A stretch of 64,000 nucleotides of DNA from an uncultured Acidobacteriota bacterium (GCA_963796275.1 CAWCKY010000004.1:992001-1056000); one strand, 5' to 3'. Counted from the stretch's first letter, positions 1-64,000 are shown. Numbers and translations are program-made. The notes: a model not told the origin generated them from the letters alone.

Positions 1-207
1 GCCTCGCCGACGCTGGTCTTCGCTGTTATCGGGCAGGCGCGCGCCGAAAACTTTATCAGCCCGGAGGAGGAGAGCCGGATATTCTCCGAGATGCTCGATT
101 ACTGGGCGCTACGCAACGCGCTCGATTACCGAGTTAATTGCGCCAATCCGACGGGGAAGTATTTAACCCCATCGCAATTTATTCCTGACCAAATTTTGAG
201 GAGGTAA
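1..207 (+). CDS. 3' end of a hypothetical protein, truncated by the window edge
   Basis: Frame 1 is open from base 1 (ASPTLVFAVIGQARAENFISPEEESRIFSEMLDYWALRN...QILRR) to TAA at 205-207. Its last codons AGGAGG serve as the SD for the ATG at 209, indicating translational coupling. Confidence 0.75.
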   Translation, partial: ASPTLVFAVIGQARAENFISPEEESRIFSEMLDYWALRNALDYRVNCANPTGKYLTPSQFIPDQILRR

Positions 208-208
208 T

Positions 209-1963
209 ATGAATAAGAATCCGCACAAGCATGCTGAGGCGACCGGCACCAATGAGTTGGAACGAGCAAAATCCGTCGCCAACGAGCTTGAAAATTCTAA
301 ATCCGAAAAGCTCCGAGACGCGCTGGCGGAGAGCTCCCAGGATGCGCTGGCCAATGCCAGAGCACCTCAGCCATTGGTTAACGTCAAGTTAACGCGCGCA
401 TCGGGCGTTCCGAGCCCCGGAGATCTCGGGGACGAGAAGATATTCTGGACGGCTATCCGCAATCGCACCGAGGCCATCGGCTTCGACAATTATGCCAAAG
501 TGATCGATGCCGTTCTGTGCGGCAGAAATAATCCATCGGGAAAGACCTGTAAAGACCCGTCTCAAGATGTCCTGTTCACCGATATCGGAAGTCCTTCGAT
601 CCAAGAGCGGCGCGACAATCTGCTGGACGATTTCCCGAGCATCAACGGCGTCGACTCATATAACCTGCTCAAACTGACTACGCAGGCATTTCTGCTCGTT
701 GAGACCGGGATCATCATCAGGCGCCCACACGTGGGAGCTGATAATTTCATCAGGGATGAGAGAAACAGGTACGGCGACAACTCGATCATCTACCAGAATC
801 CGGATGATCGTAACGACCCCAACAGCCTGAGCTTTCAATTGAGACGCTTCCTGGGTTTCGACCACAAGGTCCCTTACCTCAGCCGGATTGTCGATGCGCT
901 GGTGTCAGCCGGATCCAGGCAGGAAGGCTCGCCGTTCTGCGAGGGTTTACTGCAGAATCGATTCTCATGTCCGAGCATGATCGAACTGATCTGGTCTTTC
1001 TGGAAGGAACAGGGAATGCTGGTTCAAACTATGAACGCCATCGCCCTCCGCTTCCAGAACAAGCGAGGTCCCTCTGACCATGATCCACTGGCCAATCTGG
1101 AGATCGATCCGCTGCGCCCGCTCAGCACACTGATCTGGGGGTTTATTCAAGATGAGTATAACCGCCTGACCGTCGCGCGCCGCGCTTACGAATATGATCA
1201 CCAATATGGATTGAGGATTTACGGGAAGGCCATACCCAATTTGAGACCGGCCGACAGCCGTTCGAAGTTCCTCGAAGCATTTCATAACCTGCTCTATCGC
1301 GCCTCGCTCTTCTATCGCGAAGATGCCGACACGACCGTGATCGCCGACGGGTTCCCGCTTCTGAATGCACTGCGCGAGGTTCATCTGATGCTGGCCGAGG
1401 GAGCGGGCAATCAGTACAGCGATCTGCAGTGGACGGCGCGCGGCGAGATGCTGATGATGCAGTGGTTGTTAGCGCGGCCCGAGATGCGCGAATTTCTGCG
1501 CGGACGCGCGATGGTCCCATACAATGAGCGCTGGATGGGGCAGGTCGATACGATGAAGAGGCTGCAAGGTTGGACGGATACTTCGATCACGCATTTCCGC
1601 AACCTGGCGATCTACGGTGAGCAGATATTGCTCTCTGTGAGGTATGGTGATTGGATCGGCGTTAACGACCAGGAACAGGCAAAAACCTGGGCCAGATACT
1701 GGAGGCCCGAAATTCAGGGGTATATTCACGCCTATCTGGCGGCCACCGGAGTCGATCTGTCTGATGAAGTGGTCGACACACGGCGCGCGGCGGTCCGGTA
1801 CGTTCAACCGTCCGCGCTGTTGAGAGATCGCCTGGCCGCGCAGGGCGGGCAAGCCGGCCTGCCGCCCGCTTCGGGGGGCAGAGCGTTGGTTGCCGGCGGA
1901 GTCGATTTCTCCGCTTCGGCCGGATTCCGCCGGCGCAGGCTCAATCCGGTCAGAGAAGAATGA
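209..1963 (+). CDS. Hypothetical protein of unknown function (584 aa)
   Basis: Long ORF with AGGAGG SD. Trp/Tyr-rich globular-looking core (ELIWSFWKEQGMLVQTMNAIALRFQN, RRAYEYDHQYG, WARYWRPEIQGYIHAY), no signal peptide, basic C-terminal tail. No family recognised. Confidence 0.85.
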   Translation: MNKNPHKHAEATGTNELERAKSVANELENSKSEKLRDALAESSQDALANARAPQPLVNVKLTRASGVPSPGDLGDEKIFWTAIRNRTEAIGFDNYAKVIDAVLCGRNNPSGKTCKDPSQDVLFTDIGSPSIQERRDNLLDDFPSINGVDSYNLLKLTTQAFLLVETGIIIRRPHVGADNFIRDERNRYGDNSIIYQNPDDRNDPNSLSFQLRRFLGFDHKVPYLSRIVDALVSAGSRQEGSPFCEGLLQNRFSCPSMIELIWSFWKEQGMLVQTMNAIALRFQNKRGPSDHDPLANLEIDPLRPLSTLIWGFIQDEYNRLTVARRAYEYDHQYGLRIYGKAIPNLRPADSRSKFLEAFHNLLYRASLFYREDADTTVIADGFPLLNALREVHLMLAEGAGNQYSDLQWTARGEMLMMQWLLARPEMREFLRGRAMVPYNERWMGQVDTMKRLQGWTDTSITHFRNLAIYGEQILLSVRYGDWIGVNDQEQAKTWARYWRPEIQGYIHAYLAATGVDLSDEVVDTRRAAVRYVQPSALLRDRLAAQGGQAGLPPASGGRALVAGGVDFSASAGFRRRRLNPVREE

Positions 1964-2121
1964 ACCGAATCGTGATCATACCTTGAGCCGTGGCGCCGAT
2001 GTATCCGCCATCGCCGCGGCTCCCGGATCCATCACAACCTGTTATCTCCAGCGGCCGATTGGTGGATTATGCCAATTGTGGCGGCTGTGGCCATCAGCCA
2101 TATCAAAAGTAGGAGCCGATC

Positions 2122-4206
2122 ATGAGCAGCCGATTTAATAGTGAAATATTCGAAACCCAGCCTTTCATTTTTGAAGAAGGTGAAGATAACGAGAGAGACA
2201 GACCCATCGGGCATAGCAGAGTTGCCTCTCGCCGACCCGCTGGCCGAAGCAAGCAATCGGCCCGGCGACGGCAACCGGCGCGCTCGCGCCCAAGCCCAAG
2301 ATTTCAGATCAGATTCCCGGTCTTTTCACTGCCATACACGGCTTTGCCAGTGCCGGTTGAAACAGCGAATGAGCCTGATGCCCAAGAGCCGCCGATAGAT
2401 TCTGCCCCGGACGATGCCACCACTCCACAGCTCGAAATCGGCTCTGGCGGCGAACGGAGCAAGAGGAGCAAAAGGGGCAACGGGGGTAAGGGGGACCAAC
2501 GAAGCGAGGGGGGCCAACGAGGCGAGGGGGACCAACGAGGCGAGGGGGGCCAACGAGGCGAGGGGGGCGAGTACGTGCGCCGCGTGCAGAGCAAGCTGAA
2601 CCGGCTATTAGGATTGAAGCTGCCGCTGGATGGCGAGATGGGTGTGAAGACGCGCGCCGCGATTCGCAGCCTGCAGCGAAAATATGGGCTGCCAGTCGAT
2701 GGGATCATCCGGCCGCAGACTGAACGCATATTGGCCGCGGCTGGCCATTCCCGACGCCCGCTCCGCACAGAAGAAGAGATCGACAGTGAGGTTGATCGAG
2801 GCAGTTATGATTACGCCCGGTGGGTGCAGCGTTCCCTCAACCACCTTATGGGCATGGGGCTTGTCGAAGATGGAATCATAGGTACGCATACCCGCAGCGC
2901 AATCCGCAGTTTCCAACAACGATACGGTTTGATCGTGGACGGAATCGTCGGGCCGCAGACCGAGGGAGCGCTCATCAATGCCGGCGCCGCCCCTCCGCCG
3001 GGCGACGTGGGCACTTACCCTTCGACTCCTCCTCGAACAGGCGCGCCGGCAGGATCGCTTGCCTGGGGAGCGAAAGTCTCGAACGAGTTTCGAACCAAGG
3101 TACTGGCTATCGCCAGGACGTTAAATTGTGATCCGAACCACCTGATGGCAGCCATGGCATTCGAGACGGCCGAGTCATTCAGTCCATCCAAACGAAATCC
3201 ATATAGTGGCGCCACGGGGCTCATCCAATTCACAGTGACGACGGCGAAGAGACTCGGGACCACGACGGATGCCCTGGCCCGAATGACAGCCTTGCAACAG
3301 CTCGATTATGTCAAAAAGTACATGCAGGAATACGCCAACCGGATAAATACGATTGAAGACGTTTATATGGCGATCCTTTGGCCGAAAGCCATTGGCCAAC
3401 CGAACAGCATGATTTTGATGTCGCGTAATAGTAGCGATGCAGTTAACCGACTAGCTTACGAGCAGAACGCCCCCCTCGATGCCAGTCGAGACGGCACAAT
3501 CACGAAAGCCGAGGCAGCCGAGCCCGTTCGGCAGAGGCTGGCGAAGGGCTTGCTGCCCGGGAATGTCAGCTCGGCACCTACTTCCGGCAGTCCGAGTTCA
3601 TACATCCCGATTCCTCCCTTAACCGGCGGGCAGCCGACTCCGGCACAGCCAACGAGAAAACAGCTGAGCGGCGGCGCGTGGGTCGATCAATTTCGAGGCA
3701 GCTCAAGTCCGGACGATCTCGCCTCGCCCTTCCGTGAAAACGTCAAGAAATTCCTGGCGGCCCTGGCTGAAGCCGGAGCCAACGTCAGGATCAGTACGAC
3801 TTTCCGTCCGGTCCAGCGGCAGTATCTAATGTATTGGGCGGCCCAGATCGCCAGGAGCAAAAGTACCGGACAAAACATCCCTCAATATCCCGGCGTGAAT
3901 ATCGAGTGGTGGCACGGTAACGTCGAGGCCTCCAGACGGGCGGCCCAGGAAATGGTGGACCGTTTCGGGATTGGCCAAAATCCGGTCGCGTATCCGGAGC
4001 GCTCGCTTCACGACGAGAGTAAGGCGATCGATATGAGTCTCAGCTGGACCGGAAATTTGCGAATCAGGAAAACCGACGGCCAATATGTCACTATCACGTC
4101 TTCACCAAAAGACGGTACTAATCGCGATCTGGTCGAGGTCGGGAAAAGTTACAAGGTCTACCATCTGGCAAACGATCCCCCACACTGGTCGATAAATGGC
4201 AGCTGA
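2122..4206 (+). CDS. Multidomain peptidoglycan hydrolase: 2 PG-binding domains, lysozyme-like/lytic transglycosylase domain, M15-like Zn peptidase domain
   Basis: Two PG_binding_1-like repeats (VQxxLN..DGxxGxxTRxAIRxxQ..GLxVDGI). Lysozyme-like block MAFET...GATGLIQF...QLDYVKKY. C-terminal STTFRP...SLHDESKAID...DPPHW resembles M15/VanY. AGGAG SD. Confidence 0.8.
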   Translation: MSSRFNSEIFETQPFIFEEGEDNERDRPIGHSRVASRRPAGRSKQSARRRQPARSRPSPRFQIRFPVFSLPYTALPVPVETANEPDAQEPPIDSAPDDATTPQLEIGSGGERSKRSKRGNGGKGDQRSEGGQRGEGDQRGEGGQRGEGGEYVRRVQSKLNRLLGLKLPLDGEMGVKTRAAIRSLQRKYGLPVDGIIRPQTERILAAAGHSRRPLRTEEEIDSEVDRGSYDYARWVQRSLNHLMGMGLVEDGIIGTHTRSAIRSFQQRYGLIVDGIVGPQTEGALINAGAAPPPGDVGTYPSTPPRTGAPAGSLAWGAKVSNEFRTKVLAIARTLNCDPNHLMAAMAFETAESFSPSKRNPYSGATGLIQFTVTTAKRLGTTTDALARMTALQQLDYVKKYMQEYANRINTIEDVYMAILWPKAIGQPNSMILMSRNSSDAVNRLAYEQNAPLDASRDGTITKAEAAEPVRQRLAKGLLPGNVSSAPTSGSPSSYIPIPPLTGGQPTPAQPTRKQLSGGAWVDQFRGSSSPDDLASPFRENVKKFLAALAEAGANVRISTTFRPVQRQYLMYWAAQIARSKSTGQNIPQYPGVNIEWWHGNVEASRRAAQEMVDRFGIGQNPVAYPERSLHDESKAIDMSLSWTGNLRIRKTDGQYVTITSSPKDGTNRDLVEVGKSYKVYHLANDPPHWSINGS
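2491..2568 (+). repeat. In-frame 18-bp tandem repeat (about 4.3 copies) encoding G[DG]QR[SG]E
   Basis: ggg gac caa cga agc gag / ggg ggc caa cga ggc gag / ggg gac caa cga ggc gag / ggg ggc caa cga ggc gag / ggg ggc. Confidence 0.9.
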
Positions 4207-4250
4207 TCATCGGCGTCGCCGATTCATGCCCGATTCATGGAAGATAAGCG

Positions 4251-5036
4251 ATGATCATAGATTGTCATTGCCACGCCGGAAAAGGCGACGGGTTGACCGG
4301 CCCATGGGACACCAACGCGTCGCTCGAAAAATATCTGCCGCGAGCGCAACGAGCCGGCATCGATCGTACCGTGCTGCTCGCGGCATTCCATTCTGATTAT
4401 TCCTCGGCTAACCACGAAGTGGCGCGCATCGTCGCCTCTCAACCCGATCGCTTTTACGGATTCGCCTTCGTACACCCGGCGCGCGACCGCGGGCGGGTGG
4501 CGGTGATGGTAGGAGAGGCGGTCACGCGATATGGCTTCGTCGGGATCAAGGTTCATCGGCACGATTCGCCGATCACGCGCGAAATTTGCGATGTCGCTCG
4601 GAGATTCTCACTGCCGGTTATGTACGACGTCATGGGTGAAATATCGGCGATCGAACTGCTGGCAGCGGAGTATTCCGACGTGCCGTTCATTATCCCGCAC
4701 CTCGGCAGTTTCGCCGACGACTGGCGGGCGCAGCTGGCACTGATCGACCAGTTGGAACGGCATCCGAACGTTTATACCGACACTTCGGGCGTGCGGCGAT
4801 TCGACCTGCTCGATCAAGCCGTTCGACGCGCGGGAGCGGAAAAAATATTATTTGGATCCGACGGGCCGTGGCTGCACCCCGGAGTCGAACTGGCGAAAGT
4901 CAAAGCGCTCGGATTATCGCCTTTGAGGGAGCAGATGGTGCTGGGCGACAACTTTCTGCGGCTGATCGATCATCCCCCTTCAATATACGCTCGGCCCGCT
5001 GCACTTGATGCGCGCCGACGGTCAAGCCGAGCCTAG
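4251..5036 (+). CDS. Amidohydrolase-2 family metal-dependent hydrolase
   Basis: IIDCHCH (HxH), GIKVH, IIPHLG and ILFGSDGP TIM-barrel motifs. Confidence 0.9.
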   Translation: MIIDCHCHAGKGDGLTGPWDTNASLEKYLPRAQRAGIDRTVLLAAFHSDYSSANHEVARIVASQPDRFYGFAFVHPARDRGRVAVMVGEAVTRYGFVGIKVHRHDSPITREICDVARRFSLPVMYDVMGEISAIELLAAEYSDVPFIIPHLGSFADDWRAQLALIDQLERHPNVYTDTSGVRRFDLLDQAVRRAGAEKILFGSDGPWLHPGVELAKVKALGLSPLREQMVLGDNFLRLIDHPPSIYARPAALDARRRSSRA

Positions 5037-5144
5037 TCGATCCCTAGGACAGTCTCGCGCTTAAAGCCCAGACCGATGAAATGAAGGTTGCAAGGTTCGC
5101 AATAGTCCCGGCCTCTCAAGGTCTCACTACCCAACCTTTGCACG

Positions 5145-5382
5145 AATCAGCCCACGTAGTGGGCGATAGAATAAAGCCCAGGGTGTAGCCGAAGGCGTAA
5201 CCCTTGTGGCGTACCTTAATCGCGCGAGCCCACGAAGTGGGCGATAGACCTCAAAATTGCGTGGTTGATCCCAAACTCTGCCGCCCGTTTCACTGGCTCG
5301 AACCATCTTTATGATGTCACCCAGGGTTACGCCTTCGGCTACACCCGGGCTATATTCTGTTGCCCGCATTCGCGGGCTGATT
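5145..5382. repeat. REP/REPIN-like nested palindromic element (family A, copy 1)
   Basis: Terminal inverted repeat aatcagccc...gggctgatt with internal arms agcccagggtgtagccgaaggcgtaaccc / gggttacgccttcggctacacccgggct. A closely similar copy lies at 45161-45400. Confidence 0.85.
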
Positions 5383-5462
5383 ACTACGGTTATTTTTAGT
5401 GCTGCCTCTTTTGTATCTTTGTGAGTTTTGTGGTGAATTTTCTTGATCAGCCGAACGCTGCT

Positions 5463-8120
5463 TCACTCACTGCGCAATGCCACCATCGGGTCTACTTTCG
5501 TCGCTCGCCGCGCCGGTATCCAGCATGCAACGAGCGCCACCATCATCAACACCACCGCGATCACCATAAAGGTCAACGGATCAGTCGGGCGCACGCCAAA
5601 CAACAAGGTCTCCATCCACCTCGTCAGCGCGAACGCCGACAGCAATCCGATCGCGATGCCGATCAGCGCCAGCGTCATTCCCTGGGCAATCACTATCTTC
5701 AGCACATCTCTCGCCTGCGCTCCCAATGCCATGCGGATACCAATTTCTCGTGTGCGCTGTGTAACCGCATAGGCCATCACACCGTAGATGCCAACCGACG
5801 CCAGGATCAAAGCTACAACCGCGAAGACCGTCAGGAGAACCGTGTTGAAGCGCGCGCGCCCCATCGATTCAGACAGCCAGCTCTCCATCGTGCGGACCTC
5901 TGCGACAGGCTGGTCGTGATCGAGCGATCGGATCACTCCACGCGCTGCCGCAGCCACATTCAAAGGGTCACCCGCTGTTCGTATGACGAGCGTCATGCCG
6001 GGGAATGCCAGTTCCGAATGCGGCCAATAAAAAGTAGGCTCAGCGTCCCAAGCCAGAGTCTCCTGCTTCGCGTCGCCGACGATGCCGATTATCTCCACCG
6101 GCGGGTTCCGGCTTGGAGGACGGGAGTGGATCGTTACCTGTTTGCCGATGGGGTCTTCGCTCGGGAAGTATTTGCGAGCCAATGCTTCATTGATAAGTAC
6201 GACGCCTTGCGCCTCAGTCGCCTCCTGTTCGGTGTAGATGCGCCCGCGCAGCAGTGGGATCTGAAGCGCGCGAAAATAATGGGCGTCGGTAACACAAACT
6301 TTCGTCAAAAGGTCCTGTCCGGCTGGAGGCTTCGGACGGTCTTCGATGTAAAAACGGACGCCGATAGCGGGACTGGCAAACGGGAGAGCGGAGACTGCGC
6401 CGGCGGCCTTCACTCCGGGCAGCGCCTGCAGACGCTCCACGGCCTGCTTGATCAAGTCGATGCGTTGTCGTTCCGGTGCTTGCCAATTCCGCGACACGCC
6501 CACTCCCATTGTCAGCACATTTTCCGGATTGAACCCGGGATCGACTGCCTGCAATCGCGCGAAGCTGTTTATCAGCAGGCCGGCGCCGGCGAGCAACACC
6601 AGCGCCAGCGCGACTTCCGCGATGACAAATAGGCTGCGCAGGCGCCGGTTGTGGCGACCCTCTGCGACGCTTCGGCCGTTCTCCTTAAGAGTGTATTGTA
6701 GATTCACGCGTAACGACGCAAATGCGGGCACGATGCCGATGAAGAGGCTGGTCGCTAGCGAGATGCTGAGCGTAAAGATGAGAACGCGCGCGTTGATCCG
6801 GATGCTCTGCAGGATGAGCAGGTCGGGCGGACTCAGAGAGACCAACAGGTTTGTACCCCAGACAGAGAGCAACAAACCGGCAGCGCCGCCCAGGGCGACC
6901 AGCAACAGGCTTTCAGTCAATAACTGACGTACAATCCGCAAACGGCTCGCTCCCAGCGCCGAGCGTAACGCGATCTCTTTACCTCGCGCCGCCGCCCGCG
7001 CCAGCTGCAGGTTCGCCACGTTCGCGCAAACAATCAATAAGACGAAGGCGATCGCGCCGAACAGCACCAGCAAGGTCAGGCGCAAACCACCGTACAACTG
7101 TTCGCGCAGCGGGACCACTGAAGCGCTCAGATTGGCATGGTAATTCGGATATTGCTCTGCTATCCGCGCCGCAATCGTCGCCATCTCGGCCTGTGCCCGG
7201 TCAATAGAAATGCCCGGTTTGAGGCGAGCGACAGCGTTCAGATATCGTCCCTGCCACACGCGATGGCCTCTGGTCGGAGCAAATGTCGTCCAGAGCTCGG
7301 CCGATTCCCCGCCCTTCACTCTCCATTGAAAACCTGGCGGCATGACTCCGACGATCGTGGCTTCATCGGGAAGAGCCTGAATTATCTTAAGCCGGCGACC
7401 GATGATTGCCGGATCGCCAGCGAAACGCCGTTGCCATAAGCTATGGCTGATCAATATAACTCGCGGCTGATTCGGTCTGACATCGTCTGATGTGAAACCA
7501 CGTCCCAGTGCTGCTCTTACGCCGAGCAACTTAAACAGGTTGTGTGTCACACTCTGTGATGCGACCTCCTCCGGCTCGCCATCGCCGGTCAGGACCGCCC
7601 GACCGCCAGCGAAAGCAGCCATATCGGCGATGACGTGATTCTGTTCCTGCCAATCCGCAAATGTATCGGGATCGACTCCCATCTGCGGGAAATTGCGCGC
7701 GGGCCAGCTCTCCGAAACCAGCATCAGTCGTTCAGCCTCGTGATATGGCAGCGGGCGCAACAGCACCTCATTTACCACGCTGAAGATCGCGGTATTTGCG
7801 CCGATCCCCAACGCCAGAGATAGCACCGCGATGAAAGTGAAGCCCGGCTGTTTCAACAGCATTCGCGCGCCAAAACGCAGATCCTGCCAGGCTTCTTCAA
7901 CCCGTCGGAGCCGGCTGACATCCCGATAGGCTTCCTTCTGCTGCTCCACACCCCCGAAGCTTCGCAGTGCCGCCAACCGCGCCTCTTCTTCGCTCATTCC
8001 CCGCCGAATGTTGGCGGCCGTCTCCATCTCCAGATGAAATCGCATCTCGACATCCATCTCGCGCTCGGCATTTCGCCGTCGCAAACTCGCCGTCAGACGA
8101 TGAAATAATTGGCGAAGCAT
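5463..8120 (-). CDS. ADOP-type ABC permease (2x MacB_PCD-FtsX) with canonical permease-prefix N-terminus
   Basis: [58 protein letters not shown]. Start moved to ATG 8120, which has a GGAGG SD. Confidence 0.92.
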   Translation of the reverse strand: MLRQLFHRLTASLRRRNAEREMDVEMRFHLEMETAANIRRGMSEEEARLAALRSFGGVEQQKEAYRDVSRLRRVEEAWQDLRFGARMLLKQPGFTFIAVLSLALGIGANTAIFSVVNEVLLRPLPYHEAERLMLVSESWPARNFPQMGVDPDTFADWQEQNHVIADMAAFAGGRAVLTGDGEPEEVASQSVTHNLFKLLGVRAALGRGFTSDDVRPNQPRVILISHSLWQRRFAGDPAIIGRRLKIIQALPDEATIVGVMPPGFQWRVKGGESAELWTTFAPTRGHRVWQGRYLNAVARLKPGISIDRAQAEMATIAARIAEQYPNYHANLSASVVPLREQLYGGLRLTLLVLFGAIAFVLLIVCANVANLQLARAAARGKEIALRSALGASRLRIVRQLLTESLLLVALGGAAGLLLSVWGTNLLVSLSPPDLLILQSIRINARVLIFTLSISLATSLFIGIVPAFASLRVNLQYTLKENGRSVAEGRHNRRLRSLFVIAEVALALVLLAGAGLLINSFARLQAVDPGFNPENVLTMGVGVSRNWQAPERQRIDLIKQAVERLQALPGVKAAGAVSALPFASPAIGVRFYIEDRPKPPAGQDLLTKVCVTDAHYFRALQIPLLRGRIYTEQEATEAQGVVLINEALARKYFPSEDPIGKQVTIHSRPPSRNPPVEIIGIVGDAKQETLAWDAEPTFYWPHSELAFPGMTLVIRTAGDPLNVAAAARGVIRSLDHDQPVAEVRTMESWLSESMGRARFNTVLLTVFAVVALILASVGIYGVMAYAVTQRTREIGIRMALGAQARDVLKIVIAQGMTLALIGIAIGLLSAFALTRWMETLLFGVRPTDPLTFMVIAVVLMMVALVACWIPARRATKVDPMVALRSE

Positions 8121-8132
8121 TGCATCTCCCTC

Positions 8133-8180
8133 CAGATGTTCTACAGGAACGATACTATTCCTCTTGTAGACAGTCAAGAG
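8133..8180 (-). promoter_or_regulatory. Sigma70-like promoter with two TAGA-N3-TCTA-like operator candidates
   Basis: Minus strand TTGACT(8177-8172)-17 nt-TATCGT(8154-8149). Palindrome CTCTTG-N8-CAAGAG at 8161-8180. Boxes TAGACAGTCAA (8167-8177) and TAGAACATCTG (minus strand, 8143-8133). Confidence 0.55.
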
Positions 8181-8329
8181 AGGTGAGGATCGGGGCAGGC
8201 GGCTGGGAATGGTCCTGGAGTTTATCTGACTATGACCATATCGTTTCGCCTCACATCCATTCAATTGTCACCCTCCCCACCAGAATTTTCGCGCAGCCAA
8301 TAAAACCGAAGGGACTGGATCGAACTGGC

Positions 8330-8381
8330 TTGAAACAAGCTATTTCGTGCAGTAATATGCATCATCGTGCAAGAACGTGCA
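8330..8381 (+). promoter_or_regulatory. Sigma70-like promoter with four TGCA repeats at 10-bp period
   Basis: TTGAAA(8330-8335)-17 nt-TAATAT(8353-8358); TGCA at 8348, 8358, 8368 and 8378. Confidence 0.6.
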
Positions 8382-9602
8382 ACTTCAAAACCTGACCCAT
8401 CCGGAAGTACAAAAGGTCTGAGGGCCAGTCGGATGGCGGTTCTGACGGCATTTTTCGTAATGGGCGGGGCATTCGCCAGCTGGGTAGCGCGCATACCGGC
8501 GATCCAGCAAAGGCTGGCGATGAATGAAGCCGTGCTGGGCGTCGTGCTGCTGGGGATAGCGCTGGGGGCTTTGTTGGGAATGCCACTGACTGGCGGGCTG
8601 GCGGCGCGCTTTGGCAGCCGCCAGGTGACAAGATGGGCCGCGCTGGCTCATTGTGCCGTGCTGATGCTGCCGGCGCTGATGCCGAATCCGGCCTGGTTGT
8701 TGTGGGCGCTGATCCTGTTCGGAGCGAGCGGGGGTATCATGAATATCGCGATGAATATGCAAGCCGTCGCCGTTGAGGGACGCTATGGGCGCCCAATCAT
8801 GTCGTCGTTTCACGCCTGCTATAGCCTGGGAGGAATGATCGGTGCTTATGTCGGTGGCAAGGTGGCGGCGCTGGGCATCAGCCCGCAGCTACATCTGGTC
8901 GGCGCAGCCGTTATTCTTGGAATCATTGGGATGAGTGCGACACGGTGGCTCTTACCATCGTCGATTGACCGTCTGGGCCAGGAGGCTGATCCCGCGGCGA
9001 AGGCGCCGAAATTCTCATTGCCGACGCGCGCCGTGCTGGGTCTGGGTGTGCTGGCCACTTGTATCATGCTGGGCGAAGGTTCGATGGCTGACTGGGGTAC
9101 GGTCTACCTGCGACGTGTGCTGGGCGCGAGTGAGACCACGGCCGCCAATGGTTATGCGGCTTTTTCGCTGATGATGGCTGCGGGAAGGCTGGCGGGTGAT
9201 TGGGTGAATCAAAGGCTCGGTGCGGTTACACTGACCCGCTGCGGTGGAGCGATGTCAGCTGCGGGACTTGGGGCAGCGCTGCTGCTGGCTGATCCGACGA
9301 TTGCACTGATCGGATTTGGTTGTGTGGGAGTCAGTCTGGCGGCGCTGGTGCCGATAGTCTACAGTGCTTCAGAACGTCAGGGGCTGGCTCCAGGGGTTGG
9401 CCTCGCTTCGGTAAACACGATGGGATATCTCGGATTTCTCAGCGGTCCTCCGATGATCGGTTTGGTATCCGAAATGACCTCATTGCGATTCGGATTGGGG
9501 CTCGTGGTGGTCGCGAACGCTATGATTATATTGCTTGCGCGAGCGGTTAACAGGGAGGGTCTTATCGAGACGAGAAGAGAATTGGCCGAGCTCGCACATT
9601 AG
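8367..9602 (+). CDS. MFS transporter (YbjJ-like)
   Basis: About 12 hydrophobic segments, GGLAARFGSR motif A-like loop, PIMSSFHACYSLG and EGSMADW. Confidence 0.9.
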   Translation: MQERATSKPDPSGSTKGLRASRMAVLTAFFVMGGAFASWVARIPAIQQRLAMNEAVLGVVLLGIALGALLGMPLTGGLAARFGSRQVTRWAALAHCAVLMLPALMPNPAWLLWALILFGASGGIMNIAMNMQAVAVEGRYGRPIMSSFHACYSLGGMIGAYVGGKVAALGISPQLHLVGAAVILGIIGMSATRWLLPSSIDRLGQEADPAAKAPKFSLPTRAVLGLGVLATCIMLGEGSMADWGTVYLRRVLGASETTAANGYAAFSLMMAAGRLAGDWVNQRLGAVTLTRCGGAMSAAGLGAALLLADPTIALIGFGCVGVSLAALVPIVYSASERQGLAPGVGLASVNTMGYLGFLSGPPMIGLVSEMTSLRFGLGLVVVANAMIILLARAVNREGLIETRRELAELAH

Positions 9603-9644
9603 ATACAGAGCTCAACCGGGTCCCCCGACCGCCTGCGACTTTTT

Positions 9645-10409
9645 ATGCTGACTGCTGAACGTAAACAAATCATCCTTGAAAGACTACGCCGCGATGGCAA
9701 GGTGCTGGCGTCGGAGTTGAGTAAAGAATTCGAGATATCAGAAGACACCATCCGGCGCGATCTGCGCGACCTGGCGGCGGCAGGCATGCTGCAGCGCGTT
9801 CACGGCGGGGCGTTGCTCAAGCCTCCGATTGCGGCGACCTATGCCGCGCGGCAGAAACAATCGACGGGAGCGAAGGTTGCGATTGCGAAGGCGGCGGCGG
9901 CGCTGGTGCGCAACGGCCAGGTGATCTTTCTGGATGGCGGCACCACAACGTTGCAGGTCGTACAATATCTACCCCAAGACCTTCGAGCAACGATTGTGAC
10001 CAACAGCGCCCCGCACGCGATTGCGCTGGCCGAACATCCTTCGGTAGATATCATTCTGATCGGCGGGAAATTTCTGAAGGAAGGATTGATTACCGTAGGA
10101 ATGGAAATGTTTGAATCGTTCAATCATATCAAGGCCGATCTGTGCCTCCTCGGTGTCTGCAGTCTGCATCGCGAAATCGGCATTACAGTTACGGATCTGG
10201 AAGAATCACAGCGTAAACGCGCCATGATCAACGGCGCAGCTGAGGTCGTCGCGCTGGCCACGGCCGAGAAACTGGAAACCGCGTCGCCGTTCGTCGTGGC
10301 TCCGTTGAAAGAACTGACCTATCTGGTGACAGAACAGTCTGCAAACACTCGTGTTCTGAAGCAGTATGAAAAACTGGGGATCACGGTAGTGAAGGCATCA
10401 GACCGATGA
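9645..10409 (+). CDS. DeoR/GlpR family transcriptional regulator
   Basis: SEDTIRRDL..RVHGGA HTH; IFLDGGTT and TNS sensor-domain motifs. Confidence 0.95.
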   Translation: MLTAERKQIILERLRRDGKVLASELSKEFEISEDTIRRDLRDLAAAGMLQRVHGGALLKPPIAATYAARQKQSTGAKVAIAKAAAALVRNGQVIFLDGGTTTLQVVQYLPQDLRATIVTNSAPHAIALAEHPSVDIILIGGKFLKEGLITVGMEMFESFNHIKADLCLLGVCSLHREIGITVTDLEESQRKRAMINGAAEVVALATAEKLETASPFVVAPLKELTYLVTEQSANTRVLKQYEKLGITVVKASDR

Positions 10410-11053
10410 ACGACTCAAAGAGGGCGATTGTATTCGATCTCGGTGGCGTGTTGATAGACTGGAATCCGCGCCACCTTTACCGCAAGCTTTTTGATGATGA
10501 AGCAGCGATGGAAAAGTTCTTGTCGGAGATCTGTACTCCGCACTGGAATGAACAGCAAGATGCTGGGCGGCCTTTTGCGGACGCGGTGAAACTTCTGGTT
10601 GCGGAATATCCACCATACGAAAGCTACATCAGAGATTTTTGGGATCGCTGGCAAGAGATGATCGGCGGCGAGATTGAACCGACGGTGGCCATCATGGCTG
10701 AATTGAAGGCTGCGGGATATCCGCTCTATGGGTTGAGCAACTGGTCAGCGGAAACTTTTGCGCGGACGCGCCCGATGTTCAAGTTCTTTAACTGGTTTGA
10801 ATATCTGGTGATCTCGGGCGAAGTCAAACTGATCAAACCTGATCCGCGCATCTTTGAGCTATTGCTGAGCAAAATCGGCCGGCCCGCTTATGAATGTGTT
10901 TACATCGATGATTCAGCAGCGAATGTGTCGGCCGCTGGGAAACTCGGTTTTGAGGCGATCCATTTCAGAACGGCAGAGCAGTTGCGAAAAGACCTGGCCG
11001 GATTGGAGATCTCTTCAGTCTCACCAAGAGCGATTTCTCCGATTTACCCCTAA
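10406..11053 (+). CDS. HAD family phosphatase (YihX-like)
   Basis: VFDLGGVLID, LSN, KPDPRIF and YIDDS motifs; ATGA overlap with the DeoR gene. Confidence 0.92.
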   Translation: MNDSKRAIVFDLGGVLIDWNPRHLYRKLFDDEAAMEKFLSEICTPHWNEQQDAGRPFADAVKLLVAEYPPYESYIRDFWDRWQEMIGGEIEPTVAIMAELKAAGYPLYGLSNWSAETFARTRPMFKFFNWFEYLVISGEVKLIKPDPRIFELLLSKIGRPAYECVYIDDSAANVSAAGKLGFEAIHFRTAEQLRKDLAGLEISSVSPRAISPIYP

Positions 11054-11263
11054 CCAGATGCAAACGACCTTAGAAAAATACAAGACTATTTCTCTATCCG
11101 GTGACTTAATTAAAGTAGAACAATGCTCAAGATAGCTTTGAATCATTCCGGCCACATGTATCGCCTGAAGAAAGTCCACAACGGCATTCTCAGCTAAACG
11201 CTCGAACATAATCTGCTTAGTACAGCAGAGGGAATGGGATTCGCCAATGAATCGGAGGATGGA

Positions 11264-14200
11264 ATGAACACAAAAACATCGTCTCAGTTAATACTGCAGG
11301 CTATCGTAATTACCGCAGTCATGATTGCGCACGCAAGCACGGTTTTAGCGCAAAACACAACGACAGGAATCCGCGGAATCGTACGCGATCAAACAGGAGC
11401 CGTGGTCCCGCAGGCCGCGATCAAGCTGACGGATAACGCCACCGGGATCGAGCACACGACCGTCTCTTCCAGCGATGGCGGGTTCTTGATCCCCAATTTG
11501 CAATCGGGCACTTACAAGATGACCGCGTCCGCCGCGGGCTTCCAAGCCGCGGCTTTTCACGCGATAACCGTCGATTCAGGCCGGACCACCAACGTCTCGA
11601 TCGATCTGCAGGTCGGCGTCGCGTCGGAGGTGGTGCAGGTGACGGCGAGCGATGCGCGGCTCGACACGACATCGAACGAGATCGGCACGACGATCAACAA
11701 CAAGCTGGTTCAGAACTTGCCCTACAGCGGCCGCGAAAGCCTGAACTTCGCTGTACTTATGGCAGGCAATTCGCAAGCCAATTCGGAACGCAACAGCACG
11801 TTCAACGGTCTCCCCAATGCTTCGCTCAACATCTCGCTCGACGGCATGAACAACAATTCACAGCGCTTCAAAAGCGGCGGTACGAGTTTCTTCGCTTTCG
11901 CTCCGGCGCGGATCGATGCCATCGAAGAGGTGACTGTTTCGACAACCGGGCTGGGCGCGGAGGCGGGAGGTCAAGGCGCTATGCAGATTCGCCTCACGAC
12001 CAAGCGCGGAACCGAGAATTATCACGGACAGATTCTCTATCAGATGCGCAATGAAGCTCTCAACGCGAATACGTTTTTCAACAACCTGTCGGGACGGCCG
12101 CGCAACAGGGTGCGCGAAAACGACGCGGTCGGATCCATCGGCGGCCCGTTGCTGCCGTTCATTCCATATTTCAAAAAGAAGCTGTTCTTCTTCGCTTATT
12201 ATGAAGCCGTTCCGCAACCGGGCACGCAAAATTCATCGACCAGTGTGCTATCTCCTTTGGCGCAACAGGGTATCTTTACTTATATCGGAACAGACGGTAA
12301 GAAATACAGTCCGAACCTGCTGGCGATAGCCGGCGAACACGGTCATACAAACACAGTTGATCCCACCATTGCCGGTATCCTGAGCTCGATCAATGACACC
12401 CGAGCAATGGCCGCCGGCTTTCTCCCTATCGCCGGAATTCCGTCCGAATTCCAACAGACAATGCAGTGGACACAGGCACCAATACCGAGACTTATTACCC
12501 AACCGTGCGCCTGGACTATCACATTACCCCGGCTGTCGCGTGGCACGGCACCTGGAATCTGAGGAATAACAAGATCGCTGGTAGACCGTCCTATCCGGGC
12601 AATCCCTATTCCTTCGCGCCAAACGAAACTCCCTACCAGATCACGACATATGTGGCTACCAACGCAGTGGATTGGACGATCAGGCCGAATCTGGTCAACA
12701 ACACAACATTCGGCATTCAGAGCAATGGCGAATACTTCACTAAAGGCGCTGAACCTCAACAATATTCCGTTTACGGAAACCGAATCTTAAACTTTCCGAC
12801 GATAAACAACGTTCCGTTGATCGCCCCATTCGTTCCGGGCTCCGGCCAGCAGCCGTCTATTCGAAATAATCCCGTCTACCAGCTCACCGACAACCTGAGC
12901 TGGGTCAAGGGGCGCCACACCCTGACTTTCGGCGGCACAATGCTGCACACAACCTTCTACGATACGTCCTATGGCAGCGCGGGAGTGCCGCAATACGAAT
13001 TCGGAGTGGTAGCGAGCGATCCGATGAACCAATTCCTCAGGACTAAACTGGAAAATATCAACACCAATAACAACGATATCAACAATGCGCTCAATCTCTA
13101 TGCGCTGCTCACGGGTCGAATCACCAGCATCAACGTTTCAACGAATGTGGACGAGATGTCGAAGACATATAGCCAGTTCGCTCCGGTCACGCAGCGCTTC
13201 GCCTTCACCACCGTCGGCGTTTACGCGCAGGACAGTTTTCGCATCAACCCGGACCTCACGCTGAACTTCGGATTGCGATGGCAATTCGACGGCAGCATTC
13301 ACAGCACCAACGGTATCAATTCCATGGCTGCCGGACCGAACTTCTATGGGCCATCCACCGGGCTCTTCCAGCCGGGAGTATTGAGCGGGGTCACGAATCC
13401 GGGCTTCGTCCAGGTATCAAATCCTTATAAACGCGATTTCGTGAATCCGGCTCCCAATTTCGGCTTCGCGTGGAATCCATCCGGAGAAAAGGGTCTCCTG
13501 GGTAGGCTTTTCGGAGATCGTAAAACTGTCATCCGCGGCGCTTACTCAATCACTTTCTATAATGAGGGGATGAACGCCATCTCCAACGTGCTCTCGGGAG
13601 GTCAGGGTACAAGGCAGAATGGCTCGGTTACGAACGGCACGAATTTCACGGCGGGAGAGCTGGAGCTGCGTATGCCTGCGCCACCGATCAGGGTCTTCCC
13701 CGATACATTCAGTTTTCCTATAGCGCAGTCCGCATTCGCGACCCCGCAAACAGGCAACTTCGTCAATCCGAATCTTGTATCGCCATATACGCAGAACTGG
13801 ACCCTTGGTATACAGAGGCAACTCACGCGGAATATGGTGCTCGAACTCCGGTATGTCGGTAATAAGGCCACTCACATGTGGCACCGCCAGAATCGCCAGG
13901 AGACCAATATTTTCGAGAACGGTTTTCTCGATCAGTTCAACCAGGCGAAGCGGAACCTCGATATCAACGAAGCAATCTTAAGAGTGCCGACATTTGCCAA
14001 CAACAACCTGCCCGGTCAGGCTTCGATTCCTATTTTCGAGGCCGCCTTCGGAAAGCTGGGGATTCAGAATACAGTCGCCAACAATCAGGGTTTCGGTTCC
14101 GCGACATTTATCCAGAATCTGAAGCAAGGCACTGCAGGTACGCTGGCAAATACCCTTGCTACCAATAACACCTATTTCTGCCGTCTGGTGGGGAACAATC

Positions 14201-15105
14201 TCCCCGCCTGTGCAACCGCCGGTTTCAACACACCCGGCATTTACCCGATCAACCTCTTTCGCGCCAACCCATTTGTAGGCAACCTCGATTACCAGGACTC
14301 GAATGGCGATTCCAATTACAACGCGATGCAGATCGATCTTCGCCACCAATACGCCAATGGGTTGCTGCTCGGCACCAACTATACCTGGGCGCATTCCCTG
14401 AGCGACATCCTGAACCGTGATGATCAAGCTGCCGGGTATACCTGGTACACACTGCGCAATGCCCGTCTCAATTACGGGCCGACGCCGTTCGATCGCCGGC
14501 ATGTCTTCAACCTCTTCTGGACCTACGATCTGCCTTTCGGTAAAGGGCGGAAGTTCGGTGTCGCCAACCCCGTCATCGATCGGGTCATCGGAGGCTGGAC
14601 GCTCGGCGGACGCGAGTCGATTGCGTCCGGCGATCCGGTACTACTCAACGGCGGCCGCAACACAGTCAACAATCTCACACAAGCCGGTGTGGTCTTCGGC
14701 GGCGACCTCACTCCGCAGCAGTTACAGAAAGCGTTGAGCTCGGTGGCGGGTGACTTCTCCCCCACCGCGCTCATCTCAAACATAGCGGAGATCGCGACGA
14801 TCAGCAGGAATACGAATTCCAGTCAGGTCAACGCTGCGCTCTACGCTCCGGCCTCCACACCGGGCCAGTACGCCGCGTTCGTCTATCTGCGCAACAACAC
14901 CAGCTTCCAATTTGATATGAGCGTCAACAAGGAGATCCGCATCAATGAACGAATGCGGCTGACTCTGCGAGCGGTTGCCTTGAACTTCCTGAACCATCCG
15001 TTCTTCGACCTGGGGAACACCAGTCCGACCGCCACATCGTTCGGACAGATCACCAGCGCTAGCGGGAATCGAACGGTGCAGTTGCGCGCGAGCTTCGATT
15101 GGTAG
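11264..15105 (+). CDS. Oar-like TonB-dependent receptor with carboxypeptidase-regulatory N-domain; one frameshift near 12475
   Basis: Signal peptide, GIVRDQTGAVVP, plug (DAIEEVTV..TKRGT), barrel ending QLRASFDW. ORFs 11234-12562 and 12466-15105 join if one base is restored in ACA CAG GC ACC. Confidence 0.85.
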
Positions 15106-15161
15106 GATTCAGGGAAGGATGTGTAATTTAATGGTTTGTTGGAGCCCAAGTTTTATGGACC

Positions 15162-15320
15162 TGAGGGCCAGAGGCGCTGGATATTTGTAGCATTCAAGTA
15201 CCCAAATCTCGCAGGCTCCGGAGAAGCGAGATATAGACATCCATATGTTGCTCCTCCGCCGGAGCTTGCAGGGCTTGGATGATCGATTACTATAAACATC
15301 AGGCTCATCAGGGGCCCGAT
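15162..15320. repeat. Degenerate REP-like palindromic element (family B)
   Basis: gctccggagaagcgagat...atgttgctcctccgccggagc core. Related sequences at 21901-21930, 47587-47740 and 60886-60990. Confidence 0.6.
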
Positions 15321-15384
15321 CAGAAGCTATTGATAACAAGCACCCTTAAATTGCACTCGTTCAACATATCAATCTGAAGTGTCG

Positions 15385-17070
15385 ATGAGTAAAAGTATTG
15401 CACATGTCACCATCCTCGTAACCTTCCTCGCGCTCGCCGGGTATTTCTTGCGATCGACAGGACATCAAAGTCCAACTGGACCGATCACACCGCCCATTAT
15501 GACGAGCCCTCCAGGCGCAGCCGCGGTCGAACAACGATCCCCGGGCTCACTGCCGGGAGCGGAGCTGGTGGCGAGCTTCGACGGTCTGGGTGCGGGATTT
15601 CAAGGACCGCAGGGCAGCGCGACGCTCCGCAACCCCTCCGATAACACGCTCGCCGTAGGGCCGAACCACATATTTCAGATAGTCAATACGCGAATGGCTA
15701 TCTTCACGAAGCAAGGCAAGCTATTCGAGAAAACCGGCAAAGTGCTCTACGGCCCGGTTCCGACCAATACCCTTTTCAAAGGTTTCGGCGGCACCTGCGA
15801 AGCTATCAACAACGGCGATGCGGTCGTCCGCTACGATCAGCTCGCCGATCGCTGGCTGATCGTTATGCCGATCTTCCGCCGCGGCGCTATCCGGCCTGAT
15901 CAGCCGTCTTCCGGCCGTTCCGGCGGCCCCGCGCAAGTGAGCGTGCCCGGCCAGCCGGGTCAGCCGGGTCCGGCCGCACCGCTCTTCGTCCCGCCACCGT
16001 CCGGAGCTCCCGCCCAACAACCGCAGCGTGGACAATCCACCCCCCAGGGCCCGTACTCGATGTGCTATGCCATCAGCGCCGGTCCGGACCCGTTCGGGAG
16101 CTACTATCGCTATGAATTCTTGCGACCGCTCTTCCCCGATTATCCGCGCCCGGCGATCTGGTCCGATGGCTATTACATTCCTACCAGCACCGGCGATGAA
16201 GTGATTCAAAAGCATGCCTGCGTCGTAGAGCGGGCAAAGATGCTCAAGGGCGAGCCGGCTTCCGAGCAGTGCGTGATCATCGACGGCGTAAACTTCCTGA
16301 ACAATGCGGACATAGACGGCAAGGCGCTGCCGCCTCCCGGAGCGCCGAACATCATGATGGCGGCCGGAGGAACACAGTTGAAAAATGATTTCGAGGATGA
16401 CGGAATCTTCACCTGGAAGTTTCACGTCGACTGGCGGAATCCAGCCAATACGAAGGTCAGCGGCCCGGAGAAGATCGTGGTGGCACCCTATCATTATTTG
16501 TGTGGCGGCCAGCTGACGAACTGTGTTCCGCAGCCGGGCACTGAGCGGCGGCTCGATGCACAGGGAGATAAGATCATGGCGCGGGTCGTTTATCGAAGGA
16601 TCGGCGCGCGCGAATCGCTGGTCGCCGTGCACTCGGTCAATACTTCAGCGGGTAGCGGCGGCGTTCGCTGGTACGAATTCCGCGTCGACAGAAAGAGGGT
16701 CGTTCGCCTGCATCAACAGGGCACTTATGCACCCGACGGTTTTTTCCGCTGGATGGCCAGCCCGGCTATCGACCGGTTCGGCAACATCGGCATCGGGTAC
16801 TCGTTCGGTGGTGCGCCGAACTTCGCCGGGCAACGCTTCGCCGGACGCCGCACCGACGACCCGCCGGGTAAATTGACAATGCGCGAGACAATCCTGGTGG
16901 AAGGCGAGGGCGCACAGAATGCCATGCGCTGGGAGGATTACACCCAGACCGCCATCGATCCGAGCGATGATTGCACGATCTGGTACGTCGGTGATTACAT
17001 CAGGAAAGGCGAGACCAATTATTCGAGCCGGATCGGCGCGTTTCGGCTTCCGGGCTGCCGTGGGAAGTGA
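15385..17070 (+). CDS. Secreted or membrane-anchored hypothetical protein with Pro-rich insert
   Basis: N-terminal hydrophobic segment. Motifs PSDNTLAVGPNH, GDAVVRYDQLADRW, PDYP, GVRWYE and RWEDYT..DPSDDCTIWY suggest a beta-rich extracellular fold. Confidence 0.8.
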   Translation: MSKSIAHVTILVTFLALAGYFLRSTGHQSPTGPITPPIMTSPPGAAAVEQRSPGSLPGAELVASFDGLGAGFQGPQGSATLRNPSDNTLAVGPNHIFQIVNTRMAIFTKQGKLFEKTGKVLYGPVPTNTLFKGFGGTCEAINNGDAVVRYDQLADRWLIVMPIFRRGAIRPDQPSSGRSGGPAQVSVPGQPGQPGPAAPLFVPPPSGAPAQQPQRGQSTPQGPYSMCYAISAGPDPFGSYYRYEFLRPLFPDYPRPAIWSDGYYIPTSTGDEVIQKHACVVERAKMLKGEPASEQCVIIDGVNFLNNADIDGKALPPPGAPNIMMAAGGTQLKNDFEDDGIFTWKFHVDWRNPANTKVSGPEKIVVAPYHYLCGGQLTNCVPQPGTERRLDAQGDKIMARVVYRRIGARESLVAVHSVNTSAGSGGVRWYEFRVDRKRVVRLHQQGTYAPDGFFRWMASPAIDRFGNIGIGYSFGGAPNFAGQRFAGRRTDDPPGKLTMRETILVEGEGAQNAMRWEDYTQTAIDPSDDCTIWYVGDYIRKGETNYSSRIGAFRLPGCRGK

Positions 17071-17145
17071 AAGTTTTCAGTTTTAAGTTTTCAGTTTTAA
17101 GTTGGAGAAACTTGAATCAGCAACTTAAAACTTAAACTATTTCCT
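17071..17145. repeat. Heptamer (GTTTTCA/GTTTTAA) tandem repeat with inverted partner
   Basis: aagttttcagttttaagttttcagttttaagtt ... aacttaaaacttaaactatttcc; same family as 22220-22340. Confidence 0.7.
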
Positions 17146-17158
17146 GAGGAGAAAACAA

Positions 17159-18058
17159 ATGAGAGGCTCCCTGATTGCTGGGATAGTTCTTATTCTTTGG
17201 GCGACCGGAGCGATGGCACAGGAGAATGAGAAGCCATTGATCGAGGATTACGTTCGCTCGTCTATCAGCGCGCCGCCCGCACCGCTCGGCGTCGATCCAT
17301 TCTATCGAAAATATTCTGACGCACTGGGCATCTCGATTCTCAGCTCCGAGAAAGTTCCGGACGCCGCGGTACTCGTCGCGTGTGACATCGCCATCCATAT
17401 GCTTGCGAAGCGTCCCGACCTGAGGGCGGAGATGGTCAAGAAGAAGATGCGCGTCGGAGTCATGGCGCAGTCGGAGTCGACGACCGACATCCCGGAACAC
17501 CGGAACAACAAAAAGCCGGCTCCCAACGATCGACGCCTGACGCCGCAGGAGAGAGCCAATTACGACAAGCCAGGCGGAATCGGCGGTATGACCGATAAGG
17601 AGTATTGGAATAGACGAGCGCGCGGACTCGGCGGAAATCCGACAACCTGCGCGGAAGAGAATCTGCTCGGTTATCCGGGCACCCGATACTTCGGCGAGAA
17701 CATCTTCGTCCACGAGTTCGCGCATGGGATTATGGGCATCGGCATTCGAACAGCCGACTCATCGCTTTACGCGGAGATACAGGCCGCATACAAAGAGGCG
17801 ATGGCGAAGGGGCTGTGGAAGAATCATTACGCCTCGACTAATGCCAACGAATACTGGGCCGAAGGTACGCAAACCTGGTTCTGGTCGAATTATGAATACC
17901 GGGACGGAGAGAAACGCGTTCAGTCGCCCGATGACTTACTGGCTTACGACCCGCGACTGTATGAACTGCTAGGCCGCGTCTATCCGGATCACCACATTCC
18001 GATGGATGTTTATTATGGGAAGAACATACCACCGCCCCGCAGAAGACAAACACCCTGA
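17159..18058 (+). CDS. Secreted zincin metalloprotease (lethal-factor/PPEP-like fold likely)
   Basis: Signal peptide (AMA-Q), RARGLGG, IFVHEFAH (HExxH) and YASTNANEYWAEG with the third ligand Glu. Confidence 0.8.
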   Translation: MRGSLIAGIVLILWATGAMAQENEKPLIEDYVRSSISAPPAPLGVDPFYRKYSDALGISILSSEKVPDAAVLVACDIAIHMLAKRPDLRAEMVKKKMRVGVMAQSESTTDIPEHRNNKKPAPNDRRLTPQERANYDKPGGIGGMTDKEYWNRRARGLGGNPTTCAEENLLGYPGTRYFGENIFVHEFAHGIMGIGIRTADSSLYAEIQAAYKEAMAKGLWKNHYASTNANEYWAEGTQTWFWSNYEYRDGEKRVQSPDDLLAYDPRLYELLGRVYPDHHIPMDVYYGKNIPPPRRRQTP

Positions 18059-18071
18059 GCCTAATTACATG

Positions 18072-18884
18072 TCATCGCCACTCAAGAGGTGGAAGATAAT
18101 CCTTATTTTGCCCGATCACATCCCGATCGGCGTTGAAACGGCGGCCCCACAATTCATGGCTGATCGCAACAACCAGATTGCTTCCATCGTCTGAATCATC
18201 GGCGGGCGTCAACAATCGCCCCCATTCAGGCTTCACACCCAAGACGTCGAAGAAATTTCCCGAGACCAACTCGCCTTCCACGCGCTCCGCTTCCCGGCCG
18301 TCGTTTAAATTGAAAGAGCCGCCGGCTTTCACCGCCAGACCGGACATCACATTGTTGTGGTCGCGGTAATCGAGGTAGTCGGGATACGAAAACTCGCTGA
18401 AGCCTCGGCCTTCGTATGTCCGGTTTACTTGCGCCAGCCGCCCCGACTCGGTCACGCCGCGGAGTGGCTTGAACAACAAGGGGTTGATAAAACTGAAGAC
18501 CGCCGTGTTCGCTCCAATGCCGAGCGCCAGAGTGATGACGGCGATCAAAGTGAACCCCGGGTTCTTCATCAACATTCGCGCGCCGTAACGCAGGTCTTGC
18601 CAAAAGTCTGCAATCATATTCACCCTTCTGTTGTTTCCGAGAGGGATTGGCTCCTGCGTGACCCGCCACTCAACGTGCCGCAGTCCCCGTTGTAGCGTTG
18701 CGCCCTCGCTCAACTCCGCCTGCACCCGGCGCTCTGCTTCTGCTTCTGTCGTGCCGTTCGCCAACGCTTCTTCGTAACAGTCATCGAGGTGCTGTGAGAG
18801 TTCCTCGACGATCTCGGCTTCTCGTGCGGGCTCAAGCTGCAAGCGCGCCAGCCGCTGTCTGATCTCGTGTTTCCATTCAGGAAT
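18072..18884 (-). pseudogene. Truncated ADOP permease, N-terminal third
   Basis: Begins ATT-PEWKHEIRQRL (ATG changed to ATT), runs through GIGANTAVFS and part of MacB_PCD, and breaks off after DVIGQ. Confidence 0.85.
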
Positions 18885-18948
18885 CTGCGATTCCTTTTAA
18901 CTCTCCCGGTCGCGTATCGTCTGGGAGAGTGTCATCACGATTCCAACG

Positions 18949-21684
18949 TCACTCATATCGCAGCGCGATATTGGGATCTACTTTCGTCGCCCGTCGCGCA
19001 GGCAGGTAACAAGCCAGCATCGCCACGCCCGCGAACAACACGATTACGGCAATAAAGACCGGCGTCGTCGCTGGCATCAGTCCATAGAGCACCTGGGTGA
19101 GGATCGCAGTGAACCCTAATGAGACAAGCAAGCCGATGGCCAACCCGATCAACGTGAGTCGCAATCCATCGCGGACGACAAGGCGAACGACGTCGAAGCC
19201 GCGCGCGCCGAGCGCCATACGGACGCCGATCTCGCGTGTGCGCAGGCTGACGACGTATGAGACGATGCCGTAGAGACCCATCGCGGCGAGAAACAATCCG
19301 AGCAGCCCCTGCGCGCCCGCGAGCACCGCGCCAACCCGCAGCGGCATCATCGCGAAGGCGCTGTCGTTGAGGTGAGCCTCCATCGTCAGGACGTTGTAGA
19401 TAGGCAGATCGGCATCCATATGGCGCAGGACATCGCGCACAGCCGGAGCGAGCGCGGCCGGGTCGCCTGCCGACCACAAGTGGAGTGTCACGGGAGAGGC
19501 GTGGCGCTGCGCGAGCGGAGCGTAGAAAAATGGACGAAGTTCTTCCCCCAGCATGACGTACTTAGCGTTGCGCGCGACGCCGACCACTTGCCAGAAGCCC
19601 TCGTCCTCGCCCCACTTGAACCGTTTGCCCCGCGCATCCTGACCGGGCCACAGACGCTCGGCCATCGTGGCATTGACGATCGCGACCTTGATCGCGGTTT
19701 CGTCGTCGTGTTGGGCGAAGTCGCGTCCTCTCAGCACGGCACCTCCCATCGTTGTCAGGTATTCGGGAGTGACATAGTTGGCGTGCACGGTCGTGAAACT
19801 GTCTGTGTCGCCCGCCTTCTCCTCGGGCGCGACCAACGCGATCTCGAAGAAGTAACTGAAGGGGACGTACGAGGCGAGGCTGGCGGAGCGTACGCCGGGC
19901 TGGCCTTCCAGGCGATCGAGCAATTGCCGGTGGAACTGCTTTTGGCGCGCCTCGTCGTAACCTTGCAGGCCGAGATCGAGTGATGCCAATAGCAGATGGT
20001 CAGTACGGAAGCCGAGGCTTGCGTCAGCGACCTGCTGCAGGCTGCGCACGAACAGCCCTCCGGCGATCAGCACCACAACGCAGATCGCCACTTGAGAGAC
20101 CACCAGCACGCTGCGGAAGAGGTGCCTGCTCGAAGCGAGCAGGCCGCCGCCGCCCTCCTTGAGCGTCGTCTGAAGATCAAACCGTGTCGCGCGCAAGGCG
20201 GGCGCCACCCCAGTCACGACGCCGGCGATGACGGACACCGCGAAGGTGAAGGCAAAAACGCGCCAATCCCACGAGTCGTTATCGGTGCGAATGGGCATAT
20301 CGCCCGCGCCAGAAGGCATGAAGCCGAGAAGGTATCCGCTCCAGTTGGCGAGCAAAGCGCCAACGATGCCTGCCAGACACGCGAGCAGGATGCTCTCCGC
20401 CAGCAACTGGCGAATGAGCCGCCCGCGGTTCGCGCCGATGGCTGTGCGAATAGCCATTTCCTTTTGCCGCGCCACAGAGCGCGAGAACATAAGATTGGCG
20501 ACATTGGCGCAGGCGATGAGCAATACCATACCCACCATCCCCATGAAGACAGAAGCGGCCAGCGGCATGAATTCCGCGGCGACCGGCTCGGGCCGGCAAT
20601 ATTGCTCCTGCACGACGAAGACCGTCGCCTCTTTGTGCTCGTCCGGATATTCCCTGGCCAATTGTTTGCCGGCAATATCCACGGCCACGCCTGCCTGCGC
20701 CACGGTAACGCCTGGCTTCAATCGAGCCATCAATTTAAAGAGTACCGCGCCGCGCGCCTGCAGCAGCTTCCCGCCGCCGGGGCGCGCCTGACCCAACATC
20801 GAGGCGGGAATAAAGGCCCTCGGCGCTAACTTCCATTGCGCGCTGCCGAAGGTATCCGGCGCCACTCCCACAATGGTGAAGGGATGGCCATTGATGCTGA
20901 GCGCCTTGCCGATGACCGAGGGATCTCCGCCGAATTTTCGTTGCCAGTAATCGTGCGACAATACGACGATCGGATCGGCGCCGGGCATCTCGCCCTCCTC
21001 GCGATAGAAGAGGCGTCCCAACTTCGGTTCAACGCCGAGCATGGAAAAATAGTTGCCGCTCACCATCTCGATCCACTCGCGGTCGGGTTGATGTCCGGCG
21101 ATGCTCAGGTGAGCCGGGCCCATAGCGACTGCGAGCATGTCCGAGAAGACCTCCAGACGCTCACGATAGTCGCGAAAGTCGAGCCAGGAGTGGCCATGCG
21201 GCTTGTTCCAAACAGCGCTCTTTTGCAGTACCAGAACGAGCCGGTCCGGCTCTTTCACAGGCAACGGCTTGAAGAAGAATTCGCTGATGATCGAGAAGAT
21301 CGTGATGTTCGCGCTGATCCCGAGCGCGAGCGTGAAGACAGCTGCCGCCGTGAAGCCGCGTTTCTTCATCAATACGCGAGCGCCATAACGCAGGTCTTGC
21401 CAGAAGTCCACCATCATATTAATCCTCCTGTTGGTCCCTAAGACGATAGGCTCTTCCGGCAATGGACGCTCGGACTGCCGCAGCTCCCGTTGCAGCATTT
21501 CACCTTCACGAACCTCTGTGAGCGCAATGCGATAGGCTTCCTCCGCACTTACGCCACGAGCCAGCAATTCTCGGTAGTGATCCTCCAGGTGCTGCGAGAG
21601 CTCTTCGACGATCTCCGCTTCACGCGCCGGCTCGAGCTTCAAGCTGGTAAGCCGCTGTCTGATCTCTTGCTTCCACTCAGGCAT
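18949..21684 (-). CDS. ADOP-type ABC permease with EWK-type N-terminal helical prefix
   Basis: MPEWKQEIRQRL..AREAEIVEELSQHLED prefix, full duplicated MacB_PCD-FtsX, ends DPNIALRYE. Confidence 0.92.
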   Translation of the reverse strand: MPEWKQEIRQRLTSLKLEPAREAEIVEELSQHLEDHYRELLARGVSAEEAYRIALTEVREGEMLQRELRQSERPLPEEPIVLGTNRRINMMVDFWQDLRYGARVLMKKRGFTAAAVFTLALGISANITIFSIISEFFFKPLPVKEPDRLVLVLQKSAVWNKPHGHSWLDFRDYRERLEVFSDMLAVAMGPAHLSIAGHQPDREWIEMVSGNYFSMLGVEPKLGRLFYREEGEMPGADPIVVLSHDYWQRKFGGDPSVIGKALSINGHPFTIVGVAPDTFGSAQWKLAPRAFIPASMLGQARPGGGKLLQARGAVLFKLMARLKPGVTVAQAGVAVDIAGKQLAREYPDEHKEATVFVVQEQYCRPEPVAAEFMPLAASVFMGMVGMVLLIACANVANLMFSRSVARQKEMAIRTAIGANRGRLIRQLLAESILLACLAGIVGALLANWSGYLLGFMPSGAGDMPIRTDNDSWDWRVFAFTFAVSVIAGVVTGVAPALRATRFDLQTTLKEGGGGLLASSRHLFRSVLVVSQVAICVVVLIAGGLFVRSLQQVADASLGFRTDHLLLASLDLGLQGYDEARQKQFHRQLLDRLEGQPGVRSASLASYVPFSYFFEIALVAPEEKAGDTDSFTTVHANYVTPEYLTTMGGAVLRGRDFAQHDDETAIKVAIVNATMAERLWPGQDARGKRFKWGEDEGFWQVVGVARNAKYVMLGEELRPFFYAPLAQRHASPVTLHLWSAGDPAALAPAVRDVLRHMDADLPIYNVLTMEAHLNDSAFAMMPLRVGAVLAGAQGLLGLFLAAMGLYGIVSYVVSLRTREIGVRMALGARGFDVVRLVVRDGLRLTLIGLAIGLLVSLGFTAILTQVLYGLMPATTPVFIAVIVLFAGVAMLACYLPARRATKVDPNIALRYE

Positions 21685-21721
21685 GGTCAGCACCTCTCAT
21701 ACGATCGGTTACAGTCACATA

Positions 21722-21773
21722 CGCGCTGCCCTTCTTCAATTCGCAGCCAAACTCGAGGATCCATATTTGTCAT
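21722..21773 (-). pseudogene. 5' relic of a PadR gene
   Basis: Aligns by eye with the 5' end of the PadR gene at 46101 (ATG ACA AAT ATG GAT CCT CGA GTT..GAA TTG AAG AAG GGC AGC = ELKKGS); frameshifted, then truncated. Confidence 0.75.
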
Positions 21774-21779
21774 AGCCAC

Positions 21780-21808
21780 ATATTATCCAGGCAGATATAC
21801 GCGGTCAA
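21780..21808 (-). promoter_or_regulatory. Conserved PadR/ADOP promoter, copy 1
   Basis: TTGACC-gcgtatatctgcctgga(17 nt)-TAATAT; homologous to 32561-32589 and 46108-46136. Confidence 0.7.
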
Positions 21809-21942
21809 GAGAGACCTGGTTCTCCGGGTTTTAAGGCGGGTAAAACATTAAATCGACGAATGCGGTTTCAGGTTTTCTGACTGCATCGGATTTTGTGGAT
21901 TAGCCCCGGAGGGGCCTAATGTTTATAGATGTTCGCTCAACC

Positions 21943-22204
21943 TAGTTCTGATCGCGATAATCGATGTAGTTCAGATGCGAGGTCGGGTGATTGCCGGGAC
22001 GCCCCGTGTCAATCGTAAATACCGATACAAGACGCGCGGGTTCCTCGACCGGCAGCGGTTTGTGCAGTGAGGCATTGATGATGCTGAAGACCGCCGTGTT
22101 AGCGCCGATGCCGAGCGCCAGCGAGAGCGCAGCAACGAGCGTAAGGCAGGGCTCTTGAGTAATAATCTGAATCCGAAACGAACGTCTTGCAACAATGCTT
22201 CCAT
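21943..22204 (-). pseudogene. ADOP permease 5' fragment (short, prefix-less type)
   Basis: MEALLQDVRFGFRLLLKSP, then after a frameshift [37 protein letters not shown] and a stop. Confidence 0.8.
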
Positions 22205-22219
22205 TGGTTCATCTCCGCC

Positions 22220-22340
22220 GGAAATAGTTTTCAGTTTTTAGTTTTCAGTTCGCTGTCCACAGTCTGAGTTACATCAATTAAGAGATGTGAACCTTGAACA
22301 GCGAACTGAAAATGAAAACTGAAAACTGAAAACTATTTCC
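22220..22340. repeat. Inverted-repeat element built from heptamer repeats
   Basis: ggaaatagttttcagtttttagttttcagttcgctg ... cagcgaactgaaaatgaaaactgaaaactgaaaactatttcc. Confidence 0.8.
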
Positions 22341-23993
22341 TCATAGTCGTCCCGGACCGTAGAGAACCTGGCCGGGACGCGCGCCCGTATGTTTACCGTG
22401 ATCGATCACAACCTGTCCATTGACCAGCACGTAATCGATGCCCTCCGGAAAAAGCAGCGGCTGCTGATAGGTCGAGCGATCCTGAATCCTGTCGTAATCG
22501 AAGATCACGACATCGGCCCAGCACCCCTCTTTGATCAACCCGCGGCCGGCCAGGCGCATGCGCGTGGCGGGCCACGAGGTCATTTTGCGAATCGCCTCTT
22601 CGAGCGTGAGGATGCGACGCTCGCGCACGTAACGCGCGATCAGACGCGGAAAGTTGCCGTAGCTGCGTGGGTGCGGCAATCCCAGCTTGTCCTGCTCGCC
22701 GGCTCTGAGCGCTGCTCCGGCGTCGCTGCCGATGCTGGTCCAGGGAAAGCGCAGCGCGGATTCAATGTCCTGCTCACTCATCATGTGATAGATCGCCATT
22801 ACGCGGCCCTCACCCTGCGCCACCAGGTCGAAGGCGGCGTCGGCAGGCTCCTTGCCCCACTCCTTCGCGATCTGGGTCATCGTTTTGCCGTTAAAACGGG
22901 CGTTCTCCGCGTTGCGCGCATTGACCATCACGATTCCGTCCCAACCACCGGCGGCCTCGACGATGTTCCACCAGCCGACCGAACCTGTGTCGATCTCCCT
23001 CTTCAAGTGTGCCCGCGTTTCAGGATCCGCCAGCCGTTTGAGCAATACCTCCCGCCCTCCCTCAAACGCCCACGATGGAATCGTGGCTTCGAGCCCCGTG
23101 CCGCCCGCGGTGTAGAGATAGAGATCGGCCGCGACATCCACATTGCGCGCGCGCGCCTGATCGATAAGCTTGCCGGCCTCACGCATCAATTTCCCCCAGC
23201 CCGGTTCGTAGGCGGCTTTGAGGTGAAATATTTCGACCGGCAATCCGGCGCGCTCGCCGATTGTGATCGCCTCGGCGACAGCTTCAAGGAGCTCTTTTCC
23301 CTCGCCGCGAATGTGGCTGGCATAAATGCCGCCGTGTTTCGCCGCGGCCTTCGCCACCTCGACCAACTCCTCCGTTTTTGCATAGCTGCTTGGCGGATAG
23401 ATCAGGGCCGTCGTCATACCCATAGCGCCGCCGCGCATCGCGGTCTCCATGATCGCCTTCATCTTCTCCAGTTCTTCAGCCGTGGGCTCGCGCGCGGCCA
23501 TTTCCAGCACGGCCAGGCGCGCCTGCGTTTCGCTGAAGTAAGACCCGAAGTTGATGCTGATGCCGCTCTTCTCCAGGCCGGCGAAATATTCTGGGATCTT
23601 TTCGGCGGGTACTGGTGTACCACCCTCGCCGCCAATGGCCGTCGTCACGCCCATTCGCAATTTGTTTTCGGCCAGACCGTTGTCCGGCAATACCCCGCCC
23701 GATTGATCCATCATGTCGATCCAGCCCGGCGAAACGTAGCGGTCTTTGGCGTCTATCTCCTGATGGCCGCGACCCGCTATCTTTCCGACCTTGACGAAAC
23801 GGCCTTTGTCGACTGCCACATCAGCGACGATCCATGGATTGCCCGCGCCATCGAGTACGCGGCCATTGCGAATGACCAAGTCATACTGGACTTCACCCGC
23901 AGCGCTCGCCGTCTGGCCATGTGCCAGCGCAGATAGAGCCAGCGCGAGCAAAAGAGCGAAAACGGGAAGGTAATAACGATCGATTTTATTCAT
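22341..23993 (-). CDS. Secreted N-acyl-D-amino-acid deacylase-like amidohydrolase
   Basis: YDLVIRNGRVLDG, YASHIRGE, EIFHLK, IGSDAG, PHPRSYGNFPR and LTLEEAIRKMT; signal peptide from ATG 23993. Confidence 0.88.
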   Translation of the reverse strand: MNKIDRYYLPVFALLLALALSALAHGQTASAAGEVQYDLVIRNGRVLDGAGNPWIVADVAVDKGRFVKVGKIAGRGHQEIDAKDRYVSPGWIDMMDQSGGVLPDNGLAENKLRMGVTTAIGGEGGTPVPAEKIPEYFAGLEKSGISINFGSYFSETQARLAVLEMAAREPTAEELEKMKAIMETAMRGGAMGMTTALIYPPSSYAKTEELVEVAKAAAKHGGIYASHIRGEGKELLEAVAEAITIGERAGLPVEIFHLKAAYEPGWGKLMREAGKLIDQARARNVDVAADLYLYTAGGTGLEATIPSWAFEGGREVLLKRLADPETRAHLKREIDTGSVGWWNIVEAAGGWDGIVMVNARNAENARFNGKTMTQIAKEWGKEPADAAFDLVAQGEGRVMAIYHMMSEQDIESALRFPWTSIGSDAGAALRAGEQDKLGLPHPRSYGNFPRLIARYVRERRILTLEEAIRKMTSWPATRMRLAGRGLIKEGCWADVVIFDYDRIQDRSTYQQPLLFPEGIDYVLVNGQVVIDHGKHTGARPGQVLYGPGRL

Positions 23994-24156
23994 GATGCGA
24001 TCTTTCACTTTTTGTTGTTCTGGATCGGCGCCAGTTATACCACCAATGCCAGTGACGTTCTCAGAATGATTTCGCCCGAGAACCGATCCAGTATCCGGCC
24101 AAATTGCTTTGTTTTTTTTCTTTTCTCTTTTTGTGTTTTTCGCGGTGAATCTCACA

Positions 24157-24463
24157 TCACTCACACCGCAACGCTACCAGCGGGTCTATTTTCGTCGCCC
24201 GCCGCGCCGGAATCCAGCAGGCCAGCGACGCAATGCCGATCAGCAGCGCCGTAGCACGCCATACGTCAAAGGATCGATCGCGCTCACCCCATAGAGTAAG
24301 TCGGAGAGGAAGCTCGTCAAACCTATGGCCGCAACCAGCCACACCAATCAAAGTCAGCGGCATTCCTTCGCCGATCACCAGCTTCTATACATCTCTAGTC
24401 TCGGCTCCCAATGCCATCCTTATGCCCATCTCGCGCGTCCGCTGGGAGACCGAATAAGCGATG
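24157..24463 (-). pseudogene. Degenerate duplicate of the 3' end of the adjacent ADOP gene
   Basis: Closely matches 24741-25055 (both begin tcactcacaccgcaacgc and share gtcaaaggatcgatcgcgctcaccccatagag), with indels. Confidence 0.85.
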
Positions 24464-24466
24464 ATG

Positions 24467-24735
24467 CTGTAGCTTTCAAGAAAATGATCATCTTCAAAAA
24501 GCGCCAAAGGCGCGAAATATAATAGCCAGGGGCGGAGCGAAGTGAAGCCCCTGGTAACTCGTAAGTGAGTCGCCGAGCCCTGGTAAGGGCGTGATAACCG
24601 TTTATTATTGCGCCCTTTCAGGGCTGGTCGAGATTTGGGACTGCGACCAGGGGCTACGCTTCGCTCCACCCCTGGCTCTTATATTTCGCGCCTTTGGCGC
24701 TTTATGAAGATGATCATTTTCATGAATGCTATAGC
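24467..24735. repeat. REPIN-like long palindromic element
   Basis: Arms of more than 60 bp: tagctttcaagaaaatgatcatcttcaaaaagcgccaaaggcgcgaaatataatagccagggg / cccctggctcttatatttcgcgcctttggcgctttatgaagatgatcattttcatgaatgcta; internal agccct..agggc hairpins. Confidence 0.85.
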
Positions 24736-24740
24736 GCAAC

Positions 24741-27011
24741 TCACTCACACCGCAACGCAACCAGCGGGTCTATTTTTGTCGCCCGCCGCGCGGGAACCCA
24801 ACAGGCTACCAATGCATTGCCGATCAGCAGCAGAGCGATCACGCTGAAGGTCAAAGGATCGATCGCGCTCACCCCATAGAGCAGGTCGGAGAGGAAGCGC
24901 GTCAAACCTATGGCGGCAACCAAACCAATAGCCATACCAATCAAAGTCAGCAGAATTCCTTCGCCGATCATCATCTTCAACACATCTCGCGTCTCGGCGC
25001 CCAATGCCATCCTGATGCCGATCTCGCGCGTCCGCCGGGAGACCGAATAAGCGATCAGACCGGAAAGGCCGGCGAGCGCCAAAACCAGTGCCAGCAGACC
25101 GAAAATACTAATCAGAATGCTGGCGGCGCGCACAGGGAAGAGAGCAAAAGCCAGATGACCTCGCAAGGAGCCAAGGTGAGTCGGCGCTACATTGGGATCG
25201 AGTGCGCCGATTTCGCGTCGCAGGGCGGCCAGCAAAGATGCGGGATCACTGCTCGTCTTTACGAAGAACGCTCTCCCCCCGGCTTTTGAATAGCCGAGGC
25301 TCGACAGATCGAGACTCGCGATGAGCCGATTCCCGGACTCAAATCCCAGATCAATAGATTGCGCATGGATCAGGCTGCGCAGACAAAGACCGGCCCCGAC
25401 TAGCAAGAGTGAACAGATAGCGACCTGCCCGACAACTAATAGACTTCGCAGGCGTGATTTACCAGCGCCTCGGGCGCTCATTCCATCCTTCAGCGATGTC
25501 GCCAGATCGACCCTGCTTCCCTGCCAGGCCGGGGCCAGACCAAACAGTAATGCAGCCAACAACGAGACGAGCAGCGTAAATCCGAAGACTCGATAATCTG
25601 ATGAAAAAGCGAATCGAATTGGCAGCGATGGCGGTGTGAGCAGCAATAACAGAGGCGCCGTCCATTTCATCAATATCCAACCCAGGCCGCCACTAAGACA
25701 GGCGAGCAACACGCTCTCTGCCATCGCCTGTCGAAAGAGCCGCGACCTGCTTGCCCCCAACGCCGACCGCACCGCAAGCTCACTACGACGCGCGTTAGTC
25801 CGCGCAAGCAGAAAACTGGCGGTATTGGCGCATGCGATCGACAGCACTAACGCCACAACTATCATCAGCAGACCGGAGAAGGTTATCGCGTACCCGCGCG
25901 CCGGACCTGGTAAGAGCGTCGTCGGGGAAATCGCCGTCTCGTACATTTCGTTACTGTCCGGGTAGGCCTGAGCAAACCGGCGCGCCAATACTTTCAGATC
26001 GGCCTCGGCCTGAGCCGCGGTCAACCCGGGCTTGAGTCGACCGGCGCTGAAGAGCCAATAGGCGGTCCGGTTCGTCAACAGCTCCTGGTTGCGTCTGGTT
26101 TGCGGCGCCATCATCAATGGGATCCAGACATCGGGTCGGACACCGATCATCAGCCCGGCAAAATCCCCAGGCGCGATTCCGATGACATTGAAGCTGATGC
26201 CATTGAACATCATCGTCGAGCCGATAACCTTGGGATCGCCGCCAAGCTGCCCTTGCCAGAAAGCGTGACCGATGACGACGACCGGATGAGTGCCGGGCGT
26301 GCGCCCCTCTTCAGGCGCGAACGTGCGCCCCAGCATCGCATTAACCCCGAGAGACTCGAAGAAATTGCCAGAGACATAATGGCCGTGAATAATCTCGCCC
26401 TGCCCATTTCGGCTCCAACTTATGAGTGCCGGGCCGGGATCGAAGGCCACCATTCCAGAGAAGACCCGGTTGTGATCGCGGTAATGCTCGTATTGGGGAT
26501 AATTCAAGGCCTCGAAACTGCTGAATGACGAGCCGCCCTGCCGACGGTGATTCCAGACCTCCAGCAACTGCTCAGGCCGATCGACCGCCGGCGGACGTAA
26601 GAGCAGCTCGTTGACGAAACTGAAGATCGTCGCGTTGGCGCCGATGCCCAGCGCCATCGACAACACCACGATCGCGGTGAAGCCGGGTCTCTTGAGTAAC
26701 ATTCGCACGCCGAAGCGCAGGTCTTGCCACAGGTCTGCGATCATATTTGTTCTCCGTGTAGTTCCAGGTACGATCGGTTCTGGCGGGAAATGCCGCTCCA
26801 CGCGCAGCAATTCCCGCTGAAGCAATTCACTCCCGCTCAGTTCCAGGCGCGACTGGCGCTCGGCCTCCGCTGGTGTCACGCCACCTGAGAGCAACTCCGC
26901 ATAGCAGTCTTCCAAGTGCTGCGCGAGTTCTTCGACGATGGCCGCTTCACGCATCGGTGTAAGCCGCAACCCGACCAAACGCTCTCTGATTTCTGCTTTC
27001 CAATCAGGCAT
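24741..27011 (-). CDS. ADOP permease (EWK prefix) with an in-frame deletion of most of the second periplasmic domain
   Basis: 756 aa against about 900 aa in paralogs; reads GYSKAGGRAF|FVKTSSDP where paralogs have about 140 more residues. Confidence 0.85.
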   Translation of the reverse strand: MPDWKAEIRERLVGLRLTPMREAAIVEELAQHLEDCYAELLSGGVTPAEAERQSRLELSGSELLQRELLRVERHFPPEPIVPGTTRRTNMIADLWQDLRFGVRMLLKRPGFTAIVVLSMALGIGANATIFSFVNELLLRPPAVDRPEQLLEVWNHRRQGGSSFSSFEALNYPQYEHYRDHNRVFSGMVAFDPGPALISWSRNGQGEIIHGHYVSGNFFESLGVNAMLGRTFAPEEGRTPGTHPVVVIGHAFWQGQLGGDPKVIGSTMMFNGISFNVIGIAPGDFAGLMIGVRPDVWIPLMMAPQTRRNQELLTNRTAYWLFSAGRLKPGLTAAQAEADLKVLARRFAQAYPDSNEMYETAISPTTLLPGPARGYAITFSGLLMIVVALVLSIACANTASFLLARTNARRSELAVRSALGASRSRLFRQAMAESVLLACLSGGLGWILMKWTAPLLLLLTPPSLPIRFAFSSDYRVFGFTLLVSLLAALLFGLAPAWQGSRVDLATSLKDGMSARGAGKSRLRSLLVVGQVAICSLLLVGAGLCLRSLIHAQSIDLGFESGNRLIASLDLSSLGYSKAGGRAFFVKTSSDPASLLAALRREIGALDPNVAPTHLGSLRGHLAFALFPVRAASILISIFGLLALVLALAGLSGLIAYSVSRRTREIGIRMALGAETRDVLKMMIGEGILLTLIGMAIGLVAAIGLTRFLSDLLYGVSAIDPLTFSVIALLLIGNALVACWVPARRATKIDPLVALRCE

Positions 27012-27084
27012 AGTTGTTTTTCCATCCGCCTTCGAGCTGCATGGAGACGATTCGGCAAAATGATGTCGAGTCTGGTGTGTTCAC

Positions 27085-29770
27085 CTATTCACTCCTCAAA
27101 GCGACCACCGGATCTACCTTCGCTGCCCGCCGCGCCGGAATCCAGCAGGCCAGCAAGGCAACCAGCGCCAGCAGCAGCGCAATCGCAGCAAACGTCACCG
27201 GATCGGTGGCGCTCACGCCGAAGAGCAGATTCTTCATCGTTCGCGTCAACGCGACCGACGCGACCAGGCCAAGCGCCACGCCCGCGAGCGCCAGCTTCAT
27301 TCCCTGCCCAATCACCAGTTTCAGCACATCACTCACCTGCGCGCCGAGCGCCATCCGAACGCCGATTTCGCGCGTGCGCTGAGCGACCGCGTACGACATC
27401 AATCCGTAAATCCCGAGGCTGGCGAGCGCGAGCGCGACGATGGCGAAGACGGTCAGCAACAGCATGGAAAAACGCCGAGCGGCGACCGATTGCGCCACGG
27501 CCTGCTCCATCGTGCGCACGTTGAAGACCGCCTGATCTTTATTCAAAGCCGCCACCTGGCCGCGCACCGCCGAGGCCAGGCTCAACGGTTCGACCTCGGT
27601 GCGCGTCAGCAGATTGATGCGCCGCACATAGCCTGGCAGCCGCTCTGCGGGAATCTGATTGAAGTTGAGATAGAACTGCGCCGGGGTTGGTCCTTGTGCG
27701 TCCAGGCTGTTCGGTTCGGCGTGCCGGACAATCGCCCACAATCTCTATCCCCGGCGCGTCGGCAGATGCCTTCAACCGCTTGCCGAGCGGGTCTTCGTTG
27801 GGGAAGTACCGCTGCGCGAGCACTTCGTCAATGATGACGACCGATGGGGTGTCGGGCGTATCCTCGGCGGTGAAGAGGCGGCCTTTGATCAACTCAATGC
27901 CCATCGTCTGGAAGTAAGCGGGACTCACGTGGTAGCGAAGGCCGGAAGGTTTATTGTCGGTCTCCGGTCGGCCTTCAATGAGGAACGGCGGGAAGTTCGT
28001 CGAGCCAAAGGGAATCCCGTTCGACACCGCGACCGATTTGACGCCGGGCAGGTTGCGGACGTTTTGTTGCAACTGCTCGAAGAAGTTCGCCACTTGCTGA
28101 CCGTCGGGGTTGTTGACGGAAACCTGCATCGTGAGCAGGTTCTGCGCCTTGAAACCCGGGTCAACCTGTAGCACGCGCCGAAAGCTCTGAATGAGCAAAC
28201 CCGCGCCCACCAGCAGCGTCAGCGTCAGGGCGACTTCGCCAACGACCAACACGCTGCGCAGCCGCTGGCGGCGCCCGGATGAACCCCGCTCTCCTTCCTT
28301 CAACCCTTCCGTCAGATTCGGGCGTGAAGCTTGCAAGGCCGGAGCCAAGCCGAAGAGCAAACCGGTCAGGAGCGAGACGGCGAGCGTGAAGACCAACACC
28401 GGCGCGTCAACACTGGCTTCCTGCAAGCGCGGGATGCCGTCAGGCAATTGCGCAGCGATCAAACTCGTGCCCCAGAACGCGAGCAGGATTCCCAACGCGG
28501 CACCCAACGCGGCCAGCAGGACGCTCTCGGTCAGCAGTTGACGAACGAGCGCGGCACGGCTGGCGCCGAGCGCCACGCGCACCGCCATCTCCTTTTGCCG
28601 CGCCGACGCACGCACGAGCAGGAGGTTGGCGACATTGGCGCAGGCGATCAATAAGACCAGGCCGACTGCGCCCAGCAAAATCAAGAGCGGCTGTCGCACG
28701 TTGCCGACAAAGCTTTCGTGCAGCGGCGTCAGCAGCACGCGCCGCCCTTTGTTGCTCTCGGGATATTGTTGTTCCAGCCGCGCGGCAACCAGATTCAGAT
28801 CCGTCTCCCCCTGCTGCTGCGATACGTTCGGTTTCAAACGCGCGACGACGTCGGTTCCCGGATCTGCGCCGCGCCGCCGAAAGCGTTCCGCCTGGAGACC
28901 GATGGGCACAGTGACGTCGGCTTCAATCCCGTACTGGAAATTTGCCGGACGTAATCCCGACGACGGTGAAGCTTTGATTGTTGAGCGTGAGCTGTTTCCC
29001 GAGGATGCCCGGGTCATTGCCAAACCTGCGCTGCCAGAATCCGTAACTCAGGATCACCGCCGGAGTCGCGCCCGGACGGTCTTCTTCCGCGAGAAAGTCG
29101 CGCCCCAACAGCGGCTTGATGCCCAGCAGTGGAGAAGAACTCCGCCGAGACGAGCCGCCCCTGCAAGCGTTCCGGTTCGCCTGCGCCCGTGAAGTTGAAA
29201 CTCTCGTTCCCACGCACCGCCGAGATGTGACTCGAAGGCCGTGTTCTGCGCGCGCCAATCAACAAAGTTGGGATAGGACGGCGAGAAGCCTCCCCCTGCG
29301 CCAACACGCTCCTGAAGGATCACCAGGCGCTCCGGCGCCTGGTACGGAAACGGGCGCAGGAGCACCGCATTGACGATGCTGAAGATCGCCGTGTTCGCGC
29401 CGATGCCCAGCGCCAGCGTCAGGACAGCAATCAAGGTGAAGCCCGGTTGTTTCAGTAACATTCGTGCGCCGAAGCGTAAGTCTTGCCATAGTTCTGCGAT
29501 CATATTTCTCCTCCGATTGGTTGCAAGCACAAGGGGTTCCGGCGCGAAATGCTGCTCCACTCGCCGTAGTTCCCGCGCCAAGGTTTCATGCTCGCTCAAT
29601 TCCGCCAGCGTCCGGCGTTCGGCGTCCGCTTCAGTCGCGCCGCTCGAGAGCAATTCCGCGTAGCAGTCGGCTAAGTCCTGTGACAGCTCTTCAATAATCG
29701 CAGCCTCGCGCGTTGGCTCGAGCTTCAGTTTCGCCAGCCGCTGTCTGATTTTCGGTTTCCACTCAGGCAC
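27085..29770 (-). pseudogene. ADOP permease (EWK prefix) interrupted by four +1 frameshifts; pseudogene or sequencing errors
   Basis: [14 protein letters not shown] start. The reading frame is continuous if single extra bases near 29228, 29127, 28949 and 27733 are removed. Confidence 0.8.
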
Positions 29771-29810
29771 GTTCGATCTTCCTTCGTTCACCGCGTGAGT
29801 CCGCCGCGAT

Positions 29811-32519
29811 TCATTCATAACGCAGCGCGACCAGCGGATCCACCTTGGTCGCCCGCCGCGCCGGAACATAACAGGCGATCAAGGCGACCACGGCTAACAT
29901 CAGCGTCACGCCGATAAAAGTCGCCAGATCGGTCGAACTCACTCCGACCAGTACGCTCTTCATCAGCCGCGTCAAAGCCAATGCGCCGGCCAGCCCCAAT
30001 GCCAGCCCAATCAACAACAGGGCCATTCCCTGCCAGATGACCAACCGCAGCACATCACCGCTTCGGGCTCCCAGGGCCATCCGAATGCCGAGCTCGCGCG
30101 TCCGCTGGCTGACCGCATAGCTCATCACGCCATAAATACCCAATCCCGCCAGGCTGAGCGCCAGCAGCGCGAAGCTGCCTGCCACCCACGCGCCCGTACG
30201 GAGAGGAAAGAGCGAGATACGCATGTGTTCGTTCATCGTCTTGGCGTCGTAGACCGGCAGGTTACCGTCGAGTTGCCGCACTTCGTGGCGAATAGCATTG
30301 ATAAGATTTTGCGGTTCGCCGGTCGTACGCGCGACAAATGCGGCGGAACCTTCGTAATCTCCGATCATCGGGTAGTAGACGAACGGTTGTGGGTCTTCGC
30401 CAAGGCTAACAAACTTGCTGTCTTTCACGACCCCGACGATCTCCCAGAAAGGGTTCCCCGGCCCACCATGTCGAAATCGTCGTCCGACTGCGTTCTGTCC
30501 CGGCCAGAACCGGCGTGCGAAGGCCTCGCTGACGAGGGCGACGTGCCTCCGGTCATTGCCGTCCAGGATCGTGAAATCACGTCCCTGCACTAGCGGAATG
30601 CCCATCGTCTCGAAATAACGCGGCCAGACCGAGGTAAAAAGAATCAACGGGAGATCGGCTGTGCGCGTGAATGGCTGCCCCTCGGCATAGATCTTGCCGC
30701 TGTTGCGATCCATCATGAGCGGAAGGATAGTGGTGAGCGAAGCCGACTGCACGCCGGGCAGGTTTTCGATGCGGGCGATAAGCTGTTTGAAAAACTGCAA
30801 ACCGCGTTCCTGGTTGTAACCTTGTAGATTGAGATCGACAGACGCCGTCACAGTGCGTTCTACTTCGAAGCCCGGCCCTATCGTCTGAACCTGCTGCAAA
30901 CTTCGGACGATCAGCCCGGCAGCCACCAGCAGTAAGAGCGACAGGGCCACCTGAGTTACAACCAGACCTTTGCTCAAGCGCGAACGGCGATAGCCGCCGA
31001 TAACGGCCTCATTTTTCAGTGCGGTATTGAGATCAGGCTTTGTCGCCTGCCAGGCAGGGATCAATCCAAAGAGCACGCCCGAAAGGAACGAAACGATAAG
31101 AGTAAAAAGCAGCACGCGCCAATCTATCTTGAGATCGATCGTCAGCGCGAAATCCATGGGCGGCTTGACGGCTTTGACCAAACCGACGAGCCACCAGGCA
31201 ATCATCGAGCCCAACGCCCCTCCGGCCAGTGCCAACATCAAGCTTTCGGTCAGCAACTGACGCACGAGGCGCCAGCGGCTGGCCCCGAGCGCCAGGCGCA
31301 CGGCAATCTCTTTACTCCGCCGCGCCGCACGAGCCAGCAGCAGATTCGCCAGATTCGTGCATGCGATCAACAAGACCAGACCGACTACCGCCAGCATCAC
31401 GCCGGCAAACCCCACCGTATAGTCGCGCAGCATCGGCAGAAACAGTCCGGGCGGCGCGATATTGAACTGCATGTTTCCAACCGCTGGATCCTCGCGCCCT
31501 AACTGCACAGCCAGCGCATCCAACTCAGCCTTGGTCTGCGTCACGGAAACATTCGGCTTCAATCGCCCCAGCGCAAATATCTTGCCGTTGCCGCGATTTT
31601 CCAGCCAGTTCGATCCCGGCTCGATCTGATTGGCCATCATCATCGGCACAAATATCTCCGGCGTGAAGATCAAGACCGTGCCGTTGAATTCCGGCGGCGC
31701 TATGCCGATAACCGTGAAACTATTGCTATTGATGGTGATGGTCTGGCCGACCAGATTCGGATCGCCTCCGAAACGCCGCTGCCAACTCCCATAGCTGACC
31801 ACGGCTACAGGATGGGCGCCCGACACGCGATCATCCGCCTGCGTGAACATTCGCCCTCGAACCGCACGCACGCCCAGCATGTCGAAGTAATTGCCCGAGA
31901 CCAGATAGCCCCAGAGCCGTTCGTTATTGCCGCTCCGGCTCAGACTCAGCGGAACAAAACGATAGGCCGCGAGCCCATCCAGCACATCGTTCTTGTCGCG
32001 GAAGTCTCGATATAACGGGTACGAGAAATTGCCGACGCTTTCGCCCTGGCGCAACGGCGTAATCTCGAAAACGCGATCCGGCTGCGCCACCGGCAAGGGG
32101 CGCAGCATCACCGTGTTGACCAGGCTGAAGATTGCGGTGTTTGCGCCGATGCCCAGCGCCAGCGTGACCACGGCGATCAATGTGAAGCCGGGATTCTTCC
32201 GTAGCATCCGTACGCCATAGCGTATGTCTTGCCAAAGGTCTGCGATCATATTTGTTCTCCTCGATCCCGAGACCATGGGTTCATCGTCGACGAGTCGCTC
32301 GATCGATTGCAATTCACGCGCGAGCAATTCCCGGTCGCTCAATTCCGCAAGCGCTGCGCGGTAGGCCTCTTCAGGCGTCGCCCCACGCACGAGCGACTCC
32401 GCATAGTGATCCTCCAGATGCTGAGCCAGCTCATCGACGATGGCGGCTTCGCGCGATGGTGCAAGTTTCAACCTCGCCAGCCGCTGTTTGATCTCTCCCT
32501 TCCACTCGGGCGCATTCAT
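29811..32519 (-). CDS. ADOP-type ABC permease with EWK prefix
   Basis: Full duplicated MacB_PCD-FtsX motifs; ends [18 protein letters not shown]. Confidence 0.93.
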
Positions 32520-32560
32520 CTCAGACTCCAGATCATAATCTCAATACTTGTTAGGGCGAT

Positions 32561-32589
32561 ATATTATATAGACAGGTATACGCGATCAA
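32561..32589 (-). promoter_or_regulatory. Conserved PadR/ADOP promoter, copy 2
   Basis: TTGATC-gcgtatacctgtctata(17 nt)-TAATAT. Confidence 0.65.
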
Positions 32590-32694
32590 GTGGGATGGGG
32601 TTCAACAAAAATATCAACTGAGAGCCACAGAATGGCGGAATCTTCCCAAGATCGGACAATTTCTCGATCCGGCTTTTCTCCTTCCGCGCGGGCT

Positions 32695-32755
32695 CTCCTA
32701 AAACATTAGTTGACAAGGCGATTCTTGATGAGATATGCTCCTAACATATTAGGAG
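32695..32755 (+). promoter_or_regulatory. Promoter with two palindromic operators (BlaI/MecI-type candidate)
   Basis: TTGACA(32710-32715)-18 nt-TATGCT. Palindrome CTCCTAA-cata-TTAGGAG at 32738-32755 and an imperfect copy CTCCTAA-aaca-TTAGTTG at 32695-32712. Confidence 0.7.
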
Positions 32756-32766
32756 AACTCGCGGCT

Positions 32767-32910
32767 ATGAGCGACATAGCAGGGCGAACAAAATTCGGCG
32801 GCTTGGCGGAGAACATGGTGATGAGCTCGCGACCGAACGTTTAACTCCGCAAAAGATGGCGAGGTTGAATAAGCTCTTAAAGGTATTCGACACAGAATGG
32901 GAGGCGAATA
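32767..32910 (+). pseudogene. Relic of a BlaI/MecI/CopY repressor (C-terminal dimerisation part only)
   Basis: KFGGLAENMVMS, then after a frameshift ERLTPQKMARLNKLL, resembling a BlaI C-terminus. It lies directly upstream of the M56 gene and has no wHTH. Confidence 0.6.
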
Positions 32911-34341
32911 TTGAAACCGATTGAAGATTTTATGCTGGACTTTATCGTGAATGCGCTCTGGCAGCCGGTATTGCTGGCGGCGATCGCGGCCATTTGTCTC
33001 CGCCTGCTGTTACGCAGAGCGTCCGCGCGGCATCACCATGTTGTGTGGGTGACGGCTCTCATCATGAGCGTCTTATTGCCGTTTTGGAGTGCTCTCCCGG
33101 AAAGGATCGATCCGCTAAAACCGGCGTTCTTACCGATCGCGATCAACCTGCCGGCTCTGGGGGTATTCCCTGACAGGCATTCTATCACGCGAGCTAAAGG
33201 ATCCGGTTCGATCAACAACTCCTCGACGCTGAGTGGTCTCCCATTCAAAAGTATTTTCACCAGTCTTTTTTTGCTGTTTATCCTCTATCGTTTGCTGAAG
33301 TTGGGGAGGGCCTGGAGTGCGACTCGGGCAATCCGCAAGCGCGCTATTCCGGTCGTAATCTCAAAGAGGTTGGAGAAGGCGACGAATCATTGCCGTGAAA
33401 CCTTGGGAGTGGGTGATGTTTCGTTGCTTTGTTCCCCCACAGTGATGGTTCCCATTACATTAGGCTGGCATAGACCTGCGATCATCCTGCCTGAGCAAAT
33501 GGCCTCCTGCGCATCGCCTGAATTGCTGATCGCGGCGATTGGACATGAGATGACGCACATCAGGCGGCGCGATTACGCCTGGAATATCTTTTATGAGTTG
33601 CTAGTTCTGCCGATCTCGTTTCATCCGGTAGCGGCGCTGGTGAAGCGACGAATCAATGAAACGCGAGAACTGGCCTGTGACGAGACGGTTGGTGAACTGG
33701 TTATGGATGCTCACGATTATGCTCGTTCGCTCGTCGGCCTGGCCAATTACGTTTCATTATCCAGCCGTCCCACTTACACCTTAGGCGTCGATGACGCCGA
33801 TATTCTGGAGAGACGAATCATGAAACTTTTTGAGAAGATGCCTTCTGCCAGTAAACGACCGGCCAGGGTATGGTTGGCAATAACCCTCTTCGCGCTGACC
33901 TTATCCGGCGTGGGAGCCACAGCCTTTCCGATAAACATCGTGCAGAACCAGAACAACGAACCCGCATCAGGAAAACGGTTTGTTGGCACGTGGAAAAGTA
34001 ATCTCAACCGCAGCGATCTTGCCGATCAAGTCCTTATCTTCAAGATCGAAGGTGGCAGGTTGACTGGAACTCAACGGGAAATCCCGGTCAGAAATGAGAA
34101 GGGCGGTGAATCCGACCTTCCTGAGCTGACAGTAAACGGGCCTGTGATAACCTGGATGAGCAAGATGAAGGTTTCCCAGGACCAAGAACCGGATATAGAA
34201 CTGGATATATTGAACAAAGTATCCCTGGTCGGTGATGATAAAATACTTTTCGAGAAAAGCGGAAATAGTCGGGTGAGTAAGAATGGTCGCCAGGCGGGCA
34301 TAGGCGTTGCGGTAAAGTACGACATGAAAAGAGAAAAGTAA
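32911..34341 (+). CDS. BlaR1/MecR1-like M56 membrane metallopeptidase with an unknown C-terminal sensor domain
   Basis: NALWQ, TM segments, P..LGWHRPAIILP, IGHEMTHIRRRD, RELACDE and LERRI. Confidence 0.9.
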   Translation: MKPIEDFMLDFIVNALWQPVLLAAIAAICLRLLLRRASARHHHVVWVTALIMSVLLPFWSALPERIDPLKPAFLPIAINLPALGVFPDRHSITRAKGSGSINNSSTLSGLPFKSIFTSLFLLFILYRLLKLGRAWSATRAIRKRAIPVVISKRLEKATNHCRETLGVGDVSLLCSPTVMVPITLGWHRPAIILPEQMASCASPELLIAAIGHEMTHIRRRDYAWNIFYELLVLPISFHPVAALVKRRINETRELACDETVGELVMDAHDYARSLVGLANYVSLSSRPTYTLGVDDADILERRIMKLFEKMPSASKRPARVWLAITLFALTLSGVGATAFPINIVQNQNNEPASGKRFVGTWKSNLNRSDLADQVLIFKIEGGRLTGTQREIPVRNEKGGESDLPELTVNGPVITWMSKMKVSQDQEPDIELDILNKVSLVGDDKILFEKSGNSRVSKNGRQAGIGVAVKYDMKREK

Positions 34342-34381
34342 GCGAATATTGTCCACCGGTGATTACAATCCATTCGCAGTT

Positions 34382-36406
34382 TTACCGGGTTTTCTTTGTG
34401 GGAGTTGTAATCACCGGCCGCGGCGGTTTCCTCATACCTTCACCCAGATAAAAACCTGTATGCGGCGGTTGGTTGTACGCGACGTTTTGCCAAGCAATGC
34501 TCAGCCGGTATTGCGGATCGTGCATCAAGGTATAGAAGCGGTGTTTCGTCGGAATGGTCGTGGTATAAATTCGCAGCTCTTTATTGTCGGTGGTTCGCCA
34601 GATCACCTCCTCGCGCCAGTCTCCCAAGATATCGGCGCTCAGCGCGGGAGTCGCCTTCGTACCGTTGTTCGACGAGCAACCTTCGGCAGTCAGCAACACA
34701 GTCTCTACGCTCTCCGTCCAGTTCCACTTGAAGATCGAATTGCGATCCAACAATTCGCTCAGCAGATCACCGTCCCAGAGAACACCGAAGTTGCAAGAGC
34801 GCGGCTCGCGATCGGATATCTTTTCGCCTCTGGCATTGAACAATCCGCCGATTCCCGCGCCTTTGACCCAGGACTCGAAGCCGCTGTGACGCGGGTCGAT
34901 ATCGAGCGCCAGACCGCGCCCGGGCCCCTCGCCGTCAGCGCCCGCCTTGATTGAAGGCTTCTTCCATAATATCTCGCCCGTCTTTGCGTCGCGGAGATGT
35001 GCCCCGGCGTCATCGAAACGCTCCTGAATGTCGAAGACTTCCAGACCTGGTAGTGTGGGATCGAGATCGGATAGATGCAATGCGTCGCCGTGTCCCAGGC
35101 CGGTTGTGTAAAGCCCTTTGCCATTGTCGTCGATCACGCACGCGCCGTAGACGATCTCGTCCCTGCCGTCACCGTCAACGTCTCCCACGCTGAGATTATG
35201 ATTACCCTGCCCCGCATAACCTTGATTGCCCTGATCCGCGCTGTCGAAAGTCCAGACTCTCGCCAGCCTGCCGTCGCGCCAATTCCACGCGGCCATCACA
35301 GACCGGGTGTAATATCCGCGGCACATCACCAGGCTCGGTCGGTTGCCGTCAAGGTACGCGATGGCAGCGAGAAAACGATCGACCCGGTTGCCGTAACCAT
35401 CACCCCAGATTTCCTTCATTTCATCCGCAGTAGGTTTGACCTTCGTTGGATGTCGAGGAGGCATGTAATCGGTAGTTGCGAGCACCGCGCCCGTCAGCCC
35501 GTCAAAGATCGTCAGATACTCCGGGCCAGCCAGGACGTATCCTGTCGTATTGCGCCGCGCCTCAGCGCCTGACCGATCCGGAAAGGTCATGAAGGAACCC
35601 TCCGGGTTCCGCCAATCCGCGTCTCCATCGCCGATGACCTTTCCTTTTCCGTCGATAGTTCCATCAGCGGTCTTGCATGCGACCTCAGCTCTACCGTCGC
35701 CGTCGAGATCGTAGACCAGGAACTGCGTGTAGTGCGCGCCTTCACGGATGTTCTTGCCCAGATTGATGCGCCACAACAGCCTGCCGTCGAGCTTGTATGC
35801 TTCGAGGATCGGCGGATCGGTCATTCCTGCCTGCGAGTTGTCACGACCTCTGCCGGCTTGATGCAAAACGATCTCATACTCGCCGTCGCCATCCAGATCG
35901 CCCACTGAGGCGTCGTTGGGCGTATACCCCGAAGGCGTTTGTAACGGTATCGAGATGTATTGGCGGGCAGGCGCGTTGGCGGGCAGCGTGAATGCCCTGC
36001 TAGCCTCACGCTCACGCCCGTTTATAACCGGACGCACGAAATACGAAACGGCCTTGGTCAGATCGACCTTCTCGTCAATAAAATGTGTGGCCTCCGCCAA
36101 CGGTTTCGCATTGAGCTTAATCGGCCTGGCATCACCCGTTGCACGGTAAAGATTGAACGCCGTTGCTTCCGGGTCACTGCCGAGCAATCGCCAACTGATG
36201 AAGACCCTTCCCTCGCCCTGATTGATCGCAATGACGCCGCGTCCCAGCGATTCCATCTGGCGTTGCGAGACGGCTTCCACCGAAGCCAGATTCAGAGTCG
36301 AGACAAAAGTGAGCAGGACCAAAATTTTAGTGGTGATAGTCATACCTGGAAGAACCTTCGATCGGAAAAATGCGGCGATCAAGAGTAAAACCGCCACGCC
36401 TTTCAT
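34382..36406 (-). CDS. Rhamnogalacturonan lyase, PL11 (YesW/YesX-like); start may be 36343
   Basis: RQMESLGRG, FISWRLLG, NDASVGDLDGDGEYE, NIREGAHYT, GHGDALH, NNGTKATP and WQNVAYNQPPH. Confidence 0.93.
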   Translation of the reverse strand: MKGVAVLLLIAAFFRSKVLPGMTITTKILVLLTFVSTLNLASVEAVSQRQMESLGRGVIAINQGEGRVFISWRLLGSDPEATAFNLYRATGDARPIKLNAKPLAEATHFIDEKVDLTKAVSYFVRPVINGREREASRAFTLPANAPARQYISIPLQTPSGYTPNDASVGDLDGDGEYEIVLHQAGRGRDNSQAGMTDPPILEAYKLDGRLLWRINLGKNIREGAHYTQFLVYDLDGDGRAEVACKTADGTIDGKGKVIGDGDADWRNPEGSFMTFPDRSGAEARRNTTGYVLAGPEYLTIFDGLTGAVLATTDYMPPRHPTKVKPTADEMKEIWGDGYGNRVDRFLAAIAYLDGNRPSLVMCRGYYTRSVMAAWNWRDGRLARVWTFDSADQGNQGYAGQGNHNLSVGDVDGDGRDEIVYGACVIDDNGKGLYTTGLGHGDALHLSDLDPTLPGLEVFDIQERFDDAGAHLRDAKTGEILWKKPSIKAGADGEGPGRGLALDIDPRHSGFESWVKGAGIGGLFNARGEKISDREPRSCNFGVLWDGDLLSELLDRNSIFKWNWTESVETVLLTAEGCSSNNGTKATPALSADILGDWREEVIWRTTDNKELRIYTTTIPTKHRFYTLMHDPQYRLSIAWQNVAYNQPPHTGFYLGEGMRKPPRPVITTPTKKTR

Positions 36407-36770
36407 GCTTTTTTCACTTTCAAGACAATGAAAGTAAGGTCATCGTGCTGGGGCGCGCCGGCGCACCACGCATTTGCTCGCCGCACGACTTCATCGCGGA
36501 TATTATTAGTTGCCAGTCCCGTGGTCGCTTCGAGCGCCGCCTGGCTCCTCGCTTCACCGAACTCTTCTCCATTCACATTCACCGCCTCCGATAAACCATC
36601 GGTGAAGCCGATCAGCACATCGTCCGGCTGCATCTGCACGACCTCCTGCTCGTAGCCGCAATGCTCGAACATTCCGACAAACATACCGCCGCAACTGAGT
36701 TGCCTGAAGTCACGCGCGCCATTGGCGCGGAAAAGAATCGGCGGATTATGACCGGCATATCTTATGCGAG
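36403..36770 (-). pseudogene. C-terminal fragment of a PP2C/SpoIIE-type phosphatase
   Basis: AGHNPP, FTDGLSEA..GEEFGE and QHDDLT; the N-terminal half is absent. Confidence 0.8.
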
Positions 36771-36799
36771 GAAAGATTCTCATTTAAGGTGTGGTGCCC

Positions 36800-36950
36800 C
36801 CTTCGTGCCCGGCGGAACCATCGGGCCTGTCTTCGTTGTGCGGCTTCGGAATATAACAGGCCAGCAGGACCATGACCATATGAGTTATATCTGCTCACTG
36901 AACATTCGGATCGTCAACCGCCAAGCCATCGTCCGGCCCTGATATTTGTC
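36800..36950 (-). pseudogene. Highly degraded ADOP C-terminal remnant
   Basis: MVLLACYIP followed by frameshifted TTKTGPMV, resembling [16 protein letters not shown]. Confidence 0.45.
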
Positions 36951-36983
36951 GAGATGTTTGGCTGCCGATTATTTACGAATTAT

Positions 36984-37530
36984 TTACGAAACACGGACGC
37001 ACTTCTCATAACAGTCATGAAGTCTTCCTCTGATCCGGAATACTCGCAGTCTCAGCGCGTTTATGGTCAGTCCCATGGCCATGCCGAGCTCTATCTTACC
37101 GTTGTTATCCAGTGTGCAGTTTTTTACCATCAGATTCTCGCTCTTCCGGCGCGAGCGCATGCAAACACTTTTTCATGCAATCCATCTGATGCTCATCATC
37201 TCGCCGATCGAGTCCCGGCGAAGATAGCTGCTCATCGAGCGGCTCCCACTCCCTTTTGGGATCATCCCAATATTCAAGCAATACCAACCGAGCGACGCCG
37301 AAGGAGAACTTGACCAGGTCTTTAATCTCGTAACCTTCTTCCATCTTCCGGGCGATGCGGTTGATAGTCTCATCGCTTAACTCTGCGGGGACCCGACACC
37401 CTCTCCGCTCGAAGAAGTAAATTAATCTTATACGGAGTTTTTCATATTCTTCTCCTGCCCGTGCCGGATCGGCATTGAACCGCGCGAGTAACTTAAAGAA
37501 AGCTTCTTCGCTCAAATCCCACTTCTTCAT
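36984..37530 (-). CDS. ECF-like sigma-70 factor with one frameshift near 37137
   Basis: AGEEYEKLRIRLIYFF..AELSDETINR (sigma2). The shifted frame continues NLMVKN..MGLTINALRLRVFRIRGRLHDC (sigma4 HTH) to TAA at 36984. Confidence 0.75.
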
Positions 37531-37544
37531 TATTTATTTTATCT

Positions 37545-40500
37545 TTATCTGATTTGTTCATCCTCCAGGTTCGTCCACTCGCCCGATTGGATGAAGCTCG
37601 CCCAATAATAAGGATGTCGCCGATTCACTTGCTTTAGCATCTCCAATTGCACCTGTCTCAGCGCCTCACCGCGTCCCTCCCCCTGTTTCAGTTTTTTGTA
37701 GTAGGAGACCATCAGTTCGCGTGTCCCCTTGTCCGATACGGCCCAGAGGCTCATGACCTGTGTTTCCGCGCCGGCCAGCACCAACGCGCGTCGCAGCCCG
37801 TGGACTCCATCGCCGCTCTTAACCTCGCCCACCCCTGTGTCACACCCCGAGAGCACTACCAGCTTTGTTCCCCAAAGATTTAGCCCTGTCACCTCCAGCG
37901 CAGTCAGAATCCCGTTGTCATCCTCTTTATGTTCGTTGGCTCCAGCCAGCGCCACCCCCGAGCGCAACAGCGGGTTCTCGATGGGGATACCGCTCCCTTC
38001 AATCATTCGCAGCTGCTGGTCGGATTCATTTCTGACTGACCGAGTCCCGCTCCGCACCGACGCCATCAATTGCGAATCATCGAGAAAGAAGCCGTGTGTG
38101 GCGATGTGTAGAAGAATGGGGCTGCGCACCTGGATGAGCGCGGACTTACTCGCCTCGCGCCGGGTGAGCAAGGTCGCATCCGGTAGTAACGATTGCAGGG
38201 CATCCCCTTCCCGCGCTGTATATGGCAGGGGCGAGAAGTAAAACTGTCTGAAAATGGAGGCGGCTGATTCTTTGACCCGATTTCCTGATCCTTCATTCGA
38301 TGCAACCGTCTTCTGTTTCCACCGGCGCATTTCCTCAACCCGGCTCCTGTTTCCAAAGTCCGGGTCGGCGATAACAAGCGGGCCGCTACTGCTCTCTCTA
38401 GCCACTTGCAGGCGCAGCAGATCGCGACCGCTCGCCAGATAGCTGATCGAATAACGCTCGACCAGATACCGCCCTCGCTCATCTACCAGCGCCACAAATG
38501 GAAGGAGGTTGAGCATGCCATCCGGCGAGATCAGTAACCGGGTCAGATTCCCAACCAGCGGGCGGATGGGTTGAAATACTTTCTGATCCACGCTTCGAGC
38601 CAGACGGCGCACGTCCGTACGTTTGGGATCGCGCAAAGCCTCACGCAGGGCAGCCACAGCTCCATCGATTGCACTCGCCTCGCCCAGTTCCTTCCACTGA
38701 ATCTCTCCTTTCCGCATCACATAGACCACATAATGAGGTTCGCCATAAGCCATGTCATCCGTTTTGGCTTGGGCATCGAATGGACGGTAGGAAGCGAATT
38801 CGATCAGAGCGGCATCGGCGGGGATGGCCGCTTGAACCGCTGCGAGCGTGACTGGCAAAGACTGTGCTCGGAATTCACTGCTCCTGCGACCGATGTCTAC
38901 CTCTAGTTTTTCGGCTCGAGCTTCGAGTCTTCCGATTCGCTCGAAATATTGCTCGACCGTTATTTTCTGCGGTTCGCCCAGAACTAAACTGGCGATCTGT
39001 GAACGGGTATCGCTCAACTGATCGAGCAGGGCTTGATCCTCCGGGTCTGAACGGTCGCGCAAAGCGGCGAGGCTTTGAGACGTGGCGTCGAGCGCACGCC
39101 CTTTGCGTTGGAGAATTATGGCGGCGCTCTGGCTACGCGCCGCGGGATCGTTCGGCGCACAGCGAAGATGCAATGAGATAGTCCGGTCGGCCTGCTTTGA
39201 GAGGGTTCCTAGAAAGGCCAGTCTCTGGCGTTCGGAGCCGATCACAAGATTGAGCGCCAGATTCCCTTCGCCGATTGAATTGGCGCGCGATTGAAACGCG
39301 ACAGCCTGAGCGATATTACCTATTCTCATGTTGAGCGCCGCTCTATCGTTGAGGGCATCGGCAACGTAGGGGTGTTTCGGGCCCAGCGTTTTCTCCAAGA
39401 CGTCCAGTGATCGTTGGAATAACTGCTCAGCCTTCGCGTAGTCGGCTCTGTCGCGGTTGATGCGTGCCAGAATGTTGAGTGAGTAAGCAAGTTCAAACTT
39501 TTCCGGCTCCAGCGCTTTCTCCCAAATAACCAGCGCACGTTGAGCCAGAGGTTCAGCCCTTTGTTGGTCGCCGCGGCTGTGAAACAAGAGCGCCAAATTG
39601 TTGAGGGTGCGGGCGACATCCGAATGGTCGGGCCCCAACACTTTCTCCTGGATGGCCAACGCGCGTTGGGCCAGCGACTCCGCTTCATCATAATCTCCCC
39701 GATCGCGATAGAGAATCGCCAGGCTGTTGAGAGTAGCAGCGAGATCGGGATGTTCAGGTCCCAGCGCCTTCTCCCTGATAGCCAGGGCTCTTCGGTAGAA
39801 AGTCTCGGCCTTGGCGAAGTCGCCTCGATAACGATAGAAGTTGCCCAGACCATTATTGGCGAGGCCGAGGTCGGGATCATCCGGAGGCAGCGCTTTCACC
39901 CAGATCGCCAGCGATTGGTGAAATAACGGTTCAGCTTTCGCGTAGTCGCCTTTGCTCCAATAAAGCAGGCCGAGATTGTGAATCGTAAAAGCGTAATCTG
40001 GATGTTCCTGCCCCAACGATTTCTCCAAGATACGCAGTGCTCGTTGAAACAACGCCTCTGCCTTCGCGTAGTCGGCCATATTGCGGTAGAGGTGCCCCAG
40101 ATTGTTGAGCGAAATAGTAACTGCAGGATGATTCGGCCCGAAAACTCCCTCTAAAATGTCCAGTGACCGGTGAAGCAGCGATTCGGCCTTTGCAAAATCG
40201 CCCCTGCTTCGGTAAATCCTGCCCAGACCGTTGAGTGCGACCGCGACATCGCGGTGATCCGGACCCAGCAGCCTTTCACGGATCTCCAAAGCGCGTTCGA
40301 TCGATGGGCGCGCCTCGATTGGCGGCCCCATGACTTTCAGTTTGCGACACTCCTCGCACAGCGCATACGCCCTCTGTAATGCGCGGTCGTTCTCTGTCGC
40401 GGCGCGTAACTCCTCGATGCGAATCGCGTAGCGTCCCGCAAGCGCCCCGCGCTGCCTGAGTTCAATACTCAGCTGGTAGTCGCCCTCCTTGTCTGCCACA

Positions 40501-40880
40501 CACGACACACGTTCCTGCCCCCAGGGCAAACTTTCGGAGTCGAACTCGGCCATCTGCCTGCCGTCAGGTCCTGTTACTGCCACCACCACGTCTATGCCCT
40601 CTTGCTCGACTATCACGCCCAGGTACTGATCGGTTCTCAGCCTGATCTGATAGATATGCTGTCCGCCAGCCAATTCCCGTTGGATAGGCCTTCCCGGTTC
40701 GAGAAGGCGAAAACCCTTCTCATCGCTCGCCTCATCGCCGGCATCACGCGACTCCTGAATCGACTGCTGGTTCAGACCTTGAGCGAATACGAAAGTCTTG
40801 TGCGAAAGCGATGAGGTTGACAGAATGCAGAGCAGAAATAGCGCGATGAAATTGGCTGAGCTCCGGTATATAACCTGCAT
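37545..40880 (-). CDS. TPR-CHAT (caspase-like) protease with N-terminal signal/PPC-like domain
   Basis: About eight 42-aa TPR repeats (AExLxQRALxIxEKxLGPxHP), catalytic HIATHG and VLSGCDTG, MSLWAVSD and HPYYWASF; start set at ATG 40880 (GGAG SD). Confidence 0.92.
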   Translation of the reverse strand: MQVIYRSSANFIALFLLCILSTSSLSHKTFVFAQGLNQQSIQESRDAGDEASDEKGFRLLEPGRPIQRELAGGQHIYQIRLRTDQYLGVIVEQEGIDVVVAVTGPDGRQMAEFDSESLPWGQERVSCVADKEGDYQLSIELRQRGALAGRYAIRIEELRAATENDRALQRAYALCEECRKLKVMGPPIEARPSIERALEIRERLLGPDHRDVAVALNGLGRIYRSRGDFAKAESLLHRSLDILEGVFGPNHPAVTISLNNLGHLYRNMADYAKAEALFQRALRILEKSLGQEHPDYAFTIHNLGLLYWSKGDYAKAEPLFHQSLAIWVKALPPDDPDLGLANNGLGNFYRYRGDFAKAETFYRRALAIREKALGPEHPDLAATLNSLAILYRDRGDYDEAESLAQRALAIQEKVLGPDHSDVARTLNNLALLFHSRGDQQRAEPLAQRALVIWEKALEPEKFELAYSLNILARINRDRADYAKAEQLFQRSLDVLEKTLGPKHPYVADALNDRAALNMRIGNIAQAVAFQSRANSIGEGNLALNLVIGSERQRLAFLGTLSKQADRTISLHLRCAPNDPAARSQSAAIILQRKGRALDATSQSLAALRDRSDPEDQALLDQLSDTRSQIASLVLGEPQKITVEQYFERIGRLEARAEKLEVDIGRRSSEFRAQSLPVTLAAVQAAIPADAALIEFASYRPFDAQAKTDDMAYGEPHYVVYVMRKGEIQWKELGEASAIDGAVAALREALRDPKRTDVRRLARSVDQKVFQPIRPLVGNLTRLLISPDGMLNLLPFVALVDERGRYLVERYSISYLASGRDLLRLQVARESSSGPLVIADPDFGNRSRVEEMRRWKQKTVASNEGSGNRVKESAASIFRQFYFSPLPYTAREGDALQSLLPDATLLTRREASKSALIQVRSPILLHIATHGFFLDDSQLMASVRSGTRSVRNESDQQLRMIEGSGIPIENPLLRSGVALAGANEHKEDDNGILTALEVTGLNLWGTKLVVLSGCDTGVGEVKSGDGVHGLRRALVLAGAETQVMSLWAVSDKGTRELMVSYYKKLKQGEGRGEALRQVQLEMLKQVNRRHPYYWASFIQSGEWTNLEDEQIR

Positions 40881-41571
40881 AACCTGCGCTCCCTGTTTTT
40901 GCTCGCAACCCGAAGCTCGGCGAGCCGCGCCTTCCACGATCATGGTTTGTCCTTCGCTTTTTTTGATCATTGCCATAGCGACACAAAACCTCTTAAACGG
41001 TAATCTGAATTGTTTTAAATTAATTGCTTCGGACTTAGCTGAGTCACATCCGACGCACGGGTGAGTAGACACTTTCTGTCAATCAAAACTGAGGATTCAA
41101 TCCCGTTCCAAATTCATAATCCACACCACCTTCCCCTTCCTTTGAGCCTCGCCTGTTTGCTCACGCCGTACCTCTCGCCCCCAGGCTTGATCGCCGACAA
41201 CGCAGTAGAACCGGCTGTCGACACTCTCTGTGCTGATTCACGGATGGCTCCGCGGTCCTTTCGAATTTTCCACCCACCGCCTTCCGATCCCGGAACTTCG
41301 CTCTCCGACTAAATATACATGCTACAGGATAGTCATAGCTAACTAATGGGACACGTTATGAGTTTACCACAGCTGAAAGAAAGTAAAATAAGCGAGTGCC
41401 CCGGTCCGTTCATCCGGACAGAAGTTGTACGAAGAATAAGTATTTGAATGAAATGAGAAATGAGCTGATTGGCATGTAAGCCTGGAGACTCTAGCAGGCT
41501 ATGCGCACCGTGCGGTTGGGGGTAGATTACAGATTATCAAGATTATCGGGGGGGGGGGAATAAGAATTGGG

Positions 41572-41991
41572 TTATGCCGCCATCTGGAGTTCCGTTACAG
41601 GATCTATTGAGTTATCAACCTGACTCAAGATGTACTGTGATGAAACTTTTCTCAATCTGTCATCGAGCTTCAATGGGAGCCGCAGCTCGATAGTTCCGTT
41701 CGCTTCGACTCTGAATTTGCTGCGGTCAGCGACGTTCGCGGACCGGTTATTGGAATCAATAGATTTGACGTCAGGGGCGTTCCTCTCGAGCCATCGACTG
41801 ACTTCGGGATGGATCAAATCCAAACCGTATTGCTGCCATAACAGTTCCATCACAACGACGCTTTTCGGTACTTCCTTACCTTGATAGCCGTAAGGCATTC
41901 TGAGTTTGATCGAGATTTCATTGTTTACCGGGCTAGTTAAAACTTGTTGCTCGCGACCGAAAATATTGAAGTTATGGAACATTGTATTCAT
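41572..41991 (-). CDS. Hypothetical protein (about 139 aa) in a lower-GC segment
   Basis: ORF with a purine-rich upstream (aagaaagag-ATG); no family recognised. Confidence 0.55.
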   Translation of the reverse strand: MNTMFHNFNIFGREQQVLTSPVNNEISIKLRMPYGYQGKEVPKSVVVMELLWQQYGLDLIHPEVSRWLERNAPDVKSIDSNNRSANVADRSKFRVEANGTIELRLPLKLDDRLRKVSSQYILSQVDNSIDPVTELQMAA

Positions 41992-42206
41992 CTCTTTCTT
42001 ATTAGTTGTAGTCAATAACCTACCCATCTTTGATCCCTTGCCTTCCCGCTATTAGGTGCGCGAAACGCTGGAATATGTCGCGCCGATTCTCGACATGTAA
42101 CGAAGTGACCTTTCTCACAGCCCCATGGTGAGGCCAGTCACATGGTGTTGTGGCATTTGAGGTTCGCCGGTCATTGCCTGATCGCATGTCTTCATTCAGG
42201 CATATA

Positions 42207-42392
42207 GATTGCGGATTGCCGTTAGCGGATTGTGGATTGCGGATTGCGGATTGCGGATTGCGGATTGTGGATATGCCCACAAAGACACAGAGGAAAAAGA
42301 GGCAAGGAGATCACGCTGGCTTAACCGCTAGTTACCTTCCCCTTTTTCTCTTCCCCTATATGTCTCTGTGTCGCTGTGGCAAATCCGCAATC
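42207..42392. repeat. GATTGCG heptamer tandem array plus CACAAAGACACAG-type inverted repeat
   Basis: (gattgcg)n at 42207-42272, inverted partner aatccgcaatc at 42382-42392, and inner ccacaaagacacagag / ctctgtgtcgctgtgg. Confidence 0.8.
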
Positions 42393-42400
42393 GACTCACG

Positions 42401-45094
42401 TTACTCGTGCCGAAGCGCCGTCAGGGGATCGATCTTCATCGCTCGTCTCGCCGGGATGTAACTTGCCAGCAACGCCACCGATGTGAGCAACAACGCGATG
42501 GCCGCGAACGTTAGCGAATCGGTCGGGCTCACGCCGAACAACGATCCAGCCATCAGCCGCGTTAACGCCAGCGCCCCCACCAATCCCAGCGCCAATCCGA
42601 TAAGAGTAAGGATCACCCCCTGGCCGACTATAAGCTTGAGTACATCGCGCGGCTGCGCGCCCAGGGCCATGCGAATGCCGATCTCTCCTGTGCGCTGGCT
42701 GACCGAGTAAGACATAACTCCGTAGAGGCCGATCGCCGCCAGAATTAAGGCCACCGCCGCGAAGATGCCCACCAGGATCATCTGGAACCTTTGGCGGGAA
42801 ATCGAATCGACCATCATCTGCTCCAGCGATCGAACATTGGAGATGGGATGTTCACGATTCACATCCAATACCTCCTGCTTTACGGCAGCTGCAAGAGTGA
42901 GCGGATCGATGCTGGTGCGGACCATGAAATTGACCGGTAATAGCTTGTTGATAAATCGCGTTACCCCATCCGGCACCTGAGTATCCGGTATATAAACGCG
43001 AAGGATGTCGGGATTCTTCAAGTCGGCCCCCCTGACGTCTCCCACTACACCGACGATTTGGCGCGACCCTTCGGCAAATATCGGCCCCTCGAACTTGCCA
43101 AGCGACAGCGACTCGCCGATCGGATCTTTGTCTGGAAAGTATTGGCGTGCCAGCGCCTCGTTTATGAGCGCTACCGCAGGCGAGGAGTGCGAATCTCCTT
43201 CGGTGAAATACCGTCCCCGTCGAAGCGGAACGCTCAGAGCGCGGAAATAATTGGGTGATACCATGTTCCAGCCGGCGAAGCGAACGTCTTGCATACCTTC
43301 GGTGCGGAAAGACATCATCAACCCGTTTTCGAAAGGCAACCTGCTCACTACAGTGGCTGTCTCTACCCCAGGGAGCGCTTCGATCCGCTGCAGGGTCTGA
43401 TCGAAAAAGGCCGAGACACGAGCGGTGCTGTTATACTTCTCTTCAGGCATCGACAACTGAAAAGTCAAGACATTGGTCGGATCGAAACCGGGATTGACTC
43501 CGCGCAGGTTGGCGAAGGTTTGAATCAGAAGGGCTGCTCCCACCAGCAACATCGACGACAATCCGATCTCCGCTACGACGATCGAGCTGCGGAACCGGCT
43601 CCGCTGAATTCCCGCCGATGCCCTGACGCCGCTTTCATTAAGCACCGAGTTGAGATTGACTTTAGCCAATTGAAGCGCCGGAGCGAGGCCGAAGAGGATG
43701 CCGGTCGAGAGCGCAACCGCAAGCGTGAGTAGCAGGGCTCTTCCATCCAACTGAACTTCAGACAGGCGCGGTAGATTCCAGTCACCGAGCGCGAGCAACG
43801 CCTTCAGACCCAACCGTGCCACCAGGAGACCCAAAGCGCCGCCGAGCAAAGCCAGGATGGCGCTTTCAGTGAGTGACTGCTGAATCAGCCTGAAGTGTCC
43901 GGCGCCTAACGCGCTGCGAATAGCAACCTCCTTTTGCCGCGCCGCCGCCCGAGCCAACAACAGGCTGGCCACGTTGGCGCAGGCGATCAGTAATACGAAG
44001 CCGACTGCACCGAGCAGGACGAGTAATTCCGTCCGGACTTCTCCGATCATTGCCTGGTGATAGTCTTCGACTACGATGCCCTCGTTATCGCCCGTCAGCG
44101 CCGGTTGCTGGAGGCGAAACGTTCGAGCGACCGAATCCATCTCCGCCTGAGCCTGTTCGCGTGTCACTCCCGGTTTCAGGCGTCCGATGACTGCCAGCGG
44201 ATAGACCCGATCCTGATTGTGAGCGACTGGACGCAGAGGCATCCAAATATCGGCGGACCCTCTCGCCTCAAATCCGGGAGGCATGATCCCGATCACCCTG
44301 TATGGCTCTCCGCTCAACTCTATGCTCTTACCCAGAATCCCAGGGTCGGAGCCGAAGCGCCGTTTCCATAGGCCATCGCTGATGACGACGACGCGATCAC
44401 CACCAGGCCGGTCCTCTTCAGTGTTGAAGCTGCGCCCTTGGGCGGGTGGGATCCCGTAGACCCGGAAAAAGTTGGCAGAGACGCGCGCGCCTCGAAGGCG
44501 CTCCGGCTCATCGCCACCCGTCAGATTGACGCCCGCCCCCACCGCCTCAACGGCCGTCATACTCTCAAATATTCGATTGTTCTCTCGCCAGAAGAGGAAT
44601 TGCGTGACGGAGGCGAGGGTCCTGGAAGGAGGAGGAATCCCTCGCCAGAGGTGCATCAGCTGTTCGCTCTCCGGATAAGAGAAGGGGCGAAGCAGCACCG
44701 CATTGACCACGCTGAAGATCGCTGTGTTGGCGCCGATGCCGAGCGCGAGTATCAACACGGCTACCGCGGTGAAGCCGGGATTTTTCCGAAGCATACGGAT
44801 TCCATAGCGTAAATCCTGCCAGAGGTCTCCGAAGAAATTTCCTCGGTTTGTTTCGACAACCATAGGTTGGTTTTTCATACCGCTCTCCCTCAACTCCTGC
44901 GCGGGCAATTGCCCTTCTTTCAATTCCGCTAGCGTCGCGCGATAAGCCTCTTCCGGCGACGCGCCACCAGCCAGCAGCTCCGCGTAATGATCCTCAAGGT
45001 GTTGCGTAAACTCCTCGACGATCTCGGCCTCACGCGTCGGCGTAAGCTGCAAGCCCGCCAACCGCAGTATGATTTCATCTTTCCACTCAGACAT
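42401..45094 (-). CDS. ADOP-type ABC permease with EWK prefix
   Basis: MSEWKDEIILRL prefix; full motifs; ends IDPLTALRHE. Confidence 0.93.
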   Translation of the reverse strand: MSEWKDEIILRLAGLQLTPTREAEIVEEFTQHLEDHYAELLAGGASPEEAYRATLAELKEGQLPAQELRESGMKNQPMVVETNRGNFFGDLWQDLRYGIRMLRKNPGFTAVAVLILALGIGANTAIFSVVNAVLLRPFSYPESEQLMHLWRGIPPPSRTLASVTQFLFWRENNRIFESMTAVEAVGAGVNLTGGDEPERLRGARVSANFFRVYGIPPAQGRSFNTEEDRPGGDRVVVISDGLWKRRFGSDPGILGKSIELSGEPYRVIGIMPPGFEARGSADIWMPLRPVAHNQDRVYPLAVIGRLKPGVTREQAQAEMDSVARTFRLQQPALTGDNEGIVVEDYHQAMIGEVRTELLVLLGAVGFVLLIACANVASLLLARAAARQKEVAIRSALGAGHFRLIQQSLTESAILALLGGALGLLVARLGLKALLALGDWNLPRLSEVQLDGRALLLTLAVALSTGILFGLAPALQLAKVNLNSVLNESGVRASAGIQRSRFRSSIVVAEIGLSSMLLVGAALLIQTFANLRGVNPGFDPTNVLTFQLSMPEEKYNSTARVSAFFDQTLQRIEALPGVETATVVSRLPFENGLMMSFRTEGMQDVRFAGWNMVSPNYFRALSVPLRRGRYFTEGDSHSSPAVALINEALARQYFPDKDPIGESLSLGKFEGPIFAEGSRQIVGVVGDVRGADLKNPDILRVYIPDTQVPDGVTRFINKLLPVNFMVRTSIDPLTLAAAVKQEVLDVNREHPISNVRSLEQMMVDSISRQRFQMILVGIFAAVALILAAIGLYGVMSYSVSQRTGEIGIRMALGAQPRDVLKLIVGQGVILTLIGLALGLVGALALTRLMAGSLFGVSPTDSLTFAAIALLLTSVALLASYIPARRAMKIDPLTALRHE

Positions 45095-45160
45095 ATTTGA
45101 TTTCCCCTAAGAAAACCTCTTGCTAACTATAGATAGTGGAAATAACGGGCGATCCGGTTT

Positions 45161-45400
45161 TCAGCCCACGAAGTGGGCGACAGAATACAGCCCAGGGTGG
45201 AGCCGAAGGCGTAACCCTGGGTTGGGTACCATCAAGCCGCGCGAGCCCACGAAGTGGGCGATAGACCTCAAGCTCTTGGGCCTCGATCTCAATCTCTGTA
45301 GCCCGTTTCACGGGCTCGAACCAGATATTTATGACGCACCCAGGGTTACGGCTTCGCCTCCACCCTGGGCTTTATGCTATCGCCCACTACGTGGGCTGAT
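45161..45400. repeat. REP/REPIN-like element (family A, copy 2)
   Basis: tcagcccacgaagtgggcga...tcgcccactacgtgggctga; closely similar to 5145-5382. Confidence 0.87.
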
Positions 45401-45699
45401 TCCCATAAATCTCCCATCATATAGCTTCCCCAGTTGCTTCTTCTCCTGGTTGCGTCCGAACCGGCGGGCTCCTGCGGCACTGGGCGCTCGATGCACCGCA
45501 GTTCTCCCGCCAACGATCCGCTCTCACTCAACTCCGAAAGAGCCGTGCGATTCGCTTCCTCCGGCGTCGCCCCACCCGCCAGCATTTCCTTGTGGCGATC
45601 CTCAAGATGCCGGGCCAACTCCTCGATAACCTCAGCATCACGCTCGGGCTCGAGTTTCAAGTCCGGCAACCGTTCTCTGACCTCTTGCTTCCACTCCAT
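45401..45699 (-). pseudogene. Isolated ADOP EWK prefix domain, cut at the REP element
   Basis: MEWKQEVRERL..AEVIEELARHLED..MMGDLW, then runs into the repeat. Confidence 0.8.
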
Positions 45700-45747
45700 T
45701 CGCCAACGACCTCCAGCCTCGCCCCCAACACCCAACAACTCCTCTTC

Positions 45748-46101
45748 TTATGCATTCTCCAACCCGGTAATACGATTGATAGCCGCGACGAACGACTGCC
45801 ATGTGCTGCGCTGCGATGCCAACACCTTCCTGCCCTCCTTCGTCAAACGATAATAGCGGCGGCGGCGCTGACCGGCTTTCTCCACCCACCGGCCCTCGAG
45901 CCAGCCGCGCTTCTCGAGCCGGTAGAGCAGCGGGTAAAGGGAGGCGATGTTGAAGCTCAGCACGCCGTCCGAACGCGTCTCGATCAACTTTCTGATCTCA
46001 TAACCGTGACGCGCGCGCGCTTCAACCAGTGAGAGTATGAGCAGCTCGGCGCTTCCCTTCTTCAACTCGCGGTCCAATATGCGTGAATGTATATTCGTCA
46101 T
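45748..46101 (-). CDS. PadR family transcriptional regulator
   Basis: ELKKGSAELLIL, RHGYEI, SLYPLLYRLEKRG and RRRRYYRLT. Confidence 0.95.
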   Translation of the reverse strand: MTNIHSRILDRELKKGSAELLILSLVEARARHGYEIRKLIETRSDGVLSFNIASLYPLLYRLEKRGWLEGRWVEKAGQRRRRYYRLTKEGRKVLASQRSTWQSFVAAINRITGLENA

Positions 46102-46107
46102 TGCCAC

Positions 46108-46136
46108 ATATTATGCAGGCAAATATTAGCAGTCAA
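46108..46136 (-). promoter_or_regulatory. Conserved PadR/ADOP promoter, copy 3; probably leaderless
   Basis: TTGACT-gctaatatttgcctgca(17 nt)-TAATAT-6 nt-ATG(46101); no SD. Confidence 0.7.
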
Positions 46137-46261
46137 GCAGCTCTTTTGGGTTTCGGGTGATCATCGCCTATAATCGGATCGTCCCACTGAAAGAGTCTAT
46201 AGAACGCCATGTTAGAAAATTCTACCTCACATTAAATTTCGAAATATTTTGGAGGTTTGCA

Positions 46262-46876
46262 ATGAGATTTAAGTATTCATTGAAAGCTGTCTCGCTGGTT
46301 CTGGCGTCATTACTTGTTTATGGAACTTTCACCGCCGTCTGCGCGCAGGGACGAGGGCGAGGAGGTGGAAGCGGGCGAGGATCGGGTATGGGTGGAGGTC
46401 GGGGCATGGGAGGAGGAGTCAGTGGCGGGCTGGGTACCGCATCGGATCGTTCGAATGGACGGTCGGATAGGGGACTCGACAATGCTTCCGACAAATCGAA
46501 TGGGCGATCGGACGCGGGCCTGGATCGCGCGCGGGCGGCGAACGATAAGCTCAAGAACGCTGACGATGAGATTCGCCAGAATCCGGGGCTGGCGAAGGGA
46601 ATGAACATGAGCGCAAATCAGTTGCGCGATGGTTATCAGGCCGCCCTGGCAAACAACCCCGATCTGAAATTCGGTCAATATGTCGCCGCCAATCGGATCG
46701 CCCGGAATTTGGGTGACCGCAATCCGAATATCACTTCAGATGCGATCCTACAGGGATTGAACGGCGGCAAGAGCATCGGCCAGAGACTCCAGGAACTCGG
46801 GTTGAATTCGAAGGAAGCGAAAGAGGCGGAAAAGAACGCAGAACGACAGATCAAAGAGAGTAAACTCAATAAATGA
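46262..46876 (+). CDS. Secreted hypothetical protein with Gly/Arg-rich N-terminus
   Basis: GGAGG SD, signal peptide (VCA-Q), repeated ASD[RK]SNGRSD, and helical C-domain LKFGQYVAA. Confidence 0.8.
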   Translation: MRFKYSLKAVSLVLASLLVYGTFTAVCAQGRGRGGGSGRGSGMGGGRGMGGGVSGGLGTASDRSNGRSDRGLDNASDKSNGRSDAGLDRARAANDKLKNADDEIRQNPGLAKGMNMSANQLRDGYQAALANNPDLKFGQYVAANRIARNLGDRNPNITSDAILQGLNGGKSIGQRLQELGLNSKEAKEAEKNAERQIKESKLNK

Positions 46877-47142
46877 CCTGATTCTTGAGAGCCTTTCATC
46901 ACAATAAACACAAAAAAAGACACAAAGACCACATAACTATAATTTGTGATCTTTGTGTCTTTTTGCTTTCTTGTAGTGAATCCAGTCCTCGTTCGAACCT
47001 GATCGCCATCGTCGGATCCACCCTGTCGACCCGCCAGCCGATATCCGGCGAACATGCGGGGCTACAAATTAGCATCACCTTCACAACAGCCAAGGCAGAG
47101 ATTTATTAAAGTAATCCTTCCAATCGGGCATTGTTGATTCAC

Positions 47143-47475
47143 TCAGGCGGGGTTGATCTTCGCCACGCGATCGAGCGCCGTAAAGAAATCGGCCCAGGTT
47201 TGCCTCTGATCCGCCAGAACTTTGCGCCCCTGGGCGGTCAGTTTGTAGTAGCGGCGGCGGCGCTGCCCCGCCTTCTCCACCCAGCGGCCCTGAATCAACT
47301 CACGCTTCTCCAACCGGTAGAGCAAAGGATAAAGCGACGCGACGTGGAATTGCAGAACGCCGTCCGAACGCTCCTCGATCAATTTGGCGATCTCATACCC
47401 GTGGCGCGGGCGATCCTCAACCAGGGCCAGGATCAGCATCTCTGTACTACCTCGCTTCACTTCTCTATCAAGCAT
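47143..47475 (-). CDS. PadR family transcriptional regulator (paralog of 45748-46101)
   Basis: MLDREVKRGSTEMLIL, RHGYEI, SLYPLLYRLEKR and RRRRYYKLT. Confidence 0.95.
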   Translation of the reverse strand: MLDREVKRGSTEMLILALVEDRPRHGYEIAKLIEERSDGVLQFHVASLYPLLYRLEKRELIQGRWVEKAGQRRRRYYKLTAQGRKVLADQRQTWADFFTALDRVAKINPA

Positions 47476-47586
47476 AGGATTTATATATCTCCATATATAG
47501 TGATGCCATATATACACTTGTAATTGGATAAAAGCAATCGGAATGGCCTTCGCCTGAAGCGTATGCTAATTATCATTAAGTTCATT

Positions 47587-47740
47587 CAGCTCCGGAAGAG
47601 CCGGATGTTTAAAGTTTCGACGAATTTTCCAACCACAAGCTCCGGCGGAGAAATGTGGTCACGGCCATATGTCGCTCCTGACGGAGCTGGGGTAATTGTT
47701 AGAATGGTGAGCTATAGACATGGCGCGCCTCTGGCGCTGA
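47587..47740. repeat. Degenerate REP-like element (family B)
   Basis: agctccggaagagccggatgttta..agctccggcggag..atgtcgctcctgacggagct..tatagacatggcgcgcctctggcgct. Confidence 0.6.
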
Positions 47741-47885
47741 TGCCTCAATGCCACAGTTGTGTTTAAGATCGGTGCATTGCGCTGGCTCAGGTTGCCGCTC
47801 AGGGCTGGCGGGTATTCTCTGGTGGTAGTAACTCACTAGAAGAGTGCAGACAACTAAAAAAGGCGTGCGTGAAAGGACCTATCGA

Positions 47886-48836
47886 TTATTTCTCGATCAG
47901 GACCTCCGAACTTTGAGCTACGCCCGCTTCGACCCGTTCGTCTCTGGCGATCATGAGGTTTCTAAGCGCCGCGGCCAATTCGCTGAACTCCCGTTGGCGC
48001 GGACTGCCACGGAGTACGGCGCAGCGCCAATGGCGCACTACCGGTTGCGGTCCGAAGGAGATCAGAGTGAGTCCCCGAGCATTCGCGGCGGATTCGACCA
48101 TCCAACGGGCCGCTGCGGCAACTCCCATTCCAGCGGCCGCCATTTCCAGAATCGCTTCCGTCAGCTGTAGGCGGATCACTTCCTGCGGGCGGACCCCATG
48201 ACTCGCGAGCAGGCCGTCAACGACGACGTGCCTACCGTCCGCAGTGGCGTGGATCAGCAGACTTTCTCCACGCAGGTCTTCCGGCATGATCTTTCGTCTT
48301 CCGCTGAGCGGATGATCTTTCGCCAAAATCAGTACGATCTCGTCTTGCAGCAGATGCCAGTAATGCAGGCGATCATCCTTGCCTTCCGAACTCAAAATCG
48401 CAAAGTCGATCTCTCCCCGGATGAGCGCGTCCACCACGCGTTGCGTCGCCTCCGGCACGATTCGCAATCGAACGCGCTGGGCCAAATTCGAATGCCTGCG
48501 GACGAGCGAGGGTAGCCAGTGATAAGTCGTATAACATTGCGTGCCCAGCCGGATCACCTGAGCCGCGCCCTGCGCCATCGTCGCAAGATCGAGTTCCATC
48601 TGGCGGAACTCCATCTGAATCAGCGTTCCGCGCCGGATCAATTCTTCACCGATTGCGGTCGGCGCCATGCACCTCGGCTGCCGCACGAATATCGTGGAGC
48701 CAACCCGCGCTTCCAGGCTCTTCAGATGATGGCTCAGCGCCGATTGCGATAGGTGAAGCCGACGTGCCGCGGCGGTGATAGTGCCTTCTTCGGCGATCGT
48801 CACGGCAATCTCTATATCATCGCGTGTGATCTTCAT
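47886..48836 (-). CDS. LysR family regulator (MetR-like)
   Basis: TAAARRLHLSQSALSHHLKSLE HTH; RLGTQCYTTYHWLP. Confidence 0.93.
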   Translation of the reverse strand: MKITRDDIEIAVTIAEEGTITAAARRLHLSQSALSHHLKSLEARVGSTIFVRQPRCMAPTAIGEELIRRGTLIQMEFRQMELDLATMAQGAAQVIRLGTQCYTTYHWLPSLVRRHSNLAQRVRLRIVPEATQRVVDALIRGEIDFAILSSEGKDDRLHYWHLLQDEIVLILAKDHPLSGRRKIMPEDLRGESLLIHATADGRHVVVDGLLASHGVRPQEVIRLQLTEAILEMAAAGMGVAAAARWMVESAANARGLTLISFGPQPVVRHWRCAVLRGSPRQREFSELAAALRNLMIARDERVEAGVAQSSEVLIEK

Positions 48837-49063
48837 ATCGTCTCTGAGATGAAATTCGACTTAAAACCCTGGCTTAAAACACGCTCAAGTACATCTTTTA
48901 TTCAATGGCTTTATTTCCCGGCTTTTCCCTGCGAATTATTTCGAGTATATATGCAGATATTTCATTCTTTCAATGCAAAACATTCAATTGTGTGCATAGC
49001 TTTACTCGGCTATGATCTCGGTTCGCATACGGAATAACGGAGTCAATAGCCCAATATCACTTT

Positions 49064-52000
49064 ATGTGGATAATACGTGTAGCACTCGACCGGCCATACA
49101 CATTTATCGTGTTGGCGCTTCTGGTGTTGATCGTCAGTCCGGTTGTAATTCTACGTACGCCGACCGACATTTTTCCCAACATCAACATTCCCGTGATTGC
49201 TATCGGATGGCAATATACCGGTCTGAATCCGGAAGAACTGGAAGGCCGTCTGGTCACGCCATTCGAGCGCTTCCTGACCACGACGGTGGATAACATCGAG
49301 CATATCGAATCGACCACAATGATCGGACGGTCGATCGTGAAGGTCTTTCTTCAACCGAACGCCAGCATCGACCGCGCCAATTCCCAGGTCACGGCGACCT
49401 CGCAAACTGCTATACGCCAGGCTCCACCCGGCACCGTTCCCCCTCTCATCGTGAACTACAACGCATCAACGGTTCCGATCCTTCAACTGGCTCTCTCCGG
49501 TGAGGGGCTGTCGGAGCAGCAGTTGAACGACCTCTCGCTGAACTTTCTCCGCAGCCAGCTGATCACCGTGCCTGGCGTTTCCATCCCCTATCCGTACGGC
49601 GGCAAGCAGCGTCAGGTTATGGTCAATTTGGATCCGGCGCTGCTCCAGTCGAAGGGGCTCTCCGCCGCGGACGTCGTGACGGCGGTCGGGCAGCAGAATC
49701 TGGTGTTACCGTCCGGCACGGCCAAGATGGGCGCCTTCGAGTACGACATCGCGCTGAATGGAAGCCCTGATACGGTGAAGGAACTGAACGACCTGCCATT
49801 GCGCCTCGCCGGACAATCGCCCATCTACCTGCGCGACGTGGCGCAGGTGAGCGACGGATTCTCCCCACAGACCAATGCCGTAAGGCTCGACGGCAAACGG
49901 GGCGCGCTGATGACCATCCTGAAGGCGGGCGATGCATCGACGATCGACGTGGTGCGGGACATCAAAGCAATGCTTCCGCGTGTCGCCACCACACTTCCTC
50001 CGGAACTGAAGGTTCAGCCCCTGGCCGATCAATCCACCTTCGTCATGGCGGCTGTCACCGGCGTGATCTACGAAGCGATCATCGCTGCCTGCCTCACCGG
50101 AATCATGATCCTGATCTTTCTGGGAAGTTGGCGGAGCACACTCATCATCGCGATTTCGATTCCGCTTTCGATTCTGACTTCCATCATAACATTCAGTTTC
50201 CTCGGGAACACGATCAACATCATGACTCTTGGAGGGCTGGCGCTGGCCGTCGGCATACTGGTGGACGATGCCACCGTCACCATCGAAAACATCGAGCGTC
50301 ACCTTGAAGAAGGTCTCGGCATCCGCGATGCGATCATGCAGGGAGCCGGGCAGATCGCTGTGCCGACTTTGGTCTCCACCCTATGCATCTGCGTAGTCTT
50401 TCTACCCATGTTTTTTTTGAGCGGCGTCGCACGCTATCTGTTCGTCCCACTGGCTGAGGCGGTAGTGTTCGCAATGCTCGCTTCCTATCTCTTCTCGCGG
50501 ACCTTGGTGCCGACGCTGGCTTTGTACCTCCTGAAAACCTCGCACGTTAACCGGGTTGCGACCCAAAACCCCTTCACTCTTATACACCGGGTATTCGAGC
50601 GGGGATTTGATTTCACGCGCGGGATATATCGCGATATGTTGAGCATGCTGGTGAGAAGACGCGTTCTTTTCGTACCGGCGTTTCTGGGCCTCTGTCTAAG
50701 CGCGATTCCTTTGACGCCGTGGCTGGGTCAGGATTTCTTCCCTCGCAGCGAGGGCGGGCAGTTCCTGCTCCACGTTCGGGCCAAGACGGGTACGCGAATC
50801 GAGGAGACGGCCCGGCTCTGCGACCAGGTGGAGTCTTCCATTCGCCGCTTGATACCTGACCCGGAACTCACCAGTATCGTCGACAACATCGGGGTGCCGT
50901 ACAGCACGATCAACACCGTCTACAACAGTTCGGGCACCATCGGACCATCCGATGCGGATATTCTCGTCTCGCTCAAGAAACCGCACCGGCCTACCGCCGA
51001 CTACATACAAGAGTTACGAAAGCTGCTGGCCGCCGAGTTTCCGGGGGTCACATTCTACTTTCTGCCTGCCGACATGGTGACGCAGATCCTGAACTTCGGA
51101 ATGCCGGCGCCGGTCAACATCCAATTGGAAGGTGCGAATATTGAAGGCAATCGTCTGGTGGCGAACAAGCTCCTCAATGAATTGCGCCTGGTGCCAGGAA
51201 TCGTCGATCTGCGCATCCAGCAGCAATTCGATTACCCGAAGTACGACGTCATAGTGGATCGGACTCGGGCGATTCAAGGCGGATTCACTCAGCGTGACAT
51301 CGCCAGCAGCCTGCTGGTTTCACTGAGCGGGAGTTTTCAGACGACGCCATCCTTCTTTCTAGATCCGCAGAACGGCGTCAATTACAACCTGGTAACACAG
51401 GCGCCGCAATATACGATTCAGTCTCTTCAATCGCTGCAAAATCTGCCCATCAGCTCTCCCAACCTGACCCGATCCGAAATCCTGGCCGACGTGGCTGAGC
51501 TGCGCCGATCCAGCGAGATGGCCGTGGTCAATCATTACAACATTCGGCGCGTGATCGATATTTACGGATCGGTTGAAGGCCGCGATCTCGGATCAGCGGG
51601 AAAAGAGATCACACAGATCGTCGATCGCCACCAGGGCGATCTACCTCGCGGAACCAGCATAAACATCCGCGGGCAGTTGGACACAATGCAGAAGTCCTAC
51701 GCCGGATTGATCGCCGGACTCGCATTCGCCATCATCCTGGTCTACTTGTTGATCGTGGTGAATTTCCAATCGTGGTTGGATCCATTCATCATAATAACGG
51801 CACTCCCGGCCGCATTGGCGGGAATAATCCTTTTTCTCTTCATCACACACACGCGCCTGAGCGTACCGGCGCTTATGGGCGCCATAATGTGTATGGGTGT
51901 AGCCACAGCGAACAGCATTCTGGTGATATCGTTCGCCAAAGAACGGCTGGCGGAGCACGGGGACCCGCTCACAGCCGCCGTGGAAGCCGGATTCACCAGG

Positions 52001-52210
52001 TTTCGTCCGGTAATCATGACGGCGCTGGCTATGATCATCGGTATGATCCCGATGGCTCTGGGCGCCGGCGAGGGCGGCGAACAGAACGCGCCACTCGGCC
52101 GTGCGGTTATCGGCGGCCTCATCTGTGCAACTCTTGCCACGCTGACATTCGTGCCGGCGGTATTCGGATTGTTGCATCATCGTCGAAGCAACGCCGGCCT
52201 GGTGAAGTAA
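49064..52210 (+). CDS. RND efflux permease (AcrB/AcrD/AcrF family)
   Basis: TLGGLALAVGILVDDA, RFRPVIMTALAMIIG and PLGRAVIGG; 1048 aa. Confidence 0.95.
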   Translation: MWIIRVALDRPYTFIVLALLVLIVSPVVILRTPTDIFPNINIPVIAIGWQYTGLNPEELEGRLVTPFERFLTTTVDNIEHIESTTMIGRSIVKVFLQPNASIDRANSQVTATSQTAIRQAPPGTVPPLIVNYNASTVPILQLALSGEGLSEQQLNDLSLNFLRSQLITVPGVSIPYPYGGKQRQVMVNLDPALLQSKGLSAADVVTAVGQQNLVLPSGTAKMGAFEYDIALNGSPDTVKELNDLPLRLAGQSPIYLRDVAQVSDGFSPQTNAVRLDGKRGALMTILKAGDASTIDVVRDIKAMLPRVATTLPPELKVQPLADQSTFVMAAVTGVIYEAIIAACLTGIMILIFLGSWRSTLIIAISIPLSILTSIITFSFLGNTINIMTLGGLALAVGILVDDATVTIENIERHLEEGLGIRDAIMQGAGQIAVPTLVSTLCICVVFLPMFFLSGVARYLFVPLAEAVVFAMLASYLFSRTLVPTLALYLLKTSHVNRVATQNPFTLIHRVFERGFDFTRGIYRDMLSMLVRRRVLFVPAFLGLCLSAIPLTPWLGQDFFPRSEGGQFLLHVRAKTGTRIEETARLCDQVESSIRRLIPDPELTSIVDNIGVPYSTINTVYNSSGTIGPSDADILVSLKKPHRPTADYIQELRKLLAAEFPGVTFYFLPADMVTQILNFGMPAPVNIQLEGANIEGNRLVANKLLNELRLVPGIVDLRIQQQFDYPKYDVIVDRTRAIQGGFTQRDIASSLLVSLSGSFQTTPSFFLDPQNGVNYNLVTQAPQYTIQSLQSLQNLPISSPNLTRSEILADVAELRRSSEMAVVNHYNIRRVIDIYGSVEGRDLGSAGKEITQIVDRHQGDLPRGTSINIRGQLDTMQKSYAGLIAGLAFAIILVYLLIVVNFQSWLDPFIIITALPAALAGIILFLFITHTRLSVPALMGAIMCMGVATANSILVISFAKERLAEHGDPLTAAVEAGFTRFRPVIMTALAMIIGMIPMALGAGEGGEQNAPLGRAVIGGLICATLATLTFVPAVFGLLHHRRSNAGLVK

Positions 52211-52225
52211 TTTTGAGAGACGAGA

Positions 52226-53476
52226 ATGAATACGGACCAATCTACAAATCATAGACCAGCGGAAGAAGCGAATACTACACAAATTATCCAGCTCGATCGT
52301 ACCGGAGAGACGCCAACGCAGGGTGCGCCGCGGCGCGGGCTTTTCTGGGCCGGTCTGCTGGTAATTTTGGTTATCGCCTTCGCGTTGGGAACGGTCATAC
52401 TTTCCGGAATTAGCAGTCGAAAGGCCGCCCAGGACAGCCTGAAAGAGGAGACGCTGAAATCGTCCGTGCTGACGGTTCGCGTGGTCTATCCCAAACACAA
52501 GGCTCCGGTGCAAGAGATCACTCTTCCCGGTAACGTTCAGGCTTATACTGAGACGCCGATATACGCGCGCACCAACGGATACCTGAAGGGGTGGTATTTC
52601 GACCTCGGGTCGCGTGTCAAACAGGGTGATCTTCTCGCCAAAATCGAAACCCCTGAAGTCGATCAGCAGCTACAACAGGCGAGGGCCCAGCTACAGGTCG
52701 CGGAAGCCAGCCTGAATCTGGCGAGGTCGACGGCCGAGCGATGGCAGGCACTGCTCGTGACGAATGCCGTAACGGAGCAGGAGACCGACGAGAAGATCGG
52801 CGACCTGCGCGTGAAAGAAGCGACTCATGCCTCGATGATGTCCAACGTCCGCCGGCTCGAAAATCTGCAATCCTTCAACAGCGTTTACGCTCCGTTCGAC
52901 GGCATCATAACAGCGCGCAATACGGACCTGGGGGCTTTGATCGACGCGGGCGCCAATGCTCCCGGAAAGGAACTCTTCAGGCTGGCGGCGACGGATAAGC
53001 TGCGCGTCTTCGTCAGCGTGCCGCAAAGCTTTGCGCGCGCATCTCGCATTGGAGCCCGCGCATCGCTGACCGTGAACGAGTCTCCCGGCAAGGGGTTTCA
53101 CGGAACCATCGTAAGGACGGCGCAGGCGATCGACCCGGCATCGCGAACGCTCCTGACCGAAATCGAGGTCGAGAACCCAACCGGAGAATTGCTGCCAGGC
53201 ACATATCTCACCGCGCACCTGCGGTTGCCGGGCCGGATCAATGCGGTCACGATTCCTACCAACGCCTTGCTCTTCCGCTCTGATGGCGTTCAGGTCGGCG
53301 TGGTGCGCGGCGGAGTAGCGACTCTGATTCCGGTCATCATAGGCCGCGATTTCGGCGCAGAGGTAGAAGTAATCTCGGGGTTGAAGCCAACGGACGCCAT
53401 AATTGAAAACCCCGCTGATTCCCTCATCAGCGGTACGGCGGTTCGCGTAGCGGAACAGGTGAAATCCTCAGACTGA
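52226..53476 (+). CDS. RND membrane fusion protein (periplasmic adaptor)
   Basis: N-terminal TM, IYARTNGY, VYAPFDGIITARN and IDPASRTL. Confidence 0.93.
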   Translation: MNTDQSTNHRPAEEANTTQIIQLDRTGETPTQGAPRRGLFWAGLLVILVIAFALGTVILSGISSRKAAQDSLKEETLKSSVLTVRVVYPKHKAPVQEITLPGNVQAYTETPIYARTNGYLKGWYFDLGSRVKQGDLLAKIETPEVDQQLQQARAQLQVAEASLNLARSTAERWQALLVTNAVTEQETDEKIGDLRVKEATHASMMSNVRRLENLQSFNSVYAPFDGIITARNTDLGALIDAGANAPGKELFRLAATDKLRVFVSVPQSFARASRIGARASLTVNESPGKGFHGTIVRTAQAIDPASRTLLTEIEVENPTGELLPGTYLTAHLRLPGRINAVTIPTNALLFRSDGVQVGVVRGGVATLIPVIIGRDFGAEVEVISGLKPTDAIIENPADSLISGTAVRVAEQVKSSD

Positions 53477-53621
53477 GTCGTCTGAAGAGTCGGCAAACAG
53501 CACAGCAAAATACAAGGAGGTACGATGCTCTTCGTGCTCTCTTGATTTTGAGATTTGTGAAGCTTCTACGAGCTTTTATGTCCCTGAATGCTAGCGAGTC
53601 CTCTACCCTGCCTCTCCGCGC

Positions 53622-56090
53622 TCATTCGTATCTCAAAGCTACCATCGGATCCACTTTCGTGGCGCGACGCGCCGGTATGTAACAGGCCATCATCGCTACG
53701 GCTATCAGAAGCAGCGCAACCATCATAAACGTCAGCGGGTCAGCCGCCTTCACGCCGAACAACAGCCTCTCCATCAAGCGCAACAAAGCGAAGGCTGCAA
53801 CCAAGCCGATTGCAACTCCTATCAGGGCGAGTTTCATGCCTTGCCGCACAACCAGTTTCAAAACATCGCGAGGTTGCGCGCCTAAAGCCATGCGAACGCC
53901 GATCTCGTGTATTCGTTGGCTGACCGCGTACGACATTACGCCGTAGATGCCCACCAGCGCGAGCGCCAATGCCACTGCGGCGAAGATGCCGAGCAGCGTC
54001 AGATTCAAGCGTTCAGGCGCGATTGAATCCGAGCGAATCGCTTCCAGTGTTCGCACGGCGAAGACCGGTTGCTCGCTGTCAATCGCCCTCACCTGTTCGC
54101 GAGCCGCCGCGACCATCTGGTTCGGCTCGACCGAACTTCTGATCACAACCGTCATCCCGCTATATGAAAGTTGGCGGTGATGGAAATAACCTTGCACGCG
54201 ATTCGAATCCCTGTCCAAGCCATCCATCTTCACGCGCTTCACTACTCCGACAATCGTAATGACGGGGTTGCGCGGATCGTTCCCCCACTTGATGCGCTTC
54301 CCGACCGCATCATCATTCGGCCAATGTCGGCGGGCAAATTCCTCGTCGATGATTATCACGTTCACGCCCGCGATCGAACGCTGATTATCATCGAGGCCGC
54401 GCAGTTTCTCTTCTGTCAGGTGTTTTTGGTCGTCCTGCTCGGTGAAGTAACGACCGCGAAGCAACTGGATGCCCATAGTTTTGAAATAGTCGGCGCCGGC
54501 CACACAGGCTTCCATCAGGGGCATCTGGCCGGGGGGCGGCTCGGGCTGGCCCTCGACCTTGAACGACGTCTGCCAACGGTTGTTGCCCAACGGTAATCCG
54601 GAAGCGAGCCCGACGCCCTGCACCCCGGGAAGCGAGCTTATTTTCTGCACAAGTCGATCGTAAAAATCTATCTCCTGCTGATCGTTCGGATATTTCCCTT
54701 GTGGCAGGTTGATACTGAAACTCAGCAGATTGTCGTATCTGAAACCGGGATCGACCTGCATCAACCGATAGAAGCTGCGAATGAGCAGGCCGGCGCCGAT
54801 GAGCAGCACCAGGGTCATCGCCATCTCCGCCACCACCAATCCACTGCGTACCCAGCGCCGCCCAGCAGTCATCGTGCGCGCGGTATCTTTCAACGCATCC
54901 TGTACGTCTGCCTTGCTAGCCTGGAGCGCCGGCGCCAGACCGAATATGATGCCGGTGAAAATGGAGACGCCAAATGTGAAGGCCATTACGTGCCAATCGA
55001 GATAGATCTCGCGCGAACGCGGAATGCCATTCGGATTGATCGAGATAAGAAGTTTCACGCCCCAATGTGCCAGGAGCAGCCCCAGGCCGCCTCCGAGTAT
55101 GGAGAGCAAAACACTTTCAGTCAGCAATTGCCGCACGATACGCCAGCGGCTCGCGCCCAGGGCCACGCGCAGCGCCATCTCTTTCTGTCGCGTCATCGCC
55201 CGAGCCAACAGCAGGTTGGCGACATTGGCGCACGCGATGAGCAGCACGAAGCTGACCGCAACCAGCAGAGTCCAGAGGGCTGGGCGGATGTCTCCGACAA
55301 AGACATCCAACATCGGCCTGATGATGACGCCATTGCCGTTATTCGATTGGGGATACTGTTTTTCCAGAATAGCAGCGATGCGATCCATCTCGGCCCGCGC
55401 TTGCTCGATGGTTATGCCTGGTTTGAGGCGCGCCACGCCATTTAGGCCAGGATGATTGCCGCGCTGTTGCCAGGATGGTTGATCGGAGAGTTGGCCGACC
55501 GGCACCCATATATCCACGCGGCTGGGAAATTGAAATCCCGGCGGCATCACTCCGATCACCGTGTAGCCGCGCCCGTTGAAAAGGAGCGTTTGATTGAGAA
55601 TCTTCGGATCGCCTCCGAAGCGCCGCTGCCAGAACCCATGACTCAGCACGACGATCGGAGGGCCTCCCGGCTTGTCTTCATCGTTCGTATAGATGCGGCC
55701 CAATGCGGGATTGACTCGTAGAGCGGCGAACAGATCAGCCGACATCTGCCCGGCCGGAATACGCTCGACCTCGCCGCTCCCGGTGAGGTTATAACTGCTG
55801 AAGTTGAAGACGCCCAGCTTCTCGAAGACCTGGTTTTGCGCGCGCCAGTCGCTGAAGTTTGGATAGGAGATGGAGATCATACTCATCTGCCGGCTGCTTT
55901 CGTTCAGATAGACGAGACGATCCGATTGCTCGTAAGGCAGCGGGCGGAGCAATACTGCATTGACGACGCTGAAGATCGCGGTATTTGCGCCGATGCCGAG
56001 AGTCAGTGTGAAGATCGCAATCAAAGTAACCCATGGTTTCTTCATCAACATACGCAGGCCGTAGCGCAAATCCTGAAACAAATTAGTCAT
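53622..56090 (-). CDS. ADOP-type ABC permease, short prefix-less form
   Basis: Starts MTNLFQDLRYG after an AGGAGG SD; full duplicated motifs. Confidence 0.93.
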   Translation of the reverse strand: MTNLFQDLRYGLRMLMKKPWVTLIAIFTLTLGIGANTAIFSVVNAVLLRPLPYEQSDRLVYLNESSRQMSMISISYPNFSDWRAQNQVFEKLGVFNFSSYNLTGSGEVERIPAGQMSADLFAALRVNPALGRIYTNDEDKPGGPPIVVLSHGFWQRRFGGDPKILNQTLLFNGRGYTVIGVMPPGFQFPSRVDIWVPVGQLSDQPSWQQRGNHPGLNGVARLKPGITIEQARAEMDRIAAILEKQYPQSNNGNGVIIRPMLDVFVGDIRPALWTLLVAVSFVLLIACANVANLLLARAMTRQKEMALRVALGASRWRIVRQLLTESVLLSILGGGLGLLLAHWGVKLLISINPNGIPRSREIYLDWHVMAFTFGVSIFTGIIFGLAPALQASKADVQDALKDTARTMTAGRRWVRSGLVVAEMAMTLVLLIGAGLLIRSFYRLMQVDPGFRYDNLLSFSINLPQGKYPNDQQEIDFYDRLVQKISSLPGVQGVGLASGLPLGNNRWQTSFKVEGQPEPPPGQMPLMEACVAGADYFKTMGIQLLRGRYFTEQDDQKHLTEEKLRGLDDNQRSIAGVNVIIIDEEFARRHWPNDDAVGKRIKWGNDPRNPVITIVGVVKRVKMDGLDRDSNRVQGYFHHRQLSYSGMTVVIRSSVEPNQMVAAAREQVRAIDSEQPVFAVRTLEAIRSDSIAPERLNLTLLGIFAAVALALALVGIYGVMSYAVSQRIHEIGVRMALGAQPRDVLKLVVRQGMKLALIGVAIGLVAAFALLRLMERLLFGVKAADPLTFMMVALLLIAVAMMACYIPARRATKVDPMVALRYE

Positions 56091-57050
56091 GGCATCCTCC
56101 TATAATTCCTGACTGAGGTATGTGATCATTGTTCGGAGAGGGTTTCATATTTCTGCAACCATCTTTCCTTTATGAAAAATCGTCCAGAATCTGCCAGACA
56201 ACTTTATCAATATCCTGTGAGCGGCTCCGAAGCCCGATGTGTATAGCCGTTATGACAAATGTGGTGCTTCGGCTCGGGAGCGCAGAGCGGAATACCAGTA
56301 CTCAACATTTCTCTCACTTTCACGTCGAACACACTGATTCAAGCGACTTTTAAATGCAAATTTTTTCAGGTAGCTAAATTGTAAAAAATTCTGATCTTGC
56401 AGCATATGCTATTGCATCGCGGCGCGGAATAGTGATAATAACGCCCCTGGAAGTCCATCCAATAAAAACGAAAACTTTGCTGAGTTAAATAAATACCTCG
56501 CTTTATCAAATCAGGCAGGCGAAGCAACAACCGGCTGTTCTTGACTAGTATTTTTCCTGACTAAGGCCGGCGATCTCTTAACTGATGACCAGCACGATCG
56601 TGTAATGGGCGTTTAAATCACGCCGATAATTGATTCTCTATCAAACGCAGGAGCGTCTGTCAGGGTTGGTTCTCTATTCAGCTGATCTCCTCACAGATCG
56701 TTGCCTGCTCAAGAACAAAAAAACAAGTAGTTGAAATTTATCCATTTTTCACCGGCACTACGTGAGAGCGGCTTCTGAATGTAGCACCGAGCAGTAGACG
56801 GACAGCGCCAACGAACCAGGCCAACCAGCAGTTTGGCCTGATGACGGCGGCTTTTACGGATCCGTCGAATACTCAAGACACGGGTGGGTGATTGGTTCAG
56901 ATCGTCCTGCGGTTCAATTTTTGATTTCTGGAATATCGGTCAGGAATAGACGGCATTCATAAATGGTAGAAAGGTTTTGACTAATCCTACCATTCCGCCA
57001 AACAAGAGATAGGTAACCCGTTTTTACCATAGACCCACAGGAGGTCACCG

Positions 57051-60000
57051 ATGAAAAGTTTACTTTTATCAGTCATCATTTGCTTGGCTACCGGCGCGAT
57101 TTCCTTCGCACAAGGAACGAACGCATCGTTGTCCGGAACGGTCACCGATGCTGCTCAAGCGGCAGTACCGGGAGTCACGGTCACGGCTCAGAATGTAAAT
57201 ACGGGTGTGATCACGAATACCGAGACCAACATATCCGGTGTTTATGTCTTTCCCAGCTTACAACCCGGGACATATCGCGTCACCGCAGAAAAGCAGGGCT
57301 TTAAAAAGATCATCAACAACGAAGTGGTACTCGAGCTTTATGCCCGTATCACGCTCAACTACTCGCTCGAGATCGCGACCATCAGCGAAAATGTCGTTGA
57401 GATTAACGCTGCGCTTGATACGCGTCTCGCGATAGGCAACACCTCGGTGGGCGGCGTGATCAATGGTCAAAAAGTACAGGACCTGCCGCTCCCCGGACGC
57501 AATGCTCTCGATCTGGTTTTAACCCAGGCCGGCATCGTCGGGGATAGCTTCGCGGGCGCGCGAATCGGCACACTCAACGTGGCGCGCGACGGTATCAATG
57601 TCATGGATCAGCGTATCAATAGTGGCGTCAACTCAGTGATCTTCAACAGCGTTGACTTAGTTGACGAGATACGCGTGATCACCTCGCCGGCTGACGCCGA
57701 ATTCGGGCGTGGATCGGGACAGGTCCTGATCACGACGAAATCGGGTACGAACGAATTTCACGGCAGCGTCTTCGAATCGCATCGCAACACGGCGCTCACC
57801 GCCAACGATTTCTTCAACAACCTGCGCGGCGATCCGCGCAATGTGCTCATCCGCAATCAATTCGGCGGCCGCCTTGGCGGTCCGATTATCAAAAATAAGA
57901 CCTTCTTTTTCGCCGGGTATGAGGCTCAACGTGAGGTCTCTCGCGATACCGTCACTTCAACTACCTATACCCAACAGGCGCGGCAAGGGATATTCCGATT
58001 TTTTCCTGGTGTCCGTAATGCAAACGCGATTGCTCAGGTGCCAACGGTCGATCTCAACGGCGATCCGGTCAAACCTGCTACGGCGACCGGCGACCTGAAA
58101 TCGGTTGACTTATTCAGCCTCGGACTCGACAAAAATCGCTTAACGACCGACCAAACCGGTATTGTGAAAGCCATGCTCGATCGGATGCCGCTGCCTAACA
58201 ACTTCCGTGCCGGTGATGGGTTGAACACTGCAGGATTCACTTGGAGCCGCCCGGAAAGCGCCAACCGTGATCAGATCTTATGCGCGCTTCGATCACGTGT
58301 TTACTGAAAATCATCGTTTCAACTTCAACTACACCTGGGAGAAAGAATTTTTCCTGAATGGCTTCCTGGCCCAGCCTTACCCTGACTCGCCTGGCGGCAA
58401 TCTGGCGGGCAGTAATCAATTCTACTCTTTCGGACTGATTTCTACGCTATCGCCGAGTTTGGTGAATGAATTCCACGCGGGCGCTCAGAGATCACGGCTA
58501 CGCTTCAACGCGCCGTGGGAATTGGAGGAAGGCAGAGCGTTGATGCCCAGGGTCGGCGATCAGATTTTCGCTGCTATTTCTCCGTCGGTGACGGAGCCGA
58601 TTAACTTCACCAATGATCCGCAAGGACGTATCTCTCCGCTGTATAGTTTCTCGGATACGATCGCCTGGTCAAAAGGCCGACACGGATTGAAAGGGGGGGT
58701 GGAATTCCGTTTTGTCAGCACCAATGGGTTCAACTCGTTCGATGTCCTGCCACGGGCTACCTTCGGCCCCGGCGGTCAGGGGGTAGTAGGAATCAACCCC
58801 ACAAGCATCCAGGGCCTAGGTGTTAATGAAGCAGGAGCTCAAAGTTTGTTGAACGATCTTGCCGGTTCGCTCGCTAGTGTCGCGCAGGCATTCAATGCAT
58901 CGGCCGGAGCAACCCCCGTCTTCCTGACGGGCGAAGGTAAGCAGCGCACCTGGAGGCAGCGTGAATTCAGCTTCTTCTTCAAAGACGATTTCAAAGTAAG
59001 ACCGAGTCTGACGCTGAACCTCGGAGTCCGCTACGAATTTTACGGTGTACCTCATGAAGCAAATGGCAGGACAGCGAGTCTTGCTGGCGGGACAGAAGGT
59101 ATATTCGGGCCTCACGGGAAGCAGCTTTGCCGATCTGTATCAACCGGGCAGGCTAAATGGTTCACCGACGCAGATTATCCTTGTCGGAAAGAATTCGCCG
59201 AACGAGGAGACCAACCTCTATAACAACGATCTGAATAACTTCGCTCCAGCGGTCGGCTTTAGTTGGGCTATCCCTTACTTTGGCGAGAACAAGACCGTCC
59301 TGCGTATGGGATACGGCATCGGATACGAAAGAAATTCATTGCGTCTTCTGGACGTAGTAGCAGGCGATCAGCCGGGTCTGCGTACTGTGAGAAACTTTAC
59401 GACATCAGCGTACCTTGATCTCTCGCGTGTCGGTTTGCCACTCACCCCGGAAGGGAACCCGCTGGACATCGTTGCCCTCACCGACCGCCTGCAAACAGTG
59501 CGCGTTTTCGACACCAACCTCCGCACACCATATGTGCAAAACTGGAACGTGACGTTGCAACGCGAGCTGTTCAAAAACTTCTCGCTCGATTTCCGATACG
59601 TTGGCAACAAAGGAACGAAACTGATACGCGGCACAAATATCAACGAAGTTAACATTTTCGAGACAGGAATCCTCGAAGCTTTTAAAGCCGTGCAGGCCGG
59701 CGGAGAATCGGCGCTGCTCGACCGTATCTTCAATGGCATGGACCTGAACTCAGGTAGCATCAATGGAACGACGGTGCGGGCGGGCGCTTCCTTACGCAAC
59801 CACCCTAATACGCGCGCCTTCTTCGCCAACAACAATGTCGGCGGGTTCGCCAACTATCTCAACACCACGGCTAATTTCACTAATGTTCGCGGAGGTCTGT
59901 TGCGTAATGGAACCCTGCCGGAAAACTTCATCGTCGCCAACCCGCAATTCGCGTCTGCGAATCTGACGGGTAATTTCGCCAACTCAACCTATCATTCGTT

Positions 60001-60814
60001 TCAAGTTGAATTGAACAAGCGGTACTCAAACGGATGGACGCTACAAAGCAACTATACATGGAGCAAGTCGATCGGCGAAGAAGAGGGCGACGAGCAGGAA
60101 ATGCTCGACAGCTACCGCAATGGCCGGAACCGCCGTGTCGACAAGCGATTGCTATCGTTCCATCGCCCACATGTCTGGCGCACCAGCGCGGTATGGGAGA
60201 TGCCGTTCGGCCCCGGCCGCCAATTGCTCGGGAAAAGCAACAAAATCATCTCGCGTCTGGTCGAAAGCTGGCAGATCGGCGCAATCTACAACGTCTTTAC
60301 CGGTGCGCCTCTGAACCTGTCAAACGAAACCAGTTCGTTCAATCAGTTCACGGATAACACTCCGCTGCTGATGGGGATACTGCCGAAGGGTTTCGGCAAG
60401 GTGAAACGTGATGACAATGGGGTGATCTATTTTGACGGATTGAATGAAGCAATAGACCCTTCGGTCGCCAATATTACCGGTTCACAAAATCTGCAAGATC
60501 GCAGCACATTGATTGGAAGGGCCGATGCGAACGGTAATATTATTCTGGCCAATCCGGTTCCAGGACAGCTTGGCTCGCTGGCGCCCTTCTATCTACAGGG
60601 GCCGGGTTCATATCGCCTGGATTTGAACTTGGTCAAGCGCTTTCAGTTTCGAGAGAAGGCTAACTTCGAGATGAGAATCGATGCGATCAACGCGTTCAAT
60701 TCGCCGGAGTTCGATCTCCCAAACGGCAATATCAATTCGACCGACTTCGGACGCATCACCGGCACTAACAACGACGCCCGGATCGTCGTCATCTCTCTAC
60801 GCATTAACTTTTGA
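57051..60814 (+). CDS. Oar-like TonB-dependent receptor with two +1 frameshifts (near 58278 and 59108)
   Basis: Signal peptide, carboxypeptidase-regulatory domain, plug and barrel ending SLRINF; three overlapping ORFs join. Confidence 0.85.
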
Positions 60815-60885
60815 TGTAGCATCAATAGTTTCTGATCGGCTCTGTGAACCTTATGTGTACAGCTTCTGCTGACATTATTCGCCTC

Positions 60886-60990
60886 GCGCTCCAGAGGAGC
60901 GACATATCAATGCAGATATGCCGCTCCTCCTCAGGAGCTTGCGTACCTGAATGATCGTGAACAATAACCATATCGCACCACTGGCTCTCG
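60886..60990. repeat. Degenerate REP-like element (family B)
   Basis: gctccagaggagcgacatatc..gatatgccgctcctcctcaggagc between convergent genes. Confidence 0.6.
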
Positions 60991-61117
60991 AGGCGAACGT
61001 TGAATCTAATAGCGTTTAAATTGAAACCTCTCGAATAATCTGTACCGCGAGAGATAGCGAGTGAATCTTTCATTCAGCTTATGAAAAGCCTCTCTCGCAA
61101 CCTCTCCCGGTGCTGCT

Positions 61118-63625
61118 TTAAATCTCAATCTTAACCGGCTTCACTTTCCAGATTCGATTACTGTACTCACGAATAGACCGATCCGAAGAAAACCAGCCCA
61201 TCCTCGCCACATTCAAGATCGACTTGCGCGTCCAGTTATCCTGATCCAGGAAGGCTCGGCTCACATCGCCCTGGCGATCCACGTACGATAAATAATCCGC
61301 CAGCACCATGTATTCATCACGAGAAAGCAGCGAGTTGACGAGGGGTTTAAACAGATCCCTGTCCCCCCCGGAAAAATGTCCCAGCCCGATCAGATCGATC
61401 ACCTCGCGCAGGGTCGCGTTCGTCGTATAGTAGTCGCTCGGATTGTAGCCGCGCGTCTTCATATCCATTACCTCCTCAGCGGTCAAACCGAAAAGGAAGA
61501 AATTATCGGCTCCCACGGCGTCCCGGATCTCTATGTTCGCTCCATCGAGCGTGCCGATGGTCAGCCCGCCGTTCATGGCGAATTTCATATTGCCCGTGCC
61601 AGATGCCTCTTTGCCCGCCGTCGAAATCTGCTCGGATAGATCGGCACCCGGATAAATCTTTTGTCCGCTCTTGACGTTGAAGTCCGGCAAAAAGACCACC
61701 TTCAGTCGATCTCCGACAACCGGGTCTTTATTGATCACCTCCGCGACCGAGTTAATGAGTTTGATGATGAGTTTGGCCATGATATAGGCGGGCGCTGCCT
61801 TGCCGCCGAAGATCACAGTCCTCGGAGTGAGCTCCACCCCCGGATTATCCCTGATCCGGAGATAGAGCGTGACGACGTGCAGGACGTTCAGATGCTGGCG
61901 TTTGTATTCGTGGAGGCGCTTTACCTGCACATCGAAGAGCGATTGCGGATCGACGATGATTCCCGTGCGTTCTTTTATCAAGGCGGCGAGATTCAACTTG
62001 TTATCGCGCTTGACCCGCCGCCAATCTTCTTGAAAGCCAGCGTCTTCGGCGAATTTTTCGAGTCGCTGAAGTTCATCTTCAGTATTGCGAATCCAATTAT
62101 CACCTATCCGGCTTGTGATCAGATCAGTCAGCCCAGGATTGCTGAGCACAATCCAGCGGCGCGGCGTTACGCCGTTGGTGACGTTGTGGAATTTTTCAGG
62201 ATAAAGCTCATAAAAATCGCGCAAGACATCGCGCTTGAGTAGCTCCGTATGGAGCGTCGCAACTCCGTTGATGGCATGGCTGCCGAGGCTCGCGAGGTGA
62301 GCCATGCGGACGTATTTCTCTCCGGATTCATCGATCAATGAGAGGCGTTCGCGCCGCGCCTCGTCGCCCGGGAACTTCGCCATCGCTTCATCGAGAAAAC
62401 GCCGGTTGAGCTCGTAAATGATCTCGAGATGTCTGGGCAATAGACTTCCGAATAATGGGAGCGACCACTTCTCCAATGCTTCCGGAAGCAGCGTGTGGTT
62501 GGTGTACCCGAAAGTATTCTGAGTGATCTGCCACGCTTTCTCCCATTCCAACAGGTGATCGTCGATGAGCAACCGCATCAGCTCCGCAATCGCGATAGCA
62601 GGATGCGTATCGTTCAATTGAACGGCGAACCCTTCATGAAATTTATCCAGGCGAGCTCCCGATGAGAGATGAATATGCAACATATCCTGTAGCGAGCAGG
62701 AGGCGAAAAAGTATTCCTGTTCGAGACGAAGTTGCCTGCCCTGAATGAAACTGTCATTGGGATAGAGCACCTTGGTGATATTTTCCGAAAATATTTTGGC
62801 GTGGACGGCTCTGTAATAGTCTCCGGTATTGAAGGCGTCGAAATCAAACGATTCGACAGCTTCGGCCCTCCAGAGTCTGAGCAGGTTGGTCGTATTGACC
62901 TGGTAACCGAGGATGGGCGTGTCGTATGCGATTCCCTTGATAACTCCATTTGGAATCCAGCGAACGCAATAGCGCCCATCATCGTCCTGGTAATGTTCGA
63001 GTTCCCCGCCAAAATAGACTTTGTAATTGACCTCCGGCCGCGGAATCTCCCAGGGATTGCCCATCTGCAGCCATTTATCGGTCACCTCGACCTGCCAGCC
63101 ATCGCGAATCTCCTGATCGAATATGCCGAACTCATAACGAATTCCATAACCGATGGCCGGGATATCGAGCCTCGCAAGAGAATCGAGGTAGCAGGCTGCC
63201 AAACGCCCCAGACCTCCGTTGCCCAACCCCGGCTCTTCTTCCTGTTCGATAAGATGGCCGAACTCGAGCCCGAGTATCTCAACCGCCTCCCGCGCCTGAT
63301 CATAAATCCCGAGGTTGATCAGATTCTTACCGAGCTGCGGCCCTATCAAGAATTCCGCCGAAAGATAGCACACGGCGCGCGTATCGTGTTTCATCAAACA
63401 CGTGCGAACCGTCTTGATCCAACGGTCCAACATTCTGTCGCGCACCGTATGGGCGAGCGCCATATACCAATCGTTTCGCGTCGCGGACTCGGGGAGTTCG
63501 CCCTGAATATAGAGGAGGTTATCGACGATCGCACGAGCTAAAGTCTCGGGACTGAGACCCGTGCGGAGGTTTTCTTGCTCTTTTTGCAAAGAGACAGCTG
63601 TGACTTCGTTTTCTGTGAATTCCAT
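61118..63625 (-). CDS. glgP: Glycogen/alpha-glucan phosphorylase
   Basis: GLGNGGLGRLAAC, QLNDTHP, TNGVTPRRW, QVKRLHEYKRQ and PLP lysine EASGTGNMK; start set at ATG 63625. Confidence 0.96.
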   Translation of the reverse strand: MEFTENEVTAVSLQKEQENLRTGLSPETLARAIVDNLLYIQGELPESATRNDWYMALAHTVRDRMLDRWIKTVRTCLMKHDTRAVCYLSAEFLIGPQLGKNLINLGIYDQAREAVEILGLEFGHLIEQEEEPGLGNGGLGRLAACYLDSLARLDIPAIGYGIRYEFGIFDQEIRDGWQVEVTDKWLQMGNPWEIPRPEVNYKVYFGGELEHYQDDDGRYCVRWIPNGVIKGIAYDTPILGYQVNTTNLLRLWRAEAVESFDFDAFNTGDYYRAVHAKIFSENITKVLYPNDSFIQGRQLRLEQEYFFASCSLQDMLHIHLSSGARLDKFHEGFAVQLNDTHPAIAIAELMRLLIDDHLLEWEKAWQITQNTFGYTNHTLLPEALEKWSLPLFGSLLPRHLEIIYELNRRFLDEAMAKFPGDEARRERLSLIDESGEKYVRMAHLASLGSHAINGVATLHTELLKRDVLRDFYELYPEKFHNVTNGVTPRRWIVLSNPGLTDLITSRIGDNWIRNTEDELQRLEKFAEDAGFQEDWRRVKRDNKLNLAALIKERTGIIVDPQSLFDVQVKRLHEYKRQHLNVLHVVTLYLRIRDNPGVELTPRTVIFGGKAAPAYIMAKLIIKLINSVAEVINKDPVVGDRLKVVFLPDFNVKSGQKIYPGADLSEQISTAGKEASGTGNMKFAMNGGLTIGTLDGANIEIRDAVGADNFFLFGLTAEEVMDMKTRGYNPSDYYTTNATLREVIDLIGLGHFSGGDRDLFKPLVNSLLSRDEYMVLADYLSYVDRQGDVSRAFLDQDNWTRKSILNVARMGWFSSDRSIREYSNRIWKVKPVKIEI

Positions 63626-63723
63626 CTCACCCTCATATAAAAGAGTTCGTGGTCTGGAGTCCGAAATACATAGCTTTAATTCTGCTCCGGAGTCTGTAGT
63701 CAAGACAAATTCTGGACTATTTC

Positions 63724-64000
63724 TCAGTCTTTACGTTTTAACTGCCCGGCAACAGCTTCGGTGGCGCGACGGATAGCGTCAGGATCACCCAGATAGAAAT
63801 GATTGAGCGGTTTGAGCTGATCATCGAGTTCGTAAACGAGCGGAATGCCCGTTGGGATGTTGAGTTCTACGATATCGTTATCTGAGATGTTATCGAGGTA
63901 CTTCACCAGAGCCCGGAGACTGTTGCCATGAGCTGCGATCAGCACGCGTTGGCCGGCAGAAACCGCCGGCGCGATTGTCTCGTGCCAATAAGGTAAAAAT
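63724..64000 (-). CDS. gpmA: 2,3-bisphosphoglycerate-dependent phosphoglycerate mutase, 3' part
   Basis: [34 protein letters not shown]. Confidence 0.93.

Follow-up and report, generated by a model that had tools for sequence, protein, structure and literature searches.

A possible sigma-54-controlled cassette joining protein families without assignment to variable cell-wall hydrolases in an uncultured Acidobacteriota bacterium

Several described systems come close to the locus analyzed here. Like it and its relatives, holin-endolysin pairs and type 10 secretion systems (T10SS) place peptidoglycan (PG) hydrolases without a signal peptide beside a small, membrane-active-looking protein, and release would in both cases be by a controlled breach of the envelope. 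The locus and its relatives differ from them in that the small protein (a glycine-rich family, C0) has no classical holin transmembrane helices, neither a spanin nor a phage context is present, the cargo is polymorphic and tagged, and the remaining constant proteins (a predicted metallopeptidase, C2; a 584-aa protein, C1; and an amidohydrolase, C4), together with a sigma-54 activator, have no counterpart. Polymorphic toxin systems (the Tae, Tge and Tle effectors of T6SS, and eCIS) likewise combine a conserved N-terminal region with swappable amidase, muramidase, endopeptidase and PLD domains, often with several effector genes in a row, but T6SS, T7SS and eCIS structural genes are absent from all 80 related loci (no Hcp/VgrG/PAAR, sheath, tube or baseplate gene was found, with Pfam and PHROGs run on representatives). 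Bacteriocin/RiPP clusters share several upstream precursor-like genes, an acidic leader followed by a cationic glycine-rich part, and an adjoining dedicated metallopeptidase; here, however, the "precursors" are ~230 aa long, a similar tag is carried by enzymes of 300-1100 aa, and ABC exporters, C39 peptidases and known modifying enzymes are absent. In RtcR-RtcBA and Psp-type operons a dedicated sigma-54 enhancer-binding protein also adjoins its target operon, but the activator at these loci scores below curated cut-offs and the regulated genes are unrelated. Short conserved terminal peptides on diverse proteins recall the loading of encapsulins and microcompartments, although sequence comparison detected neither HK97-fold nor BMC nor other shell families. 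No description of the cassette was found among the titles and abstract openings returned from the full-text literature, and it is apparently undescribed so far.

The window analyzed is a stretch of 64,000 nucleotides from an uncultured Acidobacteriota bacterium (GCA_963796275.1, CAWCKY010000004.1:992001-1056000). ORF calling placed four genes in its positions 1-5036, all on the + strand: the 3' end of a C2 gene (1..207; the last 68 codons, with the ORF open at its 5' end and the catalytic part outside the window), the C1 gene (209..1963; 584 aa), a variable cargo gene encoding a 694-aa multi-domain PG hydrolase (2122..4206) and the C4 gene (4251..5036; 261 aa), which is the last gene of the cassette. 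A sequence-only reading of the window had described four co-oriented genes with the first two translationally coupled, and both statements were confirmed, as the coupling site (199..211, + strand) consists of GGAGG at 199-204 within the last C2 codons, TAA at 205-207 and ATG at 209-211. That reading's remark that no holin, phage or T6SS gene lay nearby also held: no phage, holin or secretion-system genes were found elsewhere in the window, no known secretion or phage machinery was found in the window or the related loci, and searches of a phage collection gave no match, with phage families absent from both neighbors and window. Rfam had no match in positions 1-6000, and a scan for sigma-70 promoters and terminators performed at chance level. 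We tentatively regard positions 1-5036 as the last two-thirds (3' part) of a cassette that is horizontally mobile and controlled by sigma-54, a possibility to which we give some weight. The window begins within C2, with C0 and the promoter not visible, and a homolog of the sigma-54 activator is absent from it.

Comparison of the 80 loci revealed a recurrent gene order: C0 (one to three copies), C2, C1, an optional BioF/Kbl-like PLP enzyme, variable envelope-degrading proteins, an optional M20 dipeptidase, and C4, with a convergent sigma-54 activator gene following C4. When the window fragment was used in tblastn, the C-terminus of C2 was found directly upstream of the C1 homolog in 71 of 80 loci, and a stricter adjacency test retained 55 of 74. 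Across 50 adjacent pairs at other loci, the median gap between these genes is 11 nt, and C2 and C1 are thus tightly coupled both by their short gaps and by the site read in the window. The most constant partner of C1 is C0, which occurs within 5 kb upstream in 68 of the 69 loci with enough flank and is present in at least two copies in 26 of those. Downstream, C4 follows on the same strand in 41/47 loci (those with at least 9 kb of downstream flank) and the activator in 44/47, on the opposite strand in 43; the M20 dipeptidase occurs in 13/47 loci, and the PLP enzyme, with its PLP lysine kept, is adjacent in 38/71. Orthologs of the 694-aa hydrolase come after C1 at loci L001 and L002. At L078, C4 starts 76 nt after C1 with no wall hydrolase between them, the Ensifer locus L081 has only C0 copies and no wall hydrolase, and L076 is without the cassette. 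The Ensifer plasmid record carries no annotation. No recurrent neighbor clusters beyond C0-C8 were found in the 80 loci; clusters C9 and C13 were antisense artifacts on the strand opposite the C1 and C4 genes, and clusters C11 and C12 were antisense products of the ORF caller with low-complexity translations. PADLOC recognized only the activator (RtcR/PspF-type models) and had no match for C0, C2, C1, the cargo, C4, C5 or C8.

Searches of GTDB species genomes gave 326 confirmed stretches of the C1 family. The hosts of the cassette come from soil and freshwater and span nine or more named phyla (among them Acidobacteriota, Pseudomonadota and Thermodesulfobacteriota), with nitrifiers, methanotrophs, Geobacteraceae and rhizobia among the groups represented. 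Cultured carriers include Nitrosospira briensis Nsp8, Methylocapsa palsarum NE2, Geotalea sp. SG265, Cupriavidus respiraculi and Ensifer adhaerens. The cassette occurs patchily, with phyla intermixed, and it looks horizontally mobile. The sequence-only reading had mentioned such genes from scattered soil bacteria, had placed an HExxH protein upstream, and had proposed a fixed core with variable cargo. All three were borne out, the cassette occurring in scattered soil and freshwater hosts, positions 1-207 encoding the C-terminus of a family in which 56 of 58 clustered members carry HE[VIC]GH, and a fixed core with variable wall-lytic cargo recurring across at least nine named phyla; the linkage is far beyond chance.

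C2 is a family of ~450-aa cytoplasmic proteins predicted to be metallopeptidases of the HExxH...ExxxD (gluzincin) type. The fragment in the window is 78.6% identical to the C-terminus of a 441-aa protein at L001, and the two clustered members lacking HE[VIC]GH are fragments. In alignment A2, HEVGHQ and SEILADFW are conserved, with SEILAD ~38 residues after HEVGHQ, and H199, E200, H203, E242 and D246 are invariant, the pattern of gluzincins; HExxH and the downstream Glu of an ExxxD-type motif are both present. C2 matched none of the curated peptidase families (M1, M2, M3, M4, M13, M48 and others), none of the 26 members scanned had a Pfam match beyond DUF533 (two members, E 0.11), PDB sequences gave 0 matches, and NCBIfam and PHROGs were likewise without a match.

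C1 consists of a variable, hydrophilic N-terminus (approximately residues 1-75) followed by a strongly conserved core (approximately 76-545). Its family comprises at least 4542 proteins at E <= 0.001 (8000 candidates scored) in 1205 clusters at the 50% level, with P0001 a 94%-identical relative; identity between phyla is ~50-60% and mean column identity in alignment A1 is 62%. The sequence-only reading had found the protein assignable to no family, and this stands, as Pfam, NCBIfam, PADLOC and PHROGs were all without a match and a PDB sequence profile search gave 0 matches. Its further description of the core as aromatic-rich is true but only moderately so: F+W+Y make up 12.0% of residues 250-540, as compared with 6.1-11.9% in 14 other long proteins of the window. 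A Pfam scan of every member of the C1 alignment produced nothing usable, hhalign showed no relation between C1 and C2, and capsid, sheath, tube, BMC, encapsulin and HK97-fold families had no match in the Pfam and PHROGs scans. An ESM Atlas model of the C1 homolog P0007 was poor (pLDDT 0.32) and had no named neighbor (TM <= 0.29). Some longer homologs contain N-terminal CarboxypepD_reg or PKD-like beta-sandwich domains (E 5e-5 to 2e-4), matches that fall below Pfam cut-offs and are absent from C1 of the window. Many Glu, His, Arg, Tyr and Asn residues are invariant in C1, and the invariant motifs E328xxH331, E356xxH359, E298/D300 and E390xH392 are spaced ~30 residues apart. Judged from the alignment, this conservation looks more like that of an enzyme or a tightly constrained adaptor than that of a shell subunit.

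Three elements were missed by the sequence-only reading: control by sigma-54, C0 itself and the tag at the cargo N-terminus. C0 proteins (at least 3796 in the family) are ~230 aa long, glycine-rich and conserved over their whole length, and their charge changes from acidic to cationic (median net charge -21, then +7). A conserved helix ending in E-L-x-x-F-L-G directly precedes the cationic, Gly-rich part and presumably resembles leaders of the double-glycine type, and the C-terminus carries a conserved R-W-x-R-R-G...I-L-x-G motif. The longest uncharged Gly/Ala-rich stretch has a median of 25 residues, and no classical transmembrane helix was found (median maximal 19-residue Kyte-Doolittle value 1.31, with 2 of 71 proteins reaching 1.6). 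Searches of NCBIfam, PADLOC and PDB sequences gave no family match for C0, leaving only stray Pfam and PHROGs labels: some homologs match Gly-zipper_Omp, some match TRI4_N and one matches the type-A lantibiotic leader family weakly (E 0.03). Literature found under the name TRI4_N concerned only the fungal trichothecene TRI4. Two weak PHROGs matches (phrog_3405 at E 2.7e-4 and a tape-measure family at E 0.005) were treated as composition-driven, and PDB profiles yielded only designed helical repeats.

A sigma-54 site with no more than two mismatches was present within 300 nt before the first C0 gene in 25 of 50 loci, as compared with 21 of 960 control windows, and such sites lie mostly 54-102 nt from the start codon. 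Seventeen strict -24/-12 sites were found over all loci, 11 of them directly before C0. The related loci contain what defines a sigma-54-dependent operon, namely a -24 GG/-12 GC promoter and a linked enhancer-binding protein. At L071, an extra copy of C0 with its own strict sigma-54 site lies ahead of a trypsin-like cargo gene. The best matches of the activator are of the RtcR type (NCBIfam NF038308, E 6.7e-83; PADLOC PDLC01995, E 2.5e-88) and its closest named relatives are RtcR, NifA and PspF, with scores below every curated cut-off; the RtcR match reaches 279 bits against a cut-off of 650 and lies largely within the AAA+ and HTH portion. The first ~125 aa had no match, a PDB profile search giving nothing below E 0.23. 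At the other end of the cassette, C4 belongs to a TIM-barrel metal hydrolase family (Pfam Amidohydro_2, PF04909; E 2.5e-21, 77.1 bits against a cut-off of 26.4). Its full-length matches in different phyla are 58-81% identical to the window protein, and its best PDB match, 3cjp_A, reaches only E 1.3e-5.

The cargo protein of the window had been read as one that joins PG-binding domains to two wall-cleaving domains without a Sec/Tat signal, and the present analysis agrees, with the second cleaving domain assigned weakly. Two PG_binding_1 domains (residues ~144-207 and ~232-290; 2551..2991; Pfam PF01471, E 3.8e-27), supported by further PDB matches to PG-binding domains, are followed by a lytic transglycosylase/lysozyme-like domain (residues 313-480; 3058..3561; PDB 9udh_A, E 9.9e-47) and a VanY/M15-like (LAS-type) metallopeptidase region (residues ~537-694; 3730..4203). 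VanY scored 17.5 bits against a Pfam cut-off of 25 (E 0.0036) in this last region, whose sequence contains an S-x-H-x6-D motif and a late His and shares 56% identity with the C-terminal part of the L002 ortholog. The lytic transglycosylase region also matches phrog_196, a baseplate-hub C-terminal region (E 1e-48), and part of the protein resembles SleB-type PG-binding domains. Its N-terminus is acidic rather than hydrophobic: an acidic-aromatic leader tag (residues 1-26; 2122..2199) is followed by an Arg/Pro-rich, basic, low-complexity stretch to approximately residue 140, with net charges of -5 (residues 1-30) and +8 (residues 31-140).

This tag aligns at the initiator Met in 24 cargo N-termini from many protein families (the window protein and 23 others), a count that is partly circular because the tag model was seeded by a regular expression. 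Outside the seed, the model matched three cargo-position proteins of other loci at E <= 0.0023, and an unrelated antisense ORF of 84 aa matched just as strongly. Used by itself as a database query, the cargo leader (residues 1-75) retrieved only the ortholog P0270, a result that says nothing about the spread of the tag. In many proteins of the cargo zone, the N-terminus is acidic but lacks the exact motif. Acidic N-termini occurred in 45 of 105 cargo-zone ORFs and 15 of 351 other ORFs, acidic-then-basic ones in 28 of 105 and 3 of 351, respectively, and the median net charge of the cargo is -6, then +7. Among 104 cargo-zone proteins scanned, 45 have PG_binding_1, with which Amidase_2, GH25, 3D and M15_4 co-occur and in one case a PLD phospholipase domain; 28 more have OmpA, VanY, M23, M74, Muramidase, Glucosaminidase/DUF2272, Trypsin, Extensin-like_C or Reprolysin domains, one has HEAT repeats and 30 have no match. 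A hydrophobic N-terminus scoring at least 1.8, as expected of a signal peptide or a periplasmic immunity protein, was seen in ~4 of 168 cargo-zone ORFs, one of them at L076, and none was conserved, although small immunity genes could be missed with ORF starts this crude.

Taken together, we consider it possible that the cassette, triggered through sigma-54, serves to activate lytic enzymes and release them, and we infer every step of this mechanism beyond the first. A dedicated enhancer-binding protein would fire the sigma-54 promoter before C0, so that the whole set is made only on a signal. C0 and the hydrolases would be cytoplasmic pro-forms in which the acidic aromatic tag masks the adjacent cationic segment, and C2, with its coupled partner C1, would remove or remodel that tag; C1 may recognize the substrates or modify them. 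Freed C0, cationic and glycine-zipper-like, would permeabilize the inner membrane in the manner of a non-canonical holin, whereupon the signal-less hydrolases, proteases and phospholipase would reach the wall and be released as the cell lyses. The outcome would be either altruistic suicide or a bacteriolytic enzyme cocktail set free against neighbors. The lack of a classical transmembrane helix in C0 counts against this mechanism, as do the cassettes without a wall hydrolase (L078 and L081). Its least certain part is the roles of C1 and C4, which are far more conserved between phyla than an accessory to lysis needs. The invariant polar residues of C1 suggest catalysis, which the lysis model leaves unexplained, and the PLP enzyme and M20 dipeptidase point to small-molecule chemistry. 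We hold as more doubtful a wider interpretation in which C2, C1 and C4 would form a new cytoplasmic machine that recognizes the acidic-aromatic tag and, triggered by sigma-54, activates or delivers a polymorphic arsenal (C0, wall hydrolases, proteases and phospholipase) across the envelope without a known secretion system, as a protein-deployment system spread by horizontal transfer.

Other explanations account for part of these observations. Maturation of a bacteriocin/RiPP-like product, with C0 as the leader-bearing precursor of a membrane-active product, C1 as a metal-dependent modifier, C2 as leader peptidase, C4, the PLP enzyme and M20 in tailoring or self-protection and the wall hydrolases as accessory synergists, would explain why one to three precursor-like C0 paralogs lie ahead of the enzymes, why the E-L-x-x-F-L-G helix before the cationic Gly-rich part presumably recalls double-glycine leaders, why homologs touch TRI4_N and the lantibiotic leader family, and why hydrolase-free cassettes exist with C0 as the most constant partner (68/69); the E/H motifs of C1 could likewise form a dimetal site. 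We nevertheless think it unlikely, since C0, conserved throughout its ~230 aa, is unlike a short RiPP core, searches turned up neither an exporter nor a RiPP recognition element nor a known modifying-enzyme family, the dimetal idea is based on motif spacing only, and this scheme does not account for a similar acidic tag on enzymes of 300-1100 aa. A particle, shell or export apparatus with C1 as structural subunit, as proposed in the sequence-only reading, and with the tag as a loading or export signal appears rather unlikely. Such an apparatus would be in keeping with a fixed core, polymorphic cargo bearing a common N-terminal tag and no other secretion system nearby, and the C-terminal peptide of C0 could serve as a docking motif. 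CarboxypepD_reg and PKD-like beta-sandwich domains are usual on extracellular or particle proteins, and they start some of the longer C1 homologs, but these matches are sub-threshold and missing from the window protein; moreover, neither a membrane-spanning component nor an ATPase is present in the core, which also lacks known shell, sheath and tube families, and the conservation pattern of C1 looks enzyme-like.

An abortive-infection or stress-suicide module, in which the activator senses phage or translation damage and triggers self-destruction of wall, membrane and proteins, would fit the RtcR-type best matches in NCBIfam and PADLOC, the apparent horizontal mobility and the finding that no conserved signal-peptide ORF, the candidate for periplasmic immunity, adjoins the hydrolases, which would suit self-targeting. 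The RtcR match is, however, far below its cut-off (279 vs. 650 bits) with nothing matching the N-terminal ~125 aa, no core protein matches PADLOC, and a polymorphic multi-enzyme cargo is unexpected where a single endolysin would suffice, so that we judge this improbable. An ordinary operon for wall remodeling, recycling or exit from dormancy, with the cytoplasmic peptidases C2, M20 and C4 processing muropeptides, seems the most improbable of all: peptidases and amidohydrolases do stand beside wall hydrolases, and the 694-aa hydrolase has a SleB-like PG-binding part, but the hydrolases lack an export signal, the cargo extends to phospholipase and trypsin-like proteases, the control is tight and sigma-54 dependent, and the distribution is patchy and intermixed among phyla.

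C1, C0 and C2 are abundant families, C1 and C2 unannotated, that are tied to one another, to a sigma-54 switch and to a changing set of envelope-degrading enzymes, and the swappable, often tagged wall enzymes beside conserved proteins without a family hint that lytic enzymes may be deployed here in a new way. Should C1 prove to be a new enzyme, its family would be one of the larger ones still without assignment. Dominant bacteria of soil and freshwater are among the hosts, and the cultured carriers make the cassette testable. Should it serve as a regulated device for lysis or enzyme release, it would bear on how slow-growing bacteria kill, die and recycle biomass, on how signal-less enzymes exit Gram-negative cells, and on where naturally polycation-tagged lysins occur.

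Four ORFs on the + strand occupy nt 1–5036 of the window, in agreement with the sequence-only reading. The first (1–207), open at its 5′ end, encodes a 68-aa C-terminal fragment of the protein designated C2, whose N-terminal 85% lies upstream of the window, and is followed by the ORFs of the 584-aa protein C1 (209–1963), a 694-aa hydrolase (2122–4206), and C4, a 261-aa enzyme matching Amidohydro_2 in Pfam (4251–5036). The translational coupling proposed for the first two genes was borne out by a GGAGG at 199–204, a TAA stop codon at 205–207, and an ATG at 209. Neither the 68-aa fragment nor C1 had a match in Pfam or NCBIfam, and the best homologues of C1 were found in Blastocatellia. The hydrolase had been read as joining PG-binding domains to two wall-cleaving domains; two PG_binding_1 domains (Pfam) and a lytic-transglycosylase domain at residues 313–480 (PDB 9udh_A, E 9.9e-47; phrog_196, E 1e-48) were confirmed, whereas its VanY/M15-like C-terminus was weak and fell under the Pfam cut-off. 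Acidic and aromatic rather than hydrophobic, the N-terminus of this protein runs into an Arg/Pro-rich stretch, with net charges of −5 over residues 1–30 and +8 over residues 31–140. The nearest solved structure to C4 was only 3cjp_A (E 1.3e-5). The sequence-only reading had no holin, phage, or T6SS gene in view; phage and secretion genes were also absent from the remainder of the 64-kb window, whose content is ordinary for Acidobacteriota and includes no homologue of C3, the sigma-54 activator of related loci.

Downstream of the C4 gene, a repeat-rich spacer of 430 bp precedes an ADOP permease gene in convergent orientation. Within this spacer, a 22-nt sequence built around a palindromic core is directly repeated (5149–5170 and 5227–5248), and a 27-nt inverted repeat is present as well (5178–5204/5323–5349). 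A 19-nt core of the spacer repeat recurs at 45165–45183, 45246–45264, and, on the − strand, 45377–45395, giving five matches against zero expected; adjoining ADOP permease genes, this appears to be an intergenic element of the REP or MITE kind. The 64 kb contain eight complete or fragmentary genes for MacB_PCD/FtsX (ADOP-type) permeases, all on the − strand (5463–8264, 18072–18842, 18949–21693, 24741–27011, 27539–29023, 29811–32519, 42401–45094, and 53622–56090), those at 18072 and 27539 appearing truncated. Two outer-membrane beta-barrel genes (OMP_b-brl_4, CarboxypepD_reg-headed) are split into overlapping ORFs, one at 11234–12562 and 12466–15105 and the other at 57051–58307, 58267–59223, and 59045–60814; these are frameshifts, pseudogenes, or sequencing errors. 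A TPR-CHAT protein of 1175 aa with a caspase-like CHAT domain (E 8.8e-81) is encoded at 37545–41072 on the − strand.

When each GTDB species was scanned through one genome, 326 stretches proved to encode a C1 relative, of which the best 80 were examined. These belonged to Pseudomonadota (34), Acidobacteriota (31), Thermodesulfobacteriota (5), Verrucomicrobiota (2), Chloroflexota (2), and five further phyla with one locus each, one locus having no assigned phylum. Neighboring ORFs were called crudely and clustered, and linkage was verified by tblastn. The order C0 - C2 - C1 - [C5] - variable genes - [C8] - C4, with C3 following on the opposite strand, was constant in its core, while the genes between C1 and C4, many of them envelope-degrading, varied, as anticipated for a fixed core with variable cargo. 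In 71 of 80 loci, the window's C2 fragment had a match directly upstream of C1 (55 of 74 for C2-C1 adjacency under a stricter rule). Of the 69 loci offering 2.5 kb or more of upstream sequence, 68 had the glycine-rich protein C0, with two or more copies in 26. Where at least 9 kb was available downstream (47 loci), C4 occurred in 41, C3 in 44 (on the opposite strand in 43), and the M20 dipeptidase C8, which reaches its NCBIfam cut-off, in 13. C5 is similar to 8-amino-7-oxononanoate synthase and Kbl, has retained the PLP lysine, and was the adjacent gene in 38 of 71 loci. The C1-to-C4 distance ranged from 76 to 9697 nt, and full-length C4 matches across phyla were 58–81% identical to the window protein. 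In one locus (L076) none of the partners accompanies C1, and two cassettes carry no wall hydrolase: L078, in which C4 begins 76 nt after C1, and L081 of Ensifer, with C0 copies only.

Because phyla intermix in the C1 tree, where starred branches force at least four label changes for Pseudomonadota and at least five for Acidobacteriota, the data suggest that the cassette spread horizontally, subject to the usual caveat for binned genomes. The C1 family is carried by four megaplasmids or chromids and by none of the phage records. Many carriers are ammonia oxidizers or methanotrophs (Nitrosomonas, Nitrosospira, Methylobacter, Methylococcaceae, Methylocapsa, and Methylomirabilis; loci L019, L024, L025, L032, L035, L039, L041, L047, L049, L052, L053, L061, L062, L071, and L075), a pattern that may reflect either biology or sampling.

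The C1 family comprised 4542 proteins at E ≤ 0.001 in a word-indexed search that scored 8000 candidates. An exhaustive profile search found 1205 clusters (50% level) with E ≤ 0.001, and 631 of these reached E ≤ 1e-30. Every named protein among the best 120 matches is labeled "hypothetical". In keeping with the earlier failure to assign a family, C1 had no match in PDB sequences, PADLOC, or PHROGs, and all 36 members of a wider alignment lacked Pfam matches; an ESM Atlas model of a homologue had a pLDDT of 0.32 and was unusable. Some longer homologues have sub-threshold CarboxypepD_reg or PKD-like segments at their N-termini. Mean column identity was 62% across 26 sequences from several phyla, and runs of invariant polar and aromatic residues persisted in the 36-sequence alignment down to 44% identity. 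In the 26-sequence alignment, invariant E328xxH331 and E356xxH359, flanked by E298/D300 and E390xH392 at a spacing of ~30 residues, might form a putative metal site. The upstream HExxH protein mentioned in the sequence-only reading is C2 (~450 aa), with HE[VIC]GH in 56 of 58 members, the remaining two being fragments. An SEILAD motif with invariant Glu and Asp lies ~38 residues further on, which we take to be a gluzincin arrangement. C2 matched nothing in Pfam or PDB and is not related to C1. The data show a gluzincin-type peptidase coupled to a highly constrained protein of no known family, C1.

C0 (~230 aa) begins with a conserved start and a very acidic aromatic stretch (median net charge −21), continues with a conserved helix and a cationic part rich in Gly and Ala (+7 over 70 residues) whose longest uncharged stretch has a median of 25 residues, and ends with a conserved acidic-helical part and a C-terminal R-W-x-R-R-G...I-L-x-G motif. 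The family numbers at least 3796 proteins, and tandem duplications are common among them; a few family members match Pfam TRI4_N or Gly-zipper_Omp. In homologues P0292, P0294, P0349, and P0320 the conserved helix clears the Pfam cut-off for PF23135, "TRI4 N-terminal domain"; a literature search on this name returned only papers on fungal trichothecene TRI4. C3 is a sigma-54 enhancer-binding protein whose closest named relatives are RtcR-type regulators, at a score far under the cut-off, and its N-terminal ~125 aa matched no family. Strict −24/−12 sites numbered 17 across all loci, 11 of them directly before a C0 gene, and in 25 of 50 loci the 300 nt preceding the first C0 contained a site with at most two mismatches, compared with 21 of 960 random windows. 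The distance to the C0 start codon was mostly 54–102 nt. L071 has an additional C0 copy with a second strict site in front of it and trypsin-like genes after it.

Between C1 and C4/C3 we found 156 ORFs of at least 150 aa, of which 104 were scanned as cargo after setting aside 41 matching C5, C8, or C0, 5 from L076, and 6 others. PG_binding_1 was present in 45, in some of them alongside Amidase_2, GH25, 3D, or M15_4 domains and in one case with a PLD phospholipase domain. A further 28 had OmpA, VanY, M23, M74, Muramidase, Glucosaminidase/DUF2272, Trypsin, Extensin-like_C, or Reprolysin domains, one had HEAT repeats, and 30 had no domain match. Hydrophobic N-termini occurred in only ~4 of 168 cargo-zone ORFs, one of them from L076. 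Acidic N-termini were found in 45 of 105 cargo-zone ORFs versus 15 of 351 other ORFs, and acidic-then-basic N-termini in 28 of 105 versus 3 of 351. Twenty-four proteins of many families, including the window's hydrolase, align at the initiator Met in a tag that has an aromatic residue or Leu at one position, an acidic residue at another, and then [E/Q]-P-F with acidic residues, a count that is partly circular because a regular expression picked the seeds. The tag model also matched, elsewhere among the loci, a few proteins in cargo position (three at E ≤ 0.0023) and, equally strongly, an unrelated 84-aa antisense ORF. An anionic-then-cationic N-terminal layout is common to the signal-less envelope-degrading enzymes and the glycine-rich C0.

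A protein of ~240 aa whose N-terminus is rich in Cys and Gly, and which matched no family (cluster C19; e.g., L011:13788–14510), recurs among the cargo genes in three Acidobacteriota loci (L009–L011). The C-terminal 260 aa of a tagged PG_binding_1/VanY protein (L003:2376–4562) are 56% identical to an ORF that clustering had grouped with the C0 family (L009:3–971); therefore, modules of the C0-like and cargo kinds can be joined in one protein or have domains in common. In Geotalea, a single gene (L030:11166–11771) separates the PLP enzyme from the amidohydrolase; its 201-aa product weakly matches GIY-YIG nucleases (E 6e-4), so that cargo may not always be aimed at the wall.

Several known kinds of gene cluster invite comparison, and from each at least one defining feature is absent here. 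This holds for clusters of the RiPP or bacteriocin type. A maturation pathway resembling these, with C0 at its center, a protein encoded in nearly every locus, seems rather unlikely. It holds for T6SS or eCIS effector loci too; the particle or export apparatus proposed earlier would suit a fixed core with variable cargo, and we consider it unlikely. An abortive-infection module, set beside the PADLOC defense systems, is improbable, and ordinary wall remodeling is more improbable still. Holin-endolysin/T10SS cassettes differ in the same manner, and C0 lacks a classical holin helix, which counts against the mechanism that we tentatively prefer, namely triggered pro-form processing followed by membrane breach and lysis. 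Nor does that mechanism explain why C1 and C4 are so extremely conserved or account for the PLP enzyme and the dipeptidase, and the cassettes free of hydrolases likewise weigh against it. Under it, a signal would cause the cell to produce inactive pro-forms, which C2 together with C1 would process; C0 would breach the inner membrane, and the enzymes would lyse the cell and be released, as suicide or as a weapon.

C1 could still fall in a known superfamily once a structure is obtained. A full-text search of the non-subscription literature returned no description of the cassette. The cassette, which these data show to be conserved, apparently mobile, and sigma-54-controlled, is rated as new as a gene system.
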